A model generated the notes under the pieces. That model saw nothing but the letters and a program-made list of their open reading frames with translations. It did no database searches and was not told the DNA's origin. This document shows positions 1-64,000 of a stretch of 64,000 nt of DNA, piece by piece. Origin of the DNA: Dehalococcoides mccartyi (GTDB taxonomy: Bacteria > Chloroflexota > Dehalococcoidia > GIF9 > DYGU01). Position numbers and translations under genes: made by a program. How positions within the stretch are numbered: the stretch's first letter is position 1; every line of letters begins with the position of its first letter. The stretch is taken from the NCBI GenBank assembly GCA_020724525.1, contig DYGU01000002.1, positions 29,388 to 93,387 of the forward strand, given 5' to 3'.

Positions 1-196
1 CGCAGTCGTCAACCCTAACATAAGCGGCGGTGTTAATTACCATATTCGGCCTGTATTTGTTAAAGACACCTTTAACTGAGTTAATGTTGCCAATTTCAAT
101 ATTGGCATGAGTGAGAGGGATAACCTGAGTATCTTGAAAAGCTCGGCAAAGGTCGCTTCCCAGTTGACCGTTGGCACCGATTATCATTACTTTCAT
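1..196 (-). CDS. rfbD: dTDP-4-dehydrorhamnose reductase, N-terminal part (gene continues beyond window start)
   Basis: Manual minus-strand translation from ATG 196..194 gives MKVMIIGANGQLGSDL...PNMVINTAAYVRVDDC, an RmlD-like Rossmann N-terminus. There is an ATGA overlap with the rfbB stop. It is absent from the ORF track because no stop lies in the window. Confidence 0.6.
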   Translation of the reverse strand, partial: MKVMIIGANGQLGSDLCRAFQDTQVIPLTHANIEIGNINSVKGVFNKYRPNMVINTAAYVRVDDC

Positions 197-1200
197 GTTT
201 GGGAATACATTCTGTGATAGTATTTAATATATTCGCCACTCTTGATTTTACGCCACCAAGACTCGTTTTCCAAATACCACTGAATGGTCCTCCTTAGACC
301 TTCTTCAAAGGATGTAGTAAGCTTCCAATGTAGCTGCTGCCTTATTTTAGTAGTATCTAAAGCATAACGGCGGTCGTGCCCGGGGCGGTCGGAAACAAAG
401 GTAATGAGGGAACGAGGCTTACCCATTATATTAAGGATGTATTTCACAAGCTCCAGGTTGGTAGTATTATTGTTGCCACCAATGTTATATATCTCGCCTG
501 GCTTGCCTTGCTGAATAATTAAGTCCAGAGCCTGACAATGGTCTGCTACATAAATCCAGTCACGCACATTTAGCCCGTTCCCATATATGGGAATTGACTT
601 GTCCTCCAGGGCGTTGGTAATAACTAAGGGAATGAGCTTCTCAGGAAACTGGAAAGGGCCGTAATTATTAGAGCAACGGGTGATAATTACTGGTAAACCA
701 TAAGTGCGATAATAAGCCCGGCATAAACAGTCGGCCGCGGCCTTACTAGCTGCATAGGGACTGTTAGGTAAAAGAGGCGACTCCTCAGTAAATTTGCCTT
801 CGGTTCCCAGTGAGCCGTAGACTTCGTCAGTTGATATGTGAAGAAATAGCTTTACTCCGTGTTGCCTGGCTCCTTCAAGAAGCACCTGGGTTCCTTGAAC
901 ATTGGTCTTAATAAAAGGTGAGGAATCAATAATGCTCCGGTCCACATGTGATTCGGCAGCGAAGTTTACTATCACATCAAAACCTTGCTTGAGGACTTTA
1001 TCGACAACTTTTCTATTAGCAATATCGCCTTTAACAAAAAGGTACCGAGGGCAACTATCAACATCTCTTAAACTGTCTAAGTTTCCGGCGTAAGTGAGCT
1101 TGTCCAGATTGGTGATTTCCCAATCAGGATGCCTGCTCAACACATAGCGAATAAAATTACTCCCAATGAACCCAGCTCCACCAGTTACCAGAACTTTCAT
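193..1200 (-). CDS. rfbB: dTDP-glucose 4,6-dehydratase
   Basis: 335 aa. Motifs TGGAGFIGSNF (Rossmann) and YAASKAAAD (YxxxK), with typical RmlB length. Confidence 0.93.
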   Translation of the reverse strand: MKVLVTGGAGFIGSNFIRYVLSRHPDWEITNLDKLTYAGNLDSLRDVDSCPRYLFVKGDIANRKVVDKVLKQGFDVIVNFAAESHVDRSIIDSSPFIKTNVQGTQVLLEGARQHGVKLFLHISTDEVYGSLGTEGKFTEESPLLPNSPYAASKAAADCLCRAYYRTYGLPVIITRCSNNYGPFQFPEKLIPLVITNALEDKSIPIYGNGLNVRDWIYVADHCQALDLIIQQGKPGEIYNIGGNNNTTNLELVKYILNIMGKPRSLITFVSDRPGHDRRYALDTTKIRQQLHWKLTTSFEEGLRRTIQWYLENESWWRKIKSGEYIKYYHRMYSQT

Positions 1201-1209
1201 TGTTATCTG

Positions 1210-2280
1210 CTACGGCAGTTCGATTTTAGCATCATTACTGACAAAAAGTCTGACTGCCTTAAAATCTTGTTCTTGTTTGACTACCCTGGTATCCCTGCCA
1301 ACAATACTATCAGCCAGGCGCTCAATGTTAAAAATATAACAATTCTCCAGGAACACCGAATGCTCTATCGCCGAATTCTCGATCATACTGCCAGCACCTA
1401 TACTCGTAAAAGGTCCGACAAAAGACTTCTTAATCTGGCATTTTTCAGCAATAGACGCTGGACCCCGGATAAGGCTCTGTTCCACCTTGGCTCCCTGTCT
1501 GATTTCCACCCTGCCGACTACCTGGCTTTGGGAGTCAACCTCCCCCTGGATGTCTCGTTTTAAGTATTCATCGAGTACTACCCGATTTGCCTCAAGGAGG
1601 TCATCCTTTTTCCCGGTATCAAGCCACCAGCCAGTAAGGATATAACTTCTAACGTTTTTCCCCATGTCTAAGAGTTTTTGAATGGCGTCAGTGATCTCGA
1701 GTTCTCCTCGACGGGAAGGTTTTATCTGGGTAATGGCATGGTGAACTTCTGAAGTAAAAAGATAAGCTCCCACCAAAGCTAAATTGCTTTTGGGCTCCTC
1801 AGGCTTCTCGACTAACCGAATCACTTTACCAGAAGGATCAACCTCAGCAACACCAAAGAGGCGAGGGTCAGGGACTTCTTTGAGCAAAATAAGGGCTTCG
1901 GGGTGATACCTATTAAATTCCTCAACAAAAGGCTTAACGCCACCCTGAATGAGATTATCGCCTAGGAACATAAGAAATGGAGAACCGCCAAGAAAATCTT
2001 GAGCTATTTTCACCGCATGAGCCAGCCCAAGGGGCTCGGGCTGTAAGATATAGGTGATTCGGACACCGCATCTTGAGCCATTTTCTACAGCCTCTTTTAT
2101 AAAGGGATTGGTTTCTGGAGAAACGATAATGCCAATAACTTTAATGCCTGCCTCTTTAATCTGTTCAAGAACATAAAACAAGATAGGCTTATTGGCAACA
2201 GGCAAAAGCTGCTTGGGCATGGTGGTGGTGAGAGGCTTAAGCCTTGTTCCTTTGCCGCCAGCTAATACTAAAGCCTTCAT
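1210..2280 (-). CDS. rfbA: glucose-1-phosphate thymidylyltransferase, long form with C-terminal left-handed beta-helix domain
   Basis: 356 aa. N-terminus is [18 protein letters not shown] (GGxGTRL). The hexapeptide-like C-terminal extension is typical of the long RmlA form. Confidence 0.85.
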
Positions 2281-4321
2281 CTTTCTTATAATTATATCTC
2301 AAATTGAGAATAGACGAGAGAGCATAAAGGGTAACGGCACTGTGAGCCCCGAGCCAGGCATAGCCAATGCCGGTTATTCCTGTGGTTGGCATTAGAAAAT
2401 AACTCGTGGCAAGGATAGTTATGACTATGAAGCCCCAGACTGTTATTAGCTCCCGGAGCCTTCCAGTTACCCTGAGGACAGTAGAATAAATTAAATTAAC
2501 TCCTAAAGGTAAAGCGGAGAGCGTTAGTAGCTGGAGTAGTTTTAAGGCGTGTATAGAGTAGCTTTCGCCAAAGACGAGAAGGAGCCATTTCCCAAAGAGA
2601 AGGAAGGCAGCAATACTAGGAACTAACAATAATGAGGTAAACTTAAGAGACCGGACAATATTTTCTGTCAGCTTCTCCTGGGAATAAGAGCCCTCGGCAA
2701 AAAGGGATGAGGAGACAGCCCCGGGTATAAAAAAGAGCAGGCTGGCTATCATCAAGGAAATGTAGAAGTAAGCATTAGCTTCAGCACCAAGAACGTTCAC
2801 CACCAAGAGAGGCAAGAACCAAGAAAAGGCACTAAAAACAAGCGAAACCAGATAATTACCTCCGGAATATTTCCAGGTGTCTCGAACTAAGGGAATACTT
2901 AAGGCAGGCACTGGTCTATAGCCAGCTTGCACCCGGGGCAGAAAAAGAAAAACAACAAGGGCCAAGGTAACTGCTATAGCTATGGTCAGGGCGCCGATAA
3001 TGCCGAAACTGTAGAAAAAGAAAGATAAGAGGATAACCAAAGGAATCTTGAGGAGCGCGTGAATGTTATTCTGAAGAAAGGTGAATTTGGCACGGCGATG
3101 AGCGATGAAAACACAGCCAGCCAAGCTGGAAATTGTCCATAGTACCACAAGAAGGACAAAGATTAAGGAAAGAGCTAGGTTCTCCTTAAGATAGTTGAGG
3201 GCTGGTGACCACAGGCTAATTCCAGCAAGAAAGATAGTGGCGGAAAGAAAGCCGACAAGACCGCCAATAGTGAAGGTAGTATTGCTTAATTGATGAGGTT
3301 TTTCAGACTGGGGGAGAAACCGGATAAGGGAGGAGTCAAAACCCAAGGAGCTCAACATAATCAGAACCATGGCTGCAGAGATAACGGCTGAGGCGAAACC
3401 AACGTCAGCCGTACTGTAAAGACGGGCAACCACTACCCAGAAAACGAAGTTGAGAAAAGCCATAGCAATCGTGTTTGCCATCAGATACAAAGCATTTGTG
3501 TAGAGGGGAGGTGCCAGAATTTGCTTCAGCCATTCTACTGGCGTCAGCCGAAGCTTGATGACATCCCAGGCAACGCCGAGTCCGTGAACCACGGGATTAC
3601 TGCTGGAAGCATGAGAGTGGTAAACGCAGGAAATGGGTATTTCGGTGATAGGAAAGCCTTTGTTTCTGGCCTGGATTAGGACCTGGACGCTGAAGCCAAA
3701 GCCGTCCTCAGTCAGGTTAAGGGCTTCAAGCAACTTCCGGCTATGGGCACGAAAGCAGCTCTGGGCATCGGAGACTTTTGCTTTTGAGCCAAAATTGTAA
3801 AGAAAAGTGATGACATCAATGCCAAATTTGCGGTAGCGAGGAATCGTTTTAGAGAGATTGCTTCGGCTCTGCCTCGCAATGACAGGGGGTGGGCGCCTCG
3901 CAATGACGTTGTAGGGGGGGGGATTGCTTCGGGGCTTTGCCCCTTGCAATGACAAAGAGAGGAGGAAGCGGGAGCCGATGACCAGGTCAGACTGCCGGTT
4001 AGCAACCGGGGCGATAACCCGGGGGATTTCGTCAGGGTTGTGTTGACCATCACCGTCTAAAGTAACGACAATGTCGGCACCATTCTTCAAAGCGGCTTCA
4101 AAGCCAGTTTTGGTGGCAGCACCAGCGCCTCTTCTGGAGCTGTGCCTGATAACATTAGCTCCAGCGGCGGAGGCGGCGTCACCGGTGCTGTCATTAGAGC
4201 CATCATCAATGACGATGACCTGGTCAACATATTTCCGGGCTTGGGAGACTATTTCGCCAATAAAAGGCTGCTCGTTGTAAGCCGGGATGACAGCAATAAC
4301 TTTAGGATGCTTCTCAGTCAT
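2237..4321 (-). CDS. fusion protein: N-terminal family-2 glycosyltransferase (DPM1-like) plus C-terminal multi-TM polysaccharide flippase-like (Wzx/MOP-like) domain
   Basis: 694 aa. The N-terminus ([26 protein letters not shown]) is a GT2 DxD-type fold. The C-terminal ~430 aa are strongly hydrophobic with many predicted TM segments. The 3' end overlaps rfbA by 44 nt. Confidence 0.8.
3855..3953. repeat. cluster of gattgcttcgg...cgcaatgac repeat units lying in-frame inside the GT2 domain, including a G9/C9 homopolymer (3914-3922)
   Basis: The units gagattgcttcggctctgcctcgcaatgac, ggcgcctcgcaatgac and ggattgcttcggggctttgccccttgcaatgac encode [37 protein letters not shown]. The same motif family recurs at 8130-8264. 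Confidence 0.85.
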
Positions 4322-4866
4322 TATTCAAAGACTTCTGAGAGATTCACAGACAACTTAGGGAAGGTGAGTGAAACCAGGGTCTGAGTGTAAATGCCGAGCG
4401 TTTCAAAGCCTTTTTGCCCGAGCCGGGTTACTTCAATGGCTCGTTTCTCCGGGTCAACCAGCCAGTATTCCTTAACCCCGTGGCGAGCATAAAGAGTGCG
4501 TTTGTAGGTCCGGTCTCTCTCCGCAGTTGCTGGAGAAAGGATTTCTATAATTAAGTCAGGCGCCCCTTGAACGTTTTCCTTGGAGATGATTTGGGAACGT
4601 TCCTTTGAGACAAAGAAGATGTCTGGCTGAACTACATCCTCGTCGGAGAGAACCACATCCAGAGGGGCATGATAGATAAATCCCGGGTCATGCCTGGACA
4701 AAAAATCTCCCAAAATACGTTCTAAATTCCACGAAATTCTCTGGTGATAAGTAGTCGGTGATGGAACCATAATAAGCTCTCCTCCCAAAAGTTCATAACG
4801 CTTGGTCTCAGATTCGGGCAAGTTTCTATAATCCTTGTAAGTGAATTTAATTTTAGCTTTCGGCAC
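4321..4866 (-). CDS. Uma2 (DUF820) family restriction-endonuclease-like protein
   Basis: 181 aa. Motifs YELLGGELIMVPSPTTYHQ and PDLIIEILSPATAERDRTYKRTLYARHGVKEYWLVDP (PD-(D/E)xK-like). GTG start. Its stop overlaps the GT start as TAATG. Confidence 0.85.
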   Translation of the reverse strand: MPKAKIKFTYKDYRNLPESETKRYELLGGELIMVPSPTTYHQRISWNLERILGDFLSRHDPGFIYHAPLDVVLSDEDVVQPDIFFVSKERSQIISKENVQGAPDLIIEILSPATAERDRTYKRTLYARHGVKEYWLVDPEKRAIEVTRLGQKGFETLGIYTQTLVSLTFPKLSVNLSEVFE

Positions 4867-4974
4867 GTTCTACCTGACCTTTTTAGTGACTATCCACAAT
4901 TATAATATATTCCGCACGATTGAGCCTTGCTTTGACATAACACAAAAAGAATTTGACGAATCCTCAATTCATCA

Positions 4975-5301
4975 CTAAAGTTCCCTTGCTGTAGCTAAAA
5001 CTTCCTTGAGGAAAATCCTTTCCTTCATCTCTTCAAATTCTGGTTCAGTATAAACCAGTGGCTCTACTGGTAGGGAAGTCAAATCAAAAATCTTCTTTAT
5101 GCGCTGTGGCATCTTGCCATCAAATTCACCTACTATGATAAGGTCTATATCACTACCCTCATTGAAATTGCCCTTAGCGAAGGAGCCATAAAGATAAACC
5201 TTCTTCACTTTATGCTTGCTCTTAAGAAGATTAGCTAATTCCCTGAGCTGCTCATAAATCTTTTCACTGTCTTCAACATTAACTCGGCATAACTTATACA
5301 C
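4975..5301 (-). CDS. minimal nucleotidyltransferase (MNT), antitoxin-type partner of HEPN
   Basis: 108 aa with the motif LYGSFAKGNFNEGSDIDL (GSx10-ish DxD). It overlaps the upstream HEPN gene. Confidence 0.85.
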   Translation of the reverse strand: MYKLCRVNVEDSEKIYEQLRELANLLKSKHKVKKVYLYGSFAKGNFNEGSDIDLIIVGEFDGKMPQRIKKIFDLTSLPVEPLVYTEPEFEEMKERIFLKEVLATAREL

Positions 5302-5636
5302 TGTTCAGCATCCTCCGGTGAATAATATTCAGCTGGAATTTCGTTACCTACTAAACCATCAGGATATCTCGTAGGAATGTAATAGGTATCCAGAACCTTC
5401 CCCTGGCCAACCAAATTGCTGAAATCCTTCTCATATTTTGAGCAATCTAAAACTAAGTCTCTTATAGAGTGAGTCAATATAGCTCGCAAGCCTTTAGAAT
5501 AAAGGAAGGCTTTTAAAGCCTTCTCAGCAGCTTGCTGCGACTGAAAACAGGCCCATTCGTAATGCTTAGCCGTAAGACTGTCTCGGGCACTCTCTAAGTC
5601 TTTTTCGGCTTGTCTTAGCCACCTTTTCTCTTCCAT
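5235..5636 (-). CDS. HEPN domain protein (toxin-type partner of MNT)
   Basis: 133 aa. Pattern QQAAEKALKAFL...THSIRDL...YIPTRYPD is typical of HEPN proteins paired with MNT. Confidence 0.8.
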   Translation of the reverse strand: MEEKRWLRQAEKDLESARDSLTAKHYEWACFQSQQAAEKALKAFLYSKGLRAILTHSIRDLVLDCSKYEKDFSNLVGQGKVLDTYYIPTRYPDGLVGNEIPAEYYSPEDAEQCISYAELMLKTVKRFMSSSGN

Positions 5637-5663
5637 AGGTTACTATAGTAGCCTAATCATTGC

Positions 5664-5951
5664 TTACTTGACAGTGAGGAAGTTCTTGATGCGAAGCTTT
5701 ACTACTGTGAAGGCAACACCAGGCGGCTTCAAAGCTAGTCCTGGTGGCAGCACCAGCGCTTCTTCTGTGTTGTGCCTTATAACATTAGCTCCGGCGGCTG
5801 AGGCGGCGTCACCGGTGCTGTCATTAGAGCCATCGTCAATGATGATGACCTGGTCAACATATTTCCGGGCTTGGGTAACTATATCACCAACGAAGGACTG
5901 CTCGTTGTAAGCCGGGATGACAGTGATAACTTCAGGGTGGTTCAGCATCAT
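5664..5951 (-). pseudogene. truncated, frameshifted copy of the N-terminus of the GT2-flippase gene
   Basis: Nucleotide homology to 4071-4321 runs from the start codon to about 5722. There is a 1-nt deletion relative to the full copy near 5765-5775. Protein identity is lost after NVIRH. Confidence 0.8.
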
Positions 5952-6124
5952 TACTGTTTCCTACTTTTCTCTCCTTTATTCGAGCTTCTATAGGCACAAG
6001 AGCCGAAAAGGATAATCTTCTGCCGATCTACTGCTTTGACAATGCGGGAAACAACTTCCTGAACTATGCCTTATCTACACTCTCTAAACTTCTACCATTC
6101 ACCTCTTTGCTTCCTTCTTGTCCC

Positions 6125-6517
6125 TTATAACATAAAGGGCAAGCCTTTAATTAACTTTTCTGTCGTTGGATCTACCCGATAGCCCATTTGCTCCAGGGCG
6201 ACAATCCCTATAAGCGGTGTAGTTTTAGAAGGTCTAATAATAGTAAGGCATCCGGCAATCCTTTCTTCGATTTCCACTATAGCGAATGTCAAGCCAAGTT
6301 TTCTTACCCCTTCCATGGTTTCGCCATCAATTTCCCCGAGCGAGGATAAGCCTAAAGTGTTGATTAATTCCTGCGGCAAAGCCGGAAAGGTGGAACCGGT
6401 GTCAACCAGAGCTCCTACCTCTACCCTTTTTACTTCTTCGAATTTTCGTTTACCCTCCCGGTATTCAATATATTCTATTGGGTTATAGAAACTGGCTTTA
6501 GTGTGAATATGACCCAT
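6125..6517 (-). CDS. single-domain retropepsin-like (clan AA) aspartic protease
   Basis: 130 aa. Has an ALVDTGSTF active-site-like motif and a C-terminal PLIGIVALEQMGYRVDP. This resembles the archaeal/bacterial DTGF-type small protease family. Confidence 0.7.
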   Translation of the reverse strand: MGHIHTKASFYNPIEYIEYREGKRKFEEVKRVEVGALVDTGSTFPALPQELINTLGLSSLGEIDGETMEGVRKLGLTFAIVEIEERIAGCLTIIRPSKTTPLIGIVALEQMGYRVDPTTEKLIKGLPFML

Positions 6518-6529
6518 TTTTGCCTCACT

Positions 6530-6889
6530 TTATACCATGAGCAACTCTACCGGCTTTAATTTCTTTGTTATCGGGTCTAATTGATAACCCAGGGATTCTA
6601 AGGCGGTGATTCCAAGGATGGGAATATCTTCCCTTTCGCCGAATATTACAGGGACGCCGGCACGAGCCTGCTCGTATTCAATTACGGCAACACCTATATC
6701 TCTGTCTACAACAGCTCCTCCAAAAGCTCTTAGTTTCCTTTGGCTAAACGGCTCAAGCCTGAGCTCCTTAAGTAGGGAACGGGGGACAGTGGTAAAAAGG
6801 GCGCCGCTATCTACCAAAAGCTCGATTTCCTCTGCCTTTGTTAAATTGGCGGGACTATAAATTTTCACTTTAACGTTTGTAAACCCCAT
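6530..6889 (-). CDS. single-domain retropepsin-like (clan AA) aspartic protease, divergent paralogue
   Basis: 119 aa. Has an LLVDSGALF motif and a C-terminal PILGITALESLGYQLDP. It lies 12 bp upstream of the second protease gene. Confidence 0.7.
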   Translation of the reverse strand: MGFTNVKVKIYSPANLTKAEEIELLVDSGALFTTVPRSLLKELRLEPFSQRKLRAFGGAVVDRDIGVAVIEYEQARAGVPVIFGEREDIPILGITALESLGYQLDPITKKLKPVELLMV

Positions 6890-7434
6890 TAAAAGACCTC
6901 GGAAAGGTTGAGGGACAATCCCGGGAGTATTGGTGAGGTCAGGGTCTTGTTATAGACGCCTACTTGCTGGAAACCTTCCTCAGTCAATATCATTACTTCT
7001 ATGGTTCGCTTGTCAGGGTCGACGAGCCAGTATTCTTTGACGCCATTTCGGGCATAAAGGGTGCGCTTATAGGTTCGGTCTCTTTCGGCTGTTGCCGGGG
7101 ACAGGATTTCTATAATTAAGTCCGGGGCTCCTTGAATGTTCTCCTCAGTGATGATTTGTGAATGCTCTTTTAAGATAAAGATGATATCAGGCTGGGCTAC
7201 GTCCTGCTCAGAAAAGACAACGTCCAAAGGGGCATTATAAATAAAACCTAAATCGTGCTTTCGGACAAGATCCCATAAAATATGCTCCAGATTTCTCGAA
7301 ATTCTCTGATGATACGTAGTTGGTGACGGAACCATAATAAGTTCTCCTTCCAGAAGCTCGTAGCGCTTGGTCTCAGACTCAGGCAGGTTTTTGTAGTCCT
7401 GATAAGTAAATTTGATTTTAGATTTCGGCATCAC
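6889..7434 (-). CDS. Uma2 (DUF820) family restriction-endonuclease-like protein, paralogue of 4321..4866
   Basis: Roughly 70 percent identical by eye to the other copy. The likely start is ATG 7431. Its stop overlaps the protease start as TAATG. Confidence 0.85.
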   Translation of the reverse strand: MMPKSKIKFTYQDYKNLPESETKRYELLEGELIMVPSPTTYHQRISRNLEHILWDLVRKHDLGFIYNAPLDVVFSEQDVAQPDIIFILKEHSQIITEENIQGAPDLIIEILSPATAERDRTYKRTLYARNGVKEYWLVDPDKRTIEVMILTEEGFQQVGVYNKTLTSPILPGLSLNLSEVF

Positions 7435-7510
7435 ACTGTTCCTTCCTTACCTTATTTTGTAAATTTCCTTTAGTTCCAGTTGAGGATTATAATGGAGACC
7501 TTAGGGTGAT

Positions 7511-7987
7511 TCACAATTCCTTCACCCTACTGGCAAGCTTTTTAACATCCTCTGCTGCTTCCTTCACAGATTCGGGTGGAAGCCAGGCTTCGTAGAAATT
7601 CTGATGAAGTGTAATCGCAGACCTCCATAATCTATTTAGCTCTGGGTCGCCTGTTTCCTCACGCAACTTGAATGCATATTTATGTAACTCGCCATGACTT
7701 CTTAGCTCTTCACCACGCTTAGCCGCTACAGATTTAACAATCTGTGATGCTGCCCCCCAGAATTTCTCTGAGGCTTGGATATAGTCCTTTTTTGATAATA
7801 GCTCGTCCCCCTCGCGGAGATACTTCTCACTAAGCTTAAGATATGCCTCTGCCTTAACTTCTGGATCATCGCTAACCTGAAAAATAATAGCCTTTAGTAT
7901 GATCTCTTCTAAAGGTAAGTCTTCTGATTTCGCTTTCTGCTGAAGTTTTTCAAGCAACATCTCAGGTATTTCAAGGGTTATGTTCAT
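7511..7987 (-). CDS. PaREP1-like protein (archaeal-type helical family) with short N-terminal extension
   Basis: 158 aa. The pattern AEAYLKLSEKYLREGDELL..KDYIQASEKFWGAASQIVK...LHQNFYEAWL matches my recollection of the PaREP1 family signature. Confidence 0.55.
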   Translation of the reverse strand: MNITLEIPEMLLEKLQQKAKSEDLPLEEIILKAIIFQVSDDPEVKAEAYLKLSEKYLREGDELLSKKDYIQASEKFWGAASQIVKSVAAKRGEELRSHGELHKYAFKLREETGDPELNRLWRSAITLHQNFYEAWLPPESVKEAAEDVKKLASRVKEL

Positions 7988-8129
7988 ATTTCCATCCTTT
8001 TCAGTCTATTCAAGCTTAACCAACCCTTTTTATCGCTTCTTCAGGAGAGATCCTGTTGGACAAGCTTTTGAGGCGTTCTCTTCAAATACACAACACTATT
8101 ATACCTTATACCGTCAAGCCTATTTTAAT

Positions 8130-8264
8130 GAGATTGATTGCTAACCCCATTCTGTCATTGCAAGGGGCGTTAGCCCCGAAGCCTTGTCCTGAGTGAAACG
8201 AGGGAACTCCATAAGATTGCCACGCCTGCGGCTCGCAATGACGGGGAGAAATTGCTAATCACTC
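8130..8264. repeat. intergenic composite repeat with inverted gtcattgcaagg / ctcgcaatgac modules and MITE-like ends
   Basis: The left end is gagattgattgctaacc. The reverse complement of the right end is gagtgattagcaattt. The internal modules are the same motif family as 3855-3953. No clean target-site duplication was seen. Confidence 0.6.
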
Positions 8265-8276
8265 TTTTTTCCTCAG

Positions 8277-10634
8277 TCATTTAATATATTCAAAGATTTT
8301 TACTCTGGGGGCGATTATGCCCGGTCCTATCAGGGTCAGGGTTGGGGACTCATAAAGGAACTTGTAGCGCTGGAGCCCTTCCAGAGGCACCGGGGTCCTC
8401 CCGGGACTGGTGCCAACTATACGGTAGTTTTTGGCAGCTTGTTTGCCAATAAAAGCTTCGGCTTCTGGGTAAGTGGCGAAGGTCCGGGAGCTGGTGATTT
8501 CCTTATAAGGTCTTCCCCTTTTGTCTTTCATTTCCGCGTAAGAAATAACTGTTATTGAAGTCGGGGTCGAGGCTTCGCCGTTGAAATTGTATAGCTGGCT
8601 TGCCAGAGACTTGTAGTAATCAGGAAAATAGAGCCTCGTTGGGGTAAGGGTGCTATCTGGTTTTCTGGTGTAGTAAACATCCATAAACTGGGATAATTCC
8701 TTGCCACTCAAGGCAGCCAGAGACGGGAATTTGGCGGTTACAGTATGGTCAACTATTACATATTTTGCCCCGGATCCGTCCATTATTTTATTGGCTGAGG
8801 CTTCGTCCTGGGCAGTGAAGAAAGCGGAAGGAATACCACCCGGACCCATACCGCCAGGGTCGGCCACCGGCAGGCGGTGAGCGATCCGGACGATGAAATA
8901 ACCATACCCCCAGAGAGACATTACGCTATAAGCGGAAGGGGGGTAACTATATTGCTGCCCCTTTGGCGGAGGTTCGTATAGCTGATAATAGAAATCAGGG
9001 TCTGGAAATGGCTCTGGTGTGTTGTTTTTGAGCCAGATAAGAGAACGATATAAGTCTTCACAAATTGTGGCTCCTCCCTCCGCCCAGCCGGCTTTCACCT
9101 GCTTTGGGCCTGCCATCAGGTTAGGGAAAAATACCAGGAAAAAGACAATAATTAGGGCTAAAGCCTGGTTTATGATAAATGTCGGTCGGCTCTTCTTTGG
9201 CTTAACCTTACCCTTTTTCTTTAATGTTTGTGGCACCTTAGGTTCCAGAGCGGGCTCTTTAAAGCCAGCGAATTTTAGGATTTTCCAGGCAAAGTAACCG
9301 GTGAGCAAAGCTACAATGATGGCTAAATAATAGCTCCAACGAAGCATGCCTAAACCTAATGCCACGATGATTAAGCTCCAGGTAAGGAGCAGCATTTTGG
9401 TTGCCTCCCCCCGTTTGCCAGCTTCATAAATGAGCAAGCCGAGGGAAACGAAGGTGATGAAAAAGCCAGTAGTGAAATTAGCCCAGGCCAAGTTCAAAGA
9501 AAAATAGCCACCCGTGAAGAGCAGAGGTATGGTCTCACTAACCCCCGGAGCCATCGCAAAAGTAAGTAGGCTGAGGTAACCCAGAATTGTTCTTAACAGG
9601 TGGGGGTTGATGATATAAAAGAGGATTATACCGGATAGTCCGAGTCCAGCAACTATTAGGGGATAAAAGGCAGGCTTTATACCCTTATCAGCCATCAGCC
9701 GGGAGATAAGGCACAGGGCTATGGGGATGGTCAGGGCAATTAGCAGTGACACCTGGTAGAGAGGCTGTGTTCGGACTTGAGGATAAAAGCCAAAAACGAG
9801 TCCTGAGGCGATGACAAAGGTTAAGCCGCCAATAATGCCCAGATAGTCCGTTGGCGTTCGCCGCAGGTGGTCTATAATGGGCTGGACTATGAGGAAACAA
9901 AAGATGATGAAGACAAAGAGGAGGGCACCTGCCCAGGAGAGGAGGTAAATCCCAAGGCTGATGCCAGCAAGGAGGGTGCAGGCAAGAGGCTTAGTGACAG
10001 ATTTCCAGTTTTGAGGCAGCAAGTGGCTAAAGGAAAGCTGGTTTCCCCGGGCTTGTTTTATCGCCAGTATCAGAAACATCATGGTCAGAGTGCTGAAAAA
10101 GATTTCAGCCACATGATGGTCAGGCATGCCCAAAAGTGTCCGGCTTAAGAAGGTGCCAGGCAAAACAGAAATGAGAGCCGCGCCTAAGAGACCAGCCCAG
10201 TGGTTAAACACTACTTTGCCGATAAAATATACCGGGACAACCGTTAGCGCCCCTAAAATGGCTGGTAAATAAGCACCTACCAAATCTATAATCTTTTCAC
10301 TGGGTGTGCCTAAACCGATAGCCCAGGCAATTGAAGCAAGTAGCCAGAGCCACCCGGAATGCGCAGCAGTGCCACCGCCATAAGGGTAACCAAAATAAGG
10401 GTCAAAGGAAATACGGTGGGGGAAATTGTGGACCAAATTATCTACCTGTCGCATATACCACCAGGGGTCGGTGTCTCTAAATCTAACCCAGTCACCGGCA
10501 AAGACTAAGTCATAAGGTAGATAAACTCGTATAAATAGGGAAATACCGAAAATAATAGATAGTGTTATTGCGATGGTAAAGGCTGGTGACAGCCGGGCTG
10601 GCTCAGCTTTGTAGCCTTTGGTTTTCCTGGTCAT
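8277..10634 (-). CDS. STT3/AglB-family oligosaccharyltransferase-like membrane protein
   Basis: 785 aa. The multi-TM N-terminal half contains RFRDTDPWWYMRQVDNL (first acidic loop), MPDHHVAE (DxH) and GVSETIPL (SVSE/TIxE-like). The soluble C-terminal domain has LWGYGY in place of WWDYG. Confidence 0.7.
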   Translation of the reverse strand: MTRKTKGYKAEPARLSPAFTIAITLSIIFGISLFIRVYLPYDLVFAGDWVRFRDTDPWWYMRQVDNLVHNFPHRISFDPYFGYPYGGGTAAHSGWLWLLASIAWAIGLGTPSEKIIDLVGAYLPAILGALTVVPVYFIGKVVFNHWAGLLGAALISVLPGTFLSRTLLGMPDHHVAEIFFSTLTMMFLILAIKQARGNQLSFSHLLPQNWKSVTKPLACTLLAGISLGIYLLSWAGALLFVFIIFCFLIVQPIIDHLRRTPTDYLGIIGGLTFVIASGLVFGFYPQVRTQPLYQVSLLIALTIPIALCLISRLMADKGIKPAFYPLIVAGLGLSGIILFYIINPHLLRTILGYLSLLTFAMAPGVSETIPLLFTGGYFSLNLAWANFTTGFFITFVSLGLLIYEAGKRGEATKMLLLTWSLIIVALGLGMLRWSYYLAIIVALLTGYFAWKILKFAGFKEPALEPKVPQTLKKKGKVKPKKSRPTFIINQALALIIVFFLVFFPNLMAGPKQVKAGWAEGGATICEDLYRSLIWLKNNTPEPFPDPDFYYQLYEPPPKGQQYSYPPSAYSVMSLWGYGYFIVRIAHRLPVADPGGMGPGGIPSAFFTAQDEASANKIMDGSGAKYVIVDHTVTAKFPSLAALSGKELSQFMDVYYTRKPDSTLTPTRLYFPDYYKSLASQLYNFNGEASTPTSITVISYAEMKDKRGRPYKEITSSRTFATYPEAEAFIGKQAAKNYRIVGTSPGRTPVPLEGLQRYKFLYESPTLTLIGPGIIAPRVKIFEYIK

Positions 10635-10743
10635 ATTGTCAAATAGCCTAATAGCATTGGTTTAGATTATAAGTTAAAATAAGCCAAAGTAAAAGGGGAC
10701 AAGAGAAGACAAAAAACCAGGCATTTAGAAAACTGGTGGAAGG

Positions 10744-11208
10744 ATGTTCATGATTGAGAAGATTGTTTTAATGTTGCTGGTAACCTGGTCTCCGGTGAGT
10801 GAATTAAGAGGGGGTATTCCTGTTGGGTTGGCTTTAGGGCTTGAGCCTGTGCTGACGCTAATTGTAGCTGTGGTAGCTAATTCCGTCTTATTTTTTCCGG
10901 TTTTCGGGGTGCTGGAGCTGTTTTATAAACGATTCCTTTGCCGATTGAAGATTTTCAATTTTTATCTGGAAAAGGTGAGGCAAAGGGGGAAGCCGTGGGT
11001 GGACAAATATGGTTTCTTTGGCTTGACTTTATTTGTCGCCGTGCCTTTACCTGTGACTGGTGTCTATACAGGTGCGACCTTAAGCTGGTTATTGGGTATG
11101 GACTGGAAGCGCGCTTCTCTTGCCATCGGACTCGGAGCCCTTTCAGCCGGGATTGTGGTGCTTTTAGCTTCATTAGGTATAATAACCGTAATAAAGAACT
11201 GGATTTAA
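10744..11208 (+). CDS. small membrane protein, putative small multidrug-export-like family
   Basis: 154 aa with 4 predicted TM segments. The N-terminal ELRGGIPVG motif resembles the COG2426-type family. Confidence 0.55.
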   Translation: MFMIEKIVLMLLVTWSPVSELRGGIPVGLALGLEPVLTLIVAVVANSVLFFPVFGVLELFYKRFLCRLKIFNFYLEKVRQRGKPWVDKYGFFGLTLFVAVPLPVTGVYTGATLSWLLGMDWKRASLAIGLGALSAGIVVLLASLGIITVIKNWI

Positions 11209-11214
11209 ATAACA

Positions 11215-12453
11215 GTGTATGATGCCATTATAGTTGGTGCCGGACCTGTCGGTAGTTATATTGCTTTTAGTTTAGCCAGAGCGGGCTATAAAGTTGCTGT
11301 CTTTGAGGCAAAAGAGACTGTCGGCAGCAAAGTATGCTGCACTGGTATTATCAGCCAGGAATGCTATGCCTGGTTCTGCCCCGAGGATGCTCCAATATTG
11401 AGAAAAGTTAGCTCTGCTAAGTTTTTTGGTCCTCCGGGGCGGTCTTTGACACTGGAAAAAGATACTATCCAGGCTTATATAATTGATCGGGCGACTATTG
11501 ATAAGACTTTAGCCAGGAAGGCTCAAGAAGCAGGAGTTGATTACTTCCTTCAAAGCAAGGTTATGAGTGTCAAACCTGAGAAGGAGTGTTGTCGGGTCGA
11601 AGCAAACTGTCCGAGGCAAAGCCAGGAGTTTCAGGCTAAGGCAGTAGTGGTTGCCTGTGGTTTCGGCTCAATTCTTCCAGAAAGGTTAGGCATGGGCAAA
11701 ATCAATGAATTTATTTCTGGTGCCCAGACTGAAGTAAATACCGAAAGCAGGGAAGTCGAAGTCTACTTTGACCAAGAACTGGCCCCAGGGGGCTTTGCTT
11801 GGATGGTCCCAACGTCTAGTGGGAAAGGCTTAGTCGGTCTTATGTCCAGACATAATGCTCATTCCTTCTTAAAGAGTCTATTATCCAGGCTCATAGCTGA
11901 AGGCAAAATAAGCTCTAAGGAGTTTGAAATAAAACAAAAGGCAATACCATTAAGGACTCTCCCCCGGACTTATAGAGACAGGGTGCTAGTGGTGGGAGAA
12001 GCTGCTGGGCAAGTGAAGCCGACTACCGGTGGTGGTATATATTTTGGCTTACTTTGTGCTGAATTGGCTGTTAACACTTTACATGAGGCATTTTTAATTG
12101 GTGACCTGTCCTCAAGGCAACTTTGCCATTACCAGAGGAAATGGCAGGCAAAAATAGGCTTTGATCTGTGCATAGGTTACCGGGCTCGGGTGATATATGA
12201 TACGATTAGTAATACCCAAATTGAACGCGTCTTCGATATAGCCAGGTCAGACAAAATTTATGAACAATTGCTTAATGGTGAGGATTTTTCTTTCGACTTT
12301 CATGGTAAACTCCTTTCCCGGGTATTGAGACAGCCAAAATTGCTGATGAATTTGGTTACTCCGAAGTCGTTACTCTCGCTATCAGGTATTTCGAGTTTAC
12401 GGCAGGGAGTATCAGGCGAAGCCCCGGAGGCAGATATTGTCTATGATAAATAG
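11215..12453 (+). CDS. geranylgeranyl reductase family FAD-dependent oxidoreductase
   Basis: 412 aa. Has the IIVGAGPVGS dinucleotide fold and VVGEAAGQVKPTTGGGIY, typical of the GGR family. GTG start. Confidence 0.8.
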   Translation: MYDAIIVGAGPVGSYIAFSLARAGYKVAVFEAKETVGSKVCCTGIISQECYAWFCPEDAPILRKVSSAKFFGPPGRSLTLEKDTIQAYIIDRATIDKTLARKAQEAGVDYFLQSKVMSVKPEKECCRVEANCPRQSQEFQAKAVVVACGFGSILPERLGMGKINEFISGAQTEVNTESREVEVYFDQELAPGGFAWMVPTSSGKGLVGLMSRHNAHSFLKSLLSRLIAEGKISSKEFEIKQKAIPLRTLPRTYRDRVLVVGEAAGQVKPTTGGGIYFGLLCAELAVNTLHEAFLIGDLSSRQLCHYQRKWQAKIGFDLCIGYRARVIYDTISNTQIERVFDIARSDKIYEQLLNGEDFSFDFHGKLLSRVLRQPKLLMNLVTPKSLLSLSGISSLRQGVSGEAPEADIVYDK

Positions 12454-13135
12454 TTTCCCGAGACATGTCAGTATTATTATGGATGGTAATGGGCGGTGGG
12501 CAAAGCAGCATGGCTTACCTCGTTTGGGGGGACACCGGGCTGGGGTTGAGAATATTCGCCGGGTTGCTGAGGTCTTTGCTGAATATAAATTAAAATACCT
12601 TACTTTGTTTGCCTTTTCTACTGAAAACTGGGGGCGACCGCAAAGGGAAGTAAAAGGGCTGCTACAAATTTTAGAAGAAAGGATTGACCAGGAAGTTGAG
12701 TTTCTCCATGATAAGAATATCCGGGTTTGCCACCTGGGACGACTTGACCGATTATCCAGAAAACTCCAGCAGAAGATAAGAGGAGCCATTGAACTTACCA
12801 CGAACAATAGCCGGATGACACTTAGTATCGCCTTCGATTATGGGGGTAGAGGTGAGATTTTAGATGCAGTTCGTCGTCTTCTTACTGACAAAGTTTCCCC
12901 GGGAGACATAGATGAGACTTTATTTAAGGAGTATCTTTATTTACCGGGGATTCCTGACCCTGACTTAATCATTCGCACTGGTGGTGAGATACGCCTGAGC
13001 AATTTTCTTTTATGGCAAGCTGCCTATAGCGAACTCTACTTTACTGAGGTGCTGTGGCCCGATTTTGGCAGGACAGAAATTGAGAAAGCCGTGGCTGCTT
13101 ACAGCCAGCGGCAAAGACGCTTTGGTGAGATATAA
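12437..13135 (+). CDS. uppS: undecaprenyl/isoprenyl diphosphate synthase (cis-prenyltransferase)
   Basis: 232 aa. Motifs HVSIIMDGNGRWAK and RTGGEIRLSNFLLWQAAYSE. Overlaps the upstream reductase by 17 nt. Confidence 0.92.
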   Translation: MSMINSFPRHVSIIMDGNGRWAKQHGLPRLGGHRAGVENIRRVAEVFAEYKLKYLTLFAFSTENWGRPQREVKGLLQILEERIDQEVEFLHDKNIRVCHLGRLDRLSRKLQQKIRGAIELTTNNSRMTLSIAFDYGGRGEILDAVRRLLTDKVSPGDIDETLFKEYLYLPGIPDPDLIIRTGGEIRLSNFLLWQAAYSELYFTEVLWPDFGRTEIEKAVAAYSQRQRRFGEI

Positions 13136-13159
13136 ACAGAAACTGTCGGCAACAAAACT

Positions 13160-14406
13160 ATGCACATAGTCATTATTGGTAATGGGATTGCTGGCAATAC
13201 GGCAGCTCTGACTATCAAAAGAGGCAACCCAGAAGTTAGTCTTACTTTAATCTCGGAAGAAAATTGCCCTTTGTATTCACCATGTGTCTTACCTCATTAC
13301 CTCGCCGGTGCCATAGATAGAAATCGAGTCTTCCTCGAGGGTATAGAAAGTTACTCTGGGGAAGGGATTAGAATCATCCTTGGGGAGAAAGCCGAAAATA
13401 TTGATGTCAGGAATAAAGAAGTATCTTTGCTCAGCCAGGTCATTCCTTATGATAAGCTGGTAATAGCCACTGGTAGCAAAGTGATAATCCCACCTATTGA
13501 TGGTTTAAATAAGGAGGGTATCTTTACACTCAAATCTCTGGGTGATGCTGATAGGCTCTGCCACTGGTCGGGGAAAGAAGCTGTAGTTATTGGTTCTGGC
13601 TTTATTGGTATTGAAGTAGCGGTAGCTTTAAAAAAAGAGGTTATCAGGTTCATATAATAGAATTACTTGACTGGATATTACCTCGCGCCTTCGATGAAAG
13701 TCCGGCATCCTTATTAGCCGAAATTCTTCAGGAAAATGGCATTGAGGTATCAGTCAAGGAAGGGGTTAACCGTATTACTGGTAATACCCGGGTTACCACT
13801 GTGGTCACCGACAAACGCGAGATAAAATGTGATACAGTAATTCTGGCTACGAGAACGAAGCCCGAGGTGGAATTAGCCCGGAAAGCTGGGCTTAAGATTG
13901 GCAGGCTTGGTGGTATTGAAGTAGATAAGGGAATGTTAAGTAGTGTTAGCGATGTCTACGCCTATGGCGATTGTGTTGAGACGGAAGATTTGGTCAGTGG
14001 GGAAAAGGCTTTAAATTTGCTTTGGCGTAATGCCAAACAACAGGCTGAAGCTGCTGCTAATAATTGTTTAGGTGGTCACCAGAAATATCCTGGCTCCATA
14101 AATGTTACCGGGGTAGATATTTTTGATGTCCAGGGCGTTTCCATTGGCATTACCGCAAGTAGTATTGCTCAGGAGGCTAATAAGCTGGAGATAATCGAGA
14201 AAAGTCGAGGGTTGGATTACCTGCGCTTGATAATCTATGACCAGGTTCTTGTTGGTGTCCAGGCAATAAACAAAATTAAAGAATTGGGTTCCCTGCTTAG
14301 TGTCATATTACGTAAGGAAGGTTTAAAGTTGCCTGAAAAGGGAAGTAGTATCTTCCCCTACCTTTTGCAGCGGCACCGGCTAAGCCAGTACTTGAGTAGA
14401 ACTTGA
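13160..14406 (+). pseudogene. pyridine nucleotide-disulfide oxidoreductase (NADH oxidase/CoA-disulfide reductase-like) split by a -1 frameshift in an A7 run
   Basis: ORF 13160..13657 (IVIIGNGIAGNTAA, VVIGSGFIGIEVA) continues in another frame as RGYQVHIIELLDWILPRAFD...DVYAYGDCV. The shift is at the A7 run 13630-13636. Confidence 0.8.
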
Positions 14407-14462
14407 AGGTGGTAAAGCATGGAAGTTAAAGTCATAGACTAGTTGGTCATGTTCTTGAATCT

Positions 14463-14810
14463 ATGCCCAGTGATTGTGGTCGACCTATCTACCTTGACCG
14501 CATTGCTTGCGATTTCCCCAATCTCAAGATTATCGGCTCTCATACCGGCTATCCGTGGGTAGAAGAGCTGATTTTGGTTTGTTATAAGTGGGACAATGTC
14601 TGGTTTGGATGTGATGCCTGGGCACCCAAATTGTGGTCACAGTCGATAATCCAGTATATCAACTGCCGTTTAGGGGCAGAGCGGTGTATTTGGGGCACCA
14701 ATGGGCTACCGTGGAAAGAAATGCTGGACCAGGTTAATACTTTGGGACTGAAGGAAAAGAATAAGAGAAAGCTTCTCCGGGATAACGCCATTGAGTTGTT
14801 CAAGCTTTAG
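14463..14810 (+). pseudogene. C-terminal remnant of an amidohydrolase-2-like gene
   Basis: Only 115 aa (GSHTGYPWVEE...) remain, corresponding to the C-terminal part of a metal-dependent hydrolase. The N-terminal two thirds are missing. Confidence 0.5.
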
Positions 14811-14868
14811 GGTGCCAGTTAGCCTTCCCTGAAATAGTAAAATTTTTGTCCGTGATCATTAAAAAGCA

Positions 14869-14897
14869 TTGACAGTGAAGTTGGTTGTGGTTATTAT
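14869..14897 (+). promoter_or_regulatory. sigma70-like promoter upstream of the dsr-type operon
   Basis: TTGACA (14869-14874), 17-nt spacer, TATTAT (14892-14897). Confidence 0.45.
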
Positions 14898-14930
14898 GTC
14901 TCAATTGTTTATAGTTAAGGTTCAAATATA

Positions 14931-15461
14931 ATGGACTGGGCTACAATTTTAAGAAATTTCCTTTGCCAAAAGAAAGCTTCCATTTTAGAGAGGTGGTTCA
15001 ATCTCATAATGGAGAGTTATCCTGGCGACAGTTTATTTTTAAAGCAGGAGAAGGATAGGTTTGCTAATCCGGTCGGATATACGATTTCCCAGGAAATAGA
15101 GACTTTGTATGAAGGACTCCTTCAGGGGGTGGCTTCTGACAAACTTATCACCTCGCTCGACAATATTATTAGAATCAGAGCAGTCCAGGATTTTTCCCCG
15201 TCACAGGCTGTTTCCTTTGTCTTCCGTTTAAAGCAAGCGATAAGAGATGAGTTGGACAAGGAAATTCATGAAGGTCAGATTTCTAAGGAATTGTTGAAAT
15301 TTGAGTCTAAAATAGATGAACTGGCTCTTCTTGCCTTTGATATATATATGAAGTGTCGGGAGAATATCTACGAAATCAGGGTAAATAAGTTGAAAGCCGA
15401 AGTGGTGGGAGCGTTAAAACTGTCTGGGAAAAAATCTAATGCCTACCAGGTGAAAAAGTAG
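14931..15461 (+). CDS. hypothetical protein, possibly RsbRD-N-terminal-like domain protein
   Basis: 176 aa helical protein. The pattern ILERWF...FANPVG...IRIRAVQDFSPSQAV recalls the RsbRD_N family, but this is from memory only. Confidence 0.6.
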   Translation: MDWATILRNFLCQKKASILERWFNLIMESYPGDSLFLKQEKDRFANPVGYTISQEIETLYEGLLQGVASDKLITSLDNIIRIRAVQDFSPSQAVSFVFRLKQAIRDELDKEIHEGQISKELLKFESKIDELALLAFDIYMKCRENIYEIRVNKLKAEVVGALKLSGKKSNAYQVKK

Positions 15462-15471
15462 AGGCAATAAA

Positions 15472-16467
15472 ATGAAAGTCTTATATTCTCTATTAGCAGT
15501 TATAGTATTGGTTCTGGTTGCCTATGTAGGAGTTGGACTATTAGGCTTACATTCTCTTTTCGGGGTTATGATACCTTATGCAGCAGGGGCTGTATTTATT
15601 GTTGGACTTGTTTACCGCGTCTTGAAATGGGCAAAAGCACCGGTTCCATTCCATATACCTACGGTCTGTGGACAACAAAAATCCCTTCCCTGGATCAAAG
15701 CCAATAACATTGAAAGCCCTCACAATACCTGGGGCGTTATAGCCAGATTAGCCCTTGAGGTACTTCTTTTCCGTTCTTTGTTCCGGAACGAAAGAGTGGA
15801 GCTGAGAAGGTCTGAAAAACTTATTTTTGGAGGAAATAAATATCTGTGGTTAGGAGGATTAGCTTTTCATTGGTGTCTTTTCATCATTCTCTTCCGACAC
15901 TTAATATATTTCATGGAGCCGGTGCCTTCTGTGGTGCTTTTTGTTCAGGATATGGACGGTATTTTCGAATTTGCAGTGCCGACTCTTTTCTTGACAGATT
16001 TGGTCATCTTAATAGCCTTAACCTACCTTTTCTTGCGGAGGGTTATTTATTCTCAGATACGATATATTTCCCTTTCCTCTGACTATTTTGCTGTTTTACT
16101 GATCTTGGGCGTGGTCATTTCTGGTGTTCTTATCAGGCTCTTTTACAAAGTAGATATTGCCGCAGTGAAGGAGTTAGCTATGGGAGTTATTAGTTTTCGC
16201 CCCACTGTCCCGGAAGGAATAAGTTTACTCTTTTACATCAAGCTATTCCTTGTCAGCACTCTGGTAGCTTACTTCCCTTTTAGCAAGCTGGTGCACGGAG
16301 CTGGAATCCTCCTCAGCCCCACCAGAAACTTGAAGAACAACAGCCGGATGCGCCGACACATAAATCCCTGGGATTACCCTGTCAAAGTTCATACTTATGA
16401 GAAATATGAGGAGGAATTCAGGGAAGCAATGAAGGAGGCTGGATTACCTTTAGAAAAGGAGAATTAA
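15472..16467 (+). CDS. dsrM: DsrM-like membrane di-heme b protein (NarI family)
   Basis: 331 aa with about 6 TM segments and conserved His residues in the TM helices. It is the first gene of an M-K-J-O-P ordered cluster. Confidence 0.7.
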   Translation: MKVLYSLLAVIVLVLVAYVGVGLLGLHSLFGVMIPYAAGAVFIVGLVYRVLKWAKAPVPFHIPTVCGQQKSLPWIKANNIESPHNTWGVIARLALEVLLFRSLFRNERVELRRSEKLIFGGNKYLWLGGLAFHWCLFIILFRHLIYFMEPVPSVVLFVQDMDGIFEFAVPTLFLTDLVILIALTYLFLRRVIYSQIRYISLSSDYFAVLLILGVVISGVLIRLFYKVDIAAVKELAMGVISFRPTVPEGISLLFYIKLFLVSTLVAYFPFSKLVHGAGILLSPTRNLKNNSRMRRHINPWDYPVKVHTYEKYEEEFREAMKEAGLPLEKEN

Positions 16468-16468
16468 A

Positions 16469-18091
16469 ATGTCAGCAGAAGCATTGGGACCAAAAGAAGT
16501 ATTAAAGACAATAGATTATAAGCCTGTCAAGAGGAGTTGGCTGGAGCTGACTGTTGAATTCAGAAAGGGCACCTACTTATATACTCCACCGCGAAAGCTT
16601 TTAGACTATCTTGGACTTCCCAACCCAAGGAAATGGCTGCCTTCTGAGAAGGATTGGCAACTACCGGAAAACTGGAGGCAAATAATACTGGAAGGGATGA
16701 AAGATCGCTTAAGTAAATACCGTTCCTTTCAGCTCTTTTTAGATATTTGTGTTAGATGCGGTGCTTGCGCTGATAAGTGTCCCTTTTTTATTGGCTCCGG
16801 TGACCCTAAGAATATGCCTGTCCTCAGAACAGAGCTTTTGAGGTCTGTATATAGAAAGTATTTCACAACATCTGGAAAGCTCTTCGGAAAGCTTGCCGGA
16901 GCCAGAGAACTTACTGAGGATGTAGTCAAAGAATGGTTTTATTATTTCTACCAGTGCACGGAATGTCGCCGCTGCTCTGTTTTCTGTGTTTACGGCATTG
17001 ACACTTGTGAGATAACAATGATGGCAAGGGAGCTACTCAATTCACTTGGTTGTGGCGTGAATTGGATTGTTGATCCTGCTGCCAAGTGTTATCGACTTGG
17101 CAATCATTTAGGTCTGCCACCCCATGGCTTCAAGGGTGTTATAGATACAGCGATTGAAGATATAAGGGAGATAACTGGAATCAAGGTGGAGGTATCCCTC
17201 AACAGGAAGGGTGCTGAAGTGCTCTTTGTCGTTCCCTCTGCTGACTATTTTGCTAGCCCGCACTGGTTTACCTTTCTGGGTTATCTCATGCTTTTTCACG
17301 AAATTGGGCTTGATTACACCTTTAGCACCTATGCCTCTGAAGGAGGGAACTTTGGCTTTTTCCATTCTGCTGAGTTAGCCAAAAGGCTAAACGCCAAAAT
17401 GTACGCCGAAGCCAAGAGGCTGAAGGTAAAGTGGATACTTGGTGGGGAGTGTGGTCATATGTGGAGGGTCTTACATCAATATATGGACACTTATAACGGT
17501 CCGGCTGATTTCTTGGAAGAACCAGTATCACCGATAACGGGCACAAAATTTGAGAATGCCAAATCGACAAAAATGGTTCATATTTGCGAATTTACTGCTG
17601 ACCTTATTTACCATAACAAATTGAAATTGGAGCCAAGCCGAAATGACCGCTGGAAAGTGACTTTTCATGATTCCTGTAATATGACAAGGGCTGTGGGACT
17701 CTTTGAGGAGCCGCGGTATATAATCAAAAATGTGTGTAATTATTTCTATGAAATGCCGGAGAATACGATAAAGGAGCGGACTTTCTGCTGTGGTAGCGGG
17801 TCTGGTATAGGGGCTGACGAACATTTAGAAGTCAGGTTGAGGGGGGGCTTTCCTAGAGCGAATGCGGTAAAGTATGTTCGTGAGAGATATGGGGTGAACC
17901 TGCTTGCCTGTATTTGCGCTATTGATAAAGCTACCTTACCTCCTCTGTTACAATATTGGGTTCCCGGGGTAGAAGTTGCTGGTGTTCATGAGCTGGTAGG
18001 GAATGCCCTGGTGATGAAAGGGGAGAAGCCGAGGGTTACTGATCTGCGGTTCCAACCCCTTAAAGGAGAGGAGGGAGAAGGGGATGTATGA
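16469..18091 (+). CDS. dsrK: DsrK-like iron-sulfur protein (HdrD family, CCG domain)
   Basis: 540 aa. Motifs CVRCGACADKCP, CTECRRCSVFC and the CCG motif FCCGSGSG. Confidence 0.8.
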   Translation: MSAEALGPKEVLKTIDYKPVKRSWLELTVEFRKGTYLYTPPRKLLDYLGLPNPRKWLPSEKDWQLPENWRQIILEGMKDRLSKYRSFQLFLDICVRCGACADKCPFFIGSGDPKNMPVLRTELLRSVYRKYFTTSGKLFGKLAGARELTEDVVKEWFYYFYQCTECRRCSVFCVYGIDTCEITMMARELLNSLGCGVNWIVDPAAKCYRLGNHLGLPPHGFKGVIDTAIEDIREITGIKVEVSLNRKGAEVLFVVPSADYFASPHWFTFLGYLMLFHEIGLDYTFSTYASEGGNFGFFHSAELAKRLNAKMYAEAKRLKVKWILGGECGHMWRVLHQYMDTYNGPADFLEEPVSPITGTKFENAKSTKMVHICEFTADLIYHNKLKLEPSRNDRWKVTFHDSCNMTRAVGLFEEPRYIIKNVCNYFYEMPENTIKERTFCCGSGSGIGADEHLEVRLRGGFPRANAVKYVRERYGVNLLACICAIDKATLPPLLQYWVPGVEVAGVHELVGNALVMKGEKPRVTDLRFQPLKGEEGEGDV

Positions 18092-18464
18092 TGCCGATAA
18101 GATCATCACAGGGCTAATTATCTTCCTTTGCCTGATAACTTTCCCTATTTATTATAATATAGCTACTGGGAAAGCCGCCTACAGACCTGAACCAAAAATC
18201 GTTACCGAAGAAAAACAGTGTGTGGAGTCGAAAGGATACATGAGAGCTAAACACATGGACTTATTGGAGGAATGGAGAGAATCGGTTGTCCGAGAGGGGA
18301 AGAGAGTTTATGTAGCCAGCGATGGTAAACAATACACTATGAGTCTTGTGGACACATGCATGAGATGTCATTGGAACAAGGCTGAGTTTTGCGACTTATG
18401 CCATAACTATGTGGGCATAAGACTTAACTGCTGGAGCTGCCATACCCTACCTAAGAGAGACTAA
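18084..18464 (+). CDS. dsrJ: DsrJ-like triheme cytochrome c with N-terminal membrane anchor
   Basis: 126 aa. One N-terminal TM segment and three CxxCH sites (CMRCH, CDLCH, CWSCH). Confidence 0.75.
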   Translation: MYDADKIITGLIIFLCLITFPIYYNIATGKAAYRPEPKIVTEEKQCVESKGYMRAKHMDLLEEWRESVVREGKRVYVASDGKQYTMSLVDTCMRCHWNKAEFCDLCHNYVGIRLNCWSCHTLPKRD

Positions 18465-18465
18465 T

Positions 18466-19248
18466 ATGATGAAAGTTAGCCGAAGAGGATTCTTAAAGGC
18501 AACGGGGCTGGTGGTAATAGGGCTTGTGGCAAAGCCACTTTTTGACACCCTGTCACGGCTTGAACTGCCACAACTTTCGGCGAGACTAGGAACTTTAACA
18601 GGTAAAAGACTGGCAATGGTCATTAACCTGAAAGCATGCCTGGCAAAAGATGGATGTAGTGATTGCATAGAGGCTTGTCATCGTATTCATAACGTACCTG
18701 ATTTTGGCAATCCCAAAGACGAAATCAAATGGCTTCGGACTGTTCCCTATGAAGACGCATTTCCTGAGCTGAAACATGAATTCATTGCAAAGGGATTAAA
18801 GGGGTTGCCCACTCTTGTGCTTTGCAATCATTGTGCCAATCCCCCTTGTGTACAGGTCTGCCCCACTGGGGCAACATGGAAGAGGGAAGATGGGATAGTA
18901 ATGCAAGATTATCACCGGTGTATTGGCTGCAGGTATTGCATAGCTGCTTGTCCTTATGGCTCAAGGAGCTTTAACTGGAGAGACCCCGTGCCTTTTATTA
19001 AGGAGATAAATTTTGGGTTTCCAATAAGAACCAGAGGGGTTGTGGAGAAGTGTAATTTCTGTGAGGAAAGACTGGCTAAAGGTCTTCCTCCGGCGTGTGT
19101 AGAAGCGTGCTGGGAAAAAAAGGTACTGATATTTGGTAACTTAGAAGACCCTAACTCAAATATAAGAGAAATTCTTCATCTACACTATTCTTTACAACGT
19201 AAACCTTATTTAGGGACAAACCCTCAGGTTTATTACATTATCACATAG
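18466..19248 (+). CDS. dsrO: DsrO-like periplasmic 4Fe-4S ferredoxin subunit with Tat signal
   Basis: 260 aa. Twin-arginine signal SRRGFLKATG and cluster motifs CNHCANPPCVQVCP, CIGCRYCIAACP and CNFC...CVEAC. Confidence 0.8.
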   Translation: MMKVSRRGFLKATGLVVIGLVAKPLFDTLSRLELPQLSARLGTLTGKRLAMVINLKACLAKDGCSDCIEACHRIHNVPDFGNPKDEIKWLRTVPYEDAFPELKHEFIAKGLKGLPTLVLCNHCANPPCVQVCPTGATWKREDGIVMQDYHRCIGCRYCIAACPYGSRSFNWRDPVPFIKEINFGFPIRTRGVVEKCNFCEERLAKGLPPACVEACWEKKVLIFGNLEDPNSNIREILHLHYSLQRKPYLGTNPQVYYIIT

Positions 19249-19258
19249 GGTTGTCAAT

Positions 19259-20416
19259 ATGTTTGAAAGGGCACTTGTTGGAAGTCGAAAATACTGGGGA
19301 TTGATAGTTGTATTGCTGGCTATTATTGGTGTTGGTTTTATTTGCTACCTAAAGCAGCTGGACTACGGTTTGGGAATAACCGGCATGAGTCGGGATGTTG
19401 CCTGGGGTCTTTATATAGCCAATTTTACTTTTCTGGTGGGTGTAGCTGCTTCGGCAGTTATGGTAGTCTTACCTTACTATCTCCATAACTATAAACAGTT
19501 CGGGAAAATCACCATTTTAGGGGAGTTCTTAGCTGTAGCAGCGGTACTAATGACCATGCTATTCATTCTTGTAGACTTAGGGCAACCGGCACGGGTATTT
19601 AACATGATACTCCATCCCTCCCTCAGGTCGGTTATGTTTTGGGATATGGTTGTCTTGGGAGGCTACTTGTTGCTCAATATAGTGATTGGCTGGTTGACAT
19701 TGGATGCTGAGCGCAAAGGAGAAAAACCATCAGCTTGGCTAAAACCCGTGATTTTTCTTTCCATGCCCTGGGCTATCAGCATTCATACAGTTACAGCTAT
19801 GCTTTACTGCGGTCTTGCCGCCAGACCTTTCTGGCTTACTGCCCTTCTGGCACCCCGCTTTCTTGCCTCAGCCTTTGCCTCAGGCCCGGCTCTCCTTATA
19901 CTATTCTGCCTTATTATAAAGAGGTTTACTAAATTTGATGCCGGGAAAGAAGCCATTGAAAAGGTGGCTCAGATTGTTGCTTATGCTGTGACAACTTCGG
20001 TGTTTTTCTTGCTACTTGAATTCTTTACCGTTTACTATGGCCAATTGCCGAAGCACATGATTCACTTCCATTACCTTCTCTTTGGCGTGGAAGGATACAC
20101 AGGACTTGTCCCCTGGATGTGGGCTTCTCTTGTGCTTGCCTGTTTGTCTCTTTACTTATTAATCAACCCCGGAACACGCCGACGGGAGGATTTTTTGGCA
20201 GCAGCCTGTGCCGCAGTATTCGCTTCTATATGGATAGATAAGGGGCTTGGTCTGATTGTACCAGGGTTTATTCCTTCACCTTTGGGTGAAATATTGGAAT
20301 ATGCGCCCACAGTGCCTGAGATATTGATCACACTTGGTGTTTGGGGAGTGGGGTTCTTAGTACTTACTGTCCTGTATAAAATAGCTGTTTCAGTTAAGGA
20401 AGAGACAGCTGCCTAA
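19259..20416 (+). CDS. dsrP: DsrP-like integral membrane quinone-interacting subunit (NrfD/PsrC family)
   Basis: 385 aa with about 10 TM helices. Position and size are typical of NrfD-family partners of the FeS subunit. Confidence 0.8.
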   Translation: MFERALVGSRKYWGLIVVLLAIIGVGFICYLKQLDYGLGITGMSRDVAWGLYIANFTFLVGVAASAVMVVLPYYLHNYKQFGKITILGEFLAVAAVLMTMLFILVDLGQPARVFNMILHPSLRSVMFWDMVVLGGYLLLNIVIGWLTLDAERKGEKPSAWLKPVIFLSMPWAISIHTVTAMLYCGLAARPFWLTALLAPRFLASAFASGPALLILFCLIIKRFTKFDAGKEAIEKVAQIVAYAVTTSVFFLLLEFFTVYYGQLPKHMIHFHYLLFGVEGYTGLVPWMWASLVLACLSLYLLINPGTRRREDFLAAACAAVFASIWIDKGLGLIVPGFIPSPLGEILEYAPTVPEILITLGVWGVGFLVLTVLYKIAVSVKEETAA

Positions 20417-20587
20417 AACGACGGGATTGAAATGGCTTGTCTCTGGGCGATTTGTGATAACAAGAGGACCATCTCTGACCTTCAGGTTGACGAGTTTGTA
20501 AAGAGGGCAACGAGTGTTAGTAAAAGAACAACTGTAGCAGACGATGGCACAGGTTTTGATATAATTTGGCTTAAAGGGGAAAGGTAA

Positions 20588-20971
20588 GTGACATTAGGAG
20601 AATGGGGTGCAATTGGTGGTATTGTAGCTGGTAGTATCGCGGTGGTCGGACTAATTTATGGTGCTACCTCCTTAATTTTTAAAGTTAACCGGATGGACAA
20701 GAGCCTTCAAGCTCTTCTTGTTATTCATACTTCGGAACTAATTGAGTATTACAAAAAGACCAGCACTTCTCTGCTTAATTCTGTCCCATCTTCTGAACGA
20801 GACACTCTATTAGACAAATTAGAAAGAGGGACTCTCACCACCAAAGAAGCCCATCAGCTTAAGCAGATATTGAAAGAGGAAGAAGCTGAGGCTAAACGCA
20901 GAGGCGAAGTGATGGCAGTATTGGCTATTACTGCCTTACTTCTACTCATTGCCCTGTTATCCAAGAAGTAA
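20588..20971 (+). CDS. hypothetical membrane protein (N- and C-terminal TM segments flanking a charged helix)
   Basis: 127 aa with a GTG start. No recognisable motif. Confidence 0.45.
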   Translation: MTLGEWGAIGGIVAGSIAVVGLIYGATSLIFKVNRMDKSLQALLVIHTSELIEYYKKTSTSLLNSVPSSERDTLLDKLERGTLTTKEAHQLKQILKEEEAEAKRRGEVMAVLAITALLLLIALLSKK

Positions 20972-21024
20972 AGCCTTGGCCACAGTTTTGCTCTTTTGTT
21001 TACATAAGATAAAGCTGAAATTTA

Positions 21025-21053
21025 TTGCCACGCTTCCTGTCCTTTGATAGAAT
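21025..21053 (+). promoter_or_regulatory. sigma70-like promoter upstream of leuS
   Basis: TTGCCA (21025-21030), 17-nt spacer, TAGAAT (21048-21053). Confidence 0.45.
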
Positions 21054-21071
21054 GTTTTGGTTTGTTGAATT

Positions 21072-23513
21072 ATGTCTCTCGTTTATAATCCTCAAGAAAT
21101 TGAAAAGAAATGGAAGGAAAGGTGGGCGGCTGATGGGATTTACAATGTTACTGAGGATAACAGCCGCCCCAAGTTTTATGCTTTAACTATGTTCCCCTAT
21201 ACTTCAGGTGACCTCCATATTGGACACTGGTATGCTCTGGCACCTTCTGATGTGTACGCCCGGTTTAAGCGAATGCAGGGCTACAATGTCTTGCACCCTA
21301 TGGGTTTTGATGCCTTTGGGTTACCGGCTGAGAACGCAGCTATAAATCATGGGATTCATCCTTATATATGGACTACGCAAAACATAGAGAATATGCGCCG
21401 CCAGTTGAAAAGCATGGGGGCTATTTACGATTGGAACCGTGAGGTAATTAGTTCAGAACCTGAATATTATAAGTGGACGCAATGGTTTTTTCTCAAGTTC
21501 TATGAAGCTGGTTTAGCTTATCGAGCTAAAGCGCCGGTTAACTGGTGTCCGAGTTGTCAAACAGTCCTGGCTAATGAGCAGGTAATCAACGGACAATGTG
21601 AGCGTTGTGACACTCCTGTTACCAGAAAGGACTTAGAGCAGTGGTTCTTCAGGATTACTAAATATGCTGAAGAACTCCTTGACCACAGTCAGATAGACTG
21701 GCCTGAGCGAATAAGAGTCATGCAAAAAAACTGGATTGGGAAGAGTACTGGTGCCGAGATTGCTTTTGGTCTGGAGCATGAAGGTATAGCGGAAAAGGAA
21801 ATAAGAGTATTTACTACTCGCCCGGATACTATTTTCGGGGTCACTTTCTTTGTTTTAGCCCCGGAACATCCTTTGGTGCTCTTATTAACTACTCCAGAAC
21901 ATAAGGTAGTGGTGGAGAAATATGTGGAGCAGGCACGCCGTCAAGCAGAATTTGAACGGACGGCTTTAGAGAGGGAGAAGACTGGTGTTTTCCTGGGGAG
22001 CTATGTTACTAATAAGCTAAATGGCGAGAGGGTACCCATATGGGTTGCTGACTATGTGCTACCGAGCTATGGCACCGGAGCAGTTATGGGTGTCCCGGCT
22101 CACGACCAGAGGGATTTCGAATTCGCTAAAAAGTTCGGTCTGCCCATCCGGGTAGTTATTGCACCTCCCGGTTGGTCTGGAGAAGAATTGGTTTCTGCTT
22201 ATACTGGCTTGGGGACAATGGTGAATTCAGGTCAATTTAATGGTTTATCTAATGAAGAAGGTAGCGAAGCTATCTGTGATTTTGTGGAAAGAAAAGGGTA
22301 TGGGAAGCGAGCTACAATCTATCGCCTCCGGGATTGGCTTATTTCTCGGCAACGTTACTGGGGAGCGCCCATCCCTATTGTTTATTGTGAAAAATGTGGA
22401 ATTATTCCAGTACCGGAGAAAGATTTACCGGTATTGTTACCTCCTGATGCTGAATTTAGACCTACTGGTGAATCCCCATTAAGGTATTGCCAGTCCTTTG
22501 TCAATACTACTTGCCCGCGGTGTTCAGGACCGGCTCAGCGGGAGACAGATACTATGGATACCTTTATGTGCTCCTCCTGGTATTTTCTTCGCTATATTAG
22601 TGCCAGGGTTAATAATGTTGCCTTTGATGCCGAGAAAGTAAAATACTGGCTGCCAGTAGACTTGTATACCGGTGGTGCTGAACATGCTGTTATGCACCTC
22701 CTTTATGCTCGCTTTTTTATTAAAGCTATCCGGGATATGGGTCTGGTAGACTTTAGTGAGCCCTTCAGTCGTTTGTTTAATCAGGGGACTATTATCTACC
22801 GGGGGGAGAAGATGAGCAAGTCCAGGGGTAATGTAGTCACCCCTGATGTCTATGTGACTGAATTAGGGGCTGACACAGTCCGGGCTTATTTGATGTTTAT
22901 TAGTCCCTGGGAGCAAGGTGGAGAGTGGAGCGACGCTGGTATTGCTGGTATAAGTCGCTGGTTTAACCGGGTCTGGAGACTTATATCTGCTGGTTATTCA
23001 CCAGTATATGTAAAAAGCGGAAAGGAAAGAGAATTGCACCGAGAGATTCATAAAACGGTAAAGAAAGTAACGCAAGGCTTAGAAGGTTTCCATTTCAATA
23101 CCATGCTGGCAACCCTTATGGAATTTACCAACTATCTGTTTAAGGTGCAGGAGGATAAATCTGTCTCCGCGGATGTTTGGCATGAGGCGATTACTGACTT
23201 ACTTCTTCTCCTGGCGCCAACAGCCCCTCATCTTGCCGAAGAGTTGTGGGTGAGAACGGGGCATGCCTATAGTATTCACAATCAGTCCTGGCCCAGGTGG
23301 GACGATGAATTGGCAGAGGAGGAAGAATTCACTCTGGTCATACAGGTGAATGGTAGATTGCGGGATAAAGTAGCAGTGCCACTGTCTATTACCGAAGAGG
23401 AAGCTAAACAATTAGCCCTGGCTCGGGAGCGGCTAAAACCTTATCTCCAAGGCAAAAGGGTTAATAATGTAATTTATGTCCCAGGGAGATTAGTTAATGT
23501 GGTGGCAGGATGA
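21072..23513 (+). CDS. leuS: leucyl-tRNA synthetase
   Basis: 813 aa. HIGH-type motif (DLHIGHWY), KMSKS (EKMSKSRGN) and a CP1 editing domain. Confidence 0.97.
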   Translation: MSLVYNPQEIEKKWKERWAADGIYNVTEDNSRPKFYALTMFPYTSGDLHIGHWYALAPSDVYARFKRMQGYNVLHPMGFDAFGLPAENAAINHGIHPYIWTTQNIENMRRQLKSMGAIYDWNREVISSEPEYYKWTQWFFLKFYEAGLAYRAKAPVNWCPSCQTVLANEQVINGQCERCDTPVTRKDLEQWFFRITKYAEELLDHSQIDWPERIRVMQKNWIGKSTGAEIAFGLEHEGIAEKEIRVFTTRPDTIFGVTFFVLAPEHPLVLLLTTPEHKVVVEKYVEQARRQAEFERTALEREKTGVFLGSYVTNKLNGERVPIWVADYVLPSYGTGAVMGVPAHDQRDFEFAKKFGLPIRVVIAPPGWSGEELVSAYTGLGTMVNSGQFNGLSNEEGSEAICDFVERKGYGKRATIYRLRDWLISRQRYWGAPIPIVYCEKCGIIPVPEKDLPVLLPPDAEFRPTGESPLRYCQSFVNTTCPRCSGPAQRETDTMDTFMCSSWYFLRYISARVNNVAFDAEKVKYWLPVDLYTGGAEHAVMHLLYARFFIKAIRDMGLVDFSEPFSRLFNQGTIIYRGEKMSKSRGNVVTPDVYVTELGADTVRAYLMFISPWEQGGEWSDAGIAGISRWFNRVWRLISAGYSPVYVKSGKERELHREIHKTVKKVTQGLEGFHFNTMLATLMEFTNYLFKVQEDKSVSADVWHEAITDLLLLLAPTAPHLAEELWVRTGHAYSIHNQSWPRWDDELAEEEEFTLVIQVNGRLRDKVAVPLSITEEEAKQLALARERLKPYLQGKRVNNVIYVPGRLVNVVAG

Positions 23514-24189
23514 AGGGGTGGGGATAGACATAGAGGGGAATCTGCGAGAACTGAAGAGACGCATTCACCGGGCATGTGAAAGAGCCAGCAGGCTGCCAGA
23601 AGAAGTAACCGTAGTAGCTGTAACAAAAGGCGTTGCCCCGTCAATGGTACGAGAAGCTTTTAAGCGCGGTCTGAGAAATTTCGGCGAAAATCGGGTCCAG
23701 GAGGCGGAGGACAAAATACAGCAACTTTCTGATTTGAGGTCAGAACTAACCTGGCATATGGTTGGTCATCTCCAGAGTAATAAAGCTAAGACAGCGGTGG
23801 CGCTTTTCGACTTAATTCATAGCGTTGATTCAATAAGACTGGCTGAAATTTTGAGCTTGCGCACCCCAGAGCGCCTGCCTATTTTGCTTCAAGTCAATGT
23901 GTCTGGGGAGACAACCAAGAGCGGTTTTACCATAGATGAAGCTATTAGCGCCGCACAAGAAATAAGAAAGCTCCCCAATCTGGAAGTTAAGGGACTTATG
24001 ACTATTGCCCCTTTAACAAACAATCCTGAGGAAGTTCGTCCTGTTTTTAGCCAATTGAGGGAAATTAGGGACCGGTTAGGTTTGGAACATTTATCTATGG
24101 GGATGACTGATGATTTTGAAGTGGCTATTGAAGAGGGGGCGACTATAGTGCGGATTGGTCGAGCTATCTTTGGTGAACGCAGGCTGTGA
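23497..24189 (+). CDS. yggS: YggS-family pyridoxal phosphate homeostasis protein
   Basis: 230 aa. Motifs VAVTKGV (PLP lysine), [10 protein letters not shown] and [17 protein letters not shown]. The start may instead be GTG 23518. Confidence 0.88.
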
Positions 24190-24206
24190 AAGCGAGGTTA
24201 AAGATA

Positions 24207-25019
24207 ATGCGGATAAGTTTCATTGGTGGTGGTGTAATGGGGGAAGCTATGATTAACAGTGTTCTGGCAAAGGGTGTGGCTGCTAATGAAGAAATTATTG
24301 TCAGCGATATTAGCCAGTTGCGCCGGGATTTGTTGGCAGAGAAGTATAAGGTCAGGACTACGCCCAACAACCTTCAGGCACTGGCGGGAGCGGAGGTGGT
24401 GGTTTTAGCCGTAAAGCCCCAGGATTTGCGACCGGTGCTCAATGAATTGGCGGCGGGTCTATCACCAAAGCAACTGGTCTTGTCTATTGTGGCTGGTGCT
24501 ACCTTAAGTACTCTTTGCCGGGGTCTGAATCATTCCGGGGTAGTCCGGGCAATGCCCAATATGCCGGCACAGGTTGGTGAGGGAATAACTATTTGGACAG
24601 CCACCTCGGAAGTAACTCATGGGCAAAAAGAATTAGCTCGTTATCTGTTAGCAGCTTTGGGTAGAGAAATCTATGTAGATAATGAAAAATATATAGATAT
24701 GGCAACAGCGGTGAGTGGCAGTGGTCCAGCTTATGTTTTTGTTATCATTGAAGCTTTGATTGATGCCGGCGTCCACATTGGCTTACCCCGGGAAATAGCC
24801 GAGAAACTGGTTGTGGAAACAGTGCTTGGTTCAGTTCGCGCCCTTCAGGTAATGGCTAAACATCCCGCTGAGCTTAGAAATTTAGTGACTTCCCCGGGCG
24901 GGACTACTGTTGAAGGGTTACTCCAGTTAGAAAAAGGAGGGCTGCGCTCTCTTCTTCTTCAAGCTGTTATCGCTACTTATGAGAAGGCAAAAGCTCTGGA
25001 TGTAGCTGGGGGAAATTAG
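24207..25019 (+). CDS. proC: pyrroline-5-carboxylate reductase
   Basis: MRISFIGGGVMGEAM Rossmann N-terminus and SPGGTT near the C-terminus. GAGG lies 6-7 nt before ATG 24207. The ORF track starts at GTG 24186. Confidence 0.9.
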   Translation: MRISFIGGGVMGEAMINSVLAKGVAANEEIIVSDISQLRRDLLAEKYKVRTTPNNLQALAGAEVVVLAVKPQDLRPVLNELAAGLSPKQLVLSIVAGATLSTLCRGLNHSGVVRAMPNMPAQVGEGITIWTATSEVTHGQKELARYLLAALGREIYVDNEKYIDMATAVSGSGPAYVFVIIEALIDAGVHIGLPREIAEKLVVETVLGSVRALQVMAKHPAELRNLVTSPGGTTVEGLLQLEKGGLRSLLLQAVIATYEKAKALDVAGGN

Positions 25020-25032
25020 TTTTCCCTTAGAA

Positions 25033-25299
25033 TTAGGTAACAGCCGGGGTCTGCCCCGGATGGAGTTTTTTCCATTTTTCCAGTAATTGCTCCCGCGTTT
25101 CTTTATAAGCTGGGTCAGGAATGCAGCAATCTACCGGGCAGACTTCGACACATCGGGGTGATTCAAACCAGCCAATACATTCGGTACATTTATCGGGGAC
25201 GATGATAAAAATTGTTTCCGCTTCTTTTATAGCCTCATTTTTGCACTCGACTTCACAAGCACCGCAGCTTATACATTCGTCAGTGATTTTATACGCCAT
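25033..25299 (-). CDS. 2x[4Fe-4S] ferredoxin (YfhL-like)
   Basis: 88 aa. Motifs CISCGACEVEC and CTEC...CVEVCP. Confidence 0.85.
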   Translation of the reverse strand: MAYKITDECISCGACEVECKNEAIKEAETIFIIVPDKCTECIGWFESPRCVEVCPVDCCIPDPAYKETREQLLEKWKKLHPGQTPAVT

Positions 25300-25350
25300 T
25301 TTTGAACTTTACCTCCTTAGACTTTTTAGCTAAACAATTTTGAGCTTTAG

Positions 25351-25875
25351 TTAAAGTAGCACCCCCTTTCTCTGTGACTCAGTGAGTTCTTGAGAGAATT
25401 TGTTTCTTAAAGCTTGGGCGACATGGTCAGGCACAAAGTCCTCGAGGCAGCCACCTAATTTGGCTACTTCCTTAAGCAGGCTTGAGCTTAGAAATTGATA
25501 TTGTAAACTTGCCATTAGACAGACCAACTCCAGATTCGGGTTTAATTTTTTGCTCATCATCGCCATCTCAAATTCCCGCTCGAAGTCCGAACTCATCCTC
25601 AATCCCCGAACCAGAACCTTTGCTTTTATTTGGCGAGCAAAATCAACGGTAAGACCAGAATAAGTTTCCACACGGACATTAGGCAAATCGGCAACTGCCT
25701 GTTTTACCATTTCTACCCTCTCTGGGGTGGAGAATAGGAGCTGTTTTTCAGGTCGGTCATAAACACCAATAATTAGCTCATCGAAAAGGGACGAAGCTCG
25801 CTTAATGATGTCCAAATGTCCGTGGGTAATAGGGTCGAAGCTACCGGGATAAAAAGCAATGGTCATGATTATCAT
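25351..25875 (-). CDS. coaD: phosphopantetheine adenylyltransferase
   Basis: YPGSFDPITHGHLDI motif and an ATGA overlap with the rsmD stop. Confidence 0.92.
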   Translation of the reverse strand: MIIMTIAFYPGSFDPITHGHLDIIKRASSLFDELIIGVYDRPEKQLLFSTPERVEMVKQAVADLPNVRVETYSGLTVDFARQIKAKVLVRGLRMSSDFEREFEMAMMSKKLNPNLELVCLMASLQYQFLSSSLLKEVAKLGGCLEDFVPDHVAQALRNKFSQELTESQRKGVLL

Positions 25876-26417
25876 TCTTTTTGATATATTGAAATATAGG
25901 TATCACCATAATGGCGTTCCTTGATTAATTGAAGACTGTCATAACTATCCTTTAGGAGAATGCGGCGAGAATGACACACGGCAATAAGAGAACCTGTGCC
26001 AACAAGGTTTGACATGGCTAACTTATGTAACAGATTACCCGCTGATGGGTCTGAATAGGGAGGATCCATAAAAATAACATCGTATTTAGTATTAAGAAAA
26101 GTCAGCGCCTTAGTCACATTACAGCAGTAAACATGGGCTTTTTCCATTAAGCCGGTCTTGGTTAAATTGTCTTTTATAATAGCACAACACTTTGGTTCTT
26201 GGTCAACAAAGTCGCCCCAGTCTGCCCCCCGACTCAAAGCTTCGATTCCCAAAGCACCACTACCAGCGTAGAGGTCAAGAGTTCGAGACCAATCGGAAGC
26301 GGTTGTTTCTAATATTGAAAAAAGGGCTTTCCTCACCATGTCTGTGGTGGGACGAACCAGACCGCCTCGTAGGACCTTGAGGCGGTGTCCCTTAACTATA
26401 CCACCGGTAATTCGCAT
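25872..26417 (-). CDS. rsmD: 16S rRNA (guanine966-N2)-methyltransferase
   Basis: 181 aa. Motifs DLYAGSGALGIEALSRGA and FMDPPY. Confidence 0.88.
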   Translation of the reverse strand: MRITGGIVKGHRLKVLRGGLVRPTTDMVRKALFSILETTASDWSRTLDLYAGSGALGIEALSRGADWGDFVDQEPKCCAIIKDNLTKTGLMEKAHVYCCNVTKALTFLNTKYDVIFMDPPYSDPSAGNLLHKLAMSNLVGTGSLIAVCHSRRILLKDSYDSLQLIKERHYGDTYISIYQKE

Positions 26418-26484
26418 TCTTTAGAAAAATCTTCCCCCGAGCATTTGGAAACACACCCAACCTACCTTCATTTAAGCAAGCTGG

Positions 26485-26622
26485 CTAAACTAACCGAGAC
26501 ATTAACTTCTGGTAAAATCTAATCACCCTTTCTGACTTAAAGAGCCCTAGTAGCCAGAGAAGGCTACTACCAACCATCAACAAAAGTCCGATAACCATGA
26601 GAGATATGCCTATTATGTTCAT
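26485..26622 (-). CDS. possible 45-aa single-TM small protein
   Basis: Manual translation gives MNIIGISLMVIGLLLMVGSSLLWLLGLFKSERVIRFYQKLMSRLV. AGGAG lies 7 nt upstream of the ATG. It is below the ORF-track size cut-off. Confidence 0.3.
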   Translation of the reverse strand: MNIIGISLMVIGLLLMVGSSLLWLLGLFKSERVIRFYQKLMSRLV

Positions 26623-26764
26623 CTACTGTCTCCTAAAGATTGCCTGAAAAACAAAACAGGTTTTCAACACTTTAACCATTATAGCTTACCTTTATTTTTA
26701 GTCAAGAGATTTAGGCGCTGTTTGGCAAATCCTATTTGACTCTACCTGAGGCAGAAGTTAAACT

Positions 26765-27127
26765 ATGGAGGCTAAAGGTGAGAAGGTCGTTTCCTACACC
26801 CAGCCGAAATCTGCGATTCGGCTGGGAACCCGGGGTATTCCTTGCCCGAGAACCTATATCCCACAAGCCGAAACAAGACAAGAGGACTTAGAGAACTGCT
26901 TTGGTTATTTGCGTAGTTTTATCACCGAGTTTAAGGTGAACGGAGCTATATTTTATATTATCAGGTATTGTGATACCTATGAACTGGATGCCCCCGACGT
27001 CCGGGATTATTTGAAGGAGCAAGGAATTCCGGTATTGGTTTTAGAAGACGAGTATAATTTAGCTACCATAGGACAATTGCGGACTCGAATTCAGGCTTTT
27101 CTGGAGATGATAAGAGGAATAGGATAA
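26765..27127 (+). pseudogene. C-terminal fragment of a 2-hydroxyacyl-CoA dehydratase / benzoyl-CoA reductase-family subunit
   Basis: Only the last ~110 aa are present (YIIRYCDTYELDAPDVRDYLKEQGIPVLVLEDEY). No N-terminal portion lies upstream. Confidence 0.6.
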
Positions 27128-28040
27128 TGTTCGAAACAAAGGCACCAGCAAAAACCACGGCGGTAAAAGCAACCCGGATGGCGATGAAAGTGCGAAGCAC
27201 GGTCAAGTCTACGTATACCTGGGCAGCTCAAGCCAAAGCCGAAGGTCAACCCATTGCCTATACTATGATTGACTCTCAATATGATGAAATCATTAGAGCT
27301 ATGGGGATAGTGCCGATATGGACAGAAAATTATGCTGGGCTATGTGCCGCTAAACGAGACGCCGAACGCTTCTTGGTGAGGTCTGAAGCCGAGGGCTATT
27401 CTAATGTCCTTTGTAGTTATGCCCGGACTGGTATTGGTTTTGATAGTCTACGCCGGGAAATTGGTGAAATACCGCCTAATTCTCCCGATGGCGGTATGGC
27501 AATGCCAGATATGCTCTTAGGGAGTAGTGCTATCTGTGACTCCAGATATAAATGGTATCAGGCTCTGGGGCGTTATATGAACATTCCTACTTACAATATT
27601 GATGTAGTGACACCACCGGTGGATGCTGACTTAACCGAAGTGGCTGATTATTACATCAATTACCAGTTGAGCAGTTGAAAGGCTTGGTGGATTTTCTGGA
27701 AAGACGAACTGGGAAACCGTTAGATAAAGACCGTCTCTGGGAAACCATCAGATTGGGAGACTAAGTCTTGCGGTTATGGTATGAAGTAGACTCATTGCGT
27801 CGAGCAGTTCCAGCTCCTATGCCGTCTCAAGACCACTTCAATGTAATGGTCCCAGCCCATTTCTTGTGTGGTACTCCTGAGGCAGTAGATTTCTTCAAGG
27901 AACTTTATGATGAAGTAAAAGAGAGAGTGGAAAGCAAAACTGGAGTAATTGAAGACGAAAAGTATTGCTTCAGAGTAGTCCCGGAGGTCTTTAGGGAGTG
28001 CTTATGTATTTTGCTGGTGTTGATGTTGGCTCCACTATGA
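27127..28040 (+). pseudogene. 2-hydroxyacyl-CoA dehydratase-family subunit, disrupted by a frameshift, an in-frame TAA and 3' truncation
   Basis: Reading continues ...YYINYQ(V)EQLKGLVDFLERRTGKPLDKDRLWETIRLGD*VLRLWYEVD after a -1 shift near 27665-27672 and a TAA at 27761-27763. The C-terminal third is missing. Confidence 0.65.
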
Positions 28041-28851
28041 CCAAAGTGGTTATTGTTAGTGGAGACAAGGAAGGTATCCTTGCCTCAGTTATTGGTCCTA
28101 CTGGTGCTGAACATCGTCGCCTTGCCAATCAGGTCATGCTGGTAGCCTTAACTCAGGCTCATATCCCTTTTGACCAGGTAGATTTTGTGACGGCTACTGG
28201 CTATGGCAGGATAAACGTTCCTTTTGCTGACCGACAGATAACAGAGATACCCTGCCACGCCAAAGGAGTAAAAGCTCTGTTACCATCGGCGAAGATGGTA
28301 ATTGACATTGGTGGTCAAGACTGTAAGGGGATAAAATTAACTTTTGAAGGTAAGGTGGCAGACTTTGTTATGAATGATAAATGTGCTGCTGGTACCGGTA
28401 GATTTCTGGAAGTTGTTGCCGAAGCTCTGGGATAAAGCTGGAAGAAATGGGGAAACTATCTTTACAAGCTAAAAATAAGGTAAAAATTAGCAATACTTGT
28501 ACAGTTTTTGCTGAGCAAGAAGTGGTGTCTCATCTTGCCGAAGGTGCGTCTATTGAAGATATAATCGCTGGGCTTCACGAAGCTATTGCCGGTCGGATAG
28601 TCAACATGGTGGTGGGGCTGGGAATAGAAAAAGAGGTGGTAGCAACGGGGGGAGGTGCCAAAAACATAGGTTTGGTTAAAGCGTTGGAGGAAAAGATAGG
28701 TCAGCCTCTCCTTGTGCCCCCTGAACCTTTGCTCACCGGGGCTCTGGGGGCGGCTTTAGTTGGTAAGGAATTGGTGGCTCAAGGAGCTGTGCGAAAGGCA
28801 GAGCGGCGCCTTGAAGAGGTTACTTTCTTTAAAAATAGAGTAGTTTGCTGA
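27998..28851 (+). pseudogene. 2-hydroxyacyl-CoA dehydratase activator ATPase (BcrAD/BadFG family) with a single -1 frameshift
   Basis: GVDVGSTMTKVV...DIGGQDCKGI...NDKCAAGTGRFLEVVAEALG then continues as IKLEEMGKLSL...NTCTVFAEQEVV in another frame. The shift is at about 28428-28434. Confidence 0.75.
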
Positions 28852-28857
28852 GCCAAA

Positions 28858-29259
28858 ATGAATTATTTTGCTTATGCCTCTAATTTGAATCGCAAACAGA
28901 TGGCGGAGCGTTGTCCTGAAGCTAAACCAAGGTTTACAGCTACTTTGCCCAACTGGAAATTAATATTTACCGGGTGGTCGAGACAATGGCGTGGTGGGGT
29001 AGCCAGCATCAAGCCATACAAAGGTGAAAAAGTTATTGGTGCCATCTATGAAATATCGGAGACAGATTTGAAGTCATTAGATAAATATGAAGGTTATCCT
29101 GCTATCTATAATCGGATAAATGTGATTGTATTCACAGACGCTGGTGATGCTGTAGGAGCTGTTACCTATGTTAAGGTTCAGCAATCGGAAGAAACAAAAC
29201 CTGCGCCAGAATACTTAGCCATTATCCGGCAAGGTTATAAAGACTGGGGACTTATTTAG
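28858..29259 (+). CDS. gamma-glutamylcyclotransferase (AIG2/GGCT-like) family protein
   Basis: 133 aa. Starts MNYFAYASNL and contains YEI..TDL..LDKYEGYP. Confidence 0.75.
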   Translation: MNYFAYASNLNRKQMAERCPEAKPRFTATLPNWKLIFTGWSRQWRGGVASIKPYKGEKVIGAIYEISETDLKSLDKYEGYPAIYNRINVIVFTDAGDAVGAVTYVKVQQSEETKPAPEYLAIIRQGYKDWGLI

Positions 29260-29278
29260 GTAGGGTGATTTTGAGATA

Positions 29279-30059
29279 ATGGCGGACACTCGCTTATTTG
29301 CTGGAATAGACATTGGTTCTGCTTTCACCAAGTCCGTTTTGATGCAAGATAATAAAGTCGTTGCCTTTGAGGTTGTTGCTTCAGGAGGGAATTATAAGGA
29401 AGCTATGGAAAGAGCTATGGGTGGAGTTTTATCTAAAGTTGGCGCTTCCTTAGAAAATATAAGAGTAGTAGCCACAGGATTAGGTTCTGGTGTGGCTTTT
29501 TTTGCTCTTCGTCAGATAAGTGATGTTTCCTGTCAGGCTCGTGGGGCAAACTACCTTTTTCCTACCGTTAGAACAGTAATTGATATCGGAGGGCAATCAA
29601 GTAAAGTAATAAAAGTAGACACCGATGGAGGTGTAGTTGATTTTGTTATCAGTGAAAAATGCGCGCCGGGAGTGGTCGGTTTTTACAGGTCATTGCTCGA
29701 ATCTTGGGTATTGAAGTAAAAGACATAGGTTCTCTTTCTTTAAAATCCAGACAGCCGGTGGAATTTAGCACAAGTTGTGCCGTTTTTGCTGAGTCTGAGA
29801 CTATATCTCGCATTGCTGAAGGAGCGGTTAAAGAAGACATTTTAGCCAGTGTCATAAAGCTTTAGCCACCAAGATAGTCAGTTTAGTGAAAAGGGTCGGC
29901 TTGGCTCCTGATTATATGCTTACTGGGGGTGGTGCTAAGGATGTGGGGCTGGTTCAGATGATAACCGAAGAATTGGGAGTAGAGGTACTTGTCCCTGAAG
30001 AGCCTCAAATAACGGCTGCTTTAGGGGCAGCTTGCTTTGCTGCCGATAGTTTTCTTTGA
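29279..30059 (+). pseudogene. second BcrAD/BadFG-family activator ATPase, two -1 frameshifts
   Basis: GIDIGSAFTKSV...DIGGQSSKVI...SEKCA then shifts to AGSGRFLQVIARILG (about 29668-29674). It shifts again at about 29858-29862 to HKALATKIVSLVKRVGL...LTGGGAKDVG...FL*. Confidence 0.75.
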
Positions 30060-30112
30060 CACCTCAAGATAAAGTTGGTAATCTTGGAAGAAACTTGGAG
30101 CTGGGAGATCGG

Positions 30113-31468
30113 ATGGCTGAAGAAACCAGTAAGGTAGCTATGGAGAAAATAGTCTCCCTGTGCAAGCGACGGGGGTTTATTTTTCCCAGCAGTGAAATTT
30201 ACGGAGGGTTATCCAGTTGCTGGGATTATGGACCTGTGGGAGTCGAATTAAAGCGGAATATCAAAGATAACTGGTGGCGAGCCGTTGTTCAGGAACGGGA
30301 TGACGTGGTTGGTATAGAGAGTAGCATTTTGATGAATCCTCAAGTTTGGGTTGCCAGCGGTCATGTGGATAGTTTTACCGACCCCCTGGTTGAGTGTAAA
30401 GTTTGTCACTTGAGATGGCGGGCAACTGAGTTAAACAGTAACAAATGCCCTGAGTGTTCCGGTGAGCTTACCGAGCCCCGCCTGTTTAATTTGATGTTTA
30501 AGACCTTTATGGGTCCGGTGGAGGAAGAAAGTAGTGTAACTTACCTTCGCCCGGAGACGGCTCAGGGGATGTTTGTTAATTTTGACAATGTACTTGGCGC
30601 CTCGAGGAGAAAACTACCCTTTGGCATTGCCCAGATAGGTAAAGCCTTCCGCAACGAAATTACCCCCGGTAACTTTGTTTTCCGTACCCGAGAATTTGAA
30701 CAAATGGAGATTGAGTATTTCGTTAAGCCAGGGACTGATGACTACTGGCTTGATTACTGGGTGAAGGAGCGATTTAACTGGTATATTAACCTGGGTATCA
30801 GGAAAGAGAACCTCCGTCTCCGTCAGCATGGTAAAGATGAGCGGGCTCACTATGCCGAAGACTGCTATGATGTTGAGTATCTGTTTCCTATGGGTTGGGC
30901 GGAACTGGAAGGAATTGCTAATCGGGGTGATTTTGACCTTGTCCAGCATGCTAAGCATAGCGGCAAAAGCCTTATTTACTTTGATGAAGAGACCGGTGAA
31001 CGTTTTGTTCCTTATATTATTGAACCCTCAGCCGGAGTCGACCGTTCGGCTCTGGCGTTCTTGATTGATGCCTATGATGAGGAGATGGCTGAAGGGGAAC
31101 TAAGGACGGTTCTACATCTTCACCCGGCTTTAGCCCCGATTAAAGTTGCTGTCCTGCCTTTGAGTCGAAATGAGAAATTGGTGCCTTTAGCTAAACAAAT
31201 TTATACCCACCTTCGCCGCTCCTTTATGACTCAGTATGATGATGCTCAAAGTATTGGGCGTCGCTACCGTCGTCAAGATGAAATTGGTACTCCTTTCTGT
31301 GTTACCATAGACTTCGAATCTCTTGAAGATAACCAGGTTACTATCCGCGAGCGGGATAGTATGGCGCAAATAAGAGTGCCTATAAGCGAGCTGGATAAAA
31401 TTCTTCAAGCCAAACTGAAGGGCGAAGCCTTTGATACTCAACCCTTGTGGGCAGTAAGGCAAAAATAA
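30113..31468 (+). CDS. glyQS: glycyl-tRNA synthetase (alpha2 dimeric type)
   Basis: [24 protein letters not shown]-terminus with class II motifs. I prefer ATG 30113 over the TTG 30056 used by the ORF track. Confidence 0.95.
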
Positions 31469-31486
31469 GGGTTCAATAAGGCAAGA

Positions 31487-32728
31487 GTGAAAATCCTCCA
31501 CTTCGCTGACCTGCACTTAGGTGTTGAGAGTTATGGCTGTCTCGACCCAGACACAGGAGCGTCAACTCGCCTTCTGGATGTTCTCAAGGCTCTTGACCAG
31601 GTAACCTCCTATGCTGTGGAAAATCAGGTAGACTTGGTTATTTTCTGTGGTGATGCTTATAAGAGTCGAGACCCTTCCCAGACTCAGCAGAGGGAATTTG
31701 CTCGACGCCTCAAGTATTTGTCCCAGCATGATATTCCGGTTTTTCTTCTGGTTGGCAATCATGATTTGCCCCATGCTGTTGGTAGGGCTACCACAGTAGA
31801 GATTTTTGATACTTTAGCTATAAGCAATATTTATGTAGCTAATCGTCCCGATATTTATCATATCCCTACCAAGGAGGGCTATGTTCAAGTAGTGGCTCTT
31901 CCCTGGCCCAGGCGCAGTGTCTTTTTGACGAAGGAAACCACTAAGAACCTGACTCTTGAGGAAATAAATGCTCGTCTCCAGGAAATAATGACCCAGAAAC
32001 TTTTGGAGCTTATTCCCCACCTTGACTCCAATCTACCCTGTCTGTTAGCTGCTCATGTCTGGGTAGCTGGTGCTAAACCAGGTTCGGAAAGGAGTATGGT
32101 TATAGGGCGAGAACCTGTTTTACTCCCCAGCAATATCGCCCATTCCGCCTTTGATTATGTAGCTTTGGGTCATATCCATAGAAAGCAAGAGGTATTAAAA
32201 CAGCCACCGGTTGTTTATGCCGGCAGTCTGGAGCGTCTTGACTTTAGCGATGAGGGTGAAGAGAAGGGATTTTACATTGTTAATATTGAATCAAAGAACG
32301 GGGAGAAGCAGGTTAACTATTACTTTTGCCAAATAGATGCCCGTCATTTTGTTACCATGCGGGTTGATGTTAGTAGTGAAGATTCTGAGCCGATGGCAAC
32401 CATTCTTAAGGCTATTTCTCAATACCAGACCGAAGTTAAGGAAGCCATTGTCCGAGTTCAAATTTCGATTCCAGCAGCTAAGGAGACTTTGGTTCATGAT
32501 GCCGACCTTCGCAAAGCACTTAAGGATGCCCACTATGTGGCTATTGCCAGGGAAGTAAGAGCCGAATCTCGCTACCGGTTGGGTGATTGGGTAGCTGAGG
32601 AATTAACCCCCGCGGAAGCGTTAAAAGTCTATTTACAGACTAAGAAAGTATCCCCGGCGCGCCAGCAGGTCTTACTTCAGTATGGCGAGAGCCTCATCGA
32701 GGATAGCCAGAGCCAGCTTGGTTCTTAG
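31487..32728 (+). CDS. sbcD: Mre11/SbcD-family nuclease subunit
   Basis: 413 aa. Phosphoesterase motifs HFADLHLG, GDAYK, GNHD and GHIH. No sbcC/rad50 partner follows. Confidence 0.82.
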   Translation: MKILHFADLHLGVESYGCLDPDTGASTRLLDVLKALDQVTSYAVENQVDLVIFCGDAYKSRDPSQTQQREFARRLKYLSQHDIPVFLLVGNHDLPHAVGRATTVEIFDTLAISNIYVANRPDIYHIPTKEGYVQVVALPWPRRSVFLTKETTKNLTLEEINARLQEIMTQKLLELIPHLDSNLPCLLAAHVWVAGAKPGSERSMVIGREPVLLPSNIAHSAFDYVALGHIHRKQEVLKQPPVVYAGSLERLDFSDEGEEKGFYIVNIESKNGEKQVNYYFCQIDARHFVTMRVDVSSEDSEPMATILKAISQYQTEVKEAIVRVQISIPAAKETLVHDADLRKALKDAHYVAIAREVRAESRYRLGDWVAEELTPAEALKVYLQTKKVSPARQQVLLQYGESLIEDSQSQLGS

Positions 32729-32819
32729 TTGCTTTTATAGATAAGATAGTTTAGAATAGATTTCTCCAGATGAGATCGCTGAAAAATTCCCTATGCTTTC
32801 TCAAAGTAAACCCATGCCC

Positions 32820-32872
32820 AATCTATCTCCAAATCCGGGGCCCCCTGAAAAACTTCGTTTTTCAGGGGTGTT
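32820..32872 (-). repeat. palindromic repeat, copy 1 (perfect 12-bp stem cccctgaaaaac/gtttttcagggg)
   Basis: Its reverse complement aligns with 63013-63066: aacacccctgaaaaacNaagtttttcagNgg...atttNg..tagatt. Confidence 0.8.
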
Positions 32873-32907
32873 AGATATATCTGAATATAGGAAGGTATGT
32901 TTGTCAG

Positions 32908-33282
32908 GTGGTTGATTTTAATTTGCTCCATGAGCGTCTGAAGCGAGAAAAGGCGCGGTTAATAGAGGAGTTAGAGCAATTGAAAGCTCGTCTTCCTCAA
33001 TCTACAGAGAGGCGGGAGGGGAGTCCTTTTGGTAAAAGAGAGGAAGAGGCTACCGAGGTCTTTGAACTGGAGAAAAGGTTAGCCTTAGAAAAGCACCTGA
33101 CAGAAACTTTGGCTGATGTAGGATATGCCCTGCATAAATGGGAAGTCGCGACATATGGGTTATGTGACCAGTGCGGTCAGCCCATAGAGCTAGCTCGACT
33201 GGAGGCATTACCTCAAGCTGTTTTGTGTCTTAAGTGTAAAGTCCGTCAGGCGAAAGATGCGAAAGGGAGACTGGCAAAGTAG
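32908..33282 (+). CDS. DksA/TraR-family C4 zinc-finger protein
   Basis: 124 aa. Coiled-coil N-terminus plus CDQCGQPI...CLKC. Confidence 0.7.
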   Translation: MVDFNLLHERLKREKARLIEELEQLKARLPQSTERREGSPFGKREEEATEVFELEKRLALEKHLTETLADVGYALHKWEVATYGLCDQCGQPIELARLEALPQAVLCLKCKVRQAKDAKGRLAK

Positions 33283-33769
33283 ACGTCGAACCGGGCTGTT
33301 TCTACTCATTGCTGCCTCAGTAATTATTATTGACCAGTTAACCAAGCTGTGGATTAGGAGTAACTTGCCCCTCGGTGCTTCGTTACCTGAAGAGGGTTTT
33401 TTCCGGTTAACCCATGTCCAGAATACTGGCGCTGCTTTTGGACTATTAGCTAACCAGGGTTTCCTTCTAATCATCATTACTTTAGTTGGCTTATTGGTTA
33501 TTATTCTACTCTATCGCCAACTTCGTCTCAGGACAACATTAAGCACTACTGCTCTGGCTCTTATCTTTGGCGGGGCTGTCGGTAATTTGATAGACCGGCT
33601 GAGTCTTGGCTATGTTACCGATTTTATTGATATTCGCCTGTGGGGTGATTTCCACTGGCAAGCTTTTAACTTAGCCGATTCATCGATAACTATAGGTATC
33701 TTTGTTCTTATATTTTTCCTATTTTGGTCGCTAAGAAAAGGGGGCAGCTATATTCGGCGAGTCAAGTAA
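33257..33769 (+). CDS. lspA: lipoprotein signal peptidase II
   Basis: 170 aa. Motifs IIIDQLTK, NTGAAFG and FNLADSSITIG. Confidence 0.88.
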   Translation: MRKGDWQSRRRTGLFLLIAASVIIIDQLTKLWIRSNLPLGASLPEEGFFRLTHVQNTGAAFGLLANQGFLLIIITLVGLLVIILLYRQLRLRTTLSTTALALIFGGAVGNLIDRLSLGYVTDFIDIRLWGDFHWQAFNLADSSITIGIFVLIFFLFWSLRKGGSYIRRVK

Positions 33770-33782
33770 GATTTTTGATATT

Positions 33783-34688
33783 GTGGCAACTACCCCAGGC
33801 ATCCGCCTTGACAAATACTTAGCTGAGACATGTTCCGGGCTTTCCCGTTCTTACCTTCAAAAACTAATTCAACAAGGTTATATTTTAGTTCAGGACAAAT
33901 GGGCAAAACCAAGTCAGAAGCTCCAGGTTGGGGACAGGATAACTATTACTTTACCACCGCCAGTTACTTCATTAGTTGCTGAGCCTATTCCGGTAACTAT
34001 TATCTATGAAGATAAAGACCTTTTGATTGTAGATAAGCCGGCGGGGCTAACCGTTTATCCAGCACCAGGACATCCCAGCCAAACTTTGGTCAATGCTCTG
34101 TTAGCTTGTTGTCTTGAACTGGCTAACATAGATAACTCCTTGCGTCCGGGCATAGTCCACCGCCTGGATAAAGATACTTCAGGGCTAATGATTGTAGCTA
34201 AAAACAAAGCCGCTCAGCAAAATTTGGTTGACCAGTTCAAGTCTCGTTCTGTAGTGAAGGGTTATTTAGTCTTGGTCAAAGGTAAATTGAGTCCAGAGCG
34301 AGGGACGATTGAAGTACCTATCGGACGCCATCCTGTCTATCGAAAACGAATGGCAGTAGTTAGTGGTGGCAGAGAAGCCCGAACCCATTATCAGGTGAGG
34401 CAATATCGGGGAGACTATACCCTCGTGGAAGCTAATCCGGAGACGGGCAGGACACATCAAATACGAGTTCATTTATCAGCTATTGGTTATCCTGTAGTCG
34501 GTGATGCCACTTATGGTGTGAAGTCACCTTACCTCAGCCGGCAATTTGTCCATGCTTACTACTTAAAATTTCACTTGCCTTCTACAGGAGAATACAGGGA
34601 ATTTACCTGTGATTTGCCTTTAGACCTTCGTCGAGCTTTGGAAATGGTTTCTTCGAGATTGCTTACCAATACTTATCCACCATCCTGA
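33783..34688 (+). CDS. rluD: 23S rRNA pseudouridine synthase, RluA/RluD family
   Basis: 301 aa. S4 domain plus HRLDKDTSGL and RTHQIRVH. The last 10 codons and the stop are supplied by a MITE. Confidence 0.9.
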   Translation: MATTPGIRLDKYLAETCSGLSRSYLQKLIQQGYILVQDKWAKPSQKLQVGDRITITLPPPVTSLVAEPIPVTIIYEDKDLLIVDKPAGLTVYPAPGHPSQTLVNALLACCLELANIDNSLRPGIVHRLDKDTSGLMIVAKNKAAQQNLVDQFKSRSVVKGYLVLVKGKLSPERGTIEVPIGRHPVYRKRMAVVSGGREARTHYQVRQYRGDYTLVEANPETGRTHQIRVHLSAIGYPVVGDATYGVKSPYLSRQFVHAYYLKFHLPSTGEYREFTCDLPLDLRRALEMVSSRLLTNTYPPS

Positions 34689-34764
34689 ACAAAGTGGAGA
34701 AACCCTCACCTACCCTCTCCCTTGAAGGGAGAGGAATAAGCAGAGGGTGACAAACTAAACAATC
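34655..34764 (+). mobile_element. MITE-like element, copy B1, flanked by a perfect 9-bp duplication ggtttcttc
   Basis: Direct repeats lie at 34646-34654 and 34765-34773. The ends are gagattgcttaccaat... and ...caaactaaacaatc. The central hairpin is cctcacctaccctctccc ttgaa gggagaggaataag. Confidence 0.85.
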
Positions 34765-34840
34765 GGTTTCTTCAGGTCTTGCTTAAATCGGGGAAGTGTG
34801 TTACACTATAAATCAAAGTCAATATAGGGATGTGATAGAG

Positions 34841-35125
34841 ATGCCGGGGCTGAAAGAATTTGAGGAATCCATGGCTAAACTGAGGCGGGAGCAAATGGAA
34901 AGGGAACAGGGACTCCTGTCTCAGTTGATGAGTCAGGCTCAGACAACTAAGGATTTGAAGGTTTTTGAAGCCGACTTGGCAGCACGGAAGAATGAGATTT
35001 TATTTAAGGTCACGGCTGAGATTGAAGATTGCCAGAATGCAGTAAGGGAGGCTGAAGAGCTCACTAACCGGCTCAAAAAACACCTCATTCAATTGCAGAA
35101 TTTACATCGTATCCTTACCCGATAA
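34841..35125 (+). CDS. hypothetical coiled-coil protein
   Basis: Charged helical sequence with no motif. ATG 34841 is preferred over the upstream GTG 34796. Confidence 0.4.
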   Translation: MPGLKEFEESMAKLRREQMEREQGLLSQLMSQAQTTKDLKVFEADLAARKNEILFKVTAEIEDCQNAVREAEELTNRLKKHLIQLQNLHRILTR

Positions 35126-35330
35126 AGCTTAATCAGACATAAATTCCCTCAAAAATGGAAAATCCCTTCTTATCTCTGTGGTTGTTCAATGATTCTCCAT
35201 TATTTGCCGCATTGATTCCGCTGACATAATCAAAGCTCACAAACATTCCTTCCATCTGCCTGACCATCACCCACGGCATTATAGAAGCCCGAAAGGGAAG
35301 ATGGTAAAATGCTGCTTGAGAATAGAGCCA

Positions 35331-35765
35331 ATGGAAGTAAGGCAAAAAGAGATTGGCATAGAGTTTGCTGGTTTCTGGGCAAGGCTGTGGGCTTTCCTAA
35401 TTGATGTTGCTGTCCTCGGGTCTGCTTGGGCTATTCTCCATATTTTTATGCCAGCTCAGGTCAGTTGGATTTTCCTTGGACTTTTGGGGACTATTTATTT
35501 TATTGGTCTCTGGTGGTGGCGGGGACAGACATTGGGTAAGATGATGCTGAGAATAAAAGTGATTCGCAGTGATGGTTCTTCCCTCACTTTAAGTTATGCC
35601 CTTCTTCGCTATGGGGGAAGTATTATTTGTTGTCTCACCCTTTTTGTTGGCTTTATCTGGCTTGCCTTTGATTCTCATAAACAAGGCTGGCACGATAAAA
35701 TTGCCGATACTTATGTGATAAAGTTATCTCTAAAAGAAGCAGTGTTAGTAGGGACCTATGCCTGA
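35331..35765 (+). CDS. RDD-family membrane protein
   Basis: FAGFWARLWAFLIDV...GQTLGKMMLRIKVIRSDG...KQGWHDKIADTYV is the typical RDD architecture. Confidence 0.75.
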   Translation: MEVRQKEIGIEFAGFWARLWAFLIDVAVLGSAWAILHIFMPAQVSWIFLGLLGTIYFIGLWWWRGQTLGKMMLRIKVIRSDGSSLTLSYALLRYGGSIICCLTLFVGFIWLAFDSHKQGWHDKIADTYVIKLSLKEAVLVGTYA

Positions 35766-37224
35766 AGACATCTTGACTAAGGTAAGAGTGCGGTTTGCTC
35801 CCAGCCCTACTGGTTATCCTCATTTAGGCAACATCCGGACCGCTTTGTTTAACTGGCTTTTTGCCCGTCATTACGGGGGTAGTTTTATTTTGCGCATTGA
35901 GGATACGGATGTGGCTCGTCGGGTGGAAGGAGCTGTAGAAACCATTTTGGAAAGCCTGCGCTGGCTCAGACTTGACTGGGATGAAGGTCCTTATTTCCAG
36001 TCACAACGGCTGGAGATTTATCGGGAAATAGCTGACCAATTGCTTAAGCAAGAGTATGCCTACCTGTGCTATTGTTCTCCTCAACGTCTGGAGTCAATGC
36101 GCCGGGAGCAAATGAAGCAAAAGCAGCCACCAAAGTATGACCGTTATTGTCGAGAATTGACTCAAAAACAAAAAATTGAACTGGAGGCTACTGGTATCAT
36201 ACCCGTAGTTCGTTTTAAAACACCATTAGAAGGGCAAACTACTTTTTATGATTTAATCCGGGGTGAAGTAACCTTTGATAATAGCGTTCTGGACGATTTT
36301 GTTCTTCTCAAGTCTGATGGCTATCCTACATACCACTTAGCCAATATTACCGATGACCATCTTATGGCAATTTCCCATATTCTCCGGGCTGATGAGTGGC
36401 TGTCCAGTACTCCCCGACATGTGTTACTTTACCAGGCTTTGGGCTGGAACCCACCCCAGTTTGCTCATTTGCCCATGATTTTGGGACCCGACCGAGCCAA
36501 ATTGAGCAAACGCCATGGTGCTACCGCCCTCCTTGACTACCGGGAGCGAGGCTATCTTCCCGAAGCTATGATTAACTTTTTGAGTTTGCTCGGCTGGTCA
36601 CTGGATGACAGGACAGAGCTTTTAAGTCGTGAGGAGATAATCAAACATTTCTCTCTGGAGCGAATAAGCAAGACTGCGGCTATTTTCAATAAAGAAAAGC
36701 TGGACTGGATGAGTGGGGTCTATTTAAGGCGTTTAGCCACAGAGGAATTTACTAAACAAGCCCTCCCGTTTTTAGATAGAGATTTACCGGCTTCGGTGAA
36801 ACGCCCGTTAGATTTAGATTATGTTGGTCAAATTATGCCCCTGATTCAGGAGCGAGCCCGGACTTTTGCCGATGTATCTGAGCTAAACCAATTTTTCTTT
36901 ATTGATGAACTGGAATATAATGCCAATCTCCTTCTGAATGCTGGACTGGGAGCCGAGGTAGCCATTAAAGCGCTTCAAACTGTCTTGCCGAGGTTAGCCC
37001 TAATAAAGACCTGGGGTGCTATGGTTTTGGAGACACTTGTCCGTCCCATGGCAGAGGAACTGGGGTTAGAGACAGGCAAATTTTTCGGTCTATTAAGAGT
37101 GGCTATTACGGGGCGGACAGCGGCGCCACCCCTGTTTCAAACCATGGCTGTCTTGGGCAAAAGAAGATGCTCCAGGCGCCTCAGAGCTGCTTTAGATAAA
37201 CTATTTTCTATTGTCGGTCAATAG
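35758..37224 (+). CDS. gltX: glutamyl-tRNA synthetase
   Basis: 488 aa. Motifs RFAPSPTGYPHLGN (HIGH-like) and KLSKRHG (KMSKS). Confidence 0.95.
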   Translation: MPEDILTKVRVRFAPSPTGYPHLGNIRTALFNWLFARHYGGSFILRIEDTDVARRVEGAVETILESLRWLRLDWDEGPYFQSQRLEIYREIADQLLKQEYAYLCYCSPQRLESMRREQMKQKQPPKYDRYCRELTQKQKIELEATGIIPVVRFKTPLEGQTTFYDLIRGEVTFDNSVLDDFVLLKSDGYPTYHLANITDDHLMAISHILRADEWLSSTPRHVLLYQALGWNPPQFAHLPMILGPDRAKLSKRHGATALLDYRERGYLPEAMINFLSLLGWSLDDRTELLSREEIIKHFSLERISKTAAIFNKEKLDWMSGVYLRRLATEEFTKQALPFLDRDLPASVKRPLDLDYVGQIMPLIQERARTFADVSELNQFFFIDELEYNANLLLNAGLGAEVAIKALQTVLPRLALIKTWGAMVLETLVRPMAEELGLETGKFFGLLRVAITGRTAAPPLFQTMAVLGKRRCSRRLRAALDKLFSIVGQ

Positions 37225-37236
37225 CTGGAGGTGAAA

Positions 37237-37428
37237 ATGCCTATAGTCAGAGTTGAGATGTGGTCAGGGAGGACTGTTGCCCAGAAAGCCGAGTTAGCTC
37301 GAGTCATTACTGAAGCTGTGGTGAAAATTGCTAAAATAACCCCTGAAGAGACTATCGTTATCTTTGAGGATATTAACAGGCATAACTGGGCAAAGGCTGG
37401 GATACTGGCTTCGGAGAAAGCTAAGTAA
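37237..37428 (+). CDS. 4-oxalocrotonate tautomerase family enzyme
   Basis: The MPIVRVEMW N-terminus (catalytic Pro1) requires a start at ATG 37237. About 63 aa. Confidence 0.8.
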   Translation: MPIVRVEMWSGRTVAQKAELARVITEAVVKIAKITPEETIVIFEDINRHNWAKAGILASEKAK

Positions 37429-37523
37429 GTGGACTCAGCAATGAGATGCCTAGTCCGCCACTAGTGCCCGAAAAAGAAACGGGGGGCTTCAATCGAAGAC
37501 CCCCGCCTGGATCCTGTCAAGGT

Positions 37524-38801
37524 TTACCTCTTAATAAACCACCACTTTATTGCCCTGGCGACCAAGCCGTCGACATGGGCACTGATCATGTCCTCACCTT
37601 CCTTTGGCCCGTGGTAAGCAAAAGTAATCATTCCGGCACTATCGGTTTTGCCAGACCACTTGGTGGGGTTAGCTCCCTCGACCACAAAGGTGACCTCGGC
37701 TCCAACCACAGGCCTGCCATCCACACAGGTGACCATAGCCGTTACCTTGTGGGTGGTACACACCGGGTTTTCCGCCTTTTCAGGATGAAGGGTGATTTTG
37801 GTTGGTTTATGGACCGCGGGCACGATCTCGAGTTCAAGGATAGGGCTTTTAGCGCGGTTATTGGTCAAATCCACATCAATGTCTGGAGGCTCAAGCTCTA
37901 CCTCGGCGACTGAAATGAGTTGGATGATGCCTTCATTTGGGGGAAGGAGGTCAAAAAGGACCTCTTCCTCAGTCACCTCGCCAATATGTAGCCAATTGAT
38001 TCTCTTTGTATAGGTTGTTGACTTTTTTAGCTGCCAGGCTGTTTCCACGTCGAGAAGTCTGGGCATGCTCTTGTGCGTCCTAAAATATGTTGATTGCTCT
38101 ACCCGTTTGCCGTCCAAGGTTGCGTACTGATACTTTTTCTTAGCCATTGGGTCCTTGTTTACTGCATTAGGATGATTCACTACATGCCAGCGAATTGCTG
38201 CAGGTTCACCCTTGACGTAATGGATAGAGATTTCCGACCTCTCTTTTAGGTGCACCAATTTATCCGGCTCCCCAGCTACATGCTGAACATACAGCGCATC
38301 AATAATGGTTGACTGCATGACTGTGTACTTGCCTGGCGGTACAGGAATTCCATTGATCGTCCACGTCAAAAACTTGATGCTTGCATCTTGGGGTGGTGGC
38401 ACCCCTTTGATATTTAGCGGGTGAGTGGCCCATAAGACCCCTCCGACCAATGCCCTAATAGTATACACACCTGGAGGAAGTATCGGGACTACTGCAAGCA
38501 CTTCAAAGGCACCGCTAACGTTAGTCTTCACTTTCGTCCAGCCGGTTTCCCGGATATAGAGCGCTACTTCGACTCCCGGAGGGAATCCGGACCCTTTAAC
38601 GAGGATTGTAGCACCAGGATTTGTTACCACATGCTCATCCGGCAACCACAATTCTGCGGTTGGTCCTGGTGGACCTGCCGGTCATGGTGGTCCTGGTGGA
38701 CCCGGACAGACAAGGGCAATAATAACTAAGATGTAGAGAATTACGACCAGAATTTTTAGCCACCAATGTTGAGGCCAGTGCCACGGTATCCACTTTAGCA
38801 T
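37524..38801 (-). pseudogene. membrane-anchored surface protein (TM anchor, collagen-like GPP linker, Ig-like Big domains) interrupted by an in-frame TGA at 38684..38682
   Basis: Manual translation from ATG 38801 gives MLKWIPWHWPQHWWLKILVVILYILVIIALVCPGPPGPP*PAGPPGPTAELWLPDEHV..., in frame with ORF 37524..38651. The C-terminus (HKVTAMVTCVDGRPVVGAEVTFVVEG..DSAGMITFAY) is Big_1/invasin-like. Confidence 0.6.
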
Positions 38802-39006
38802 ACGGCACCCCCTATGGAAGCATAGTGCAAGTTCTTAATCGGCTGTTTCTTGATCTTTAGACCCTCCTTTTTCCAGTTATTTTTGGGTAGTATATCAAAC
38901 ACCGACATTTCTCCGGATTTTCTTCCTTAGGAATTTTCCCTGGCGCCTAGTATACTTTTCTTTTTTAAATTATAGCACAACTCCCCCCTGTCAATAGTTG
39001 TCGGGC

Positions 39007-39813
39007 TTATTTTTGGCATTTAGGGCAGAAATAAGTGCCGCGATTTCTTAGAGGAAGCCTCTGGATAGGAGTGTTGCAGGTAGGACAAGTCTGACCACGG
39101 CGGTGAGCTACCTGGAAACTGAAATGGGCGGTGCCTAAGCCGCCATCGGGGCGGATGTAAGTATCAACACTGGCTCCTTTATCGGTAATGGCTGACCAAA
39201 GCACTGTTTGGATAGCTTGATGTAGGTTTTTGGTTTCCTGGTGAGATAGACTATTTGTCTTCCTCAGGGGATGAATTTTAGCCCGGAACAGGGCTTCATC
39301 AGCATACATATTACCGATGCCGGCGACAAAGCCCTGGTCAAGGAGGACCGCCTTTATTGGTGACTTTCGCCCTTGAAGGCGGCTTAAAAAGGTTTCATAG
39401 ATAAAGTCTTGGGTCAGAGGTTCTGGTCCCAACTTAGGCACTACTGAATTGGCGTTCATAGTAAGCCACATTGCTGCCATGCGACGGCGGTCGATAAGAA
39501 AAAGCTGGGTATTGTTCTCAAACTCGAATAGAGCTCTCAAGTAACTCATTGGTTGATTTGATGTCAGGAGCAGAGCCCCTGCCATTTTGAGGTGAAGAAC
39601 AAGGGATTCTCCGCCGGAAAGGGGAAAAATTAGATATTTTCCCCGGCGCTGGATATCTTCTATCTTCTGTCCAACCAGCTTCTGGCAAAATTCCTCTACC
39701 GAAGGCTGACGGACAACTTTGGCATCAAAGATAGTTACTCCCGTGAAGCGTTTGCCCACTAATACTGGCAAAAGCTCATTTTTTATAGTTTCAACTTCAG
39801 GAAGCTCAGGCAT
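39007..39813 (-). CDS. mutM: formamidopyrimidine-DNA glycosylase
   Basis: MPELPEVE N-terminus (catalytic Pro2) sets the start at 39813. C-terminal zinc finger is CPTC...CPKC. Confidence 0.9.
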   Translation of the reverse strand: MPELPEVETIKNELLPVLVGKRFTGVTIFDAKVVRQPSVEEFCQKLVGQKIEDIQRRGKYLIFPLSGGESLVLHLKMAGALLLTSNQPMSYLRALFEFENNTQLFLIDRRRMAAMWLTMNANSVVPKLGPEPLTQDFIYETFLSRLQGRKSPIKAVLLDQGFVAGIGNMYADEALFRAKIHPLRKTNSLSHQETKNLHQAIQTVLWSAITDKGASVDTYIRPDGGLGTAHFSFQVAHRRGQTCPTCNTPIQRLPLRNRGTYFCPKCQK

Positions 39814-39902
39814 AGTTCTTCTGGTCGTTGACAGAGTTTGCTTTCTAAGTATCAAAGCGCTGGCATTTCATGGCTGAAAAAAACATTGTTTTACCGTCTA
39901 CA

Positions 39903-40193
39903 TCACTGCCCTTTAGACAAGTTCCGTTTATCGTGTAGAATTGCCCAAACATATGCTGGCCCTCGGACAATCTTATTAATGTCTGCAGGTCGGCAGGGGA
40001 CCCTTTGATAGGCTTTTTCAAAATCTGTTTTTGGTATTCTATAGTCAGTCCGGCTTGGGTAAACACCATTTCCTTCAACTCTATATGTAAACTCCAAGCC
40101 CGTTTTTGTATGAAAAATTTCCCCGGTATGAGTAACAATTCGTCCCCATACTTCTTCAAATGACGCAGTAGTCAAACCACCCCCTCTAAGCAA
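39903..40193 (-). CDS. hypothetical small protein at the edge of the restriction-modification island
   Basis: 96 aa with a non-ATG start (TTG). Sequence is FHTKTGLEFTYRVEGNGVYPSRTDYRIPKTDFEKAY...RGPAYVWAILHD. No family recognised. Confidence 0.5.
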   Translation of the reverse strand: MLRGGGLTTASFEEVWGRIVTHTGEIFHTKTGLEFTYRVEGNGVYPSRTDYRIPKTDFEKAYQRVPCRPADINKIVRGPAYVWAILHDKRNLSKGQ

Positions 40194-40254
40194 AACTCTC
40201 TAACGATTTTAGCTAACAATCTCAGGCACTGCTAGTCTGAAAACAACAGTAGTA

Positions 40255-40887
40255 TTACCTCTTCTCCAGTCTTTCAATTTCGTTTCTGATTTCTTCGATT
40301 ACCTCTGGATTATAGATTACCTTTCTTTTCCCTTCCTTCACCGAAATAATATAAAATACTTTACCACCATATTTGGCGGTGAACTTTTCATGTGTCTTTT
40401 TCTGAAACTCTAATTCGTTGATGATTTGAGTAATGTAAGCATATCCTGCAGGTTTGATTTGGAGACCTATATATTTACCCTTTACCTTAATGAAGAAGTC
40501 TATATTATATTTTCTATCCCACTCGTCTGGTGCCGGTTCTATTTTAATACCCAATGCCTGCTGTAACTGTCCGTAAATAGTTTGTATTTCAGACTGATAC
40601 CCGTCGTAGGTTCTGTTAATTACGAGACCGATAACAAAATCAATGCAATCTTGCTCAGTAATACTTTCAATTTCAGCTTGACATACTTCTGTTACCTTTA
40701 CGTATAGCCTTTTTCCAAGTCCTTCCAAATGCTTTTTAGGATAGACATTTTTATAATAGTATTCTTCCCATTCTTTTAGTGATTTAGGAGCGCATTTTCT
40801 TATTTCTTCTGAGACTTTACCAACATTCCTGGGTCTATTGAACTGCCAACGCATATTTGCCTGGTTTATAATCCATTCTTTAGACAT
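40255..40887 (-). CDS. putative type II restriction endonuclease (PD-(D/E)xK-like; possibly MjaI-like)
   Basis: 210 aa. The NIDFFIKVKGKYIGLQIKP segment fits a D...(E/Q)xK nuclease core. It sits next to a DNA methyltransferase. The family assignment is from memory only. Confidence 0.5.
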   Translation of the reverse strand: MSKEWIINQANMRWQFNRPRNVGKVSEEIRKCAPKSLKEWEEYYYKNVYPKKHLEGLGKRLYVKVTEVCQAEIESITEQDCIDFVIGLVINRTYDGYQSEIQTIYGQLQQALGIKIEPAPDEWDRKYNIDFFIKVKGKYIGLQIKPAGYAYITQIINELEFQKKTHEKFTAKYGGKVFYIISVKEGKRKVIYNPEVIEEIRNEIERLEKR

Positions 40888-40910
40888 TGCTTCCTCGTTT
40901 CAAATCTGTC

Positions 40911-41415
40911 TTAGAATCTTTCGAACATCCTTAAGATTTCTTTCGCCTCTTCCACGCTACCTTTTGGTGGCTGTTCCTTTTGAGGTAGATGTAGGAGACC
41001 AAATTTTAACTGAAATCTGAGGCAATCCATAATCGATAACCCCCAAATTACAGTAACGTCACAATTCCCACAATCTCCGTTACACCTCTCAATGATAGCA
41101 AGAAGTTCGTCTTGGTGGCTGTTCCTTTTGAGGTAGATGTAGGAGACCAAATTTTAACTGAAATCTGAGGCAATCCATAATCGATAACCCCCAAATTACA
41201 GTAACGTCACAATTCCCACAATCTCCGTTACACCTCTCAATGATAGCAAGAAGTTCGTCTGTGCTCTCATAGCAGACTTCTTCATAAGGAGCCAGAGGAG
41301 TAAGTTTGCCTTTATAATATGAATCTTCGTCTCCAGCAAGAGTAACCCAGCCTTCTCCCTCCCCTAAATCAAACGCCTTTCGACACCTTGCACAAACCCA
41401 TTTTGATTCATTCAT
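40911..41415 (-). pseudogene. Cys-rich small protein gene between R and M genes, frameshifted by a 148-bp tandem duplication
   Basis: ORFs 41089..41415 and 40911..41150 share the identical segment DELLAIIERCNGDCGNCDVTVIWGLSIMDCLRFQLKFGLLHLPQKEQPP. Removing one repeat restores a single ORF of about 118 aa. Confidence 0.65.
40964..41259. repeat. perfect tandem direct duplication, 2 x 148 bp
   Basis: A base-by-base comparison at offset 148 shows 40964-41111 equal to 41112-41259, plus one extra matching base at 41260. The match breaks at 40963/41111 and 41113/41261. Confidence 0.95.
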
Positions 41416-41419
41416 CTTT

Positions 41420-42706
41420 TTACCCTCCTTTATATTCTAAGAATCTTGACTTATATTTATAATCGAAAGAGGTATTCACATTGACCAAACCAGTTTTAAT
41501 CAAATGGACATTTAGAAAGGTCTTGTTCCACAAATAAAGATAGCAGAGTAAGTTGTTTTTCTCATCGTATTTTATGGTGTCAAACCTTAGGAATACCTTT
41601 TGTCCACGAGTTTTCTCCCGCAAAAATTGAATTGCCTCTCTTTTCTTTTCCGGTCTCTCTTTCACGCCCAGTAACCTGATTCTTAATCCATTATTTAAAA
41701 CCAACATTTCCGGGGAGATTATTTCTTTCACCATATAATATGTTTCTCTCTCAGAACGAGAACTATCTATTCTTGAACCAAATCTCAATTTTTTGGGATC
41801 AACTTTTTTATCGAATCTTATCGGGTCTTTGAAAATGTAAGGCAGTTTCTTAATTTCTTCCTTAAAATCTTTCTTCGGATCCTCTTGCTTAATTATTTCA
41901 CAAGCTGCATCTTGAAAAAGAGTGCCTTGTTTCAGTCTAAGTTTTTCTCTTATGACCGGCAGAAAGTTTTCATTTATTTCGTATCCAATGGAATTTCTAT
42001 TTAGATTTTTAGCAGATAAAGAGGTTGTGCCACTTCCAAGAAACGGATCCAGAACAGTATCACCAACAAAACTGAACATTTTGATTAGACGTCTTGGCAG
42101 TTCTTCAGGGAACATTGCCAGATGTTTATCTTGTTTTTCCCCAGGAAAATCCCAATGTCCTGTAAAATATTGATTCCATTCTTCCTCTGTTAGTTTTGAT
42201 TGTTCCTTGATTTCTCTGCTAACCTTTGGAGGGTTTCCATATTTCTTAAAGATTAAAATGAATTCGTAATCCAGTTTAAGGATTCCGCTTCGTGGGTAGG
42301 GGAAAGAACCCATCACGGTAGCGCCGCCAGTGGTATGGCAAGTAGTGACTTTCTGCCAGATGATGGCTCCCATGTAATCAAAGCCAGCACTTTCACAAAA
42401 CTTAATTATCTCTGTTCTTATAGGGATGACCTTGTACCTGCCATAATAGACAGAACGAGCAAATTGGTCGCCAATGTTGATACATAATCGACAGCCTTTG
42501 TGTAGAACTCTATGGCATTCCTGCCACACCAAGTTGAGGTTGTTAATATATTCCTCATAAGTGTCGTTAAAACCTATCTGTTTGCCATTTCCATAGTCCT
42601 TCAATTGCCAGTAAGGTGGGGAGGTGATAATAAGATCGACAGATTCATCGGGGACTTCTTTCATCCATCTTGAATCGCCGATGATTATTTTATGTATGAT
42701 CTTCAT
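41420..42706 (-). CDS. beta-class DNA methyltransferase (SPPY motif, probably N4-cytosine or N6-adenine) fused to a C-terminal SNase/thermonuclease-like OB-fold domain
   Basis: 428 aa. Motif IV (IITSPPYW) lies N-terminal to motif I (VLDPFLGSGTTSLSA). The C-terminal ~110 aa (LRIRLLGVKERPEKKREAIQFL...LLCYLYLWNKTFLNVHLIKTGLV) resemble SNase. Confidence 0.88.
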   Translation of the reverse strand: MKIIHKIIIGDSRWMKEVPDESVDLIITSPPYWQLKDYGNGKQIGFNDTYEEYINNLNLVWQECHRVLHKGCRLCINIGDQFARSVYYGRYKVIPIRTEIIKFCESAGFDYMGAIIWQKVTTCHTTGGATVMGSFPYPRSGILKLDYEFILIFKKYGNPPKVSREIKEQSKLTEEEWNQYFTGHWDFPGEKQDKHLAMFPEELPRRLIKMFSFVGDTVLDPFLGSGTTSLSAKNLNRNSIGYEINENFLPVIREKLRLKQGTLFQDAACEIIKQEDPKKDFKEEIKKLPYIFKDPIRFDKKVDPKKLRFGSRIDSSRSERETYYMVKEIISPEMLVLNNGLRIRLLGVKERPEKKREAIQFLREKTRGQKVFLRFDTIKYDEKNNLLCYLYLWNKTFLNVHLIKTGLVNVNTSFDYKYKSRFLEYKGG

Positions 42707-43020
42707 ATTTCTATGCCTTTAGTCTTGACTTCATCGCCAATAAAAGTGCCGCTATCTTTAGAAGAAAATTCCTCCTCGGTGTAGCCTAAGGCTTCAATTG
42801 GCTCCATCATCTTAGCGGCAGCTCTTCCAAGTATTTGCAATCTTTCTATTAAGTTCATTTCCTTGAAATTACCCGAGATGACCACCAAATCGATATCACT
42901 GTATTCTTTTGCTTTACCAGAGGAGTGGGAACCAAATAGAATAACTCTCTCAACCTGAATGCCTAAAGCAGATAAAGCATCTTTATATTTTTCTACGATG
43001 TGATAGAGTCTCGGATCCAT
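42703..43020 (-). CDS. minimal nucleotidyltransferase (MNT)
   Basis: 105 aa with the motif LFGSHSSGKAKEYSDIDL. ATGA-type overlap with the methyltransferase start. Confidence 0.85.
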   Translation of the reverse strand: MDPRLYHIVEKYKDALSALGIQVERVILFGSHSSGKAKEYSDIDLVVISGNFKEMNLIERLQILGRAAAKMMEPIEALGYTEEEFSSKDSGTFIGDEVKTKGIEI

Positions 43021-43377
43021 TGAAAAGCCTCCTTCGTCCTTTGCAAATAGTTCTCCGCAACTTCTTTATTGAAACGATGTTGAATCTCACCAATATCCTC
43101 AGGACATCTTGCAGGAATACTCACATCGCTCAGTTCACCGATAAAATCTTTTATCACCTCTCTGGGGTCAAATTGGCTTAATTTTAAAAGGTATATTAAA
43201 TTGTGAGTTTTCGGAGGGGTTTTGCCAGTGATTTCTTGAACCTTTGCCTTCAATGCCTTTTCTATAGATAAATGGCATAAAAATAGTATAAATATACCTG
43301 CCGGCGCTGAACATATACTCAGCAGTTTCCATGTCATATTGAGCTGAGTCCAGCCAGTTTTTTACTTCTTTCTTCAT
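42993..43377 (-). pseudogene. HEPN domain protein, frameshifted
   Basis: MKKEVKNWLDSAQYDMETAEYMFSAGRY (43377 downward) continues in another frame as IFILFLCHLSIEKALKAKV...IPARCPED. The shift is at about 43285-43300. Confidence 0.7.
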
Positions 43378-43407
43378 AATTCGTTTCCCTATCTCAGCAA
43401 AAAGTGT

Positions 43408-46122
43408 TTATTCCGTTTCTCCCCAGTTTTTGCCTAATTTGATGTCTACTTTTAGTGGAACGCGGAGCTTAAGGGCTCGGGGCATTATGGTGGCAATTAG
43501 CTCTTTCATTTCCGCTACTTCTTCTTCAGGCACCTCAAAAAGCAGCTCGTCGTGGATTTGGAGAATCATTTTGCTATTTAAGCCTTTTTGGCACGTCTCC
43601 CGATGAAGGTCAATCATAGCCATCTTGATGATATCAGCCGAAGTACCCTGGACGGGCATATTTATTGCCATCCTCTCGGCAGCCTCTCTTAGCTGGCGGT
43701 TAGGGGAGTTGATTTCGGGGATGAAGCGGCGGTGACCCATTACTGTCTGGACATAGCCCCGCTCTCGAGCCTGCTGTTTTGTGGTCTCAATATATTCTTT
43801 GACTTTGGGATATTTTTCAAAATAGGAATTGATGAACTGACTGGCTTCTTCTCGAGTCAGATCAGTGGCTTGCTCCAAGCCATAATCACTCATTCCGTAG
43901 ATGACGCCAAAGTTAACGGTCTTGGCGACACGCCGCATTTCTGGAGTTATCTGGGAAGGTGGGATGTTGAAAACACGGGAAGCGGTAGCAGTATGAATGT
44001 CTTCGTCATTAAGGAAAGCGGCAATAAGCTCCGGGTCCTGAGACAGGTGGGCTAATACTCTAAGGTCAATCTGGGAATAATCTGCAGCCAAGAGATAACA
44101 CCCGGGTGGGGCAATAATGGCTTGCCTTATCTTTTTGCCTAATTCTCCGCGAATGGGGATATTTTGCAGATTTGGCTCGCTTGAGGAAAGGCGTCCAGTA
44201 GTAGTACCAGTCTGATTAAAGCTGGTGTGGAGCCTACCTGTTTTTGGGTTGATCAAGGCAGGAAAGGCATCTATGTAGGTTGATTTGAGCTTGGCTAACT
44301 GCCGGTATTCTAAGATGAGGTCAATTACCGGATGAAGTCCTCTTAGCTCTTCGAGGACTGAAGCTTCTGTGGAATAGCCAGTTTTAGTTCTTCGAGAGTG
44401 GGGTAACTTTAGTCCTTCATAAAGGACCTGGGCTAATTGCTGAGACGAGTTTATGTTGAACTTGTAACCAATGCTGTTATAGATAGCTTCTTCTAAGCTG
44501 AGCATTTGATTACCTATGCTGTGGGACATTTTTCGCAGCAATTCCACATCCAGGGCGACTCCATTTCTTTCCATAGCTACCAGTACCGGGACTAAAGGCA
44601 TTTCAACTTCGGTGAACAGTTGCCAGAGTCCTTGTTGCTTTAGTTCGGCTCCAAGGATATCTTTAAGCCTTCGGGTGATATCAGCATCGGCACAGGCATA
44701 ATTTGCTGCCTGTTCTACCTCTACTAATGCCATAGAGATTTGTTTTGGTCCACTGCCAATTAAGTCAGAGATAGGGGTCATTTCAATGCCCAGTTTGTTA
44801 AAGGCGAGGGCTTTGAGTCCCAGGGACTTTTCCCCGAGGAGGTAAGCGGCAATCATTGTATCAAAGCTCAAATTAGAAAGATGGACGCCGTATTCTGCCA
44901 GAACAGTTATATCATATTTGCCGTTATGGGCTATTTTGGTAACTTTTTGGCTTTCCAGAATGGTTTTGAGTTTGGCTATAACTCGATTAAGAGGAAGCTG
45001 GGCTGGTTGGCTTAAGCCATAATGTCCCACCGGTATGTACACGGCTTCATTGGGAAGTGGTGATAAGGCAATCCCGACCAGGTCAGCTGGCATAGGCTCC
45101 TTGGCTGAGGTCTCCACATCAACTGCGACTTCTGGGGCTTTTGATAATCGAGCTATTAGTTCTTCCAGAGCTTGGTCACTTTCTATTACTTGATAGTTTC
45201 CTTTTGGTAGGGCTTTACCTACAGAGGCAGGACTGATAATAACCTTTGTTTGGGGAAGTCTGGGTAGCAATTTGACAAATTCCAGTTCTCGGAATAGTTC
45301 GACTACTTGATTTCGGTCGTAAGCACTCACCTGACAGGCGTTAAGGTTAAGAGTTACCGGCACGTCTAAAACGCTTATTATCAGCTCTTTACTCTGGAAA
45401 GCCTGAATTTTATATTGTTTAAGTAAAACTTGCAGTTTAGTTGGGGTGACTTCCTCAATACGCTCGTAAATTTGTTCAAGGCTGCCGAATTGATGGATAA
45501 GTTTTGTGGCTGTTTTTTCACCAACACCGGGAATGCCAGGAATATTGTCGGAGGGGTCACCGATAAGGGCTTTTAAGTCGGGGAGCTGCTTTGGGTCTAA
45601 GCCGAACCTTTCATGGATGGTTGACTCATCGTAGAGAACGGTGTCGCTGAATGTCCGTCTTGGAGCTAATACTTTTACCCGGGGTGAAACGATTTGAAAG
45701 ACATCGGTATCGCCGGTAACGATTAGAGTATCTATGCCTTGCTGGCTTGCCTGCCGGCTTAAAGTTGCCAGAATGTCATCAGCCTCGTAGCCTTCAGTTT
45801 CAAGGATAGGAATTTTAAAAGCTTCAGCTAATTGCCGGACCCGTTTAAATTGGCTGACAAGCTCTTCAGGAGCTTTAGGTCGTTGAGCCTTGTAGTCTTC
45901 GAACCTCTGGTGCCTGAAGGTAAGCTTAGGACTGTCAAAAGCAATCGCCCAGTGGTTAGGCTTAAGTTCATTGAGCGCTTTTAATAAGGTAGCGGCGAAA
46001 CCATAAACAGCATTGACCATCTCACCAGTCTTAGACACAGTTAATGGGGGTAAAGCGTGGAAGGCACGGTGTACCACGGCATTGCCATCAAGGAGGAGTA
46101 ATAAGGGTTTTCTTGTATTCAT
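43408..46122 (-). CDS. polA: DNA polymerase I (5'-nuclease, 3'-5' exonuclease and polymerase domains)
   Basis: 904 aa. Motifs DYSQIDLRVLAH (A), RRVAKTVNFGVIYG (B), QIHDELLFE (C) and exo motif AVDVETS. Confidence 0.97.
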   Translation of the reverse strand: MNTRKPLLLLLDGNAVVHRAFHALPPLTVSKTGEMVNAVYGFAATLLKALNELKPNHWAIAFDSPKLTFRHQRFEDYKAQRPKAPEELVSQFKRVRQLAEAFKIPILETEGYEADDILATLSRQASQQGIDTLIVTGDTDVFQIVSPRVKVLAPRRTFSDTVLYDESTIHERFGLDPKQLPDLKALIGDPSDNIPGIPGVGEKTATKLIHQFGSLEQIYERIEEVTPTKLQVLLKQYKIQAFQSKELIISVLDVPVTLNLNACQVSAYDRNQVVELFRELEFVKLLPRLPQTKVIISPASVGKALPKGNYQVIESDQALEELIARLSKAPEVAVDVETSAKEPMPADLVGIALSPLPNEAVYIPVGHYGLSQPAQLPLNRVIAKLKTILESQKVTKIAHNGKYDITVLAEYGVHLSNLSFDTMIAAYLLGEKSLGLKALAFNKLGIEMTPISDLIGSGPKQISMALVEVEQAANYACADADITRRLKDILGAELKQQGLWQLFTEVEMPLVPVLVAMERNGVALDVELLRKMSHSIGNQMLSLEEAIYNSIGYKFNINSSQQLAQVLYEGLKLPHSRRTKTGYSTEASVLEELRGLHPVIDLILEYRQLAKLKSTYIDAFPALINPKTGRLHTSFNQTGTTTGRLSSSEPNLQNIPIRGELGKKIRQAIIAPPGCYLLAADYSQIDLRVLAHLSQDPELIAAFLNDEDIHTATASRVFNIPPSQITPEMRRVAKTVNFGVIYGMSDYGLEQATDLTREEASQFINSYFEKYPKVKEYIETTKQQARERGYVQTVMGHRRFIPEINSPNRQLREAAERMAINMPVQGTSADIIKMAMIDLHRETCQKGLNSKMILQIHDELLFEVPEEEVAEMKELIATIMPRALKLRVPLKVDIKLGKNWGETE

Positions 46123-46145
46123 TTAGGCTTTCCCTTCATTATACG

Positions 46146-46260
46146 AGAGTGTTTATTTTGTCACCCTCACCTTATCCCTCTCCCTTGAAGGGAGAGGGAT
46201 AAGGTGAGGGGTTTCTCCGCCTTGTTCAGGATGGTGGATCAGCATTGGTAAACAACCTCT
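46146..46260 (-). mobile_element. MITE-like element, copy B2, flanked by attatacg / attataca
   Basis: Aligns along its full length with 51512-51620 and, in reverse complement, with 34655-34764. The flanking 8-bp repeats at 46138-46145 and 46261-46268 differ at one position. Confidence 0.8.
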
Positions 46261-46321
46261 ATTATACAATCTTGAGCATTGTCTTGACAGTTATGCTATA
46301 CTGGAAAGCACCCAAACGGGG

Positions 46322-47293
46322 GTGTGGGTGAAAGGCAAAGACCTACTTTCAGTTGCTGACCTCAGCGCTGCTGATGTTGCGCAACTCATACGGAAAGCTT
46401 TAGACGGGAAGCAAAAGAGAGTTTCTGCCTTGCTTTCGGGGAAGGCTTTTGCCCTTGTGTTTGAGAAACCTTCTTTACGAACTCGAGTCAGTTTTGAGCT
46501 GGCTATTCATCAACTCGGTGGCTACGCCTTTTATTTGTCTCCGGATGAAGTAGGTTTTGGGAAGCGAGAGCCGGTCTCCGATGTAGCTCGGGTGCTCAGT
46601 CGTTACGTTGATGGTATTATAGCTCGCACCTTTTCTCACCATACTTTGGAGACTTTTGCCGAACACGCTACGGTACCGGTGATTAATGCTCTTTCCGACC
46701 TGGAGCACCCTTGCCAGGCTTTATCCGACCTCCTTACCATTTACGAAAAGCACCAGAAACTTCGCGGTTTAACTTTAGCTTTTATTGGTGACGGTAATAA
46801 TGTAGCTCATAGTCTGCTCTTAGCCGCTTCCCTTGCTGGACTGAATTTTTATATTGCCTCTCCACCAGGTTATCAGGTTAGGGAGGAGGTTCTAAAGCTC
46901 GGTAAGGAATTTGCTAAAGATAGTGGCAGTCAAATTTGGTTAACTCACGAGCCGCGTCGGGTAGTGAAAGACGTTGATATAGTCTATACTGATGTCTGGA
47001 CAAGTATGGGGCAGGAAGCAGAAGCAGAGCGGCGACGAATTGCTTTCGCTGGCTATCAAGTAGATGATGAGTTATTGGCTTTGGCTAAGAAAGATGTTCT
47101 TCTAATGCATCCTATGCCAGCCCACTGTGGGGAGGAAATCGCTCCGGGGCTTCTGGACAGTCCGGCTTCTGTAGTCTTTGACCAGGCTGAGAACAGGCTT
47201 CATCTCCAGAAGACGCTGCTGGCTGAAATATTTGGTAACTCCGAGCTGGGTAAAGAAAAGTCAGTCCTTTCCGGGATTACTACGAGCGGATAA
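46322..47293 (+). CDS. argF: ornithine carbamoyltransferase
   Basis: 323 aa. Motifs SLRTRVSFE, HPCQALSD and DVWTSMGQE. GTG start. Confidence 0.88.
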   Translation: MWVKGKDLLSVADLSAADVAQLIRKALDGKQKRVSALLSGKAFALVFEKPSLRTRVSFELAIHQLGGYAFYLSPDEVGFGKREPVSDVARVLSRYVDGIIARTFSHHTLETFAEHATVPVINALSDLEHPCQALSDLLTIYEKHQKLRGLTLAFIGDGNNVAHSLLLAASLAGLNFYIASPPGYQVREEVLKLGKEFAKDSGSQIWLTHEPRRVVKDVDIVYTDVWTSMGQEAEAERRRIAFAGYQVDDELLALAKKDVLLMHPMPAHCGEEIAPGLLDSPASVVFDQAENRLHLQKTLLAEIFGNSELGKEKSVLSGITTSG

Positions 47294-47295
47294 AT

Positions 47296-48624
47296 ATGAA
47301 ACCAATTGTAGCTATTGTCGGTAGAGCTAATGTGGGCAAGTCGACTTTGTTTAACCGCCTTTTAGGCGAACCTGTGGCTATAATTGAAGACTTGCCGGGG
47401 ACAACCCGTGACCGGATTTTTGGCGATACTTCAATAAAAGAACGTGAAATGACATTGGTCGACACTGGTGGCTTGGAAACAAAACCTACTTCTGTTCTGG
47501 GGGGAAAGGTCAAATTACAGGTGGAAGCAGCTATTGCTGAGGCTGATGTGATTATTTTTGTTGTGGACAGTCGTGACGGAGTGATTTCCACTGATTGGGA
47601 AATAGCCCATCTCCTGAGAAGTTCCGGTAAACCTGTAGTTCTGGCGGTGAATAAGGCAGACAATCCTCATCTTGAACAGCAAATAGCCGATTTTTATCAG
47701 TTGGGGATTGGTATTCCATTAGCCATTAGCGCCTATCATGGGAGAGGTATTAATCGACTTTCCGATGTGGTAGCTTCCCTTTTACCGCCCTTAATACCTG
47801 TTCTCTCTGAGCCGGATAGACCCAAGTTGGCTATTGTTGGACGACCCAATGTGGGTAAGTCCACACTCCTTAATGCTATTCTTGGTGAAGAAAGAGCTAT
47901 TGTTGATCAGATTCCAGGAACGACCCGAGATGCTCTTGACTCAGTTTTTCATTATGATAGTCAGGAAATTGTCCTTATTGATACTGCTGGTATCAGGCGG
48001 CGAGGACATATTGACGCCGGTATAGAATACTACGGTGTAATCCGAGCTCTCAGAGCTATTGAGCGGTGTGATGTGGCTCTATTAGTTATTGACGCTACTG
48101 AGCTTATTACTGCTCAAGACCTTCATATTGCCGGTTATATCAAAGAGGCTTTAAAGGGGATGGTGTTGGTAGTTAATAAATGGGATCTCATCTCTGAGAA
48201 GCAAAAAAACGAATACCGTCAGCACCTTGAGCAGCGTTTTAAGTTTATGCCTTATGCCCCCCCTTTTTATGTTTCTGCTATATTAAGGCAGGGTATGGAT
48301 AGACTTATCCCTGAAGCATTGCTGGTGTGGCAAGAGAGACAGAAGCAGCTTAGCCAAACCGAGATTGATGAATTTGTCAAAAGAGCTGCCATTACTGAAA
48401 TTTTGCCCCAGGCTGGTCCCAAGAGATTGAAGGTTTATGGGGCTTCTCAGACTAAGACCAGCCCCCCTACCTTTGTTTTTTCGGTTAATGAACCACGGCT
48501 GGTGCACTTCTCCTACCAGCGTTTTTTAGAGAATAAATTACGTCAGGCTTTTGGTTTTCAGGGGACTCCTATTCGTCTTATATTCAAAAAGGTATCCGGG
48601 AAAAGGATTAAAGAAGGGGGGTGA
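47296..48624 (+). CDS. der: ribosome-associated GTPase Der/EngA
   Basis: 442 aa. Two GTPase domains (GRANVGKST and GRPNVGKST) plus a KH-like C-terminus. Confidence 0.95.
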   Translation: MKPIVAIVGRANVGKSTLFNRLLGEPVAIIEDLPGTTRDRIFGDTSIKEREMTLVDTGGLETKPTSVLGGKVKLQVEAAIAEADVIIFVVDSRDGVISTDWEIAHLLRSSGKPVVLAVNKADNPHLEQQIADFYQLGIGIPLAISAYHGRGINRLSDVVASLLPPLIPVLSEPDRPKLAIVGRPNVGKSTLLNAILGEERAIVDQIPGTTRDALDSVFHYDSQEIVLIDTAGIRRRGHIDAGIEYYGVIRALRAIERCDVALLVIDATELITAQDLHIAGYIKEALKGMVLVVNKWDLISEKQKNEYRQHLEQRFKFMPYAPPFYVSAILRQGMDRLIPEALLVWQERQKQLSQTEIDEFVKRAAITEILPQAGPKRLKVYGASQTKTSPPTFVFSVNEPRLVHFSYQRFLENKLRQAFGFQGTPIRLIFKKVSGKRIKEGG

Positions 48625-48631
48625 TGTTACT

Positions 48632-49294
48632 ATGGCAGAAATGTTACTGGGCCGGTTTGTCTCTGTCGTAATACTTGGTTATCTCATGGGGTCGATACCC
48701 GTCGGAGTAATAATCGGGAAATTAGTGCACGGGATTGACATCAGGGACTATGGTAGTGGCAAGATGGGTGGTGCTAATGTAATACGTACCTTAGGGATGA
48801 AGATGGGGATTCTGGTAATAGCTCTTGATGTCACCAAAGCGGCTGTGGCAGTAATTTTAGCCAGAATTATTGTTGGCGAGCAGGTTATATTCATAAGTAA
48901 TTTTGTGCTTCACTGGCAGATAGCACAGGTAGCCACAGCTTTAGCAGTAATGATCGGTCATATCTGGCCTGTATTTCTTAAGTTCCGTGGGGGTAGAGGG
49001 GTGGCTCCTCTTTTCGGTACTCTGTTAGCTATGTCTCCGGTGGTGGCTTTATTTGGTTTTGAAATATTGCTTATGACGGTATTTATTACTCGATATATGT
49101 CTATGGGTTCGATATTTGGTGCCTTAAGTGCCTGGTCTTTGTTAGCGCCTCTAACCGTTATTAATCAGTTTCCTCCCATGTATCTGGTTTATGGCTTGAT
49201 TGCTGCTGCTTTAGTCCTCTATCAGCACCGGGATAATATTTCCCGGTTGCGAGCTGGCACGGAACGCCGTATAGGGGAAAAACCGAATCTGTAA
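48632..49294 (+). CDS. plsY: glycerol-3-phosphate acyltransferase PlsY
   Basis: YLMGSIP and GSGKMGGANVIR motifs with multiple TM segments. ATG 48632 is preferred because the ORF-track start overlaps der. Confidence 0.9.
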   Translation: MAEMLLGRFVSVVILGYLMGSIPVGVIIGKLVHGIDIRDYGSGKMGGANVIRTLGMKMGILVIALDVTKAAVAVILARIIVGEQVIFISNFVLHWQIAQVATALAVMIGHIWPVFLKFRGGRGVAPLFGTLLAMSPVVALFGFEILLMTVFITRYMSMGSIFGALSAWSLLAPLTVINQFPPMYLVYGLIAAALVLYQHRDNISRLRAGTERRIGEKPNL

Positions 49295-49307
49295 CCGACC
49301 TCAAGCT

Positions 49308-50324
49308 TTGAAATCAAAAAAGACCAACGCAACCATCATTGGTACCACCACTTGGGGTATCACTCTGGGTAGGCACGCCGTCAATAAGGGGGCAATAGTA
49401 AAAATCTGGGCACGAACGGAAGCCGAAGCCCGAGAGCTAAATAAAGAGCAAAACCCCATTCAGCTTTCCTTCACTAATAGTATCGAAGAAGCCGTAGCTG
49501 GAGCAGATTTTTTAATCTGGGCAGTACCCTCCCACAGCTTTCGACAAAATGTGCAACGGATTAAGGACTACATAGCTCCATCTACAATATTAGTCAGTGC
49601 TACCAAGGGGCTTGAAGTAGATACTGGTAAACGAATGTCAGAAATACTAATGGAGGAAGTTGCCCCACCTCTTGGGAGGCGGGTTTGTGTTCTTTCAGGT
49701 CCTAATTTATCGAAGGAGATTGCCCAAGGGTTACCAGCTTTTTCCATAGTAGCTTCAGATGATAGGGAAGTTGCCAGAAAGGCGCAGGGTTTATTAAATT
49801 CGCCAGACTTTAATATCTTTATAAGTAGGGATGTTATTGGGGTGGAATTAGGCGGTGCTTTTAAAAATATTATTGCCTTGGGGTCTGGGATGATTGATGG
49901 CTTGAGTCTGGGGAATAATGCTAAGGCGGCTTTTATTACTCTGGGATGGACTGAGGCTATTTCTTTAGCCGTGGCTCTCGGTGCTAAAAGAGGCACTCTT
50001 TTGGGTCTGGCGGGGCTGGGGGACCTGATAGCTACTTGCGTTAGCCCTTTAAGCCGAAATTATCATGTCGGTTACGAATTAGCTAAAGGACGCTCCTTAG
50101 CTGATATAAGGTCATCTACTCACCAGGTTGCCGAAGGGGTTAATGCTGCTATTGCCGCTCGCTATTTAGCCCAAAAGGTTGGTGTGAAGACACCAATTAT
50201 TAATCTCATTGGTGAGGTGCTTTCTGGGATTTTGCCCCCGAGTGAGGTCTTCAGTCGTCTTGGGAAAAGTGAAAACTTTAACCCAACCCCAAAAAGTTTG
50301 GCAACTTTTTGGGGACCCCGCTGA
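49308..50324 (+). CDS. gpsA: NAD(P)H-dependent glycerol-3-phosphate dehydrogenase
   Basis: 338 aa. Motifs GLEVDTGKRMSE, GGAFKNIIALG and GLGDLIATC. TTG start. Confidence 0.9.
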   Translation: MKSKKTNATIIGTTTWGITLGRHAVNKGAIVKIWARTEAEARELNKEQNPIQLSFTNSIEEAVAGADFLIWAVPSHSFRQNVQRIKDYIAPSTILVSATKGLEVDTGKRMSEILMEEVAPPLGRRVCVLSGPNLSKEIAQGLPAFSIVASDDREVARKAQGLLNSPDFNIFISRDVIGVELGGAFKNIIALGSGMIDGLSLGNNAKAAFITLGWTEAISLAVALGAKRGTLLGLAGLGDLIATCVSPLSRNYHVGYELAKGRSLADIRSSTHQVAEGVNAAIAARYLAQKVGVKTPIINLIGEVLSGILPPSEVFSRLGKSENFNPTPKSLATFWGPR

Positions 50325-50378
50325 ATTTAATTTTGGGCTTCCCCAGGTCCCCAAGAAATCGAAGATTTCTTGGGGGAT

Positions 50379-51446
50379 TTATTCCTTAGGTAACTCGGGC
50401 TGGGGCAAGATTTTAGCTAATTCTTCGAAGAGCTTCCGTTGCCTTTCGTCTAAAGATTTCGGAGTTACCAGGCTTATCCTGACTAATTGGTCTCCTCGGC
50501 CTTTGTCATTAAGATGGGGAACACCTTTCCCCTTTAGTCGAAGTATTTTCCCATGCTGAGTCCCCGGAGGTACGGATAATGTTATTGGTCCATTTAAGGT
50601 AGGTATTTCTATCTCAGCGCCAAGAGCTGCCTGAGCAAAATTAATCGACAACTCATAGATGATATTTTCACCATCCCGCTGGAAGAAGCGGTGAGGTCTA
50701 ACCGATAAATTGATATACAAGTTGCCGGAGGAACCACCAAAAAATCCGGCTTCTCCTTCTCCTGTTAGTCGCAGTTGTTGTCCGTCATCTACTCCGGGTG
50801 GGATATGAACCGTGACCTTTCGTTTTACCTTGTGTCTGCCTGTCCCATGGCATTGGGAGCAGGGATTAGTGATAACTGTTCCTTGTCCGTGGCATCGGTG
50901 ACAGGTAGTAATGTTTACAAAGCGTCCAAAGAGACTCTGCTGAACTCGGCGGACTTGTCCCGTACCACTGCACTCGGGACATTTTTGAGGATTTGTTCCG
51001 GGGTGACTGCCAACACCGTAGCATGAAGCGCAAACTTCAACACGTTCTAATTCAACCTCTTTTTGGCAACCAAAGACGGCTTCTTTGAAGGAAATGACTA
51101 AGCGGGTCTGTAAGTCGGCGCCTTTCTGGGGGACACGCTGAGCAGTGGTAGTTGTGCCACCGAAAAAGGCTTCAAAGATATCACCGAAGCCGCCAAAGTC
51201 AAAACCTTTGAAGCCCCACCCTGGAGCAACTGGTTGACCATACCTGTCATAGTTAGCTCGCTTCTCCGGGTCGGAGAGGACTTCATAGGCTTCATTAATT
51301 TCCTTGAACTTTTCCTCAGCCCCTGGCTCTTTATTGTGGTCAGGGTGGTATTGGAAAGCCAAGCGACGGAAGGCTTTCTTAATTTCGTCGTCAGTAGCGT
51401 TCCGGGAAACACCAAGGATTTGGTAATAGTCTCGTTTTATTGCCAT
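50379..51446 (-). CDS. dnaJ: molecular chaperone DnaJ (type I, full zinc finger)
   Basis: 355 aa. J domain with HPD, a G/F region and four CxxCxGxG repeats. Confidence 0.93.
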
Positions 51447-51469
51447 GATAAATTATCCCTAATCTTTTA

Positions 51470-51499
51470 ATTATAACTGATAATTTGTAATTTTGACAA
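51470..51499 (-). promoter_or_regulatory. sigma70-like promoter for dnaJ
   Basis: On the minus strand: TTGTCA (51499..51494), 18-nt spacer, TATAAT (51475..51470). Confidence 0.4.
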
Positions 51500-51511
51500 A
51501 CCACAAATTGG

Positions 51512-51620
51512 GAGTGTTTATTTTGTCACCCTCACCTACCCTCTCCCTTGAAGGGAGAGGAATAAGGTGAGGGTTTCTCCGCTTTGTTCGGAATGGTGGA
51601 TAGGCATCGGTAAACAATCT
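51512..51620 (-). mobile_element. MITE-like element, copy B3, flanked by caaattgg(g)
   Basis: Direct repeats lie at 51504-51511 and 51621-51628. Near-identical to copy B2. Confidence 0.85.
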
Positions 51621-51734
51621 CAAATTGGGGGAAACGATGAATGTCAAACGGGGAACTACTAAATAGTCTCAAATTGAGAGTTGAGTCAACATTGGCGACA
51701 GCGATATTATGTTTGAGCAGAATGAACCTTTAAT

Positions 51735-52325
51735 ATGGGTATAAAGTTAACCAAAGCGGAAATAAAACAAGTCTTTTCCCATTACCAGAAGCAGAAGGCG
51801 ACCGCGACAAACTTAGTTCGGGCAGCAGTTTTGGTGCCTCTTTTCTATCAAGACGGAGAGTACTATTTTCTATTTACCCAGAGGAGTGGCAAGGTAACCT
51901 ACCACAAAGGGCAGATTTCTTTCCCTGGTGGGGTTCAGGCTAATGGTGCCCCGAGCCTTTTAGGTACAACTCTACGGGAAAGTTGTGAAGAAATCGGACT
52001 GAAAGCGGAGGATGTCGAGATTCTGGGGGAACTGAATGATACTGTGACCCTTTTCTCCGGCTTTGTTATTTCTCCTTTTGTTGCCTTTATCCCCTACCCC
52101 TATCCTTTCGAGGTAAACTCAGAAGAGATTGATGAAATCTTTGACATCTCAGTTTCAGACCTTTTGAAGGAAGATAACTTAAGAGTCGAATATCAAATTG
52201 TGGGTAATCGGGCAGTGCCTACTTATTTTTGTGGATGCAAAGGTAAAGTAATCTGGGGAGCTACCGCCAGAATTGTCGTTGAACTTCTGGAACTCCTCTC
52301 CTCGGGGTGGAAAGCCCCCGCATGA
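51735..52325 (+). CDS. NUDIX hydrolase (CoA pyrophosphatase-like)
   Basis: 196 aa with the Nudix box GGVQANGAPSLLGTTLRESCEEIGL. Confidence 0.72.
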   Translation: MGIKLTKAEIKQVFSHYQKQKATATNLVRAAVLVPLFYQDGEYYFLFTQRSGKVTYHKGQISFPGGVQANGAPSLLGTTLRESCEEIGLKAEDVEILGELNDTVTLFSGFVISPFVAFIPYPYPFEVNSEEIDEIFDISVSDLLKEDNLRVEYQIVGNRAVPTYFCGCKGKVIWGATARIVVELLELLSSGWKAPA

Positions 52326-52446
52326 CTATCTAACTCTATTAGCCTTCGCCCTTTTCATTTCCCTTGTGATTAAAGATATCTTGTCCGGTTTAAAAAATTT
52401 TCTTAATATTCTTAATACAATGTTATTATAAAATTAAACAAAATTG

Positions 52447-52475
52447 TTGACAAACTGTAGTAAATAGTTTAGAAT
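52447..52475 (+). promoter_or_regulatory. near-consensus sigma70 promoter for the dnaJ-like/hspR/clpB cluster
   Basis: TTGACA (52447-52452), 17-nt spacer, TAGAAT (52470-52475). Confidence 0.5.
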
Positions 52476-52492
52476 TGATTAGGGGCTGAGAA

Positions 52493-53464
52493 ATGCCGGG
52501 GAAAGATTATTATCAGATTTTGGGGGTAAGCAGAAACGCCACTGAGAAAGAAATAAAGCAGGCCTACCGGCGCTTAGCTCGTAAGTTTCATCCCGATGTC
52601 AATCCTGGTGACAAGTCAGCAGAAGCTAAGTTTAAGGAGATAAACGAAGCCTACGAGGTGCTTTCGGACCCGGAGAAGCGCCGGAAATATGACAGTTTTG
52701 GAGACCAGTGGCAGTATGCGGAACAATTTGCCCGTGCCGGACGAGGCTGGGATTTTAATCGAGGAGATGCCCGAGCTACTTTTGAATTTGGTGACTTAAG
52801 TGATATCTTAGATAGTCTCTTTGGTGACTTTGGTACTCGATTCCGGACAACGCGTCGCCCAAGCCGGGGTAAAGATATTTCCCATTCTATTGAAGTGACC
52901 TTGGAGGAGGCTTACCGAGGGACAACACGTATTATTGAAATCCAAGAGAGGGGGCTTTGTCCCGTCTGTCATGGTAGTGGTGTTTTGGGTAATAATAGGG
53001 CTTGCACTAACTGTAGTGGTTCAGGAGCGGTGGTAAAACCGAAACGTTTGGAAGTGAAGGTGCCTCCCGGGGTTAGAGATGGCTCCCGTATCCGAATTGT
53101 TGGTGAAGGTGGGGCAGGTTATGGAGGTGCTAAAGGTGACCTTTATCTTTTAGTTAAAATCTTACCCCATGAGAGTTTTGAGCGCAAGGAGGATGACCTC
53201 CACATAGAGGTACCTGTGCCCTTTGTTGTAGCTCTCCTTGGCGGTGAAGTAGAGGTATCTACTTTAAAAGGCAAGCTGGCTCTGAAAATACCACCGGAGA
53301 CCCAAAATGGCAAAGCCTTTCGATTGGCAGGGCAAGGCATGCCTCATCTGGGTGGTTCTTCCCGAGGGGACCTTTTTGCCAAAGTGAAGGTGGTGTTGCC
53401 AACTAAGCTAAGTGATGCCGAAAGGAAGCTTATTGAGCAATTCCGAACACTTCGTCCGAAGTAG
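52493..53464 (+). CDS. DnaJ-family co-chaperone with reduced zinc finger (CbpA/DnaJ-like)
   Basis: 323 aa. J domain (HPD), only two CxxCxGxG repeats ([16 protein letters not shown]) and DnaJ C-terminal domains. Confidence 0.85.
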
Positions 53465-53501
53465 AATTAATTTTTCAACTATGAAGTTTGGCAGTAAGTA
53501 T

Positions 53502-53598
53502 GTTTAGCAATGTAGCGCGAGGCTTTAGCCTCGCGCTACAAAAAAGCGACCCTAAAGGGTCGCACTACATTCAAAATAAGTTATTGATAAACACTCTT
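53502..53598 (+). mobile_element. MITE-like element, variant copy C1, flanked by gcagtaagtat
   Basis: Direct repeats lie at 53491-53501 and 53599-53609. The termini gtttagcaatg... and ...gataaacactc match the B copies. The internal hairpins differ (gtagcgcgaggc ttta gcctcgcgctac, and gcgaccc taaa gggtcgc). Confidence 0.8.
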
Positions 53599-53640
53599 GC
53601 AGTAAGTATTGATGTTGTTGGAGTGAGGTGATACTATAAA

Positions 53641-53985
53641 ATGACTTTGCCAGAGACCGAACCAAGGTATGTGATAAGTGTTGCCGCCAAAATGGTGGAC
53701 ATTGAAACCCATACTTTACGCTATTACGAAAGACTTGGGCTTGTCCAGCCATATCGCTCAAGAGGAAATATACGTTACTATTCAGAAAATGATATTGGAC
53801 GTCTGCGGCAGATTAAGACTTTGATGGAAGACCTGGGGATCAATTTGGCAGGGGTGGGGGTAGTGTTGCGCATGGCAGAGAAAATATCCGAGATGCAGCA
53901 TCAGCTCCAGCAACTGGAAGCGGAAATTAGCAACTTGAGGAAGTCCGGCAGGAAGAGAAACAAACTAAAGGAAGGAAGCACTTAA
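53641..53985 (+). CDS. hspR: MerR-family heat-shock regulator (HspR-like)
   Basis: 114 aa. N-terminal MerR helix-turn-helix (YVISVAAKMVDIETHTLRYYERLGL) plus a coiled coil. The context is dnaJ-like upstream and clpB downstream. Confidence 0.78.
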   Translation: MTLPETEPRYVISVAAKMVDIETHTLRYYERLGLVQPYRSRGNIRYYSENDIGRLRQIKTLMEDLGINLAGVGVVLRMAEKISEMQHQLQQLEAEISNLRKSGRKRNKLKEGST

Positions 53986-54261
53986 ATGGCTCAACCAATA
54001 GTTCTGGAAGCAAGACCGGAAATTCCGCCAGCTAAATGGCAGGTGACCAGCTACTGCTTTTGGTGTGATATAGTCAAAAACTTGGTAACTGTTTTGGTAT
54101 ACAATGACTGGCGAGCCAGGTGTATCTACTATGAAAGGTACAGTACTTTTAAGAGCGGAAGAGAAAGGAAAAAAATGCTAAAGGAATGTCCTGGTCCTGG
54201 GTGTCATTATGTTACGAGTTACCGGGACAAACTTATTCAAGAAGAGTCAGCTACTAAGTAA
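53986..54261 (+). CDS. hypothetical Cys-containing small protein
   Basis: 91 aa with CFWC and CPGPGCH motifs. Its start abuts the hspR stop (TAAATG). Confidence 0.5.
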   Translation: MAQPIVLEARPEIPPAKWQVTSYCFWCDIVKNLVTVLVYNDWRARCIYYERYSTFKSGRERKKMLKECPGPGCHYVTSYRDKLIQEESATK

Positions 54262-54339
54262 TAGACCTGTAGTACTGCTTAACTTGATTTAATATTTAAA
54301 ACATTTCTGTTTTAAGTTTAGCCTTTGGATGAGGGTTTG

Positions 54340-56769
54340 ATGAGACAAGAGAGATTTACGGAACAAGCCCAGGAAGTTTTAGCTTATTCCCAGAATTTGG
54401 TTCGACGCTTCCACCATAGCCAGTGGGATGTAGAGCATGTGTTACTGGCTTTGCTGGAACAAGAGAAAGGCTTAGCCCTGGAGATAATGCGAGAGTTAGG
54501 TGTTGACGAGACCAAAGTAAGAAGGCGAGTGGAATCAAGTCTTGAAGCCGCTCCTAAAATGGCTTATGAAGGAGCTCAGATTTATGCTACACCGCGGATT
54601 GCTCGTCTTTTAGAAAACGCGGCCTATGAGGCAGACCGGCTCAAAGACGAATTTATTGGCGTTGAGCACCTGCTAATTGCTATTGCTGAGGGGGGTGGGG
54701 GTGAAGCTTCAAGGATTCTGGCTGAGTTTGGTATTAATCAAGAGAAGATATATCAAGCTTTGCAGAATATTCGGGGAGGTCACCGGGTTACCGACCCCAG
54801 AGCCGAAAGTAAATATCGTTCCCTGGAAAAGTATGGTCGTGATTTTACTGAATTAGCTCGCCAGGGTAAGCTTGACCCGGTGATTGGGAGAGATGAGGAG
54901 ATAAAGCGGGTTATGCAGATTCTGACACGACGGACAAAGAATAACCCGGTAATTATTGGAGAGGCTGGCGTTGGTAAGACGGCTATTGCTGAAGGGTTAG
55001 CCCAGAAAATTGTTTCCGGAGACGTGCCTGATTCCCTTAAAGGGAAAAGGGTAATCGCTTTAGATATGGGGGCATTGGTAGCCGGAAGTAAGTTCCGTGG
55101 CGAATTTGAGGAAAGACTGAAGGCAGTAATAGACGAGGTTCGCCAAGCTCAAGGGGAGGTAATCTTGTTTATTGATGAGATGCATACTGTGGTTGGTGCT
55201 GGTGCTGCTGAAGGTGCTATTGATGCCAGCAATATGCTTAAACCGGCGCTGGCACGGGGTGAACTCCAGTGTGTTGGAGCTACTACTCTTGATGAGTACC
55301 GGGAGCATATTGAAAAGGATAAAGCCCTGGAGCGTCGGCTTCAACCTGTTTTTATTGGTGAGCCGAGTGTTGAGGCAACTATAGAGATGCTGCGCGGACT
55401 CCGCCCTCGTTATGAAGCTCACCACAAAATCAAAATTGATGACTCGGCTCTATTAGCCGCGGCTAAATTGAGCCAGCGCTATATCTCAGACAGGTTCCTT
55501 CCTGATAAAGCCGTTGACCTTATTGATGAAGCTGCCAGCAAATTGCGTATTGACATGGAGAGTGCTCCGCTGGAGGTCAAGAGTTTAGAACAGCAAATTC
55601 AGCGTTTACTGAATGAGGAAGAGGCAGTTTCTCAACGCCGGGATTACCAGCAAGCTGCGGAACTTAAAGCCGAAAGATTGCGCTTGGAAGCAGAATATAA
55701 TAAGGCTAAAGCTCGTTGGCTTCAGGAAAAGAAGATTGATAGTGTGGTGGATGAGGAGGGTATTGCTGAACTTGTCTCTAAATGGACGGGTATTCCGGTA
55801 TCGCGGATGCTGGAGGGTGAAGTTGAGAAATTGCTTCACATGGAGGAGAGGCTTCATGAACGGATTGTCAACCAGGAAGAGGCAGTATCAGCTATTTCTG
55901 AAGCTATCAGGCGGGGGAGAGCTGGGCTTAAAGACCCGAGGCGACCTGTCGGCAGTTTTATTTTCTTAGGACCTACTGGTGTCGGTAAGACAGAATTAGC
56001 TCGGGCTTTAGCTCTTTTTCTCTTTGATGATGGGGAGGCTATGATACGGTTGGACATGTCGGAGTATATGGAGAAGCATACTGTGTCTCGTCTTATTGGT
56101 GCTCCTCCTGGTTATATTGGCTATGAAGAAGGTGGACAATTAACAGAAGCAGTGCGACGCCGTCCCTATCGAGTGATACTATTTGATGAGGTTGAGAAAG
56201 CCCATCCTGATGTATTTAATATCTTACTCCAGATACTGGAGGATGGTAGGCTTACCGATGGGCATGGCCGGACAGTTGACTTTAAGAACACAGTAATAAT
56301 AATGACCAGCAATTTAGGCACCCAGGAATTTCAGCGCCAGGCTCTCGGTTTTTCTCGCCAGGAGAAAGCTGAACAGCAACGATTGCGAAGTGCTATTGAC
56401 AGTGCTCTAAAACAAACTTTCCGTCCCGAATTCCTCAATCGGATAGATGACATTATTATTTTCCAACCTCTTGCAGAGGAGCACTTAAAGAGGATAGTGG
56501 ACTTAATGATATTAGAAGTAGAGAAGCGCCTTAGCGATCGCCACCTTAAGTTGGAGTTAACCGCCGAAGCCAAGTCCTGGTTGCTCAAGGAGGGCTACAA
56601 CCCGGTTTATGGTGCCCGACCTTTGCGTCGAGCTATCCAGAGATATGTAGAAAATGTCCTGTCTACTCGGATTTTGCGGGGTGATTTTAGTGAGGGTGAT
56701 ACTATAGTTATTGGTGTAGACAGTGACGGCTTAAGTTTCAGGACACACAAAGCCGCCAAGGCAGGATAG
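54340..56769 (+). CDS. clpB: ATP-dependent chaperone/disaggregase ClpB
   Basis: Clp N domain, two AAA+ modules (GEAGVGKT and GPTGVGKT) and a long coiled-coil M domain. ATG 54340 is preferred. Confidence 0.96.
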
Positions 56770-57366
56770 ATGAAGTTTCACCAGATAAATGAGGTAGTTA
56801 AGAAGATTCTTACTAAAAAAGAATTCTACATAGCTGGCTTAGCTTTGGGGATAACCTTCACTTTCGGCGTGATTACGATTTATTACTGGGACTACATAAA
56901 TCGTCTCCAAGGCTATGGCTATTTAGGTACCTTTATTATTAGTCTTTTTGCAAGTAGCGTTTTGATAATGCCGATTCCTTATGTGGTGGTGGTGTTTACT
57001 TTGGGTGGGATATTAAATCCAGCCTTTGTTGGAGCTGCCTCAGGACTGGGGGCAAGTATTGGGGCGACAAGTATTTATTTGACCGGCTATGGGGGGCGTA
57101 ATCTTTTCCAGAATATTAATGATACCCTCTACTGCCGATTAGTGAATTGGGCACGACGAAAAGGTCCGGTAGCTGTCTTTATAATGTCAGCAATTTTTAA
57201 CCCCCTTTTTGTGCCTATGGCTATTACCATGGGGATGCTCCGTCTTCACCTTTGGAAATTTTTTCTCATGTGCTGGGCAGGTAATACAGTTAAGAGCCTG
57301 GTAATTGCCTACGGTGGCTATTTCGGTTTAAGGTCACTACTTCGCTTGATAGAAATATGGTTTTAA
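56770..57366 (+). CDS. DedA/VTT-domain-like membrane protein
   Basis: 198 aa with about 5 TM segments. The YLGTFIISLFASSVLIMPIPYVVV pattern resembles the DedA family. Confidence 0.5.
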   Translation: MKFHQINEVVKKILTKKEFYIAGLALGITFTFGVITIYYWDYINRLQGYGYLGTFIISLFASSVLIMPIPYVVVVFTLGGILNPAFVGAASGLGASIGATSIYLTGYGGRNLFQNINDTLYCRLVNWARRKGPVAVFIMSAIFNPLFVPMAITMGMLRLHLWKFFLMCWAGNTVKSLVIAYGGYFGLRSLLRLIEIWF

Positions 57367-57376
57367 CTCGGCTCAA

Positions 57377-57937
57377 GTGAATAGTACTATTCATGAAATT
57401 TTAGGGTTTGGCTTTTTCTTTGGACTAATGACCTGGCAGGGAGTAGTTCTCCTTTCTCAGACCTTAGACAAAAATAAAAAATATAAAGCTGCTTCTGCTT
57501 TTGCTGCCGCAGTAGGCAAGCCACTATTAGTTGCTGGTGGACCCTTAGGTATCACCTGGCTTCGCCATTTTTCTAAAGTGAAGGCACATGGTTATGGCGA
57601 TGTTTGCTTTGATATTGACCCCCGGGCGTTTTATGGTTGCCCTTGCGGGGTTGTGGCTGATGTCAGGCATATCCCCTTCGGAGATAAAACTTTTGGTGCC
57701 GTCTTCGTCAGTCACTTATTGGAACATCTACCTAATATAACTGATGCCAGACAAGCCTTAGCTGAACTTAACCGGGTAGCTGAAGCTGTTTTCGTTGCCT
57801 ATCCTTATAGGCAATATGTAGTAGCTTGGCTTATTCCTGGCCATTATCTTTGGGTTTGGCAAAAAGATGGCAAAATCTATCTTAAGCAACGAAAAAGCAG
57901 ACAAAAGAAGTTTAAGAAGCTTGTTGTTTCTGGTTAG
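57377..57937 (+). CDS. membrane-anchored class I methyltransferase-like protein
   Basis: 186 aa. N-terminal TM segment, then VADVRHIPFGDKTFGAVFVSHLLEHL, which resembles Methyltransf_11 motif II/III. GTG start. Confidence 0.5.
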   Translation: MNSTIHEILGFGFFFGLMTWQGVVLLSQTLDKNKKYKAASAFAAAVGKPLLVAGGPLGITWLRHFSKVKAHGYGDVCFDIDPRAFYGCPCGVVADVRHIPFGDKTFGAVFVSHLLEHLPNITDARQALAELNRVAEAVFVAYPYRQYVVAWLIPGHYLWVWQKDGKIYLKQRKSRQKKFKKLVVSG

Positions 57938-57964
57938 GCTTCGTGATAAAATACAAATAACATT

Positions 57965-58040
57965 GGGGCTGTAGCTCAATCGGGAGAGCGTTTGACTGGC
58001 AGTCAAAAGGTAGTGGGTTCGAATCCCATCAGCTCCACCA
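57965..58040 (+). tRNA. tRNA-Ala (anticodon GGC), CCA encoded
   Basis: Hand-folded cloverleaf. Acceptor ggggctg/cagctcc includes the G3:U70 Ala identity pair. Anticodon loop is ctGGCag. Confidence 0.9.
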
Positions 58041-58044
58041 TTGT

Positions 58045-58121
58045 GGCGCATTCGTCTAGGGGTTTAGGACACCTCCCTCTCAAGGAGGAGATCACCGGTT
58101 CGAATCCGGTATGCGCTACCA
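58045..58121 (+). tRNA. tRNA-Glu (anticodon CTC), CCA encoded
   Basis: Hand-folded. Acceptor ggcgcat/atgcgct has a G1-U72 wobble. Anticodon stem is cctcc/ggagg and the loop is ctCTCaa. Confidence 0.85.
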
Positions 58122-58181
58122 ATATTGACTTTTGGTTTCTTTTATACTAACATTCCAGCAATTAGCCAGAATTTGGCGATT

Positions 58182-58254
58182 GCCCGAGTAGCGCAATGGT
58201 AGCGCAACCGACTTGTAATCGGTAGGTTAGTGGGTTCGACTCCCCTCTCGGGCT
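58182..58254 (+). tRNA. tRNA-Thr (anticodon TGT), with one bulged base in the T stem
   Basis: Acceptor gcccgag/ctcgggc is perfect. Anticodon stem is accga/tcggt and the loop is ctTGTaa. T stem ag(t)ggg/cccct needs a 1-nt bulge. CCA is not fully encoded. Confidence 0.75.
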
Positions 58255-58264
58255 CCGAAGGATA

Positions 58265-58729
58265 TTGGAGGGGATCAATATGGCATTATGGCAAATTCTT
58301 CTCTTAGTTGCGTTTGTTGGGCTAATCGGTGGAGTAGTAAATGCTATATTTACCGAGAAAGGTCTTGTTCTCCCTCGGCGTAGGCATTTACGAGATTGTA
58401 GTAGGATTTTGTTGCCGGGATTTCTGGGTAACATGCTTTTTGGAGCTATTGCCGCTGTTGTAGTGACAGGTTCTGCTGGTCCATTGGGTGAGCTCGGAAT
58501 CAGGGAGGTTTATGATCTGAATGTTGGCATTGTGATCGGGGCACTAGTAGCTGGAATTGGAGGCGCCAGAATCGTAGCCAGTGAGGTAGACAAACGCCAT
58601 GGGATTGAATCACTCCGAAGTGGAGCCCATACTTTAGAGGCACTAGCCAAGAGAATGAAGGAGCAGTCCGATAGAATAGAAGAGCTTGAATCCCAAATTA
58701 AAGGGCTTAAAGGAGGTGGTGATCTGTGA
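58265..58729 (+). CDS. hypothetical membrane protein with C-terminal coiled coil
   Basis: 154 aa. Three hydrophobic Gly-rich segments followed by a charged helix. The likely start is ATG 58280. Confidence 0.5.
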   Translation: MEGINMALWQILLLVAFVGLIGGVVNAIFTEKGLVLPRRRHLRDCSRILLPGFLGNMLFGAIAAVVVTGSAGPLGELGIREVYDLNVGIVIGALVAGIGGARIVASEVDKRHGIESLRSGAHTLEALAKRMKEQSDRIEELESQIKGLKGGGDL

Positions 58730-58875
58730 GCGAGCAAACCAGCAAGGAAGGCATTGAAAAGATTGAAGAGCTATCTAAGGAATTGGAGAGGGTTTCCCTT
58801 AGAGAAAGTGTTCAGGTCTTTAAGGAGCTAGAAGAGGCAGCCGAACGATTACCCGAGATTAAGAAGGAGGAGTAA
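58726..58875 (+). CDS. possible 49-aa acidic helical protein, translationally coupled (GTGA overlap)
   Basis: Manual translation gives VSEQTSKEGIEKIEELSKELERVSLRESVQVFKELEEAAERLPEIKKEE. AGGAGG lies 9 nt upstream. It is below the ORF-track cut-off. Confidence 0.35.
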   Translation: MSEQTSKEGIEKIEELSKELERVSLRESVQVFKELEEAAERLPEIKKEE

Positions 58876-58883
58876 TTTTTTCG

Positions 58884-58971
58884 GGAGGGGTGCCGGAGCG
58901 GTCAATCGGAGCAGACTGTAAATCTGCCGCCTGAGATGGCTACGTAGGTTCGAATCCTACCCCCTCCACCA
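58884..58971 (+). tRNA. tRNA-Tyr (anticodon GTA), long variable arm, CCA encoded
   Basis: Acceptor ggagggg/cccctcc. Anticodon stem gcaga/tctgc with loop ctGTAaa. Overall similarity to E. coli tyrT. Confidence 0.9.
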
Positions 58972-58989
58972 TAAAGCAGGAAATCACAA

Positions 58990-59280
58990 ATGATCGACTG
59001 GTGTAGGTACGAAAAGAGAAGAGCTGAAATAGATAACAAAAAAGAGAAAATTAAAGAGAGGGGGGCTAAAGTTGCTCTGGAGGCGTTTGTTTTGCAAGGG
59101 CTAACATCTATGAACCTGGAACTCGAGGAATGGGCAATAGCCTTCACTGAATACTCTGAAGAAAACCCTGGGGAATGGGAGAGGAATCAATCTACCACTT
59201 CTGATCCACCAAAACTTAAAGCGTTTAAAGATAAAATTGAAAACTTCCTTGATTTGTTTGGCAAGATCAGACCTAAGTAG
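58990..59280 (+). CDS. hypothetical protein
   Basis: 96 aa, charged, with no motif. It occupies the slot between tRNA-Tyr and tRNA-Thr. Confidence 0.4.
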   Translation: MIDWCRYEKRRAEIDNKKEKIKERGAKVALEAFVLQGLTSMNLELEEWAIAFTEYSEENPGEWERNQSTTSDPPKLKAFKDKIENFLDLFGKIRPK

Positions 59281-59297
59281 TTTATAATAGTGATAGT

Positions 59298-59373
59298 GCC
59301 CACATAGCTCAGGAGGTAGAGCACGTTCTTGGTAAGAACGGGGTCACCAGTTCGAAGCTGGTTGTGGGCTCCA
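59298..59373 (+). tRNA. tRNA-Thr (anticodon GGT), CCA encoded
   Basis: Acceptor gcccaca/tgtgggc. Anticodon stem cgttc/gaacg with loop ttGGTaa. Confidence 0.9.
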
Positions 59374-59408
59374 TATCTAAAAGTTGATAAAAGGAGGTTT
59401 ATAAAAAT

Positions 59409-59528
59409 CCCCATGACAGATATCGTCTAGCCGAAGACTATTGCCTGCAGCAATAAGCTGTCACGGGGTCCCCATTATGGCTTATTGCTGGAGACATAGG
59501 TAGAAGGTAGACGCTATCCATAATGGGG
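59409..59528 (+). promoter_or_regulatory. highly structured tRNA-Thr/tuf spacer (candidate regulatory leader or small RNA)
   Basis: Three 11-bp helices were checked pair by pair: A 59409-59419/59458-59468 (10 of 11), B 59448-59458/59480-59490 (11 of 11) and C 59470-59480/59518-59528 (11 of 11). B excludes A plus C. Confidence 0.5.
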
Positions 59529-59546
59529 TTAAAAAGGAGGTTATAA

Positions 59547-60746
59547 ATGGCAAAGAAGGTTTTTGTCAGGACTAAGCCCCATGTGAATGTGGGCACAATA
59601 GGTCATGTCGACCACGGCAAGACGACTTTGACTTCGGCAATGACTTATCTCTTGTCTAAAGTCGGTCCTACCCAGTTCCGTTCTTTTGAGTCTATAGACA
59701 ATGCCCCGGAAGAGAAAGCTCGTGGTTTGACTATTTGCATTGCTCATATTGAATATGAAACAGACAAGCGCCATTATGCCCATGTAGATTGTCCCGGTCA
59801 TGCTGACTATATCAAGAATATGATAACCGGGGCAGCTCAGATGGATGGAGCTGTTGTAGTAGTTAGTGCTCCTGATGGACCCATGCCGCAGACCCGGGAG
59901 CATATCCTTTTGGCTCGCCAGGTAGAAGTACCTTGTTTGCTGGTGGCATTAAATAAAGTTGATTTGATGGAAGATGAGGAATTGTTGGAATTAGTGGAGA
60001 TAGAACTCAGGGAGCTGCTTACTAAGTATGGTTTTCCCGGCGACAAGATACCAATTGTCCGGGTAAGTGCTCTCAAGTGTTTGGAGTGTGGCTGTGCCCG
60101 GCGGGAGTGTCAGTGGTGTGGCGGAGTATGGAAATTAGTGGATACTATAGACGAATATGTACCGATTCCAGTGCGGGTGAGGGACAAACCTTTCTTGATG
60201 CCTATTGAAGATGTCTTTGGCATCAAAGGGCGGGGCACTGTGGTTACTGGTAGGGTGGAGCGAGGAACTGTAAAGGTTGGAGATGAAGCAGAGATTGTGG
60301 GAATCAAAGAGACACGGAAAACAGTGGTAACCGGGGTGGAGATGTTCCATAAGACGCTGGAGAATGCTGAGCCTGGAGATGCTATCGGCTGCTTACTCAG
60401 GGGCATAGAGCGGGATGAAGTGGAGAGGGGACAGGTGTTAGCTGCTTCTGGTTCGGTCAAACCTCATACTCATGTTCAGGCTGAAGTATATATATTGACT
60501 AAAGAAGAAGGTGGACGACATACTCCCTTCTTTAGCGGGTATAAGCCTCAATTCTATATCAGGACTCTTGATGTCACTGGAGCAGTTGAATTACCTTCTG
60601 GGGTGGAAATGGTTATGCCTGGAGATAATGTGGGAATGTCTATAAAGCTTATTTACCCAGTGGCTATTGAGGAAGGATTGCGTTTTGCCATAAGAGAAGG
60701 GGGTAAGACTGTGGGTGCCGGAGTTTTCACCAAGATCCTTGACTAA
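59547..60746 (+). CDS. tuf: elongation factor Tu
   Basis: 399 aa. Motifs [14 protein letters not shown] and NKVD. An unusual five-Cys segment lies at residues 178-191. Confidence 0.97.
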
Positions 60747-60767
60747 ATAGTACTTGGGGTAAAAAAT

Positions 60768-60935
60768 ATGGCTAAGAAGAGTGAGCCAAGAACTATTATC
60801 CATCTGGCTTGTACTGAGTGCCAGGAACGGACTTATACTACCACCAAGAATAGAAAGAATGACCCTCAGAGGTTGGAGTTAAGGAAATACTGCCCGCGTT
60901 GTCGCAGACACACCTTGCATCGAGAAACTAAGTAA
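60768..60935 (+). CDS. rpmG: 50S ribosomal protein L33
   Basis: Manual translation gives [55 protein letters not shown] (55 aa, CxxC...CxxC). It is below the ORF-track cut-off. Confidence 0.9.
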
Positions 60936-60941
60936 AGCCCC

Positions 60942-61163
60942 ATGAAAGGCCGCCTTCCAGCTTCTAAACCAAAAAAGTCCCGGCTCCGCTTTTTTCGTGA
61001 AACTATTGAGGAGTTGAAAAGGGTTGTCTGGCCAACGAGACAAGAGGCTTTACGGTTGACCATTATGGTGCTCGTTGTCTGCCTTATTGTCGGAATTGTC
61101 CTCGGAGCTATTGATTATGGTTTCACCGAATTACTTACCAAAGTATTCTTACGGGGTAGGTAG
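60942..61163 (+). CDS. secE: preprotein translocase subunit SecE
   Basis: 73 aa. Basic N-terminus, EELKRVVWPTRQE and a single TM segment. Canonical position before nusG. Confidence 0.88.
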   Translation: MKGRLPASKPKKSRLRFFRETIEELKRVVWPTRQEALRLTIMVLVVCLIVGIVLGAIDYGFTELLTKVFLRGR

Positions 61164-61193
61164 ACTGTATTTCACGAGAGGTAATGGTAAGCA

Positions 61194-61724
61194 ATGGTAA
61201 GCAATAATAGGCAATGGTATATGATACATACTTACTCCGGGTATGAAGAACGGGTCAAGAGGAATCTGGAACAGCGAATCAAGTATATGGATGCCGGAGA
61301 TAAAGTATTCCAGGTGGTTATACCTACTGAAGATGAAATAGAGATCAAGAGCGGGCAGCGACGAACTGTAACTAAAAGAATCTTTCCCGGCTATGTTTTG
61401 GTTCAGATGACAATGGATGATGAAAGTTGGAACGTAGTCCGTAACACTCCGGGGGTAACCGGTTTTGTTGGTAGTGGTAAACCAACCCCCTTAGCTGAAG
61501 AGGAGGTAGGTAAGATATTGAAGCGAATGATCGAAGGTACCCCCAAAGTCAAAGTGGGCTTCAGCAAAGGTCAGAGTGTCCGTGTAGTTAATGGTCCTTT
61601 TATTGATTTTGTGGGTGTGGTTGGTGGAATCAATATGGAAAAGGGTAAGGTGAAGGTGCTTCTTACTCTTTTCGGACGTGAGACACCGGTAGAACTGGAT
61701 TTTTTGCAAGTGGAAAAAATGTAG
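61194..61724 (+). CDS. nusG: transcription termination/antitermination factor NusG
   Basis: 176 aa. WYMIHTYSGYE NGN domain and a KOW motif (GQSVRVVNGPF). Confidence 0.95.
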   Translation: MVSNNRQWYMIHTYSGYEERVKRNLEQRIKYMDAGDKVFQVVIPTEDEIEIKSGQRRTVTKRIFPGYVLVQMTMDDESWNVVRNTPGVTGFVGSGKPTPLAEEEVGKILKRMIEGTPKVKVGFSKGQSVRVVNGPFIDFVGVVGGINMEKGKVKVLLTLFGRETPVELDFLQVEKM

Positions 61725-62147
61725 ATGGCAAAGAAAGTTAAGGCGGTTATCAAATTGCAAATTCCGGCGGGTAAGGCTACCCCGGCGGCACCAGTAGGTC
61801 CGGCTTTAGGGCAGCTTGGGCTTAACATTATGGCTTTTTGCAAAGAATATAATGAGCGGACGGCGAACCAAATTGGGCTTATCGTTCCGGTAGAAATAAC
61901 TGTATATGAGGACCGTTCCTTTACTTTTGTCACTAAAACTCCCCCAGCATCTGATTTAATAAAGCGTGCCTTAGATATAGAAAAAGGCAGTAGTACTGCT
62001 GGTCCTGTGAAGGTGGGTAAATTGTCCCGGGAGAAACTTCTTGAAATTGCCCGACTGAAGAAAAAAGACTTGAATGCGGCTGATATGGAGGGGGCAATGC
62101 GTATTATTGAAGGCACGGCTCGGAGTATGGGGGTTGAGGTAGACTAA
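61725..62147 (+). CDS. rplK: 50S ribosomal protein L11
   Basis: 140 aa with the motif [21 protein letters not shown]-like. Confidence 0.96.
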
Positions 62148-62863
62148 TGGCATTAGCCAGGCATGGTAAAAAATACAGGAAAGTGAGTGAGTTGGTGGAT
62201 AGAACAAAGACTTATCCACCGGGAGAGGCTATTGAGCTGATAAAAAAGGTTAGTTATGCCAGTTTTGATGAGACCGTTGAACTTCATCTGAGGATGGGAC
62301 TCGACCCACGCAGCGCTGACCAGCAGGTTAGGGGAGTGGTGGTTCTTCCGCATGGGTTAGGTAAGAAGGTTGGCATTGTTGTTTTTGCTCACGGAGAGGG
62401 GGTAAAGATAGCCCAGGAAGCTGGAGCTGAGTATGTGGGGGGAGACGAGCTTATTAAAAGGATTGAGGAGGGCTGGCTTGGCTTTGATGTGGCTATAGCC
62501 ACTCCTGATATGATGGGGAAGGTGGGGAAATTAGGAAAGATTCTGGGGCGGCGAGGGTTAATGCCTAATCCAAAATCAGGAACAGTAGTAGCTGCGACTG
62601 ACTTACCCCGGGTGATTGCCGAAACCCGTAAGGGTCGGGTAGAGTTCAGGCTTGACCGCACAGCTATTATTCATGTACCTTTAGGTAAGATTAGTTTTGA
62701 AGTGAATAAGCTGCTGGAAAACCTGGCTGCGGTAGTGGAGGCTATAGTTAAAGCCAGACCCAGTGGGGCTAAGGGGCAGTACATTCGGAGTGTGGCTTTG
62801 TCGTCAACGATGGGTCCGGGAATAAAACTTGACCTAAAGTCTACTTTAGCCTTAGCCGCTTAA
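62147..62863 (+). CDS. rplA: 50S ribosomal protein L1
   Basis: 238 aa with [16 protein letters not shown]-like sequence. ATGA-type overlap with rplK. Confidence 0.96.
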
Positions 62864-62883
62864 ACTCTTTAAAAATTAACTTT

Positions 62884-62971
62884 TAATTGGGAGGCTTTAG
62901 TTTACTAATGTAGTGCGAGGCTAAAGCCTCGCACTACATTGAAAATAAATTGTTGATAAACACTTTTTAAC
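62884..62971 (+). mobile_element. MITE-like element, variant copy C2, flanked by aattaacttt
   Basis: Direct repeats lie at 62874-62883 and 62972-62981. It contains gtttactaatg, the hairpin gtagtgcgaggc taaa gcctcgcactac, and the end gataaacact. Confidence 0.75.
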
Positions 62972-63012
62972 AATTAACTTTGGCAGGGTGCCAGTGACAG
63001 CAGGTGCCTTAA

Positions 63013-63066
63013 AACACCCCTGAAAAACAAAGTTTTTCAGAGGACCCAATTTAGGTGGGGTAGATT
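63013..63066 (+). repeat. palindromic repeat, copy 2, ending at the rplJ start codon
   Basis: Aligns with the reverse complement of 32820-32872. The stem cccctgaaaaac/gtttttcagagg has one mismatch. Confidence 0.75.
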
Positions 63067-63612
63067 ATGCCAAAGTCAGAGAAAGTAAAAACAGTTAAGG
63101 AGCTAAAGGAAAGGTTTTTCCGAAGTGCTATTATAGTAGCTACTGATTATCGGGGGTTATCAGCCAGAGAAATGTCTGAATTGCGCTACCGCCTCAGGGA
63201 AGCCGGGGTAGATTATAAGGTGGTAAAAAATACTTTAGCCCGTTTAGCGGCTATTGAGGCTGGCAAGGAACAAATAGAATCTCTCTTTAGTGGTCCGGTA
63301 GCTGTTGCCTTTGCTTTCGATAAGGATATGGTTAAACTGCCTAAAATTCTTAGTGAATATATTCGTAGTTCGGGTTCAGTCCTGCAAATCAAAGGCGGAA
63401 TGTTAGGTAATCGTTTACTCAGTCCTGGAGATATATCAATTCTATCTAACCTTCCCCCCAGAGACATTTTAATTTCGCAAATAATAGGTCGGATGCAGGT
63501 CCCCTTACAGGCTTTATATAATGTTCTAAGTGCCCCCTTGCGGGAATTTCTAACCGTATTGCAAGCTCGAATAAATCAAATAGGAGGTGAAAATGTCACC
63601 AGAGCCAGTTGA
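63067..63612 (+). CDS. rplJ: 50S ribosomal protein L10
   Basis: 181 aa with the pattern [31 protein letters not shown]. Confidence 0.95.
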
Positions 63613-63682
63613 GATGCAGAAGCGCCAGAGAAAAGTTAAGGCTAAGGCGGAGTCTTCACCAGCTAAGGCGGAAGTAACAAAA

Positions 63683-64000
63683 ATGACTCCAGAGGTTATT
63701 ATAGAAGTCCTTAAGAGTATGACTGTGCTGGAGTTAGCCGAATTGGTGAAAGCTCTTGAGACTGAGTTTGGAGTCACGGCTGTGTCTCCAGTGGCTGTAG
63801 CGGCTCCGGCTAAGACAGCTGAGGCAGTCACGGCACTACCGGCTGAAGAAGAAAAAGTGGAATTTAAGGTAATCCTTAAGGAAATTGGGGCTAATAAGAT
63901 TAATGTCATTAAAGCCGTCCGAGAGGTAGTGGCACTGGGGCTGAAAGAAGCCAAAGATTTGGTAGAAGGGGCACCTCAGGTAGTAAAAGAAGGCGTCACC
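63683..64000 (+). CDS. rplL: 50S ribosomal protein L7/L12 (partial, runs off window end)
   Basis: Manual translation gives [31 protein letters not shown]...[30 protein letters not shown]. An in-frame upstream ATG at 63593 with a strong GGAGGTG site is an alternative start. Confidence 0.9.

Follow-up and report, generated by a model that had tools for sequence, protein, structure and literature searches.

An AglB-type oligosaccharyltransferase with an eroded acceptor pocket in the glycosylation locus of a wall-less Dehalococcoidia bacterium

Does an archaeal-looking N-glycosylation toolkit on a bacterial chromosome still modify proteins and, if so, at which sites? The question is raised by the first 13,135 positions of the window (the whole stretch of 64,000 nucleotides analysed here), which belong to a small, uncultured Dehalococcoidia bacterium that is wall-less, with peptidoglycan genes undetectable. 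Our literature search yielded no publication dealing with AglB in Chloroflexota. The genes named in an earlier, sequence-only reading of this DNA (aglB, a GGR-family reductase, uppS, a GT2-flippase fusion and rml genes) were all present where that reading had placed them. The answer that we propose is that the region may be the core of a euryarchaeal-type polyprenyl-phosphate surface glycosylation system, with an active AglB whose acceptor recognition is relaxed or altered, and we give this proposal an even chance of being right.

The product of aglB (8277..10634, reverse strand; 785 aa), previously described as AglB/STT3-like, scores 542.5 bits against TIGR04154 (cut-off 450), 105 bits against PF02516 (STT3) and 66 bits against PF22627 (AglB_core). 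The comparison with PMT/ArnT models gave a far lower figure, 22 bits for PMT_2, which is under the cut-off of that model. The motifs DTDPWWYMR, MPDHH and GVSE lie at residues 54-62, 170-174 and 364-367, respectively; the degeneracy of another motif, WWDYG, had been missed in the sequence-only reading. The best PDB sequence match is A. fulgidus AglB-L (E 1e-64, residues 27-647), and an AF2 model of high confidence (pLDDT 92.9) retrieves 7e9s as best PDB fold match (E 1.5e-35, TM 0.73). As judged from family profiles and predicted fold, the protein is a genuine AglB/STT3 oligosaccharyltransferase (GT66) and not a PMT/ArnT enzyme. The same aglB sequence is found in contigs of several studies and also turns up in contigs of an RNA library.

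AglB is old in this order, where it is found in 33 of 41 genomes, and patchy across the class (36 of 251). Its nearest named archaeal relatives in the tree are Halobacteriota/Methanosarcinales. This placement, together with the patchy occurrence in bacteria, fits archaea-to-bacteria transfer (PMC4973528), so that the inter-domain transfer suggested earlier gains support as far as AglB is concerned.

An operon on the forward strand bears on the lipid carrier. Its first gene (10744..11208) encodes a small membrane protein (PF06695, Sm_multidrug_ex, 103 bits), is single-copy in the genome, and also adjoins GGR/uppS in G001, G005, G006, G017 and G021. It is followed by the GGR-family flavoprotein reductase (11215..12453; TIGR02032, 210 bits, cut-off 158.8) and by uppS, a cis-prenyltransferase gene (12437..13135; TIGR00055, 275 bits) that overlaps the end of the reductase gene. 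The 17-nt overlap reported earlier holds if uppS starts at TTG 12437; an independent gene call instead places the start at ATG 12443, preceded 13 nt upstream by GGAG, and this shortens the overlap to 11 nt. Coupling of the two genes is backed by their adjacency in 30 of the 37 GGR-bearing relatives, often with 4-nt overlaps. The wider arrangement in which aglB adjoins the pair is not conserved: it is kept only in G000 and G013 among 33 AglB-bearing genomes.

No genome among the 251 sampled from the class carries both the GGR orthologue, present in 79, and MraY/WecA, present in 107. A polyprenyl-PP-sugar initiating enzyme was looked for in the genome and not found, and PF00953 is missing from all 41 genomes of the order. 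The mutual exclusion and the missing initiating enzyme fit a monophosphate carrier in the euryarchaeal style. In Euryarchaeota, the dolichol that serves AglB is a monophosphate in which 3-5 units are saturated (PMC8342417). A point against such a pathway is that a BacA or PAP2 phosphatase able to yield the monophosphate carrier was searched for in the genome and not found. By analogy with archaea, the GGR-uppS pair probably provides a saturated lipid carrier. The earlier description of this carrier as dolichol-like stands in part: archaeal GGR saturates the omega and internal isoprenes of Dol-P, but saturation of the dolichol-defining alpha unit has not been shown there (PMC5088576, PMC10821996).

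A different use of the pair must be weighed here, namely that it makes saturated long-chain polyprenols or other isoprenoids that stabilise a wall-less membrane, or that the reductase acts on quinones or prenyl lipids and merely sits beside uppS. GGR enzymes are promiscuous, and a membrane-stabilising role has been suggested for free polyprenols of methanogens (PMC10821996). In addition, the orthologue is far more widespread than AglB (79 versus 36 of 251 genomes), and its distribution follows the lack of MraY/WecA, not the occurrence of AglB. It is, however, enriched in AglB-positive genomes (26 of 36, versus 53 of 215 AglB-negative ones, the genomes not being independent); the latter figure means that AglB cannot be the only user of the carrier. 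The reductase and uppS genes overlap tightly, and relatives keep this overlap; in one family the pair is joined by a GlmU-like sugar-nucleotide gene, and aglB is its neighbour in the two genomes mentioned above. The best PDB match of the reductase is 3OZ2, with the catalytic Cys, FAWMVP and GEAAG..P.TGGGI retained; it scores too low to pass the models for DGGGPL-reductase, ChlP/BchP or MenJ, by a wide margin for MenJ and ChlP, which argues against a quinone or pigment reductase. On balance, a role outside the glycan carrier seems unlikely to us.

The glycan genes lie on the reverse strand, on the other side of aglB. They include rmlB (193..1200; dTDP-glucose 4,6-dehydratase, TIGR01181, 499 bits, cut-off 365) and the long form of rmlA (1210..2280; glucose-1-phosphate thymidylyltransferase, TIGR01208, 468 bits, cut-off 320). 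Of rmlD, the window holds no more than the 65 codons at the 5' end (2..196, open at its edge). The gene runs on upstream (L038:13715-14386; RmlD_sub_bind, 234 bits, profile positions 70-284), where it is accompanied by rmlC and some 10 kb of further glycan genes. This Rml cluster, identified by profile matches alongside aglB, agrees with the rhamnose-containing glycan proposed before. The fusion gene (2237..4321, reverse strand) joins a Dpm1/AglJ/PpgS-like GT2 of the polyprenyl-phosphate sugar synthase type (PF00535, residues 11-134) to a Wzx/AglR-like flippase (PF01943, Polysacc_synt, residues 275-536); its best NCBIfam matches, PpgS (124 bits) and AglJ (93 bits), are both under cut-off. The fusion is real but was found only in this genome. 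Relatives have two separate genes, and the separate flippase directly follows aglB in G003, G005, G017 and G040 and lies within 1.2 kb of it in a fifth relative.

The acceptor side of AglB is altered in this genome. In the only AglB of the genome (P0001), WWDYG has become LWGYG (residues 574-578, nt 8901-8915). The Asp of WWD is kept by 119 of the 120 closest homologues and is absent from P0001 alone, which has also lost the first Trp of the motif and the Thr of TIXE, replaced by Gly. In a diverse set of 107 homologues from bacteria and archaea, conservation reaches at least 90% at each of the positions Trp, Trp and Asp. The nearest relative, P0002, has PRDVG in place of WWDYG and shares 10 identical derived residues with P0001. 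WWDYG and DK/MI form the Ser/Thr pocket, and TIXE is essential by alanine scanning (PMC8342417, PMC3703281). Read from the alignments, the Ser/Thr-reading pocket is lost in both proteins, as is the TIXE Thr. Because the two pockets have changed to different residues, the pattern looks like released constraint rather than newly selected specificity.

The proposal of AglB-type N-glycosylation has to be qualified in this light: the identity of AglB and the rhamnose glycan genes speak for it, but with WWDYG and the TIXE Thr lost from the only AglB, canonical N-X-S/T glycosylation is doubtful in this organism. One may still argue that the enzyme modifies Asn of N-X-S/T in S-layer or surface proteins, the DK Lys and backbone contacts compensating for the missing Trp and Asp. 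Every other defining AglB feature is present, relatives with canonical motifs presumably act in this way, the TIXE-sequon contacts are main-chain hydrogen bonds (PMC8342417), and the WWDYG region is structurally plastic (PMC3703281). Yet the conservation of WWD among both close and diverse homologues, and drift at the pocket sites of P0001 and P0002, would be unexpected if the pocket were in use, and we regard canonical activity as the least probable of the alternatives.

Given the published roles of WWDYG, DK/MI and TIXE, loss of activity is a real possibility. AglB would then be dead or dying as a catalyst, the glycosylation that depends on it abandoned, and the glycan cluster and carrier would serve glycolipids or polysaccharide by an unrecognised route. 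Both of the acceptor-binding motifs that are most conserved have gone, one of them damaged differently in the nearest relative. P0001 departs from the consensus at 40 of 255 columns conserved to 90% or more, where the median is 7. AglB had no match in 8 of 40 relatives, so the order does lose it at times. The surroundings of the gene point the same way. Toxin-antitoxin and mobile cargo (4321..7987, reverse strand) splits aglB from its former flippase partner, and comprises, by Pfam matches, Uma2 (4321-4866), an NTase/HEPN pair (4975-5636), a GT2 5' fragment (5664-5951), two small ORFs (6125-6517 and 6530-6889), a second Uma2 (6889-7434; 76% identical to the first as protein) and RHH-PaREP1 (7511-7987). 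This 4-kb insertion and a segmental duplication (4141-4323 versus 5771-5953, 88% nt; 4428-4727 versus 6993-7292, 75% nt) disrupt the locus, and pseudogene fragments lie immediately downstream. The two small ORFs exist as described, but their assignment as DTGF-type proteases rests on sub-threshold scores to retropepsin-like families. PaREP1 and these ORFs are lineage-specific mobile toxin-antitoxin cargo unrelated to the acquisition of AglB, and their earlier use as part of the same archaeal signal is not sustained.

Several observations run against a dead enzyme. The 785-codon frame is free of stops at 46-51% divergence from relatives; P0001 keeps the consensus at 215 of the 255 conserved columns despite an overall identity of just 49%, and at all 12 columns invariant in the 107 homologues. 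Both P0001 and P0002 retain the metal-binding/catalytic residues D56, D172, H174 and E367, the lipid-phosphate Arg432 and Lys635. An RNA-library contig that covers part of aglB adds weak evidence. Another consumer of a lipid-linked glycan was not detected either: profile searches of the 98%-complete genome gave no match to PF00953, PF02397, PF00905, PF01098 or PF04932 (Wzy_C), leaving it without MraY/WecA, PglC, PBPs, FtsW/RodA or Wzy/WaaL-type ligases, and AglB is its sole PMT_2/STT3-type match, with no other GT-C enzyme detectable. We therefore consider a relic improbable, although it is the most serious of the alternatives. Since the catalytic residues are kept in an intact protein predicted to fold with confidence, the most likely reading is an AglB that would remain active with altered or relaxed acceptor recognition, and not a canonical N-X-S/T enzyme.

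With such an AglB, UppS would produce polyprenyl diphosphate and the coupled GGR would saturate at least one isoprene unit, omega or internal by analogy with Haloferax. The Dpm1/AglJ-like GT2 would load the first sugar on the monophosphate carrier, to be flipped by the fused Wzx/AglR-like domain. Rml, Ugd, GT1/GT2/GT4 and methyltransferase genes would yield a glycan containing rhamnose and uronic acids, which AglB might pass to a surface acceptor.

Among known systems, Haloferax volcanii Agl offers a parallel for the pathway: AglJ and AglD are Dol-P-sugar synthases, AglR is a flippase candidate and AglB is the final transferase. Judged from gene content, the two would share a monophosphate carrier, charging by GT2, a Wzx-like flippase, AglB as the last step, a toolkit with uronic acids, methylation and rhamnose, and presumably a GGR-family enzyme acting on the carrier, as HVO_1799 acts on Dol-P (PMC10821996, PMC5088576). 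They differ in the cis-prenyltransferase, here a UppS of bacterial type with translational coupling to the reductase, in the fusion of GT2 and flippase, and in a GT2 that scores 93 bits against an AglJ equivalog cut-off of 325.

The euryarchaeal single-subunit A. fulgidus AglB-L (PDB 3WAJ/3WAK/5GMY/7E9S) matches the protein best in both sequence and fold. The two have in common the first DXD Asp, the D-H-H second motif, the TIXE Glu, the lipid-phosphate Arg and a DK motif of variant form that carries an inserted loop. Here the host is bacterial, WWDYG is LWGYG, Gly stands in for the TIXE Thr, the AglB_L1 unit that archaeal members typically have gave no score, and a search of the genome for an archaeosortase found none. 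Campylobacter PglB is likewise a bacterial single-subunit STT3-family OST with a polyprenyl-linked glycan, and both probably come from Euryarchaeota (PMC4973528). Its fold match is, however, far weaker (E about 1e-13, TM 0.52), and it has an MI motif and undecaprenyl-diphosphate donors begun by PglC, whereas here a DK-type Lys is present and no PglC/WecA family member was found. Finally, Chloroflexota archaellum clusters were acquired from Methanotecta, and glycans on the bacterial archaellum are O-linked, not N-linked, in a preprint that does not mention AglB (10.1101/2025.02.02.636118). The recipients (Dehalococcoidia/Anaerolineae) and the donor (Methanotecta, within Halobacteriota) match those that we infer for AglB, and both are archaeal cell-surface machineries in a monoderm envelope.

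The 785-aa protein encoded at window positions 8277-10634 on the minus strand (P0001) had been read from sequence alone as an STT3/AglB-type oligosaccharyltransferase (OST), and comparison with the GT39 and GT83 families upholds that identity: STT3 and AglB models score far above PMT and ArnT. P0001 reaches 542.5 bits with TIGR04154 (cut-off 450), 105 with STT3 (PF02516) and 66 with AglB_core (PF22627), while the 22 bits obtained with PMT_2 fall below the cut-off of that model. The architecture is that of GT66, with an N-terminal multi-span STT3 domain and a C-terminal AglB core domain, and the best solved sequence relative is Archaeoglobus fulgidus AglB-L (AfAglB; E 1e-64). A single-sequence AlphaFold model proved unusable (pLDDT 42), and an alignment-based model was used instead (pLDDT 92.9, pTM 0.93). 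When the latter was searched with Foldseek, four AfAglB PDB entries came on top (E down to 1.5e-35), followed by eukaryotic STT3 and PglB (~1e-13) and, well under them, by DPY19, PMT and ArnT. Because the full name of TIGR04154 is 'oligosaccharyl transferase, archaeosortase A system-associated', an archaeosortase/PGF-CTERM context was considered; it was discarded, as the genome has no match to archaeosortase/exosortase (PF09721) even though P0001 exceeds the TIGR04154 cut-off.

The catalytic centre of P0001 is preserved. D56 aligns with D47 of AfAglB. Residues D172, H174 and E367 align with D161, H163 and E360 of AfAglB (numbering of PMC8342417), and the metal-binding and catalytic acidic set is kept: the first DXD, the second DXD in the form D-H-H, and the Glu of the TIXE motif. 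In a set of 107 homologues from diverse bacteria and archaea, D56 and D172 never vary, and the conservation of H174 and E367 is 90% or higher; all 12 columns that are invariant in this set are kept in P0001, and so are Arg432 and Lys635.

The pocket that accommodates the Ser/Thr of the sequon presents a different picture. [quoted passage not shown] P0001 reads LWGYG at 574-578 in place of WWDYG, and the alignment is unambiguous since the flanks are identical in AfAglB and relatives. In the 120 closest homologues retrieved from a search of 5.8 billion proteins, the Asp of WWDYG is found in 119 and the first Trp in 115, P0001 being an exception in both cases. The TIXE motif has become GVSE, with the Glu retained and the Thr (present in 111 of the 120) replaced by Gly. 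A DK/MI element is recognizable: D629...K635-F-P-S-L can be aligned with the DK-motif variant E/D<>KxxxM/I/P, with Leu at the last position, where the signature has Met, Ile or Pro. This variant has an inserted loop and has been described for Archaeoglobi, Halobacteria and Methanomicrobia (PMC3703281).

A sequencing or assembly error was considered as the origin of LWGYG and rejected. The codons involved, CTC and GGG, would each need several base changes; P0001 is encoded exactly on contigs of a JGI sample and of an independent SRA run; and contigs from three more DNA runs, belonging to two other studies, show zero differences over aglB. The 4.9-kb stretch from aglB to uppS is essentially unchanged in ten runs (X1-X10) of subsurface or rock metagenomes from five studies, 2014-2024; in one of the runs, a single contig departs from it at a few bases, within the reductase gene described below.

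The nearest relative of P0001 (P0002, 54% identity) reads PRDVG and MVGE at the two motif sites. Elsewhere the two proteins have 10 identical derived residues in common, and the pocket positions differ between them. As judged from these alignments, constraint on the pocket was apparently lost in the ancestor that they share, and drift followed. Besides P0001, damaged WWDYG motifs are seen in other Chloroflexota-type metagenomic AglBs (PRDVG in P0002, WRDYG in P0033, RRDAG in P0118), and P0118 is off the family consensus at 45 columns, more than P0001. Pocket loss may have occurred several times.

Three readings of P0001 can be entertained. One is that it is a relic enzyme, and its departure from consensus at 40 of the 255 columns conserved at 90% or above (median, 7) could be viewed in that light. 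Simple decay is, however, at odds with the full-length frames of both P0001 and P0002, with the retained catalytic residues, and with the conservation of the invariant columns; P0001 is on consensus at 215 of the 255 columns despite an overall identity of 49%. We deem a relic rather unlikely. Another possibility is that P0001 is a normal N-X-S/T enzyme, with its acidic set and a DK-type motif in place; set against the altered WWDYG, this is the least likely of the three and quite improbable. The most likely reading, to which we give an even chance, is that P0001 would still be active, with its recognition of acceptors relaxed or changed. The earlier proposal of AglB-type N-glycosylation is thus sustained as to family and catalytic residues; because the sequon pocket is eroded, canonical sequon use is doubtful in this genome.

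The gene list drawn up in the sequence-only reading was confirmed by ORFs and family matches. The minus strand carries the 5' end of rmlD (2-196), rmlB, a long-form rmlA, and a gene for a 694-aa protein in which a GT2 domain is fused to a Wzx-like Polysacc_synt flippase (2237-4321); a 3.7-kb toxin-antitoxin/mobile block lies between this fusion and aglB. Divergent from aglB, on the plus strand, are a small membrane protein of family PF06695 (10744-11208), the geranylgeranyl-reductase-family flavoprotein (GGR; 11215-12453), and uppS; the last two genes overlap by 11 or 17 nt, according to which start codon is taken for uppS. The contig sequence reveals that the sugar cluster runs on for ~10 kb upstream of the window, with the rest of rmlD, rmlC, methyltransferases, a UDP-glucose dehydrogenase, epimerases and GT1/GT2/GT4 enzymes. 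A promoter and terminator scan of 7400-13300 did not yield sites above the count in shuffled sequence, and TTTACT-16-TATAAT at 10693-10666, upstream of aglB, is a consensus match only. Contigs from RNA libraries were discarded as evidence of expression or co-transcription: they cover just 8684-8898 and 11063-11266, and DNA carry-over is possible.

Directly after uppS, window 13160-14810 is likely pseudogene debris: a Pyr_redox_2 gene is broken into two frames (13160-13657 and 13801-14406), the first of which is called identically in an independent assembly, and an Amidohydro_2 fragment (14463-14810) spans profile positions 159-289 only. Further on, 14931-20416 resembles a module for a membrane redox complex, unrelated to the glycosylation genes: its products are a protein with an RsbRD_N domain, a NarI-like membrane cytochrome, an Fe-S protein of 540 aa, a 4Fe-4S dicluster protein and a membrane subunit of the NrfD type.

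The host is bacterial in its housekeeping genes, as the window encodes PolA, a bacterial LeuS and, behind a tRNA cluster, a bacterial EF-Tu; the source names of homologues point to Dehalococcoidia/Chloroflexota. In its draft genome (1.34 Mb, 25 contigs, 98% complete), no match was found to PBP transpeptidase, FtsW/RodA, Wzy_C/O-antigen ligase, MraY/WecA (PF00953) or PglC (PF02397), and neither BacA nor PAP2, phosphatases that could turn the carrier diphosphate into the monophosphate, was found; PF00953 likewise gave no match in any of the 41 genomes of the order. From the missing peptidoglycan-type families, we conclude that the lineage is wall-less; from the absence of PF00953 and PF02397, it follows that the lipid carrier is not chargeable by the usual sugar-1-phosphate transferases. 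Other users of a lipid-linked glycan were sought in the genome, and no PMT/ArnT-like GT-C, O-antigen-ligase or PglL-type enzyme was found: aglB is the sole PMT_2/STT3-type GT-C match.

With PF00953 and PF02397 not found, the presence of a Dpm1/AglJ-type GT2 fits a monophosphate carrier. The best matches of this GT2 domain are PpgS, AglJ and Dol-P-hexose transferase, each below its equivalog cut-off. In relatives, GT2 and flippase are separate genes. The flippase directly follows aglB in four genomes (G003, G005, G017, G040) and lies within 1.2 kb of it in another (G039); the GT2 is mostly 8-30 kb away. That aglB and the flippase gene stay together is a separate line of evidence for a working glycan-transfer system based on the AglB family in the order. 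In the genome carrying the window (G000), GT2 and flippase are fused, the 3.7-kb insertion separates the fusion from aglB, and a remnant of a GT2 5' end (5664-5951) shares 80% identity with the beginning of the fusion.

The inserted cargo has features of its own. A segmental duplication (4092-4866 versus 5723-7434) comprises the GT2 5' end and a Uma2 gene, at 88% and 75% nucleotide identity, and the two Uma2 proteins are 76% identical; an NTase/HEPN pair (4975-5636) and two small retropepsin-like ORFs sit between the duplicated segments. The duplicated block parts aglB from its usual flippase neighbour. PaREP1 (RHH-PaREP1 at 7511-7987) and the small proteases had been counted as part of an archaeal import, a view that does not hold: PaREP1 occurs in 1 of 40 relatives (G039) and sits in the duplicated Uma2/GT2 block. 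It has 6 copies in the 1.34-Mb genome, spread over the window, contig C17 (four sites) and C12, and among 14 control genomes it was found in Sulfolobus only. PaREP1 is a mostly archaeal, HEPN-like module whose expansion is specific to this lineage.

The carrier genes were examined along similar lines. UppS scores 275 bits with TIGR00055, above the equivalog cut-off (109.55), and 277 with PF01255. The GGR homologue reaches 210 bits with TIGR02032 (cut-off 158.8) and has the marks of the family, namely an FAD fold, a catalytic Cys, and the aromatic-x-W-x-F/V-P and GDAA-type motifs; in alignment with Thermoplasma GGR (3OZ2), the Cys (GSKVCC), FAWMVP and GEAAGQVKPTTGGGI are retained. Subfamily scores stay below cut-off for DGGGPL reductase (126 vs 580 bits), ChlP/BchP (114 vs 343) and MenJ (45 vs 700) and, on these scores, the homologue is placed outside every characterised subfamily. 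A second GGR-like gene, on contig 4, was not considered part of the system: it lies beside a BcrAD-type activase, with no visible link.

The GGR-uppS linkage noticed at the locus extends to the order, where the two genes are adjacent in 30 of the 37 genomes that have GGR. Two families show GGR followed by uppS with 4-nt overlaps, and a third has a GlmU-like gene, uppS and then GGR. The wider OST-GGR-uppS adjacency is not conserved, as AglB adjoins the pair just in G000 and G013. In the class, the GGR orthologue is found in 79 and PF00953 in 107 of 251 genomes, with no co-occurrence; the latter tally includes an unpublished genome (G271), the outcome is the same without it, and, these genomes being related, the exclusion may stem from few evolutionary events. 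Both are missing from 65 of the 251, and some GGR orthologues of complete 1.4-1.5-Mb genomes (G093, G167) contain an in-frame stop. The GGR orthologue is commoner than AglB, and genomes with AglB are enriched in it (26 of 36, versus 53 of the other 215).

Archaeal GGR enzymes saturate the omega and internal units of Dol-P (PMC5088576, PMC10821996), and a Haloferax GGR mutant still has a saturated alpha unit (PMC10821996). Because alpha saturation persists in that mutant, GGR beside uppS does not predict true dolichol, and the dolichol-like carrier proposed earlier is narrowed, by analogy with the archaeal enzymes, to a 'partly saturated' one. The closest model for the predicted carrier is the A. 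fulgidus donor, a monophosphate of C55/C60 chain length in which 3-5 units are saturated (PMC8342417). The PF06695 gene, a single-copy member of the 'small multidrug export' family, adjoins GGR/uppS in six genomes (G000, G001, G005, G006, G017, G021) and lies 4-7 kb from an AglJ-like GT2 in three (G019, G023, G025); its product may be a candidate for a step in carrier metabolism.

Of the 41 genomes in the order, 33 have AglB (44-50% identity), some of them in three copies. Six genomes of one family (f2: G003, G010, G012, G018, G024, G026) have at least three paralogues, among them a tandem pair (for example, G010:C38:15823-20479 and G026:C1:1133957-1138574). When the class was sampled evenly, AglB was found in 36 of 251 genomes (24 above the family cut-off), concentrated in a few families, and an exhaustive HMMER search returned 792 clusters at E < 1e-30. 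In a midpoint-rooted FastTree of 127 representatives, whose branch supports are low (0.2-0.4), nameable tips place Chloroflexota/Dehalococcoidia in several clades and a Phycisphaerales MAG in another, and a Methanosarcinales/Halobacteriota archaeal group is nested among bacterial clades with the same low support. The few bacterial Stt3 homologues known in 2016 were placed by Lombard inside Euryarchaeota (PMC4973528), and a 2025 preprint infers archaellum transfer from Methanotecta to Dehalococcoidia/Anaerolineae (10.1101/2025.02.02.636118). From the distribution, the type of DK motif and these two studies, the inter-domain transfer suggested by the sequence-only reading is therefore plausible for AglB, as an event old in the order and not new in principle; PaREP1 and the small proteases are unrelated to it. 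As to how often and in which direction transfer occurred, we claim nothing beyond the hints of the distribution. AglB-type proteins are already named by public annotation pipelines, and no paper on AglB/OST or dolichol in Dehalococcoidia/Chloroflexi was found in the open-access literature.

The finding is real, and its interest is greater at the order level than at the single locus. The order-level picture suggests that wall-less Chloroflexota have a widespread glycosylation system of archaeal type, so far not described, that includes a conserved UppS-reductase pair. A speculative synthesis, unlikely to hold as a whole, is that wall-less Dehalococcoidia swapped peptidoglycan-centred carrier use for a euryarchaeal-style path in which UppS and GGR would make a partly saturated, dolichol-like monophosphate carrier and AglB would glycosylate a protein coat; in some lineages, that of this genome among them, AglBs without the Ser/Thr pocket would modify Asn outside N-X-S/T or another acceptor. 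If this were true, it would offer a genetic handle on coat building in cells without peptidoglycan. The UppS-GGR pair would be a candidate, open to test, for the making of saturated polyprenyl phosphate in bacterial cells and may bear on the incomplete archaeal dolichol pathway. AglB variants with a catalytic centre and without WWDYG would be material for studies of sequon specificity, a question relevant to glyco-engineering.

To our knowledge, bacterial N-glycosylation is known experimentally almost solely from PglB, in Campylobacter-like and Desulfovibrio-like bacteria. The family described here is of the AglB type and is large among Chloroflexota that lack a wall; database labels place it in Planctomycetota and Acidobacteriota too. 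If the synthesis holds, it is accompanied by a monophosphate carrier and a conserved prenyltransferase-reductase pair, and the archaeal form of the pathway would reach into Bacteria.

Follow-up and report, generated by a model that had tools for sequence, protein, structure and literature searches.

The locus analysed here raises a question about the history of a housekeeping gene: did rluD, in the 64-kb stretch of DNA under study (64,000 nucleotides; hereafter the window), receive its present 3′ end from a mobile repeat that landed in its last codons? The initial annotation of this DNA proposed as much, describing a MITE insertion with a perfect 9-bp target duplication that had replaced the C-terminus and stop codon of the gene. 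We confirm that the insertion in rluD holds, and its interpretation as a mobile-repeat insertion is supported; on the evidence set out below we regard it as very likely that a MITE-like insertion with a 9-bp duplication rewrote the end of rluD to near-neutral effect, after mobilisation of the repeat in trans.

The host gene was assigned by its domains and by structural homology. Its product carries Pfam domains PF01479 (S4) and PF00849 (PseudoU_synth_2) and matches RluD structures in the Protein Data Bank (1v9f/1qyu; E = 1.7e-51) over residues 6–289 of 301, and is accordingly predicted to be RluD, a 23S rRNA pseudouridine synthase of the RluA family. The conserved 94-aa open reading frame 3′ of rluD matched no Pfam family. 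Features of the locus and of related repeats in the window are collected in Table 1.

Table 1. Coordinates of rluD, the inserted element and related repeats in the 64-kb window.
Feature	Position	Strand	Details
rluD	33783-34688	+	RluA-family pseudouridine synthase with S4 domain (predicted), 301-aa allele, ends ...ALEMVSSRLLTNTYPPS-stop (ORF list, Pfam, PDB)
Left 9-bp target-site duplication GGTTTCTTC	34646-34654	+	Still codes V-S-S
MITE-like non-autonomous repeat, copy 1, 110 bp	34655-34764	+	Three-copy alignment; nhmmer E = 2e-34
Left terminal inverted repeat GAGATTGCTTAC of copy 1	34655-34666	+	Family consensus GAG(R)TTGTTTACC
New TGA stop of rluD, element-supplied	34686-34688	+	
Central hairpin ACCCTCACCTACCCTCTCCCTT-G-AAGGGAGAGGAATAAGCAGAGGGT of copy 1	34702-34748	+	
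Right terminal inverted repeat CTAAACAATC of copy 1	34755-34764	+	Family consensus ATAAACACTC
Right 9-bp target-site duplication GGTTTCTTC	34765-34773	+	
Non-coding relic of ancestral rluD 3′ end, A-GGT-CTT-GCT-TAA (S-G-L-A-stop)	34774-34786	+	Relatives' alignment and reconstruction
Conserved 94-aa ORF 3′ of rluD	34842-35125	+	Gene calls in L004, L001, L003, L017
Copy 2 of element	46147-46259	-	Between divergent polA and ornithine-carbamoyltransferase-like genes; flanks TTGTATAAT(A) / TCGTATAAT, 8/9
Copy 3 of element	51512-51621	-	Between divergent dnaJ and NUDIX genes; flanks CCAATTT / CCAATTT
Possible sister element, 96 bp	53501-53596	+	Terminal cores TGTTTAGCAATG ... TGATAAACACTC; body of two GTAG-headed palindromes

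The 9-mer GGTTTCTTC was read on both sides of the 110-bp element, as annotated, and on the forward strand of the window it occurs at positions 34646 and 34765 only. At the base composition of the window (44.9% G+C), the probability that two 9-mers a fixed distance apart agree is about 4e-6; in a sample of 200,000 random positions, five showed one. The present tail can likewise be read directly: the open reading frame is 301 aa long and closes with exactly the ...ALEMVSS-RLLTNTYPPS-stop that had been reported, its frame extending 34 nt into the element, where the last 10 codons and the TGA lie together with the third base of Ser291. Deletion of 34655–34773 yields a 294-aa frame with the predicted ending ...ALEMVSSGLA-stop (...RRALEMVSSGLA-stop), and the reconstructed empty-site junction is GGTTTCTTC-AGGTCTTGC, within a site that reads ...ATGGTTTCTTCAGGTCTTGCTTAA. 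Three amino acids of the ancestral C-terminus (...SS-GLA-stop) have thus been swapped for ten (...SS-RLLTNTYPPS-stop), and the distance from the rluD stop to the 94-aa open reading frame has grown from 55 nt before the insertion to 153 nt now.

The reconstructed allele has natural counterparts. When the RluD protein was used as a query against ~5.8 billion proteins, the nearest relatives among the matches listed were P0002 (84% identity, 294 aa, ending ...ALELVSSSLA), P0003 (82%, 294 aa, ...VLELIASGLA) and P0004 (85%, called at 282 aa with an equivalent C-terminus, ...TLELVSSGLA). Comparison of rluD 3′ ends, as the initial annotation had proposed, recovered the empty site in three out of three relatives whose DNA was aligned to that of the window (L001, L002 and L003): they read ...GG(T/A)TT(T/G)C(T/C/A)TC(A/C)(G/A)GTCTTGCTTAA, with one 9-mer site and no element, and run uninterrupted through that single site into AGGTCTTGCTTAA, exactly where the window has the element and the second 9-mer. 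The 13 nt at 34774–34786 match the consensus for the final codons and stop codon of the relatives at every base. Gene order in the relatives is that of the window (a DksA/TraR-type zinc-finger gene, lspA, rluD, a small open reading frame, an RDD gene and gltX), and among them we found none that lacks the repeat yet encodes ...SSRLLTNTYPPS, an observation that had been named as one that would speak against the insertion. The insertion, its duplication and the empty site are all visible in the DNA itself.

These comparisons also bear on the polarity of the event. The element might instead be ancestral at rluD, with the relatives having lost it along with one 9-mer by precise excision, and the number of empty-site relatives compared at the DNA level—only three—leaves some room for such a history. 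We nevertheless judge it highly improbable. The RLLTNTYPPS tail appears in none of the 119 other listed homologues, all 119 of which are without an element-derived tail; the more distant homologues have short, varied tails, and the outgroups at 65–77% identity likewise carry short ordinary ones. Excision would need to restore the exact GLA-stop frame of outgroup-like relatives, the flanking direct repeat is itself a signature of insertion, and P0005-P0009 already suggest that the window lineage is nested among empty-site lineages. In the history that we favour, a 110-bp non-autonomous MITE-like element landed among the final codons of rluD in the ancestry of the source organism and duplicated its 9-bp target GGTTTCTTC, and the old GLA-stop codons were left as a non-coding relic just 3′ of the second 9-mer; mobilisation of the element would have been effected in trans by a transposase making staggered cuts of ~7–11 bp.

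Short-read assemblies do break or become wrongly joined at repeats, and several contigs terminate within the element, so that an assembly artefact—a repeat wrongly joined into rluD—deserves consideration. The insertion allele, however, was assembled independently in JGI 3300029893, GCA_003589615.1, SRR13164376, SRR5011273 and SRR7867194. The 111.8-kb contig that is the source of the window (JGI 3300029893) and an independent 2.5-kb contig span the structure identically and agree across its full length, while in three further independent assemblies the change from rluD to element sequence falls at the identical base. Because the same allele appears in five independent assemblies, we treat an artefact as ruled out for all practical purposes. 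Short-read contigs from other samples that end inside the element hairpin are to be expected, as the element is present in multiple copies. No empty-site allele was seen in the same species: both members of the 90% cluster are the 301-aa insertion allele, and they represent one protein with a GTG start rendered as V or M. The insertion is fixed or nearly so, being the sole allele recorded for the species across the five independent assemblies.

The structure of the element agrees with its original description as a repeat with imperfect terminal inverted repeats and a long central hairpin. In copy 1 the termini are GAGATTGCTTAC and, in reverse complement, GATTGTTTAG; they are short (~10–12 bp) and imperfect, and every complete copy examined shows the consensus GAG(R)TTGTTTAC on the left and GAGTGTTTAT (reverse complement) on the right. 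The right end of the IS-bearing copy on contig L024 deviates from this consensus. The hairpin comprises nine perfect pairs and an outer stem in copy 1 and 23 perfect pairs in copy 2; the folding energy of copy 1, computed over all 128 nt, is unexceptional (z = -1.6). The three copies in the window are mutually 83–89% identical and have in common the ends GAG(R)TTGTTTACC ... GTGACAAA(A/C)TAAACA(C/A)TC and a central palindrome. Element size is 110–113 bp, with a two-hairpin variant of 142–143 bp, and we found no coding capacity, all six frames being short or closed. No Rfam family matched the element at the gathering score, and E-values up to 10 gave chance-level hairpin matches only. The TGA that now ends rluD is also present in copy 2 and absent from copy 3; it is an incidental feature of the element.

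A search for additional copies, which the initial annotation had recommended, revealed a family of at least eight with conserved ends and varying flanks. The window has three, a fourth lies just beyond it, and other contigs that bear the IS and come from the window's datasets account for at least four. A profile built from the three window copies detected no further copy within the window. The fourth copy lies 1.8 kb past the 3′ end of the window (L015, 11800–11941), with a prepilin peptidase gene on one side and a pilin gene on the other; it has a second hairpin and no visible direct repeat, and brings the count to four copies in ~84 kb of the source genome. Direct repeats measure 9 bp at rluD and 7–9 bp at the two other window copies. 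At copy 2 the repeat is T(T/C)GTATAAT, with an 8/9 match and one extra base at the left edge; at copy 3 it is 7 bp and perfect, extending to as many as 9 bp with a 1-nt shift of the boundary. The suggestion that the flanking 9-mer might be part of the repeat consensus is refuted by these other flanks (T(T/C)GTATAAT, CCAATTT and others): as they vary between copies, the 9-mer is a target duplication and not element sequence.

One apparent regularity of the copies was set aside. In five of five fully or partly flanked copies the right end falls 25–82 bp upstream of a gene start, but three of the five occupy spacers between divergent genes, and there the same result follows whatever the orientation.

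Might the element be a palindrome of the REP/BIME type, or some other structured repeat spread by RAYT or by recombination, with the 9-mer a coincidence? The hairpin core (CCCTCTCCCTTNAAGGGAGAGGG..GGTGAGGG) does recur in unrelated contigs, for example six times in L009, and the same genome has GTAG-headed palindromes. However, the hairpin of the element is without a GTAG head, its ends are well defined, lie well outside the hairpin and are conserved between copies, and REPs create no target duplications, whereas the duplication here is exact, the pre-insertion sequence can be restored base for base and the 9-mer has the low chance expectation given above. We consider a REP-type origin very unlikely.

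Insertion of a MITE accords with all of the structural and behavioural features: the element is small and non-coding, its terminal repeats are conserved among copies, its target duplications are copy-specific, its copies are dispersed in one genome and its orthologous site is empty in relatives. This much of the MITE designation in the initial annotation was borne out; the related autonomous IS with matching ends for which it had recommended a search was not found, so the label rests on structure and behaviour. No transposase genes are encoded in the window or its flanks. Genome and metagenome scans, which were shallow, exact-pattern searches with one motif per collection, returned a single locus each: the right-end motif hit contig L005 among 185,579 representative genomes, and the left-internal motif hit the same rluD allele among metagenomes. 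Viral contigs yielded hairpin-core look-alikes or a chance match only, with no autonomous IS; BLAST searches of plasmids and phages gave matches of 35–45% coverage to the hairpin or nothing, with no record having the element; and the concatenated translated frames of the element matched nothing at E <= 0.1 in the 5.8-billion-protein collection.

The hairpin has a distribution of its own. Its core, CCCTCTCCC-N-GGGAGAGGG followed by GGGGTGAGGGTG, is repeated in unrelated contigs that have no element ends (L009, from IMG/VR, with six sites; L008; L010; L011), and this module is far more widespread than the 110-bp element.

Besides the known copies, a scan for paired terminal cores found the 96-bp repeat listed last in Table 1, which is flanked by an 11-bp direct repeat, GCAGTAAGTAT (53491–53501 and 53599–53609). 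Since ~0.3 such pairs would be expected by chance, a sister family is suggestive only; this repeat may represent one moved by the same transposase as the element. A more diverged relative lies near 62891–62958.

The window contains other small repeats. GTAG-headed palindromes (TGTAGTGCGAGGCTAAAGCCTCGCACTACA and variants) recur at 62891–62967 and 53508–53598, and also beside an IS110-family element on an unrelated Dehalococcoidia contig (L031, ~5199–5300); these look like classic REP-type repeats. A repeated hairpin, CCCCTGAAAAAC...GTTTTTCAGGGG, occurs at 32838–32872 and 63013–63047 (91% complementary between the two), just upstream of the DksA/TraR-type gene and of rplJ, and a short repeat, AGATTGC...GCCTCGCAATGAC, at 3855–3887 and 8214–8246, as well as in L021 (~400–440) and at the end of L011. 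Duplicated segments with 75–91% identity are found at 4092–4727, 5723–5953 and 6993–7292; in the corresponding region of a sister contig (L012) there are two Uma2-family endonuclease genes among glycosyltransferase genes. At 40964–41259, inside a small open reading frame flanked by a restriction-endonuclease-like gene (RE_MjaI) and by the gene for an N6/N4 DNA methyltransferase, there is a perfect tandem duplication (148 bp x2, 100% identical), which shifts the frame because 148 is not a multiple of 3 and which could be real or an assembly artefact. The source genome seems to abound in small repeats of several unrelated families.

The single genome locus with the right-end motif led beyond the window to an insertion sequence; the observations on this IS come from L005 and from L021-L028, contigs outside the window. 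On L005, a 1.6-kb contig, a complete copy of the element lies directly 3′ of a gene for a 339-aa DEDD transposase of the IS110 family, with domains PF01548 and PF02371 (Transposase_20; E ~1e-23 to 1e-24). L005 (DYFG01000231.1) is filed under an archaeal (Nitrosotalea) metagenome-assembled genome; as its IS and repeat otherwise co-occur with the Chloroflexota-like window organism, this placement is probably a binning error. The identical IS protein is encoded on nine short contigs from the window organism's datasets, including the window's own metagenome, and the IS co-occurs with the window organism in six datasets.

On all eight contigs examined the IS is 1212 bp long and carries a perfect 14-bp inverted repeat in subterminal position, set back 6 and 4 bp from the two tips, and its non-coding sequence amounts to 137 nt 3′ of the transposase gene versus 55 nt 5′ of it. 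Subterminal repeats and a long 3′ non-coding region are hallmarks of the IS1111 group, members of which use a seekRNA or bridge RNA (PMC11187229), and by these features the IS is assigned, as a sequence-based classification, to the IS1111 group of the IS110 family. Where a contig reaches past the IS, the left junction reads GAGGT-TG-ATTACA (GAGAG-TG on L024) and the right CAGAGA-TG-TTTACCAATGC. Set against the start of the intact element (GAGGTTGTTTACCAATGC), these junctions place the IS at a constant position within the left terminal repeat, with an insertion point GAGGT^TG^TTTACC, a TG at both junctions and a putative target GAGGTTGTTTACC. Across eight contigs we counted at least four upstream flanks and at least three downstream types of element body; since assembly across a multi-copy IS can produce chimeras, left and right flanks were not paired. 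This variety of flanks and bodies indicates that the IS entered several copies of the element and moves on its own.

Two segments of the IS 3′ region, GAGGCTGATT and AGAGATGTATA, match the left and the right junction, respectively, with a single mismatch apiece. Individually these resemblances have chance probabilities of p ~0.02 and ~0.007, and both together arose in 0 of 5000 shuffles. In two relatives of the IS (65–67% identity), which are inserted in unrelated targets, the same scaffold is present and the segments change together with the relative's own flank or IS end. Rfam has no family for the 3′ region. The segments resemble the junctions as would be expected of a seekRNA or bridge RNA, and we put them forward as a candidate guide–target pair.

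Given this association—the IS is joined to element copies on nine contigs and accompanies the window organism in six datasets—one might ask whether an IS110/IS1111-type recombinase itself moves the element by RNA-guided circle integration, the flanking repeat then being a recombination core. We think this extremely unlikely. An IS110-type core is donor-derived and must be constant, whereas the flanks GGTTTCTTC, CCAATTT and GTATAAT differ; and, with flanking repeats that vary among the copies of the element, the rluD insertion cannot be explained by this IS110-type enzyme. The IS, moreover, has constant ends of its own, sits in the left terminal repeat beside at least three body variants and has relatives that occupy unrelated targets. 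Mobilisation in trans by a separate transposase, with target duplication, is the reading that we retain for rluD. We incline, with some reservation, to the view that the 110-bp element and the sister family are previously undescribed modular MITEs whose left repeat serves as the landing site of an RNA-guided IS1111-type recombinase. If true, this would make a three-layer nesting, from gene to MITE to guide-RNA-directed IS, with guide segments in the IS 3′ non-coding region.

What the insertion has done to the gene can be gauged from the protein. Homology to Escherichia coli RluD stops at residue 289, which puts the exchange of tails past the conserved fold; since the altered residues lie beyond that fold, in a tail that is variable among homologues, the change is probably near-neutral for RluD. 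The upstream region of the 94-aa open reading frame, 3′ of the insertion, is conserved in all four genomes. A consensus scan of 34400–35000 for promoters and terminators detected nothing promoter-like, and nothing terminator-like within the element, which leaves a promoter or terminator role for the element unsupported. For annotation, the last 10 residues of the RluD annotated here are transposon-derived, and the element disrupts short-read assemblies of its source organism.

The locus is an unusually complete natural record of a small repeat that gave an essential-pathway gene a new end but did not destroy it, with the pre-insertion allele, the duplication, the stranded old stop and the empty site all readable. 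In the literature searched we found no paper linking MITEs with Dehalococcoidia, and the element itself is an undescribed example of a known process. Correia elements of Neisseria and IS630-derived MITEs duplicate TA, and Rickettsia palindromic elements enter genes in frame and leave no clear duplication. The element described here differs from repeats of the Correia and Rickettsia type in its 7–11-bp duplication and its unrelated termini. Rickettsia palindromic elements and Correia, ERIC and cyanobacterial Nezha/Chunjie repeats are likewise ~100–150 bp long, with inverted-repeat ends and hairpin potential; they are found both within and between genes, and some are translated into host proteins. 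The entry of small repeats into coding regions, where they supply new protein ends, is well documented (PMC2229807, Delihas).

The closest parallel, one of organisation, is QMITE2 of Coxiella burnetii, which is also small and non-autonomous, with terminal inverted repeats and a stable hairpin, and overlaps the C-termini of housekeeping genes. QMITE2 has variable direct repeats of 7–11 nt and lies mostly at the 3′ ends of open reading frames and in intergenic regions; the EnhC protein of strain Dugway owes its final 33 aa to a QMITE2 copy that lies in frame (PMC5896051, Wachter et al. 2018). An IS1111-family element also inserts preferentially into QMITE2, and the 'missing' 10–20 bp are found beyond the IS, on its far side (PMC5896051). 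The two cases differ in host (Gammaproteobacteria versus an uncultured Chloroflexota-like lineage), in size (150–190 versus 110 bp) and in the target of the IS, which in QMITE2 is a GTAG REP palindrome and here is the left terminal inverted repeat itself. IS4321 and IS5075 insert into Tn21-family transposons at their terminal repeats (PMC219399, as cited in PMC11187229); with these and with IS1111 the IS described here has in common a DEDD transposase, subterminal repeats, a 3′ non-coding region and apparently orientation- and position-specific insertion into a terminal inverted repeat, but its target is a 110-bp MITE-like repeat and not the end of a Tn21-family transposon. Set beside the seekRNA and bridge RNA studies of the IS1111 group (PMC11187229, PMC11208160), it would add an example from a Chloroflexota lineage of RNA-guided elements that target other repeats. 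As Coxiella QMITE2 already shows both phenomena, current understanding is unchanged, and the rluD insertion takes its place beside it as a clean, instructive and ordinary case.

Follow-up and report, generated by a model that had tools for sequence, protein, structure and literature searches.

An uncultured subsurface Dehalococcoidia clone carries a perfect 148-bp tandem duplication inside a small cysteine-rich gene, here called X, that lies between the methyltransferase gene (M) and the restriction endonuclease gene (R) of a MjaI-type restriction–modification operon with CTAG as its predicted target. We think that the duplication is probably a recent spontaneous loss-of-function mutation in an accessory gene, one that can be precisely reverted and that does not serve as a dedicated switch. 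The host is an uncultured member of the Dehalococcoidia, and its GltX has its best named relatives at 74% identity. All coordinates refer to the window, the whole 64,000-nucleotide stretch of DNA that was analysed. The features of the duplicated region are:

40964..41111, minus strand: copy 1 of the unit, the downstream copy in the orientation of the gene
41112..41259, minus strand: copy 2 of the unit, the upstream copy, encoding X residues 53–101 in the native frame
41083..41141, no strand: sequence spanning the novel junction between 41111 and 41112, recovered as a separate 59-nt unitig with the duplicated allele only
41089..41415, minus strand: truncated X open reading frame (ORF) of 108 aa, which shifts frame at the junction and stops at 41089–41091 (ORF list)
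40911..41150, minus strand: second ORF of 79 aa with a TTG start, which re-reads residues 53–118 in the native frame (ORF list)
40956..40971, plus strand: small hairpin GCTACC-TTTT-GGTGGC, found in a scan for terminator-like structures

Base-by-base comparison found 40964–41111 and 41112–41259 identical without a mismatch, as the initial annotation had stated, and Tandem Repeats Finder reported the same structure at 40964–41260 (period 148, 2.0 copies, 100% matches, score 594). A perfect repeat of 148 bp cannot originate by chance. The T at 41260 equals the T at 41112, which extends the periodicity by one base past the repeat and leaves the two breakpoints with just 1 nt of microhomology. The left breakpoint, between 40963 and 40964, sits in the loop of the 40956..40971 hairpin. 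A promoter scan returned 15 sites compared with 9.1 ± 3.2 in shuffled sequences, an excess that is not convincing; one promoter-like plus-strand site falls inside the 148-bp unit and is hence also duplicated. An Rfam scan of 34000–47000 returned no known RNA.

The effect on the reading frame is that claimed for the gene starting at 41415, and the ORF list bears out both its new stop and the second, native-frame ORF. Starting with the first base of codon 53, the unit spans 49 codons plus 1 nt, so the truncated product retains native residues 1–101 and then gains RRTSCYH, seven foreign residues in place of the native last 17 (the translation ends in ...KEQPPRRTSCYH and a stop). All cysteine positions are retained in this product and the conserved C-terminal helix is gone. 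Copy 1 is out of frame in the truncated ORF and is read in the native frame only through the 79-aa ORF, a putative coding frame taken from the ORF list; the exact 79-aa protein was not found in a collection of 15 billion proteins. The exact 108-aa truncated protein is recorded at NCBI, on a contig of 111,851 nt. Deleting one unit in silico restores a single X ORF of 118 aa, the length proposed at the outset, and this collapsed protein is on record from JGI and from Logan. Homologues of X are nearly all 116–132 aa long, which identifies the single-copy gene as the native form. The premature X stop lies about 200 nt upstream of the start of R, compared with 23 nt for the native stop.

Because the initial annotation had allowed for an assembly artefact, we examined the locus in public sequencing runs. 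Nine DNA runs carry it nearly word for word, and Logan contigs (k = 31) served as the read-out. Runs X3–X7 are ‘subsurface metagenome’ runs of studies P2 and P3 and come from three samples (the pairs X4/X6 and X5/X7 each appear to be one data set deposited twice); X1 and X2 are ‘rock metagenome’ runs of study P1. In each of X3–X7, the contig of the left flank stops at 40993, 30 nt inside the unit, that of the right flank begins at 41231, 30 nt before the unit end, the unit forms its own 149-nt contig, and a 59-nt contig, 41083–41141, consists of exactly the words that span the junction. Junction and flank depths were 70 and 70.6 in X3, 28.2 and 25.3 in X4, 40 and 44.6 in X5, 28.2 and 25.3 in X6, and 39.3 and 43.3 in X7, which places the junction unitig, counted in 31-mers, at 0.90–1.11 times the flank depth.

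That the second copy is absent from the DNA of the organism, and was created by assembly or library preparation, is extremely improbable in the light of these depths. Short tandem loops are sometimes mis-resolved by assemblers, and the JGI assembly of the same clone (contig L010, 111,823 nt) has a single copy and is otherwise 100% identical to the window over 6.3 kb. However, neither collapse nor expansion of a loop can create the junction words, so the duplication exists in the reads, in five DNA runs from three samples; the junction also occurs in an independent RNA library, X15, and the unit stands at 1.4–2.0 times the flank depth in X3–X7. The unit is therefore present as two copies in most or all cells of the X3–X7 samples. 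The ratio of unit to flank depth, 1.43 in both X5 and X7, is below the expectation for 100% duplication, and these two runs may hold some mixture of single and duplicated alleles.

Other runs carry the single-copy state. In X1 and X2, one contig crosses a single copy unbranched, joining 40963 directly to 41112 and thus skipping 148 nt; the flanks are 100% identical to the window, with no difference besides the single copy. The contig data of X1, at 35x, contain neither the junction nor a branch, which shows that the method distinguishes the two states. With a 101-nt query that had the junction at its centre, X3–X7 matched one more indexed word than the P1 runs X1, X2 and X8 and the P4 run X9, so the P1 and P4 samples lack the junction; the junction word is confined to the P2/P3 runs and RNA run X15. 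For X9, the contigs leave the allele unassignable, and the word index places this run with the single-copy runs. No mixture of alleles within a sample was detectable in the contig data, and the samples of each study appear fixed for one state; a minor allele at less than roughly 10% would escape this read-out, in which the duplicated allele contains every k-mer of the single-copy one.

Between the populations there is one single-nucleotide polymorphism (SNP) in 20 kb, at 37486, with G in the window and X5 and T in X1, X3 and X9. This SNP does not track the duplication, as X3 combines T with the duplication and X1 combines T with the single copy. With so little divergence, both alleles belong to one clone, in agreement with the early suggestion of a very recent event. 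The single-copy allele could be ancestral or revertant. In the history that we favour it would be ancestral, still present in this clone where two other studies sampled it, and the duplication would have become fixed or nearly fixed in the population of one study.

Two further contigs touch the region. A minor strain in X1 (depth 6 compared with 36) has a contig in which 39818 is followed immediately by 41441 and which has three SNPs at 41483–41508. The joint eliminates a 96-aa ORF together with R and X, clips the ends of fpg and M, and would be a third allelic state of the locus. X3 contains a 735-nt contig at 10x (flanks 70x) that has only 40998–41027 in common with the unit before it continues into foreign sequence that is absent from the window. 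On the gene strand, a TAA right behind G90 ends X in this contig, and an ORF beginning MAKKDLGPS comes next; the contig may come from another strain or a rearranged cassette.

The duplicated allele is also represented in RNA. Two study-P2 metatranscriptome runs hold pieces of X and no other part of the restriction–modification operon: X10 has a contig over 41163–41377, in the 5′ part of X, and X15 has a 178-nt circular unitig that comprises the 148-nt unit plus 30 nt and includes the junction (share of junction-query words, 1.00). Unless the RNA libraries contained carried-over DNA, the duplicated allele is thus transcribed. The contigs give neither strand nor relative expression, and contig depth is a poor measure of expression.

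The genes on either side of X were assigned as the initial annotation had named them:

40255..40887, minus strand: R, a full-length MjaI-family type II restriction endonuclease of 210 aa (PF09568)
41420..42706, minus strand: M, an N4/N6 DNA methyltransferase of 428 aa (PF01555; PADLOC MTase_II)

Residues 4–177 of R align with positions 1–164 of the 164 in the PF09568 RE_MjaI model (E = 4.2e-46), and R also matches PADLOC REase_II (E = 1.7e-25). M matches PF01555 (E = 3.3e-45), PF00565 (E = 4e-5) and, end to end, PADLOC MTase_II (E = 1e-197), and its translation contains the motifs TSPPY and FLGSGTT. M stops 4 nt before the start codon of X, and R, which starts 23 nt past the native X stop, is preceded by its own Shine–Dalgarno-like sequence, GAGGAAG. 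Neither R nor M has excess changes at columns invariant in 12 relatives; of 63 invariant columns in R, one differs (K59 for R), a number inside the range that the other sequences give. Residues 352–420 of M form a C-terminal staphylococcal-nuclease-like (SNase/OB) domain, which is conserved in most cassettes whether X is present or absent.

The family of R makes CTAG the candidate recognition and methylation site of this system. Among the 4-nt palindromes of the window, CTAG is depleted most (22 observed compared with 168 expected; observed/expected ratio (O/E) 0.13), although CTAG depletion occurs in many bacteria for other reasons. Over the whole window, GGCC is depleted to an equal degree (O/E 0.13) and GATC to 0.34, and the three depletions suggest long exposure to several restriction specificities. 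MjaI itself is MJ0984, with the site CTAG (PMC2615612). The present system resembles MjaI and MthZI (CTAG-specific, with a PF09568 endonuclease and an m4C-type beta-class methyltransferase) in that its R covers the whole RE_MjaI model, its M has TSPPY, the two genes are neighbours in one operon, and CTAG is strongly depleted in the host DNA. It departs from that type in its co-directional M-X-R order, with a third gene between the other two, and in the SNase-like domain at the C terminus of M. We take the MjaI methylase to be the adjacent MJ0985, with no intervening gene, and the MthZI genes are presumably convergent.

Several other features of the neighbourhood were recorded. Just upstream of M, the HEPN gene of a HEPN/MNT pair (42993–43377, minus strand) is split into ORFs of 69 and 114 aa through a frameshift within a five-T run (43279–43283), and the MNT gene (42703–43020) is intact. 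No run has an indel at this T-run, and the split gene therefore looks like a real pseudogene. Between R and fpg, at 39845–40193 on the minus strand, ORFs of 104 and 96 aa overlap in different frames; JGI calls a 74-aa gene here, there is no Pfam match, and the 96-aa ORF has a faint match to PADLOC MTase_II (E = 0.035). A short REP-like element with a perfect 23-nt palindrome (CCCTCACCTTATCCCTCTCCCTT or its complement) occurs in inverted orientation at two sites in the window, 46164–46210 and 34655–34740, and stands at about eight times the genome depth in all DNA runs; fragments of it turn up in RNA contigs too, next to many different flanking sequences. Around the 5′ end of a 375-aa Big_1-like ORF (37524–38651, minus strand), at 38661–38699, is a 9-bp tandem repeat (TGGTCCTGG, 4.3 copies, 73% matches).

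X belongs to a family of its own. Searching with the collapsed protein retrieved 18 cluster representatives and a profile search 108. Eight cysteines are conserved, at positions 8, 11, 48, 51 and 62, 66, 69, 82 (six invariant, two at 99%), as are the motif WGLS-x2-DC and a C-terminal helix (S104, E106, E107, L112 and F115), and the proteins are acidic, with a median pI of 4.6 and a net charge of about −8.5. One of these cysteines has been replaced in the clone studied here:

41263..41265, minus strand: X codon 51, AGC (serine), at the second cysteine of the C48-x2-C51 pair, a position with cysteine in 96 of 96 homologues

The substitution is common to the single-copy and duplicated alleles of the clone, and no run has variant letters at this codon; a strain that is 98.7% identical (L007) has cysteine at position 51.

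X has no useful match in Pfam, NCBIfam or PADLOC, the sole match being to a radical-SAM/SPASM model at E = 0.03, far below the cut-off, and its profile gave only chance matches in the Protein Data Bank (PDB) (E of at least 0.2). An exhaustive profile search of 1.84 billion representatives returned 12 proteins, among which there was neither an annotated remote relative nor a fusion to M or R, and tblastn of X against plasmid and phage collections returned nothing. The AlphaFold2 model improved from a pLDDT of 54.6 with 19 sequences to 80.6 with 96, and has short strands at residues 5–7 and 14–16 and helices at 31–34, 49–62, 71–74, 79–88 and 105–116. Foldseek searches of the latter model against the PDB and BFVD found nothing better than E = 0.4, with only a vague resemblance to zinc-binding modules.

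X has a constant genomic setting. The order M-X-R holds in all X loci fetched (L001–L028) that have enough flanking sequence, with the exception of L014, which is rearranged. The hosts include Ignavibacteria, Planctomycetota, Gemmatimonadota, ANME-1/Methanophagales and Methanosarcinales metagenome-assembled genomes, Syntrophales and Zixibacteria are named for two X proteins, and the genes that flank M-X-R are different and unrelated from locus to locus. Cassettes with X are tightly chained: the M stop overlaps or abuts the X start, and the X stop falls 16–31 nt before the R start. Pairwise identity of X follows that of M (Mantel r = 0.59, p = 2e-4) more than that of R (r = 0.35, p = 0.01), which may reflect physical linkage only. 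Our best guess, made with low confidence, is that X is a metal-binding protein partner that modulates the balance of M and R. Two X loci carry signs of further decay or rearrangement in these cassettes: in L025 (4374–5005), R is split into ORFs of 132 and 76 aa, and in L014 a fragment of R precedes X.

Most close relatives of this operon do without X. We searched metagenome contigs for the R family, kept the 80 closest loci (68–90% identity to R of the window) and judged the presence of X in the 70 with enough upstream sequence. X is absent from 62 of these, intact in seven and frameshifted in one. Where M was found upstream, it usually ends within about 20 nt of R; a few close cassettes have a longer gap between M and R, or M was not found. 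Cassettes with and without X are interleaved in M and R similarity. One such pair, L023 (with X) and L048 (without), has protein identities of 91% for M and 98% for R, with 447 nt compared with 54 nt from the last ~20 codons of M to the start of R.

X is also independently broken in two other lineages. In L028/L040 it is frameshifted at W75/G76, on 11 contigs, and in L027 it has an internal deletion of about 135 nt; M is full length in both, and R is full or nearly full length beside the broken gene. The slot between M and R holds other ORFs in some loci, of 251 aa in L032/L034 (1713–2468) and 362 aa in L073 (1408–2496), neither with a Pfam match, and in L084 (1111–2199) M is truncated and the 362-aa ORF behind it has a weak PD-(D/E)XK match; the M–R junction appears to be an insertion hot spot. 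Candidate roles for X were also considered. An obligatory subunit of R was rejected because most close cassettes lack X, and an essential inhibitor of R or an essential subunit of M is disfavoured, since knock-outs of X are tolerated with M and R retained.

As X is optional, has been repeatedly lost or broken, and had already acquired C51S in this clone, loss of function under relaxed constraint is the best reading of the duplication. The unit would have been duplicated across 1 nt of microhomology, through replication slippage or illegitimate recombination, possibly promoted by the hairpin at the left breakpoint. The resulting frame shift after residue 101 removes the conserved C-terminal helix and adds the seven foreign residues, and translation ends about 200 nt upstream of R instead of 23 nt, which may lower R expression. 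The mutation would have hit a gene under relaxed constraint, as part of the ordinary decay and turnover of restriction–modification cassettes. That the loss had little consequence is an inference from the optional distribution of X; with all cysteine positions kept, the truncated protein might retain part of its function, and fixation in one population could have come about through selection (for example, for lower restriction) instead of drift.

Selection of this kind can be stated as an explanation in its own right: the duplication was fixed since lower expression of R relieves the cost of self-restriction and M is kept, either through polarity and lost translational coupling once translation ends about 200 nt upstream of R, or through the loss of X itself. 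The tight chaining of cassettes that contain X would provide the route, three P2 samples carry the duplicated allele at ~100%, the minor strain of X1 drops R and X outright, and the neighbouring HEPN defence gene is frameshifted too. We consider selected attenuation unlikely all the same, given that the RNA contigs cover X alone, and not R or M, that R has a Shine–Dalgarno-like sequence of its own, and that drift is also expected to fix alleles in a clonal, slow-growing subsurface population.

The initial annotation had proposed a reversible on/off switch, and of this the reversibility stands in principle. Perfect tandem repeats such as this one of 148 bp tend by their nature to lose a copy precisely, through unequal recombination or slippage, and the mutation is thus revertible. 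In a phase-variation-like scheme, duplication and excision would toggle X and hence the level of restriction, through X or through translational polarity, and the clone would hold R-proficient and R-attenuated subpopulations. The occurrence of both states in one clone, the position of X immediately upstream of R in the same operon and the capsule genes discussed below are compatible with such a scheme. Yet single-copy X offers no predisposing repeat, only 1 nt of microhomology, and no direct repeat of at least 16 nt was found in X ± 100 nt in 20 related loci, nor has the duplication recurred in them. The samples of each study are apparently fixed for one state, most close cassettes lack X, a conserved cysteine has been lost, and duplication should be far less frequent than reversion, so that the two directions would not be symmetrical. 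A dedicated switch is thus unsupported, and we hold a phase-variation-like role to be quite unlikely.

In the pneumococcal capsule genes cap3A, cap8E and tts, spontaneous tandem duplications make the capsule disappear reversibly (Waite et al. 2001, 2003, as cited in PMC4243769). X resembles these genes in that a perfect head-to-tail duplication within the ORF truncates or frameshifts the gene and inactivates it with no prior repeat tract, the single-copy form is intact, precise excision restores the wild type, and both alleles occur within one lineage. The pneumococcal case differs in that switching was shown by experiment and at high frequency, with many different duplications in one gene, whereas here there is one duplication, each population is fixed for one state and reversion would be possible in principle. 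The target is also different, being an optional accessory gene of a restriction–modification operon and not a capsule gene.

The phase-variable hsdS, mod and res genes of Haemophilus, Neisseria and Helicobacter carry evolved homopolymer or short-unit tracts that change at 1e-2 to 1e-5 per generation in both directions. X shares with them a frameshifting change in repeat number and alternative alleles in one species; unlike them, it has a single 148-bp unit, and there is no tract in wild-type X or its relatives. Controller (C) proteins such as C.PvuII, C.BamHI, C.AhdI and C.Esp1396I are basic, Xre-type helix-turn-helix binders of C-boxes. X is likewise small and encoded directly upstream of R in the same operon, and by analogy its loss would be expected to alter R expression. 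In contrast to C proteins, X is acidic and has no helix-turn-helix match, which argues against a DNA binder of that type; it also has eight conserved cysteines in two groups of four, lacks a relative in sequence or fold and is missing from most close cassettes.

A bolder combination of these ideas is that X is a new kind of control or partner protein for restriction–modification, acidic, without a helix-turn-helix and with two metal sites, and that the duplication is a natural and precisely reversible OFF state of restriction; X would then set R activity through protein contacts or translational coupling. This combination strikes us as very unlikely. If it were true, a slow-growing subsurface Dehalococcoidia clone would alternate between restricting and DNA-permissive states.

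Under the loss-of-function reading, the duplication is a fresh instance of an event type that is already known. It is also a verified structural polymorphism in an uncultured subsurface bacterium, of a kind that junction k-mer analysis of public runs can separate from assembly error, and it illustrates that assemblies of one clone can disagree, with one copy in the JGI contig and two in the NCBI contig. The family to which X belongs, unannotated, with eight conserved cysteines and no fold relative, is possibly a by-product of more lasting use. All copies found lie between M and R of CTAG-type cassettes in bacterial and archaeal phyla, where X is optional and has been lost repeatedly, and the two natural alleles, together with closely related cassettes with and without X, provide material for probing the role of a third gene in a type II restriction–modification operon.

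Follow-up and report, generated by a model that had tools for sequence, protein, structure and literature searches.

The segment at 59403-59531 in the leader of tuf very probably stems from an insertion event particular to this lineage, in which a small non-coding mobile repeat entered the ribosome-binding site (RBS) of this gene. The leader lies within the 64,000-nucleotide stretch of DNA analysed here (the window, C24:29388-93387 of the genome), to which all positions given without a contig name refer. In the original prediction the same block was read as a switch-like leader dedicated to tuf. This reading is not upheld: the block is absent from the tuf leaders of relatives, is present in multiple copies before unrelated genes, and is associated with neither sequestering of the Shine-Dalgarno (SD) sequence, nor a terminator, nor an Rfam match. 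Another palindromic mobile element, offered at the time as an alternative explanation, is instead backed by dispersed copies, empty sites and a target duplication.

The boundaries of the element at tuf were set from an alignment of 7-8 copies with their flanks, and the locus is composed of the following parts:

59283-59288: TATAAT box, just 5' of tRNA-Thr.
59298..59373, + strand: tRNA-Thr(GGU) (ARAGORN; Rfam tRNA, 59 bits), the upstream neighbour, which precedes tuf in five relatives.
59389..59402, + strand: left copy of the duplicated target, AAAA-GGAGG-TTTAT, the old tuf RBS, now parted from the start codon.
59403..59531, + strand: inserted element of 129 bp, consisting of AAAAAT, L unit, T, R unit and TTA.
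59409..59468, - strand: L hairpin unit in reverse orientation, its stem being helix A (covariance model R1, 78.3 bits).
59448..59490, + strand: helix B, formed by the R-unit loop motif GCTTATTGCTG with its inverted copy in the L unit (11 of 11 pairs; present in the minimum-free-energy (MFE) fold).
59470..59528, + strand: R hairpin unit, its stem being helix C (covariance model R1, 80 bits).
59532..59544, + strand: right copy of the duplicated target, AAAA-GGAGG-TTAT, which serves as the functioning RBS of tuf.
59547..60746, + strand: tuf (EF-Tu, 399 aa; ORF list; 74-91% identity to EF-Tu of five relatives).

The left target copy at tuf equals the right copy except for one additional T, and the SD of the right copy stands at the same spacing from the tuf ATG as in the empty sites of relatives. 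Further upstream, the spacer between tRNA-Tyr and tRNA-Thr (58972-59297) measures 326 nt and contains a 96-aa ORF (58990-59280) that has no cover in the RNA libraries described below; in five relatives with both tRNAs at this locus the corresponding spacer spans 19-187 nt.

All three helices of the leader were confirmed by reading them from the sequence. Helix A pairs 59409-59419 (CCCCATGACAG) with 59458-59468 (CTGTCACGGGG) at 10 of 11 positions, with a single A-C mismatch, and folding also returned the two small hairpins that it had been said to enclose; helix C (59470-59480 with 59518-59528) and helix B (59448-59458 with 59480-59490) are complete (11 of 11 pairs each). B and the combination of A with C are indeed mutually exclusive, as B has one base in common with the 3' arm of A and one with the 5' arm of C. 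When the leader was folded, as the original prediction had suggested, and compared to 200 dinucleotide shuffles, its structure proved to be beyond chance: the 128-nt stretch reached -54.9 kcal/mol, compared to -32.7 +/- 3.5 kcal/mol in the shuffles (z -6.3), and none of the 200 was as good. In the favoured fold, the whole of 59409-59528 forms one long, imperfect hairpin tipped by helix B (-54.2 kcal/mol), which is 9-13 kcal/mol more stable than the form composed of A and C (-41 kcal/mol as the sum of separate folds, -45 kcal/mol when enforced). None of the three helices takes in the SD; all of them end at or before 59528, the 3' end of helix C, and the GGAGG at 59536-59540 is located in an unpaired A-rich stretch of the predicted fold, ahead of the tuf ATG at 59547.

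A separate feature of this copy is the spacer TTTATAAA (59398-59405 and 59541-59548), which is palindromic, duplicated and peculiar to tuf; in the MFE fold of a wider region it pairs with the right-hand spacer as well as the A and U of the start codon, generating a weak A-U helix that lengthens the hairpin.

Searches for known regulatory signals gave negative results. In a scan of 57800-60000 against Rfam 15 by E-value, only tRNAs passed, the best other match in the leader scoring 23 bits against a gathering score of 41; an RNA family, for which the original prediction had advised a search, was thus not encountered. Similarly, a terminator and promoter scan of 58850-59700 yielded no signal above shuffles and no terminator-like site on either strand.

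Comparison with related genomes revealed the state of the locus lacking the element. In five relatives from the order, of which two share the family (EF-Tu 88-91% identical), tRNA-Thr(GGU) is followed by 24-48 nt containing one AAGGAGG and then by the tuf ATG, a spacer that leaves no room for the helices. The block is therefore lacking from the tuf leader in five of five relatives, an outcome that the original prediction had named as one that would speak against it. Empty sites were also recognised elsewhere: at the NIL-ferredoxin locus, relatives display a stop codon, AAGAAAGGAGGCGAAG and the ATG, where the present genome has the stop codon, GAAAGGAGGCAT, the element, AAAAGGAGGTAGAAG and the ATG. 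Both here and at the CooC-like locus, a single SD in same-family genomes corresponds to an SD-element-SD arrangement in the present genome.

The repeat has a narrow distribution. BLAST of the element against 40 relatives returned no match, nor did two exact-pattern scans of a genome collection covering 185,579 species, and the covariance model of the unit was matched by only one of the order's 150 further genomes. The exception (G001) carries one diverged dimer:

G001:C1, L034:1381-1585: dimer in the 5' UTR of a tubulin/FtsZ-like gene (same family, another genus).

This copy is situated between a perfect TTGACA-17-TATAAT promoter, which lies directly upstream, and the SD of the tubulin/FtsZ-like gene. 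In a pattern scan of metagenomes only two contigs matched, both from the same organism and from record QZGF01, which is the BE326 BH2 deep fracture-fluid metagenome from South Africa (PMC6256629). No empty-site allele was observed in the contigs of two DNA metagenomes, contigs being prone to drop rare variants.

The original prediction had also proposed a search for further copies, and this search, extended to the 1.34 Mb of the genome (25 contigs), identified the tuf block as one copy of a dispersed repeat. Six full copies with 87-93% identity were detected, those besides the tuf copy being located on contigs C1, C2, C16, C13 and C5. To these are added a copy on C20 that lacks its central third, a diverged dimer on C3 whose spacer is longer, and two degenerate relatives of the repeat on C12 and C22. 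A covariance model of the hairpin unit recovered exactly the known copies and none further in this genome. The genes downstream of the copies are functionally unrelated and encode EF-Tu, an MBL-fold hydrolase, a CooC/MinD-type ATPase, a NIL-ferredoxin, a thioesterase-HAD protein, methylmalonyl-CoA mutase and two small ORFs. Of the positional link that the original prediction had postulated, what stands is a tie of the copies to RBSs in general; no tie to tuf in particular was seen.

Two seeming additional copies in loose ends of DNA runs were discarded, their own consensus having an agreement of only 0.62 and being absent from the genome. At C12:39200-39400, C22:17000-17200 and C3:19475-19630, older relatives of the unit are joined with extra mini-hairpins that likewise have the form CCCC...GGGG (for example CCCCAAGAAATC/GATTTCTTGGGG), which suggests modular shuffling of hairpins with common G4/C4 feet. 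Most copies also contain a five-codon mini-ORF (ATG ACA GAT ATC GTC stop), found at 59414-59431 in the tuf copy, 15 nt past the orphaned left SD; the C1 copy, with ACG, has lost it, and its presence is probably a coincidence.

Two hairpin units of ~60 nt, inverted relative to each other, make up the repeat as a dimer. Each unit consists of a CCCC-N7 stem arm, a loop with CTTATTGCT and GACGCTAT, and an N7-GGGG closing arm. In the 16 aligned units the stem has 11 bp, with CCCC at its start and GGGG at its end, and the loop of ~38 nt has near-invariant ends (CTTATTGCT and GAC/TGCTAT) and a nearly invariant copy of the motif GCTTATTGCTG; GTAG occurs inside the loop of R units only, the unit ends being CCCC and GGGG. 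The inner seven stem pairs vary between unit types yet remain complementary, five of them with double compensatory changes across the 16 units. The covariation analysis that had been recommended for the helices thus backs A and C as unit stems. As the variable inner bases are paired within units and not between units, the structure that is maintained is the unit hairpin. L and R units are inverted relatives, so that their loops are complementary and generate helix B and with it the long hairpin; mutual exclusion of the helices thus follows from the inverted-dimer layout and not from a designed switch. All six full dimers display identical L-type and R-type stem types, indicating that the dimer spread as one unit.

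A common feature of the copies is their placement on RBSs. Eight of eight dimers in the genome are co-oriented with the downstream gene, whose start codon lies 17-19 nt past the final G of the element, and the G001 dimer also follows the orientation of its downstream gene, at 22 nt from the ATG. Seven well-preserved copies of the present genome are flanked on either side by N4-GGAGG-N3, a direct duplication of ~12 bp, resulting in the junction layout N4-GGAGG-N3 / AAAAAT...GGGG TTA / N4-GGAGG-N3, and the distance from the left GGAGG to AAAAAT is exactly 3 nt in six of these seven. Left and right flanks are more alike within a copy than between copies, the observed score being reached by only 16 of 5040 permutations. 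Taken together with the single SD in the empty sites, this likeness shows a real target duplication of ~12 bp (11-13 bp, less exact in older copies because SD sites look alike). Copy-specific bases past the GGAGG are duplicated as well, namely GTT at C2 and TT(T)AT at tuf. At C2, the CooC-like locus, GAAGGAGGGTT is duplicated exactly on both sides, the upstream stop codon is rebuilt at the junction, and the upstream ORF ends in ...KEG* as it does in the relative G001. No left SD was recognisable at the diverged C3 copy or at the G001 copy.

The genome contains 383 AAGGAGG sites, ~44% of which are followed by a start-like codon 3-10 nt on, and the remaining sites presumably lie mostly within genes. 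The RBS pattern probably reflects sequence-directed, oriented insertion together with loss of disruptive insertions, in shares that are not separable quantitatively. Selection against disruptive insertions, instead of enzymatic targeting, could lie behind part of the RBS bias, and the constant junction register argues that SD targeting is real.

Upstream genes were modified at two of the loci. At C5 (C5:11373-11384), RsmI now ends in ...AKEGQESQ*, its inferred earlier end being ...AKEG*, and at C13 (C13:4541-4566) a tsaB-like ORF runs 25 nt into the element and then terminates at a TAA; rsmI and tsaB have therefore gained a few new C-terminal codons from the element.

Transcription of the tuf copy was assessed in two metatranscriptome libraries of a subsurface study (X10 and X11). 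A contig of X10 covers 59317-59746 with zero differences to the window and one of X11 covers 59392-59775 with one gap, and the X10 and X11 contigs span tRNA-Thr, the element and the start of tuf. These data support that the element is transcribed inside a tRNA-Thr/tuf RNA; the contigs display neither RNA ends nor levels, and DNA carry-over is possible. RNA cover begins at 59298 and neither library covers 58994-59297, which fits a transcript start directed by the TATAAT box at 59283-59288. X11 also holds a contig (59346-59694) in which tRNA-Thr is joined to tuf by 209 other letters, most likely the tRNA-Thr/tuf leader of a related community organism, differing in length.

How do these observations bear on the function and origin of the block? 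A cis-regulatory RNA switch, in which the alternation between A plus C and B controls translation of tuf or release of tRNA-Thr, appears scarcely credible. The alternative helices do exist, their fold is unusually stable, the block is transcribed with tuf, and in the wider fold the spacer TTTATAAA forms weak pairs with the opposite spacer and with the A and U of the start codon; set against this are the absence of the block from the tuf leader in each of the five relatives, including two same-family genomes, and the seven unrelated genes that carry the same block ahead of them. Moreover, helices A, B and C exclude the SD, neither a terminator nor an Rfam family is associated with them, the long hairpin is favoured over A plus C by 9-13 kcal/mol, and either fold would leave the SD equally free. 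A mobile origin followed by exaptation, with copies kept for a useful hairpin 5' of the SD, is unlikely, the possible roles being protection of the mRNA 5' end, RNase III cleavage by which the downstream cistron becomes independent of the upstream gene or tRNA, or insulation of the RBS from upstream structure. Such a module would be in agreement with dimers in transcribed positions, between co-directional genes, in one orientation and at a fixed SD distance, with the unpaired A-rich stretch in which the predicted fold leaves the SD, with the G001 copy between a consensus promoter (TTGACA-17-TATAAT) and an SD, with compensatory change maintaining the stems, and with the established action of Correia and ERIC repeats in mRNAs. 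However, the orthologous genes of relatives manage without the element, the C20 copy has lost its central third and other copies are decaying, and stem covariation would be equally expected of a DNA hairpin read by a transposase.

We also considered a spread independent of any transposase, in which an SD-element-SD cassette is copied between A-rich SDs by template switching or short-homology recombination, leaving an SD on each side. The A-rich SD of ~9-12 nt is the only homology common to all sites, no autonomous element with matching ends was found in the genome, and Y1 enzymes are not known to duplicate their targets, all of which is in line with such copying; we nevertheless regard it as improbable, as a switch within the SD would not predict the duplication of copy-specific bases past the GGAGG, and the constant register (3 nt in six of seven copies) resembles a fixed staggered cut. 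Insertion of a mobile repeat into the tuf RBS thus remains our preferred reading, for which the counterweights are that no movement was seen and the copies are 7-13% diverged, that no autonomous partner with matching ends was identified in the genome, and that the Y1 gene described below is unflanked by units.

With regard to the mechanism, we tentatively propose a model, which we consider possible but rather doubtful, in which the SD motif N4-GGAGG-N3 itself would be recognised by the family as a directional integration target that becomes duplicated, thereby rebuilding the signals of both genes, and in which the driver might be the sole RAYT-like Y1 transposase. Under the preferred reading itself, the dimer moved as a whole, as the common L and R stem types of the copies suggest, and existing copies show that it lands in fixed orientation on N4-GGAGG-N3 with duplication of ~12 bp. 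The left target copy preserves the end of the upstream gene, and the right copy supplies the working SD, at 17-19 nt from the element edge to the start codon. Duplication of the SD may in this manner allow the element to sit in tightly packed operons with both neighbours alive.

The candidate enzyme is encoded on the same contig as one of the full copies:

C5:12230-12940 (L032:3431-4141, - strand in L032): the sole Y1/HUH RAYT-like transposase gene (PF01797), intact.

PF01797 has a single match in the genome, in which the HUH motif and the catalytic Tyr are present, and the protein scores 72.2 bits on the NCBIfam model REP_Tyr_transpos (cut-off 80) versus 26.5 bits on IS200. About 0.85 kb, including rsmI, separates the gene from the C5 copy downstream of it; for this proximity we estimate a chance probability of ~1-3% (ten loci in 1.34 Mb). 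This Y1 transposase is the leading candidate mobiliser. Its gene has a TTGACA-17-TACAAT promoter ahead and overlaps the rsmI start with its 3' end, and the protein carries a C-terminal extension of ~90 aa that has no Pfam match.

Several observations bear on this candidacy. By the covariance model no units flank the Y1 gene, the nearest dimer being the one ~0.85 kb downstream, past rsmI. Y1 homologues are patchy within the order (19 of 151 genomes, with at most 40% identity), and the search gave no homologue in G002 or in G001, the relative with a copy of the repeat. Y1 transposition through single strands characteristically leaves a replication-strand bias. Here, local GC skew, read on the strand of the element, was positive at five copies and negative at three, giving no signal. 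To our knowledge, Y1/RAYT (IS200/IS605-type) transposition leaves no target duplication, and the literature consulted on RAYT and TIRYT systems reports none. IS4/IS231-type DDE enzymes make target duplications of 10-13 bp, and a DDE-type staggered cut would account for the ~12-bp duplication better than Y1. In a search of the genome for a parent insertion sequence (IS) with matching ends, which covered the DDE_Tnp_1 and rve families, the two DDE_Tnp_1 genes had unrelated termini and an rve match was sub-threshold. A resemblance between the region upstream of the RAYT gene (AGGGACAC) and the TIRYT motif GGGGWSAS was rejected as lacking support.

For annotation, these results remove a false riboswitch candidate from the tuf leader and illustrate that an inverted hairpin dimer can mimic a three-helix switch. 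The repeat itself is a clear-cut example of a small element specialised on RBSs, its SD duplication keeping both neighbours intact at every copy. Were the SD the true target of the enzyme, such a choice of site would be uncommon and would explain the persistence of repeats in small, operon-dense genomes of uncultured subsurface bacteria, and SD targeting would amount to a selfish-DNA strategy for colonising the operon junctions of a compact genome. If Y1 were the driver, the target duplication would be a new outcome for this enzyme class.

Among known systems, the repeat is comparable to REPIN/RAYT (Bertels & Rainey 2011, PMC3116915; Quentin et al. 2018, PMC6006769) in being an inverted palindromic doublet that forms one long hairpin, in unit stems that are variable yet complementary, in its intergenic, non-coding location within one lineage, and in belonging to a genome with just one Y1 gene, a RAYT-like candidate that possesses the HUH motif and the catalytic Tyr. 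It differs in its units, which measure ~60 nt with a 38-nt conserved loop, whereas REPs have 20-35 nt. REP units carry a conserved GTAG or CGTC tetranucleotide at one end (Di Nocera 2013, PMC3733652), whereas the present units have no terminal GTAG/CGTC tag. Further differences are the number of only ~10 loci, copies that do not flank the Y1 gene, the ~12-bp target duplication on RBSs in one orientation, and a Y1 protein below the REP-associated NCBIfam cut-off (72 vs 80 bits). In a limited word search of the literature, no description of an SD-targeted repeat, or of REP-type repeats in Dehalococcoidia, was found.

Miniature inverted-repeat elements (MITEs) mobilised by DDE enzymes of the IS4/IS231 type are likewise small, non-coding and palindromic, and the short matching ends CCCCAT...ATGGGG, the near-constant target duplication of ~12 bp and the preferred target motif of the present repeat are in accordance with this class. 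It is set apart by the lack of a parent IS with equal ends among the DDE_Tnp_1 and rve candidates of the genome, the termini of the two DDE_Tnp_1 genes being unrelated. In addition, the present stems co-vary and are not conserved, which argues for recognition of structure and not of terminal repeat sequence.

Correia repeats of Neisseria and ERIC/IRU repeats of enterobacteria are imperfect palindromes of ~100-150 bp in transcribed intergenic DNA, and are co-transcribed with neighbouring genes into long RNA hairpins capable of changing how mRNAs are processed and how stable they are; an overview of both is reportedly given by Delihas in 2011. The present element is similarly a palindromic repeat in transcribed intergenic DNA that forms a long hairpin within the mRNA, whereas Correia and ERIC repeats have a TA duplication, no tie to the SD and both orientations. 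The MIRUs of mycobacteria, reportedly described by Supply et al. in 1997, are said to lie within operons in one orientation and to preserve the upstream stop and downstream start signals. With these the element has in common its location at operon gene junctions, a single orientation relative to transcription and the keeping of both neighbours' signals, but MIRUs are tandem direct repeats with small coupling ORFs and no hairpin dimers, and we know of no SD duplication described for them.

Overall, the element behaves most like a REPIN or a MITE, being a proven member of neither the REP-RAYT nor the DDE-type MITE class, and the trait that distinguishes it from these systems is its oriented, SD-centred target duplication of ~12 bp.
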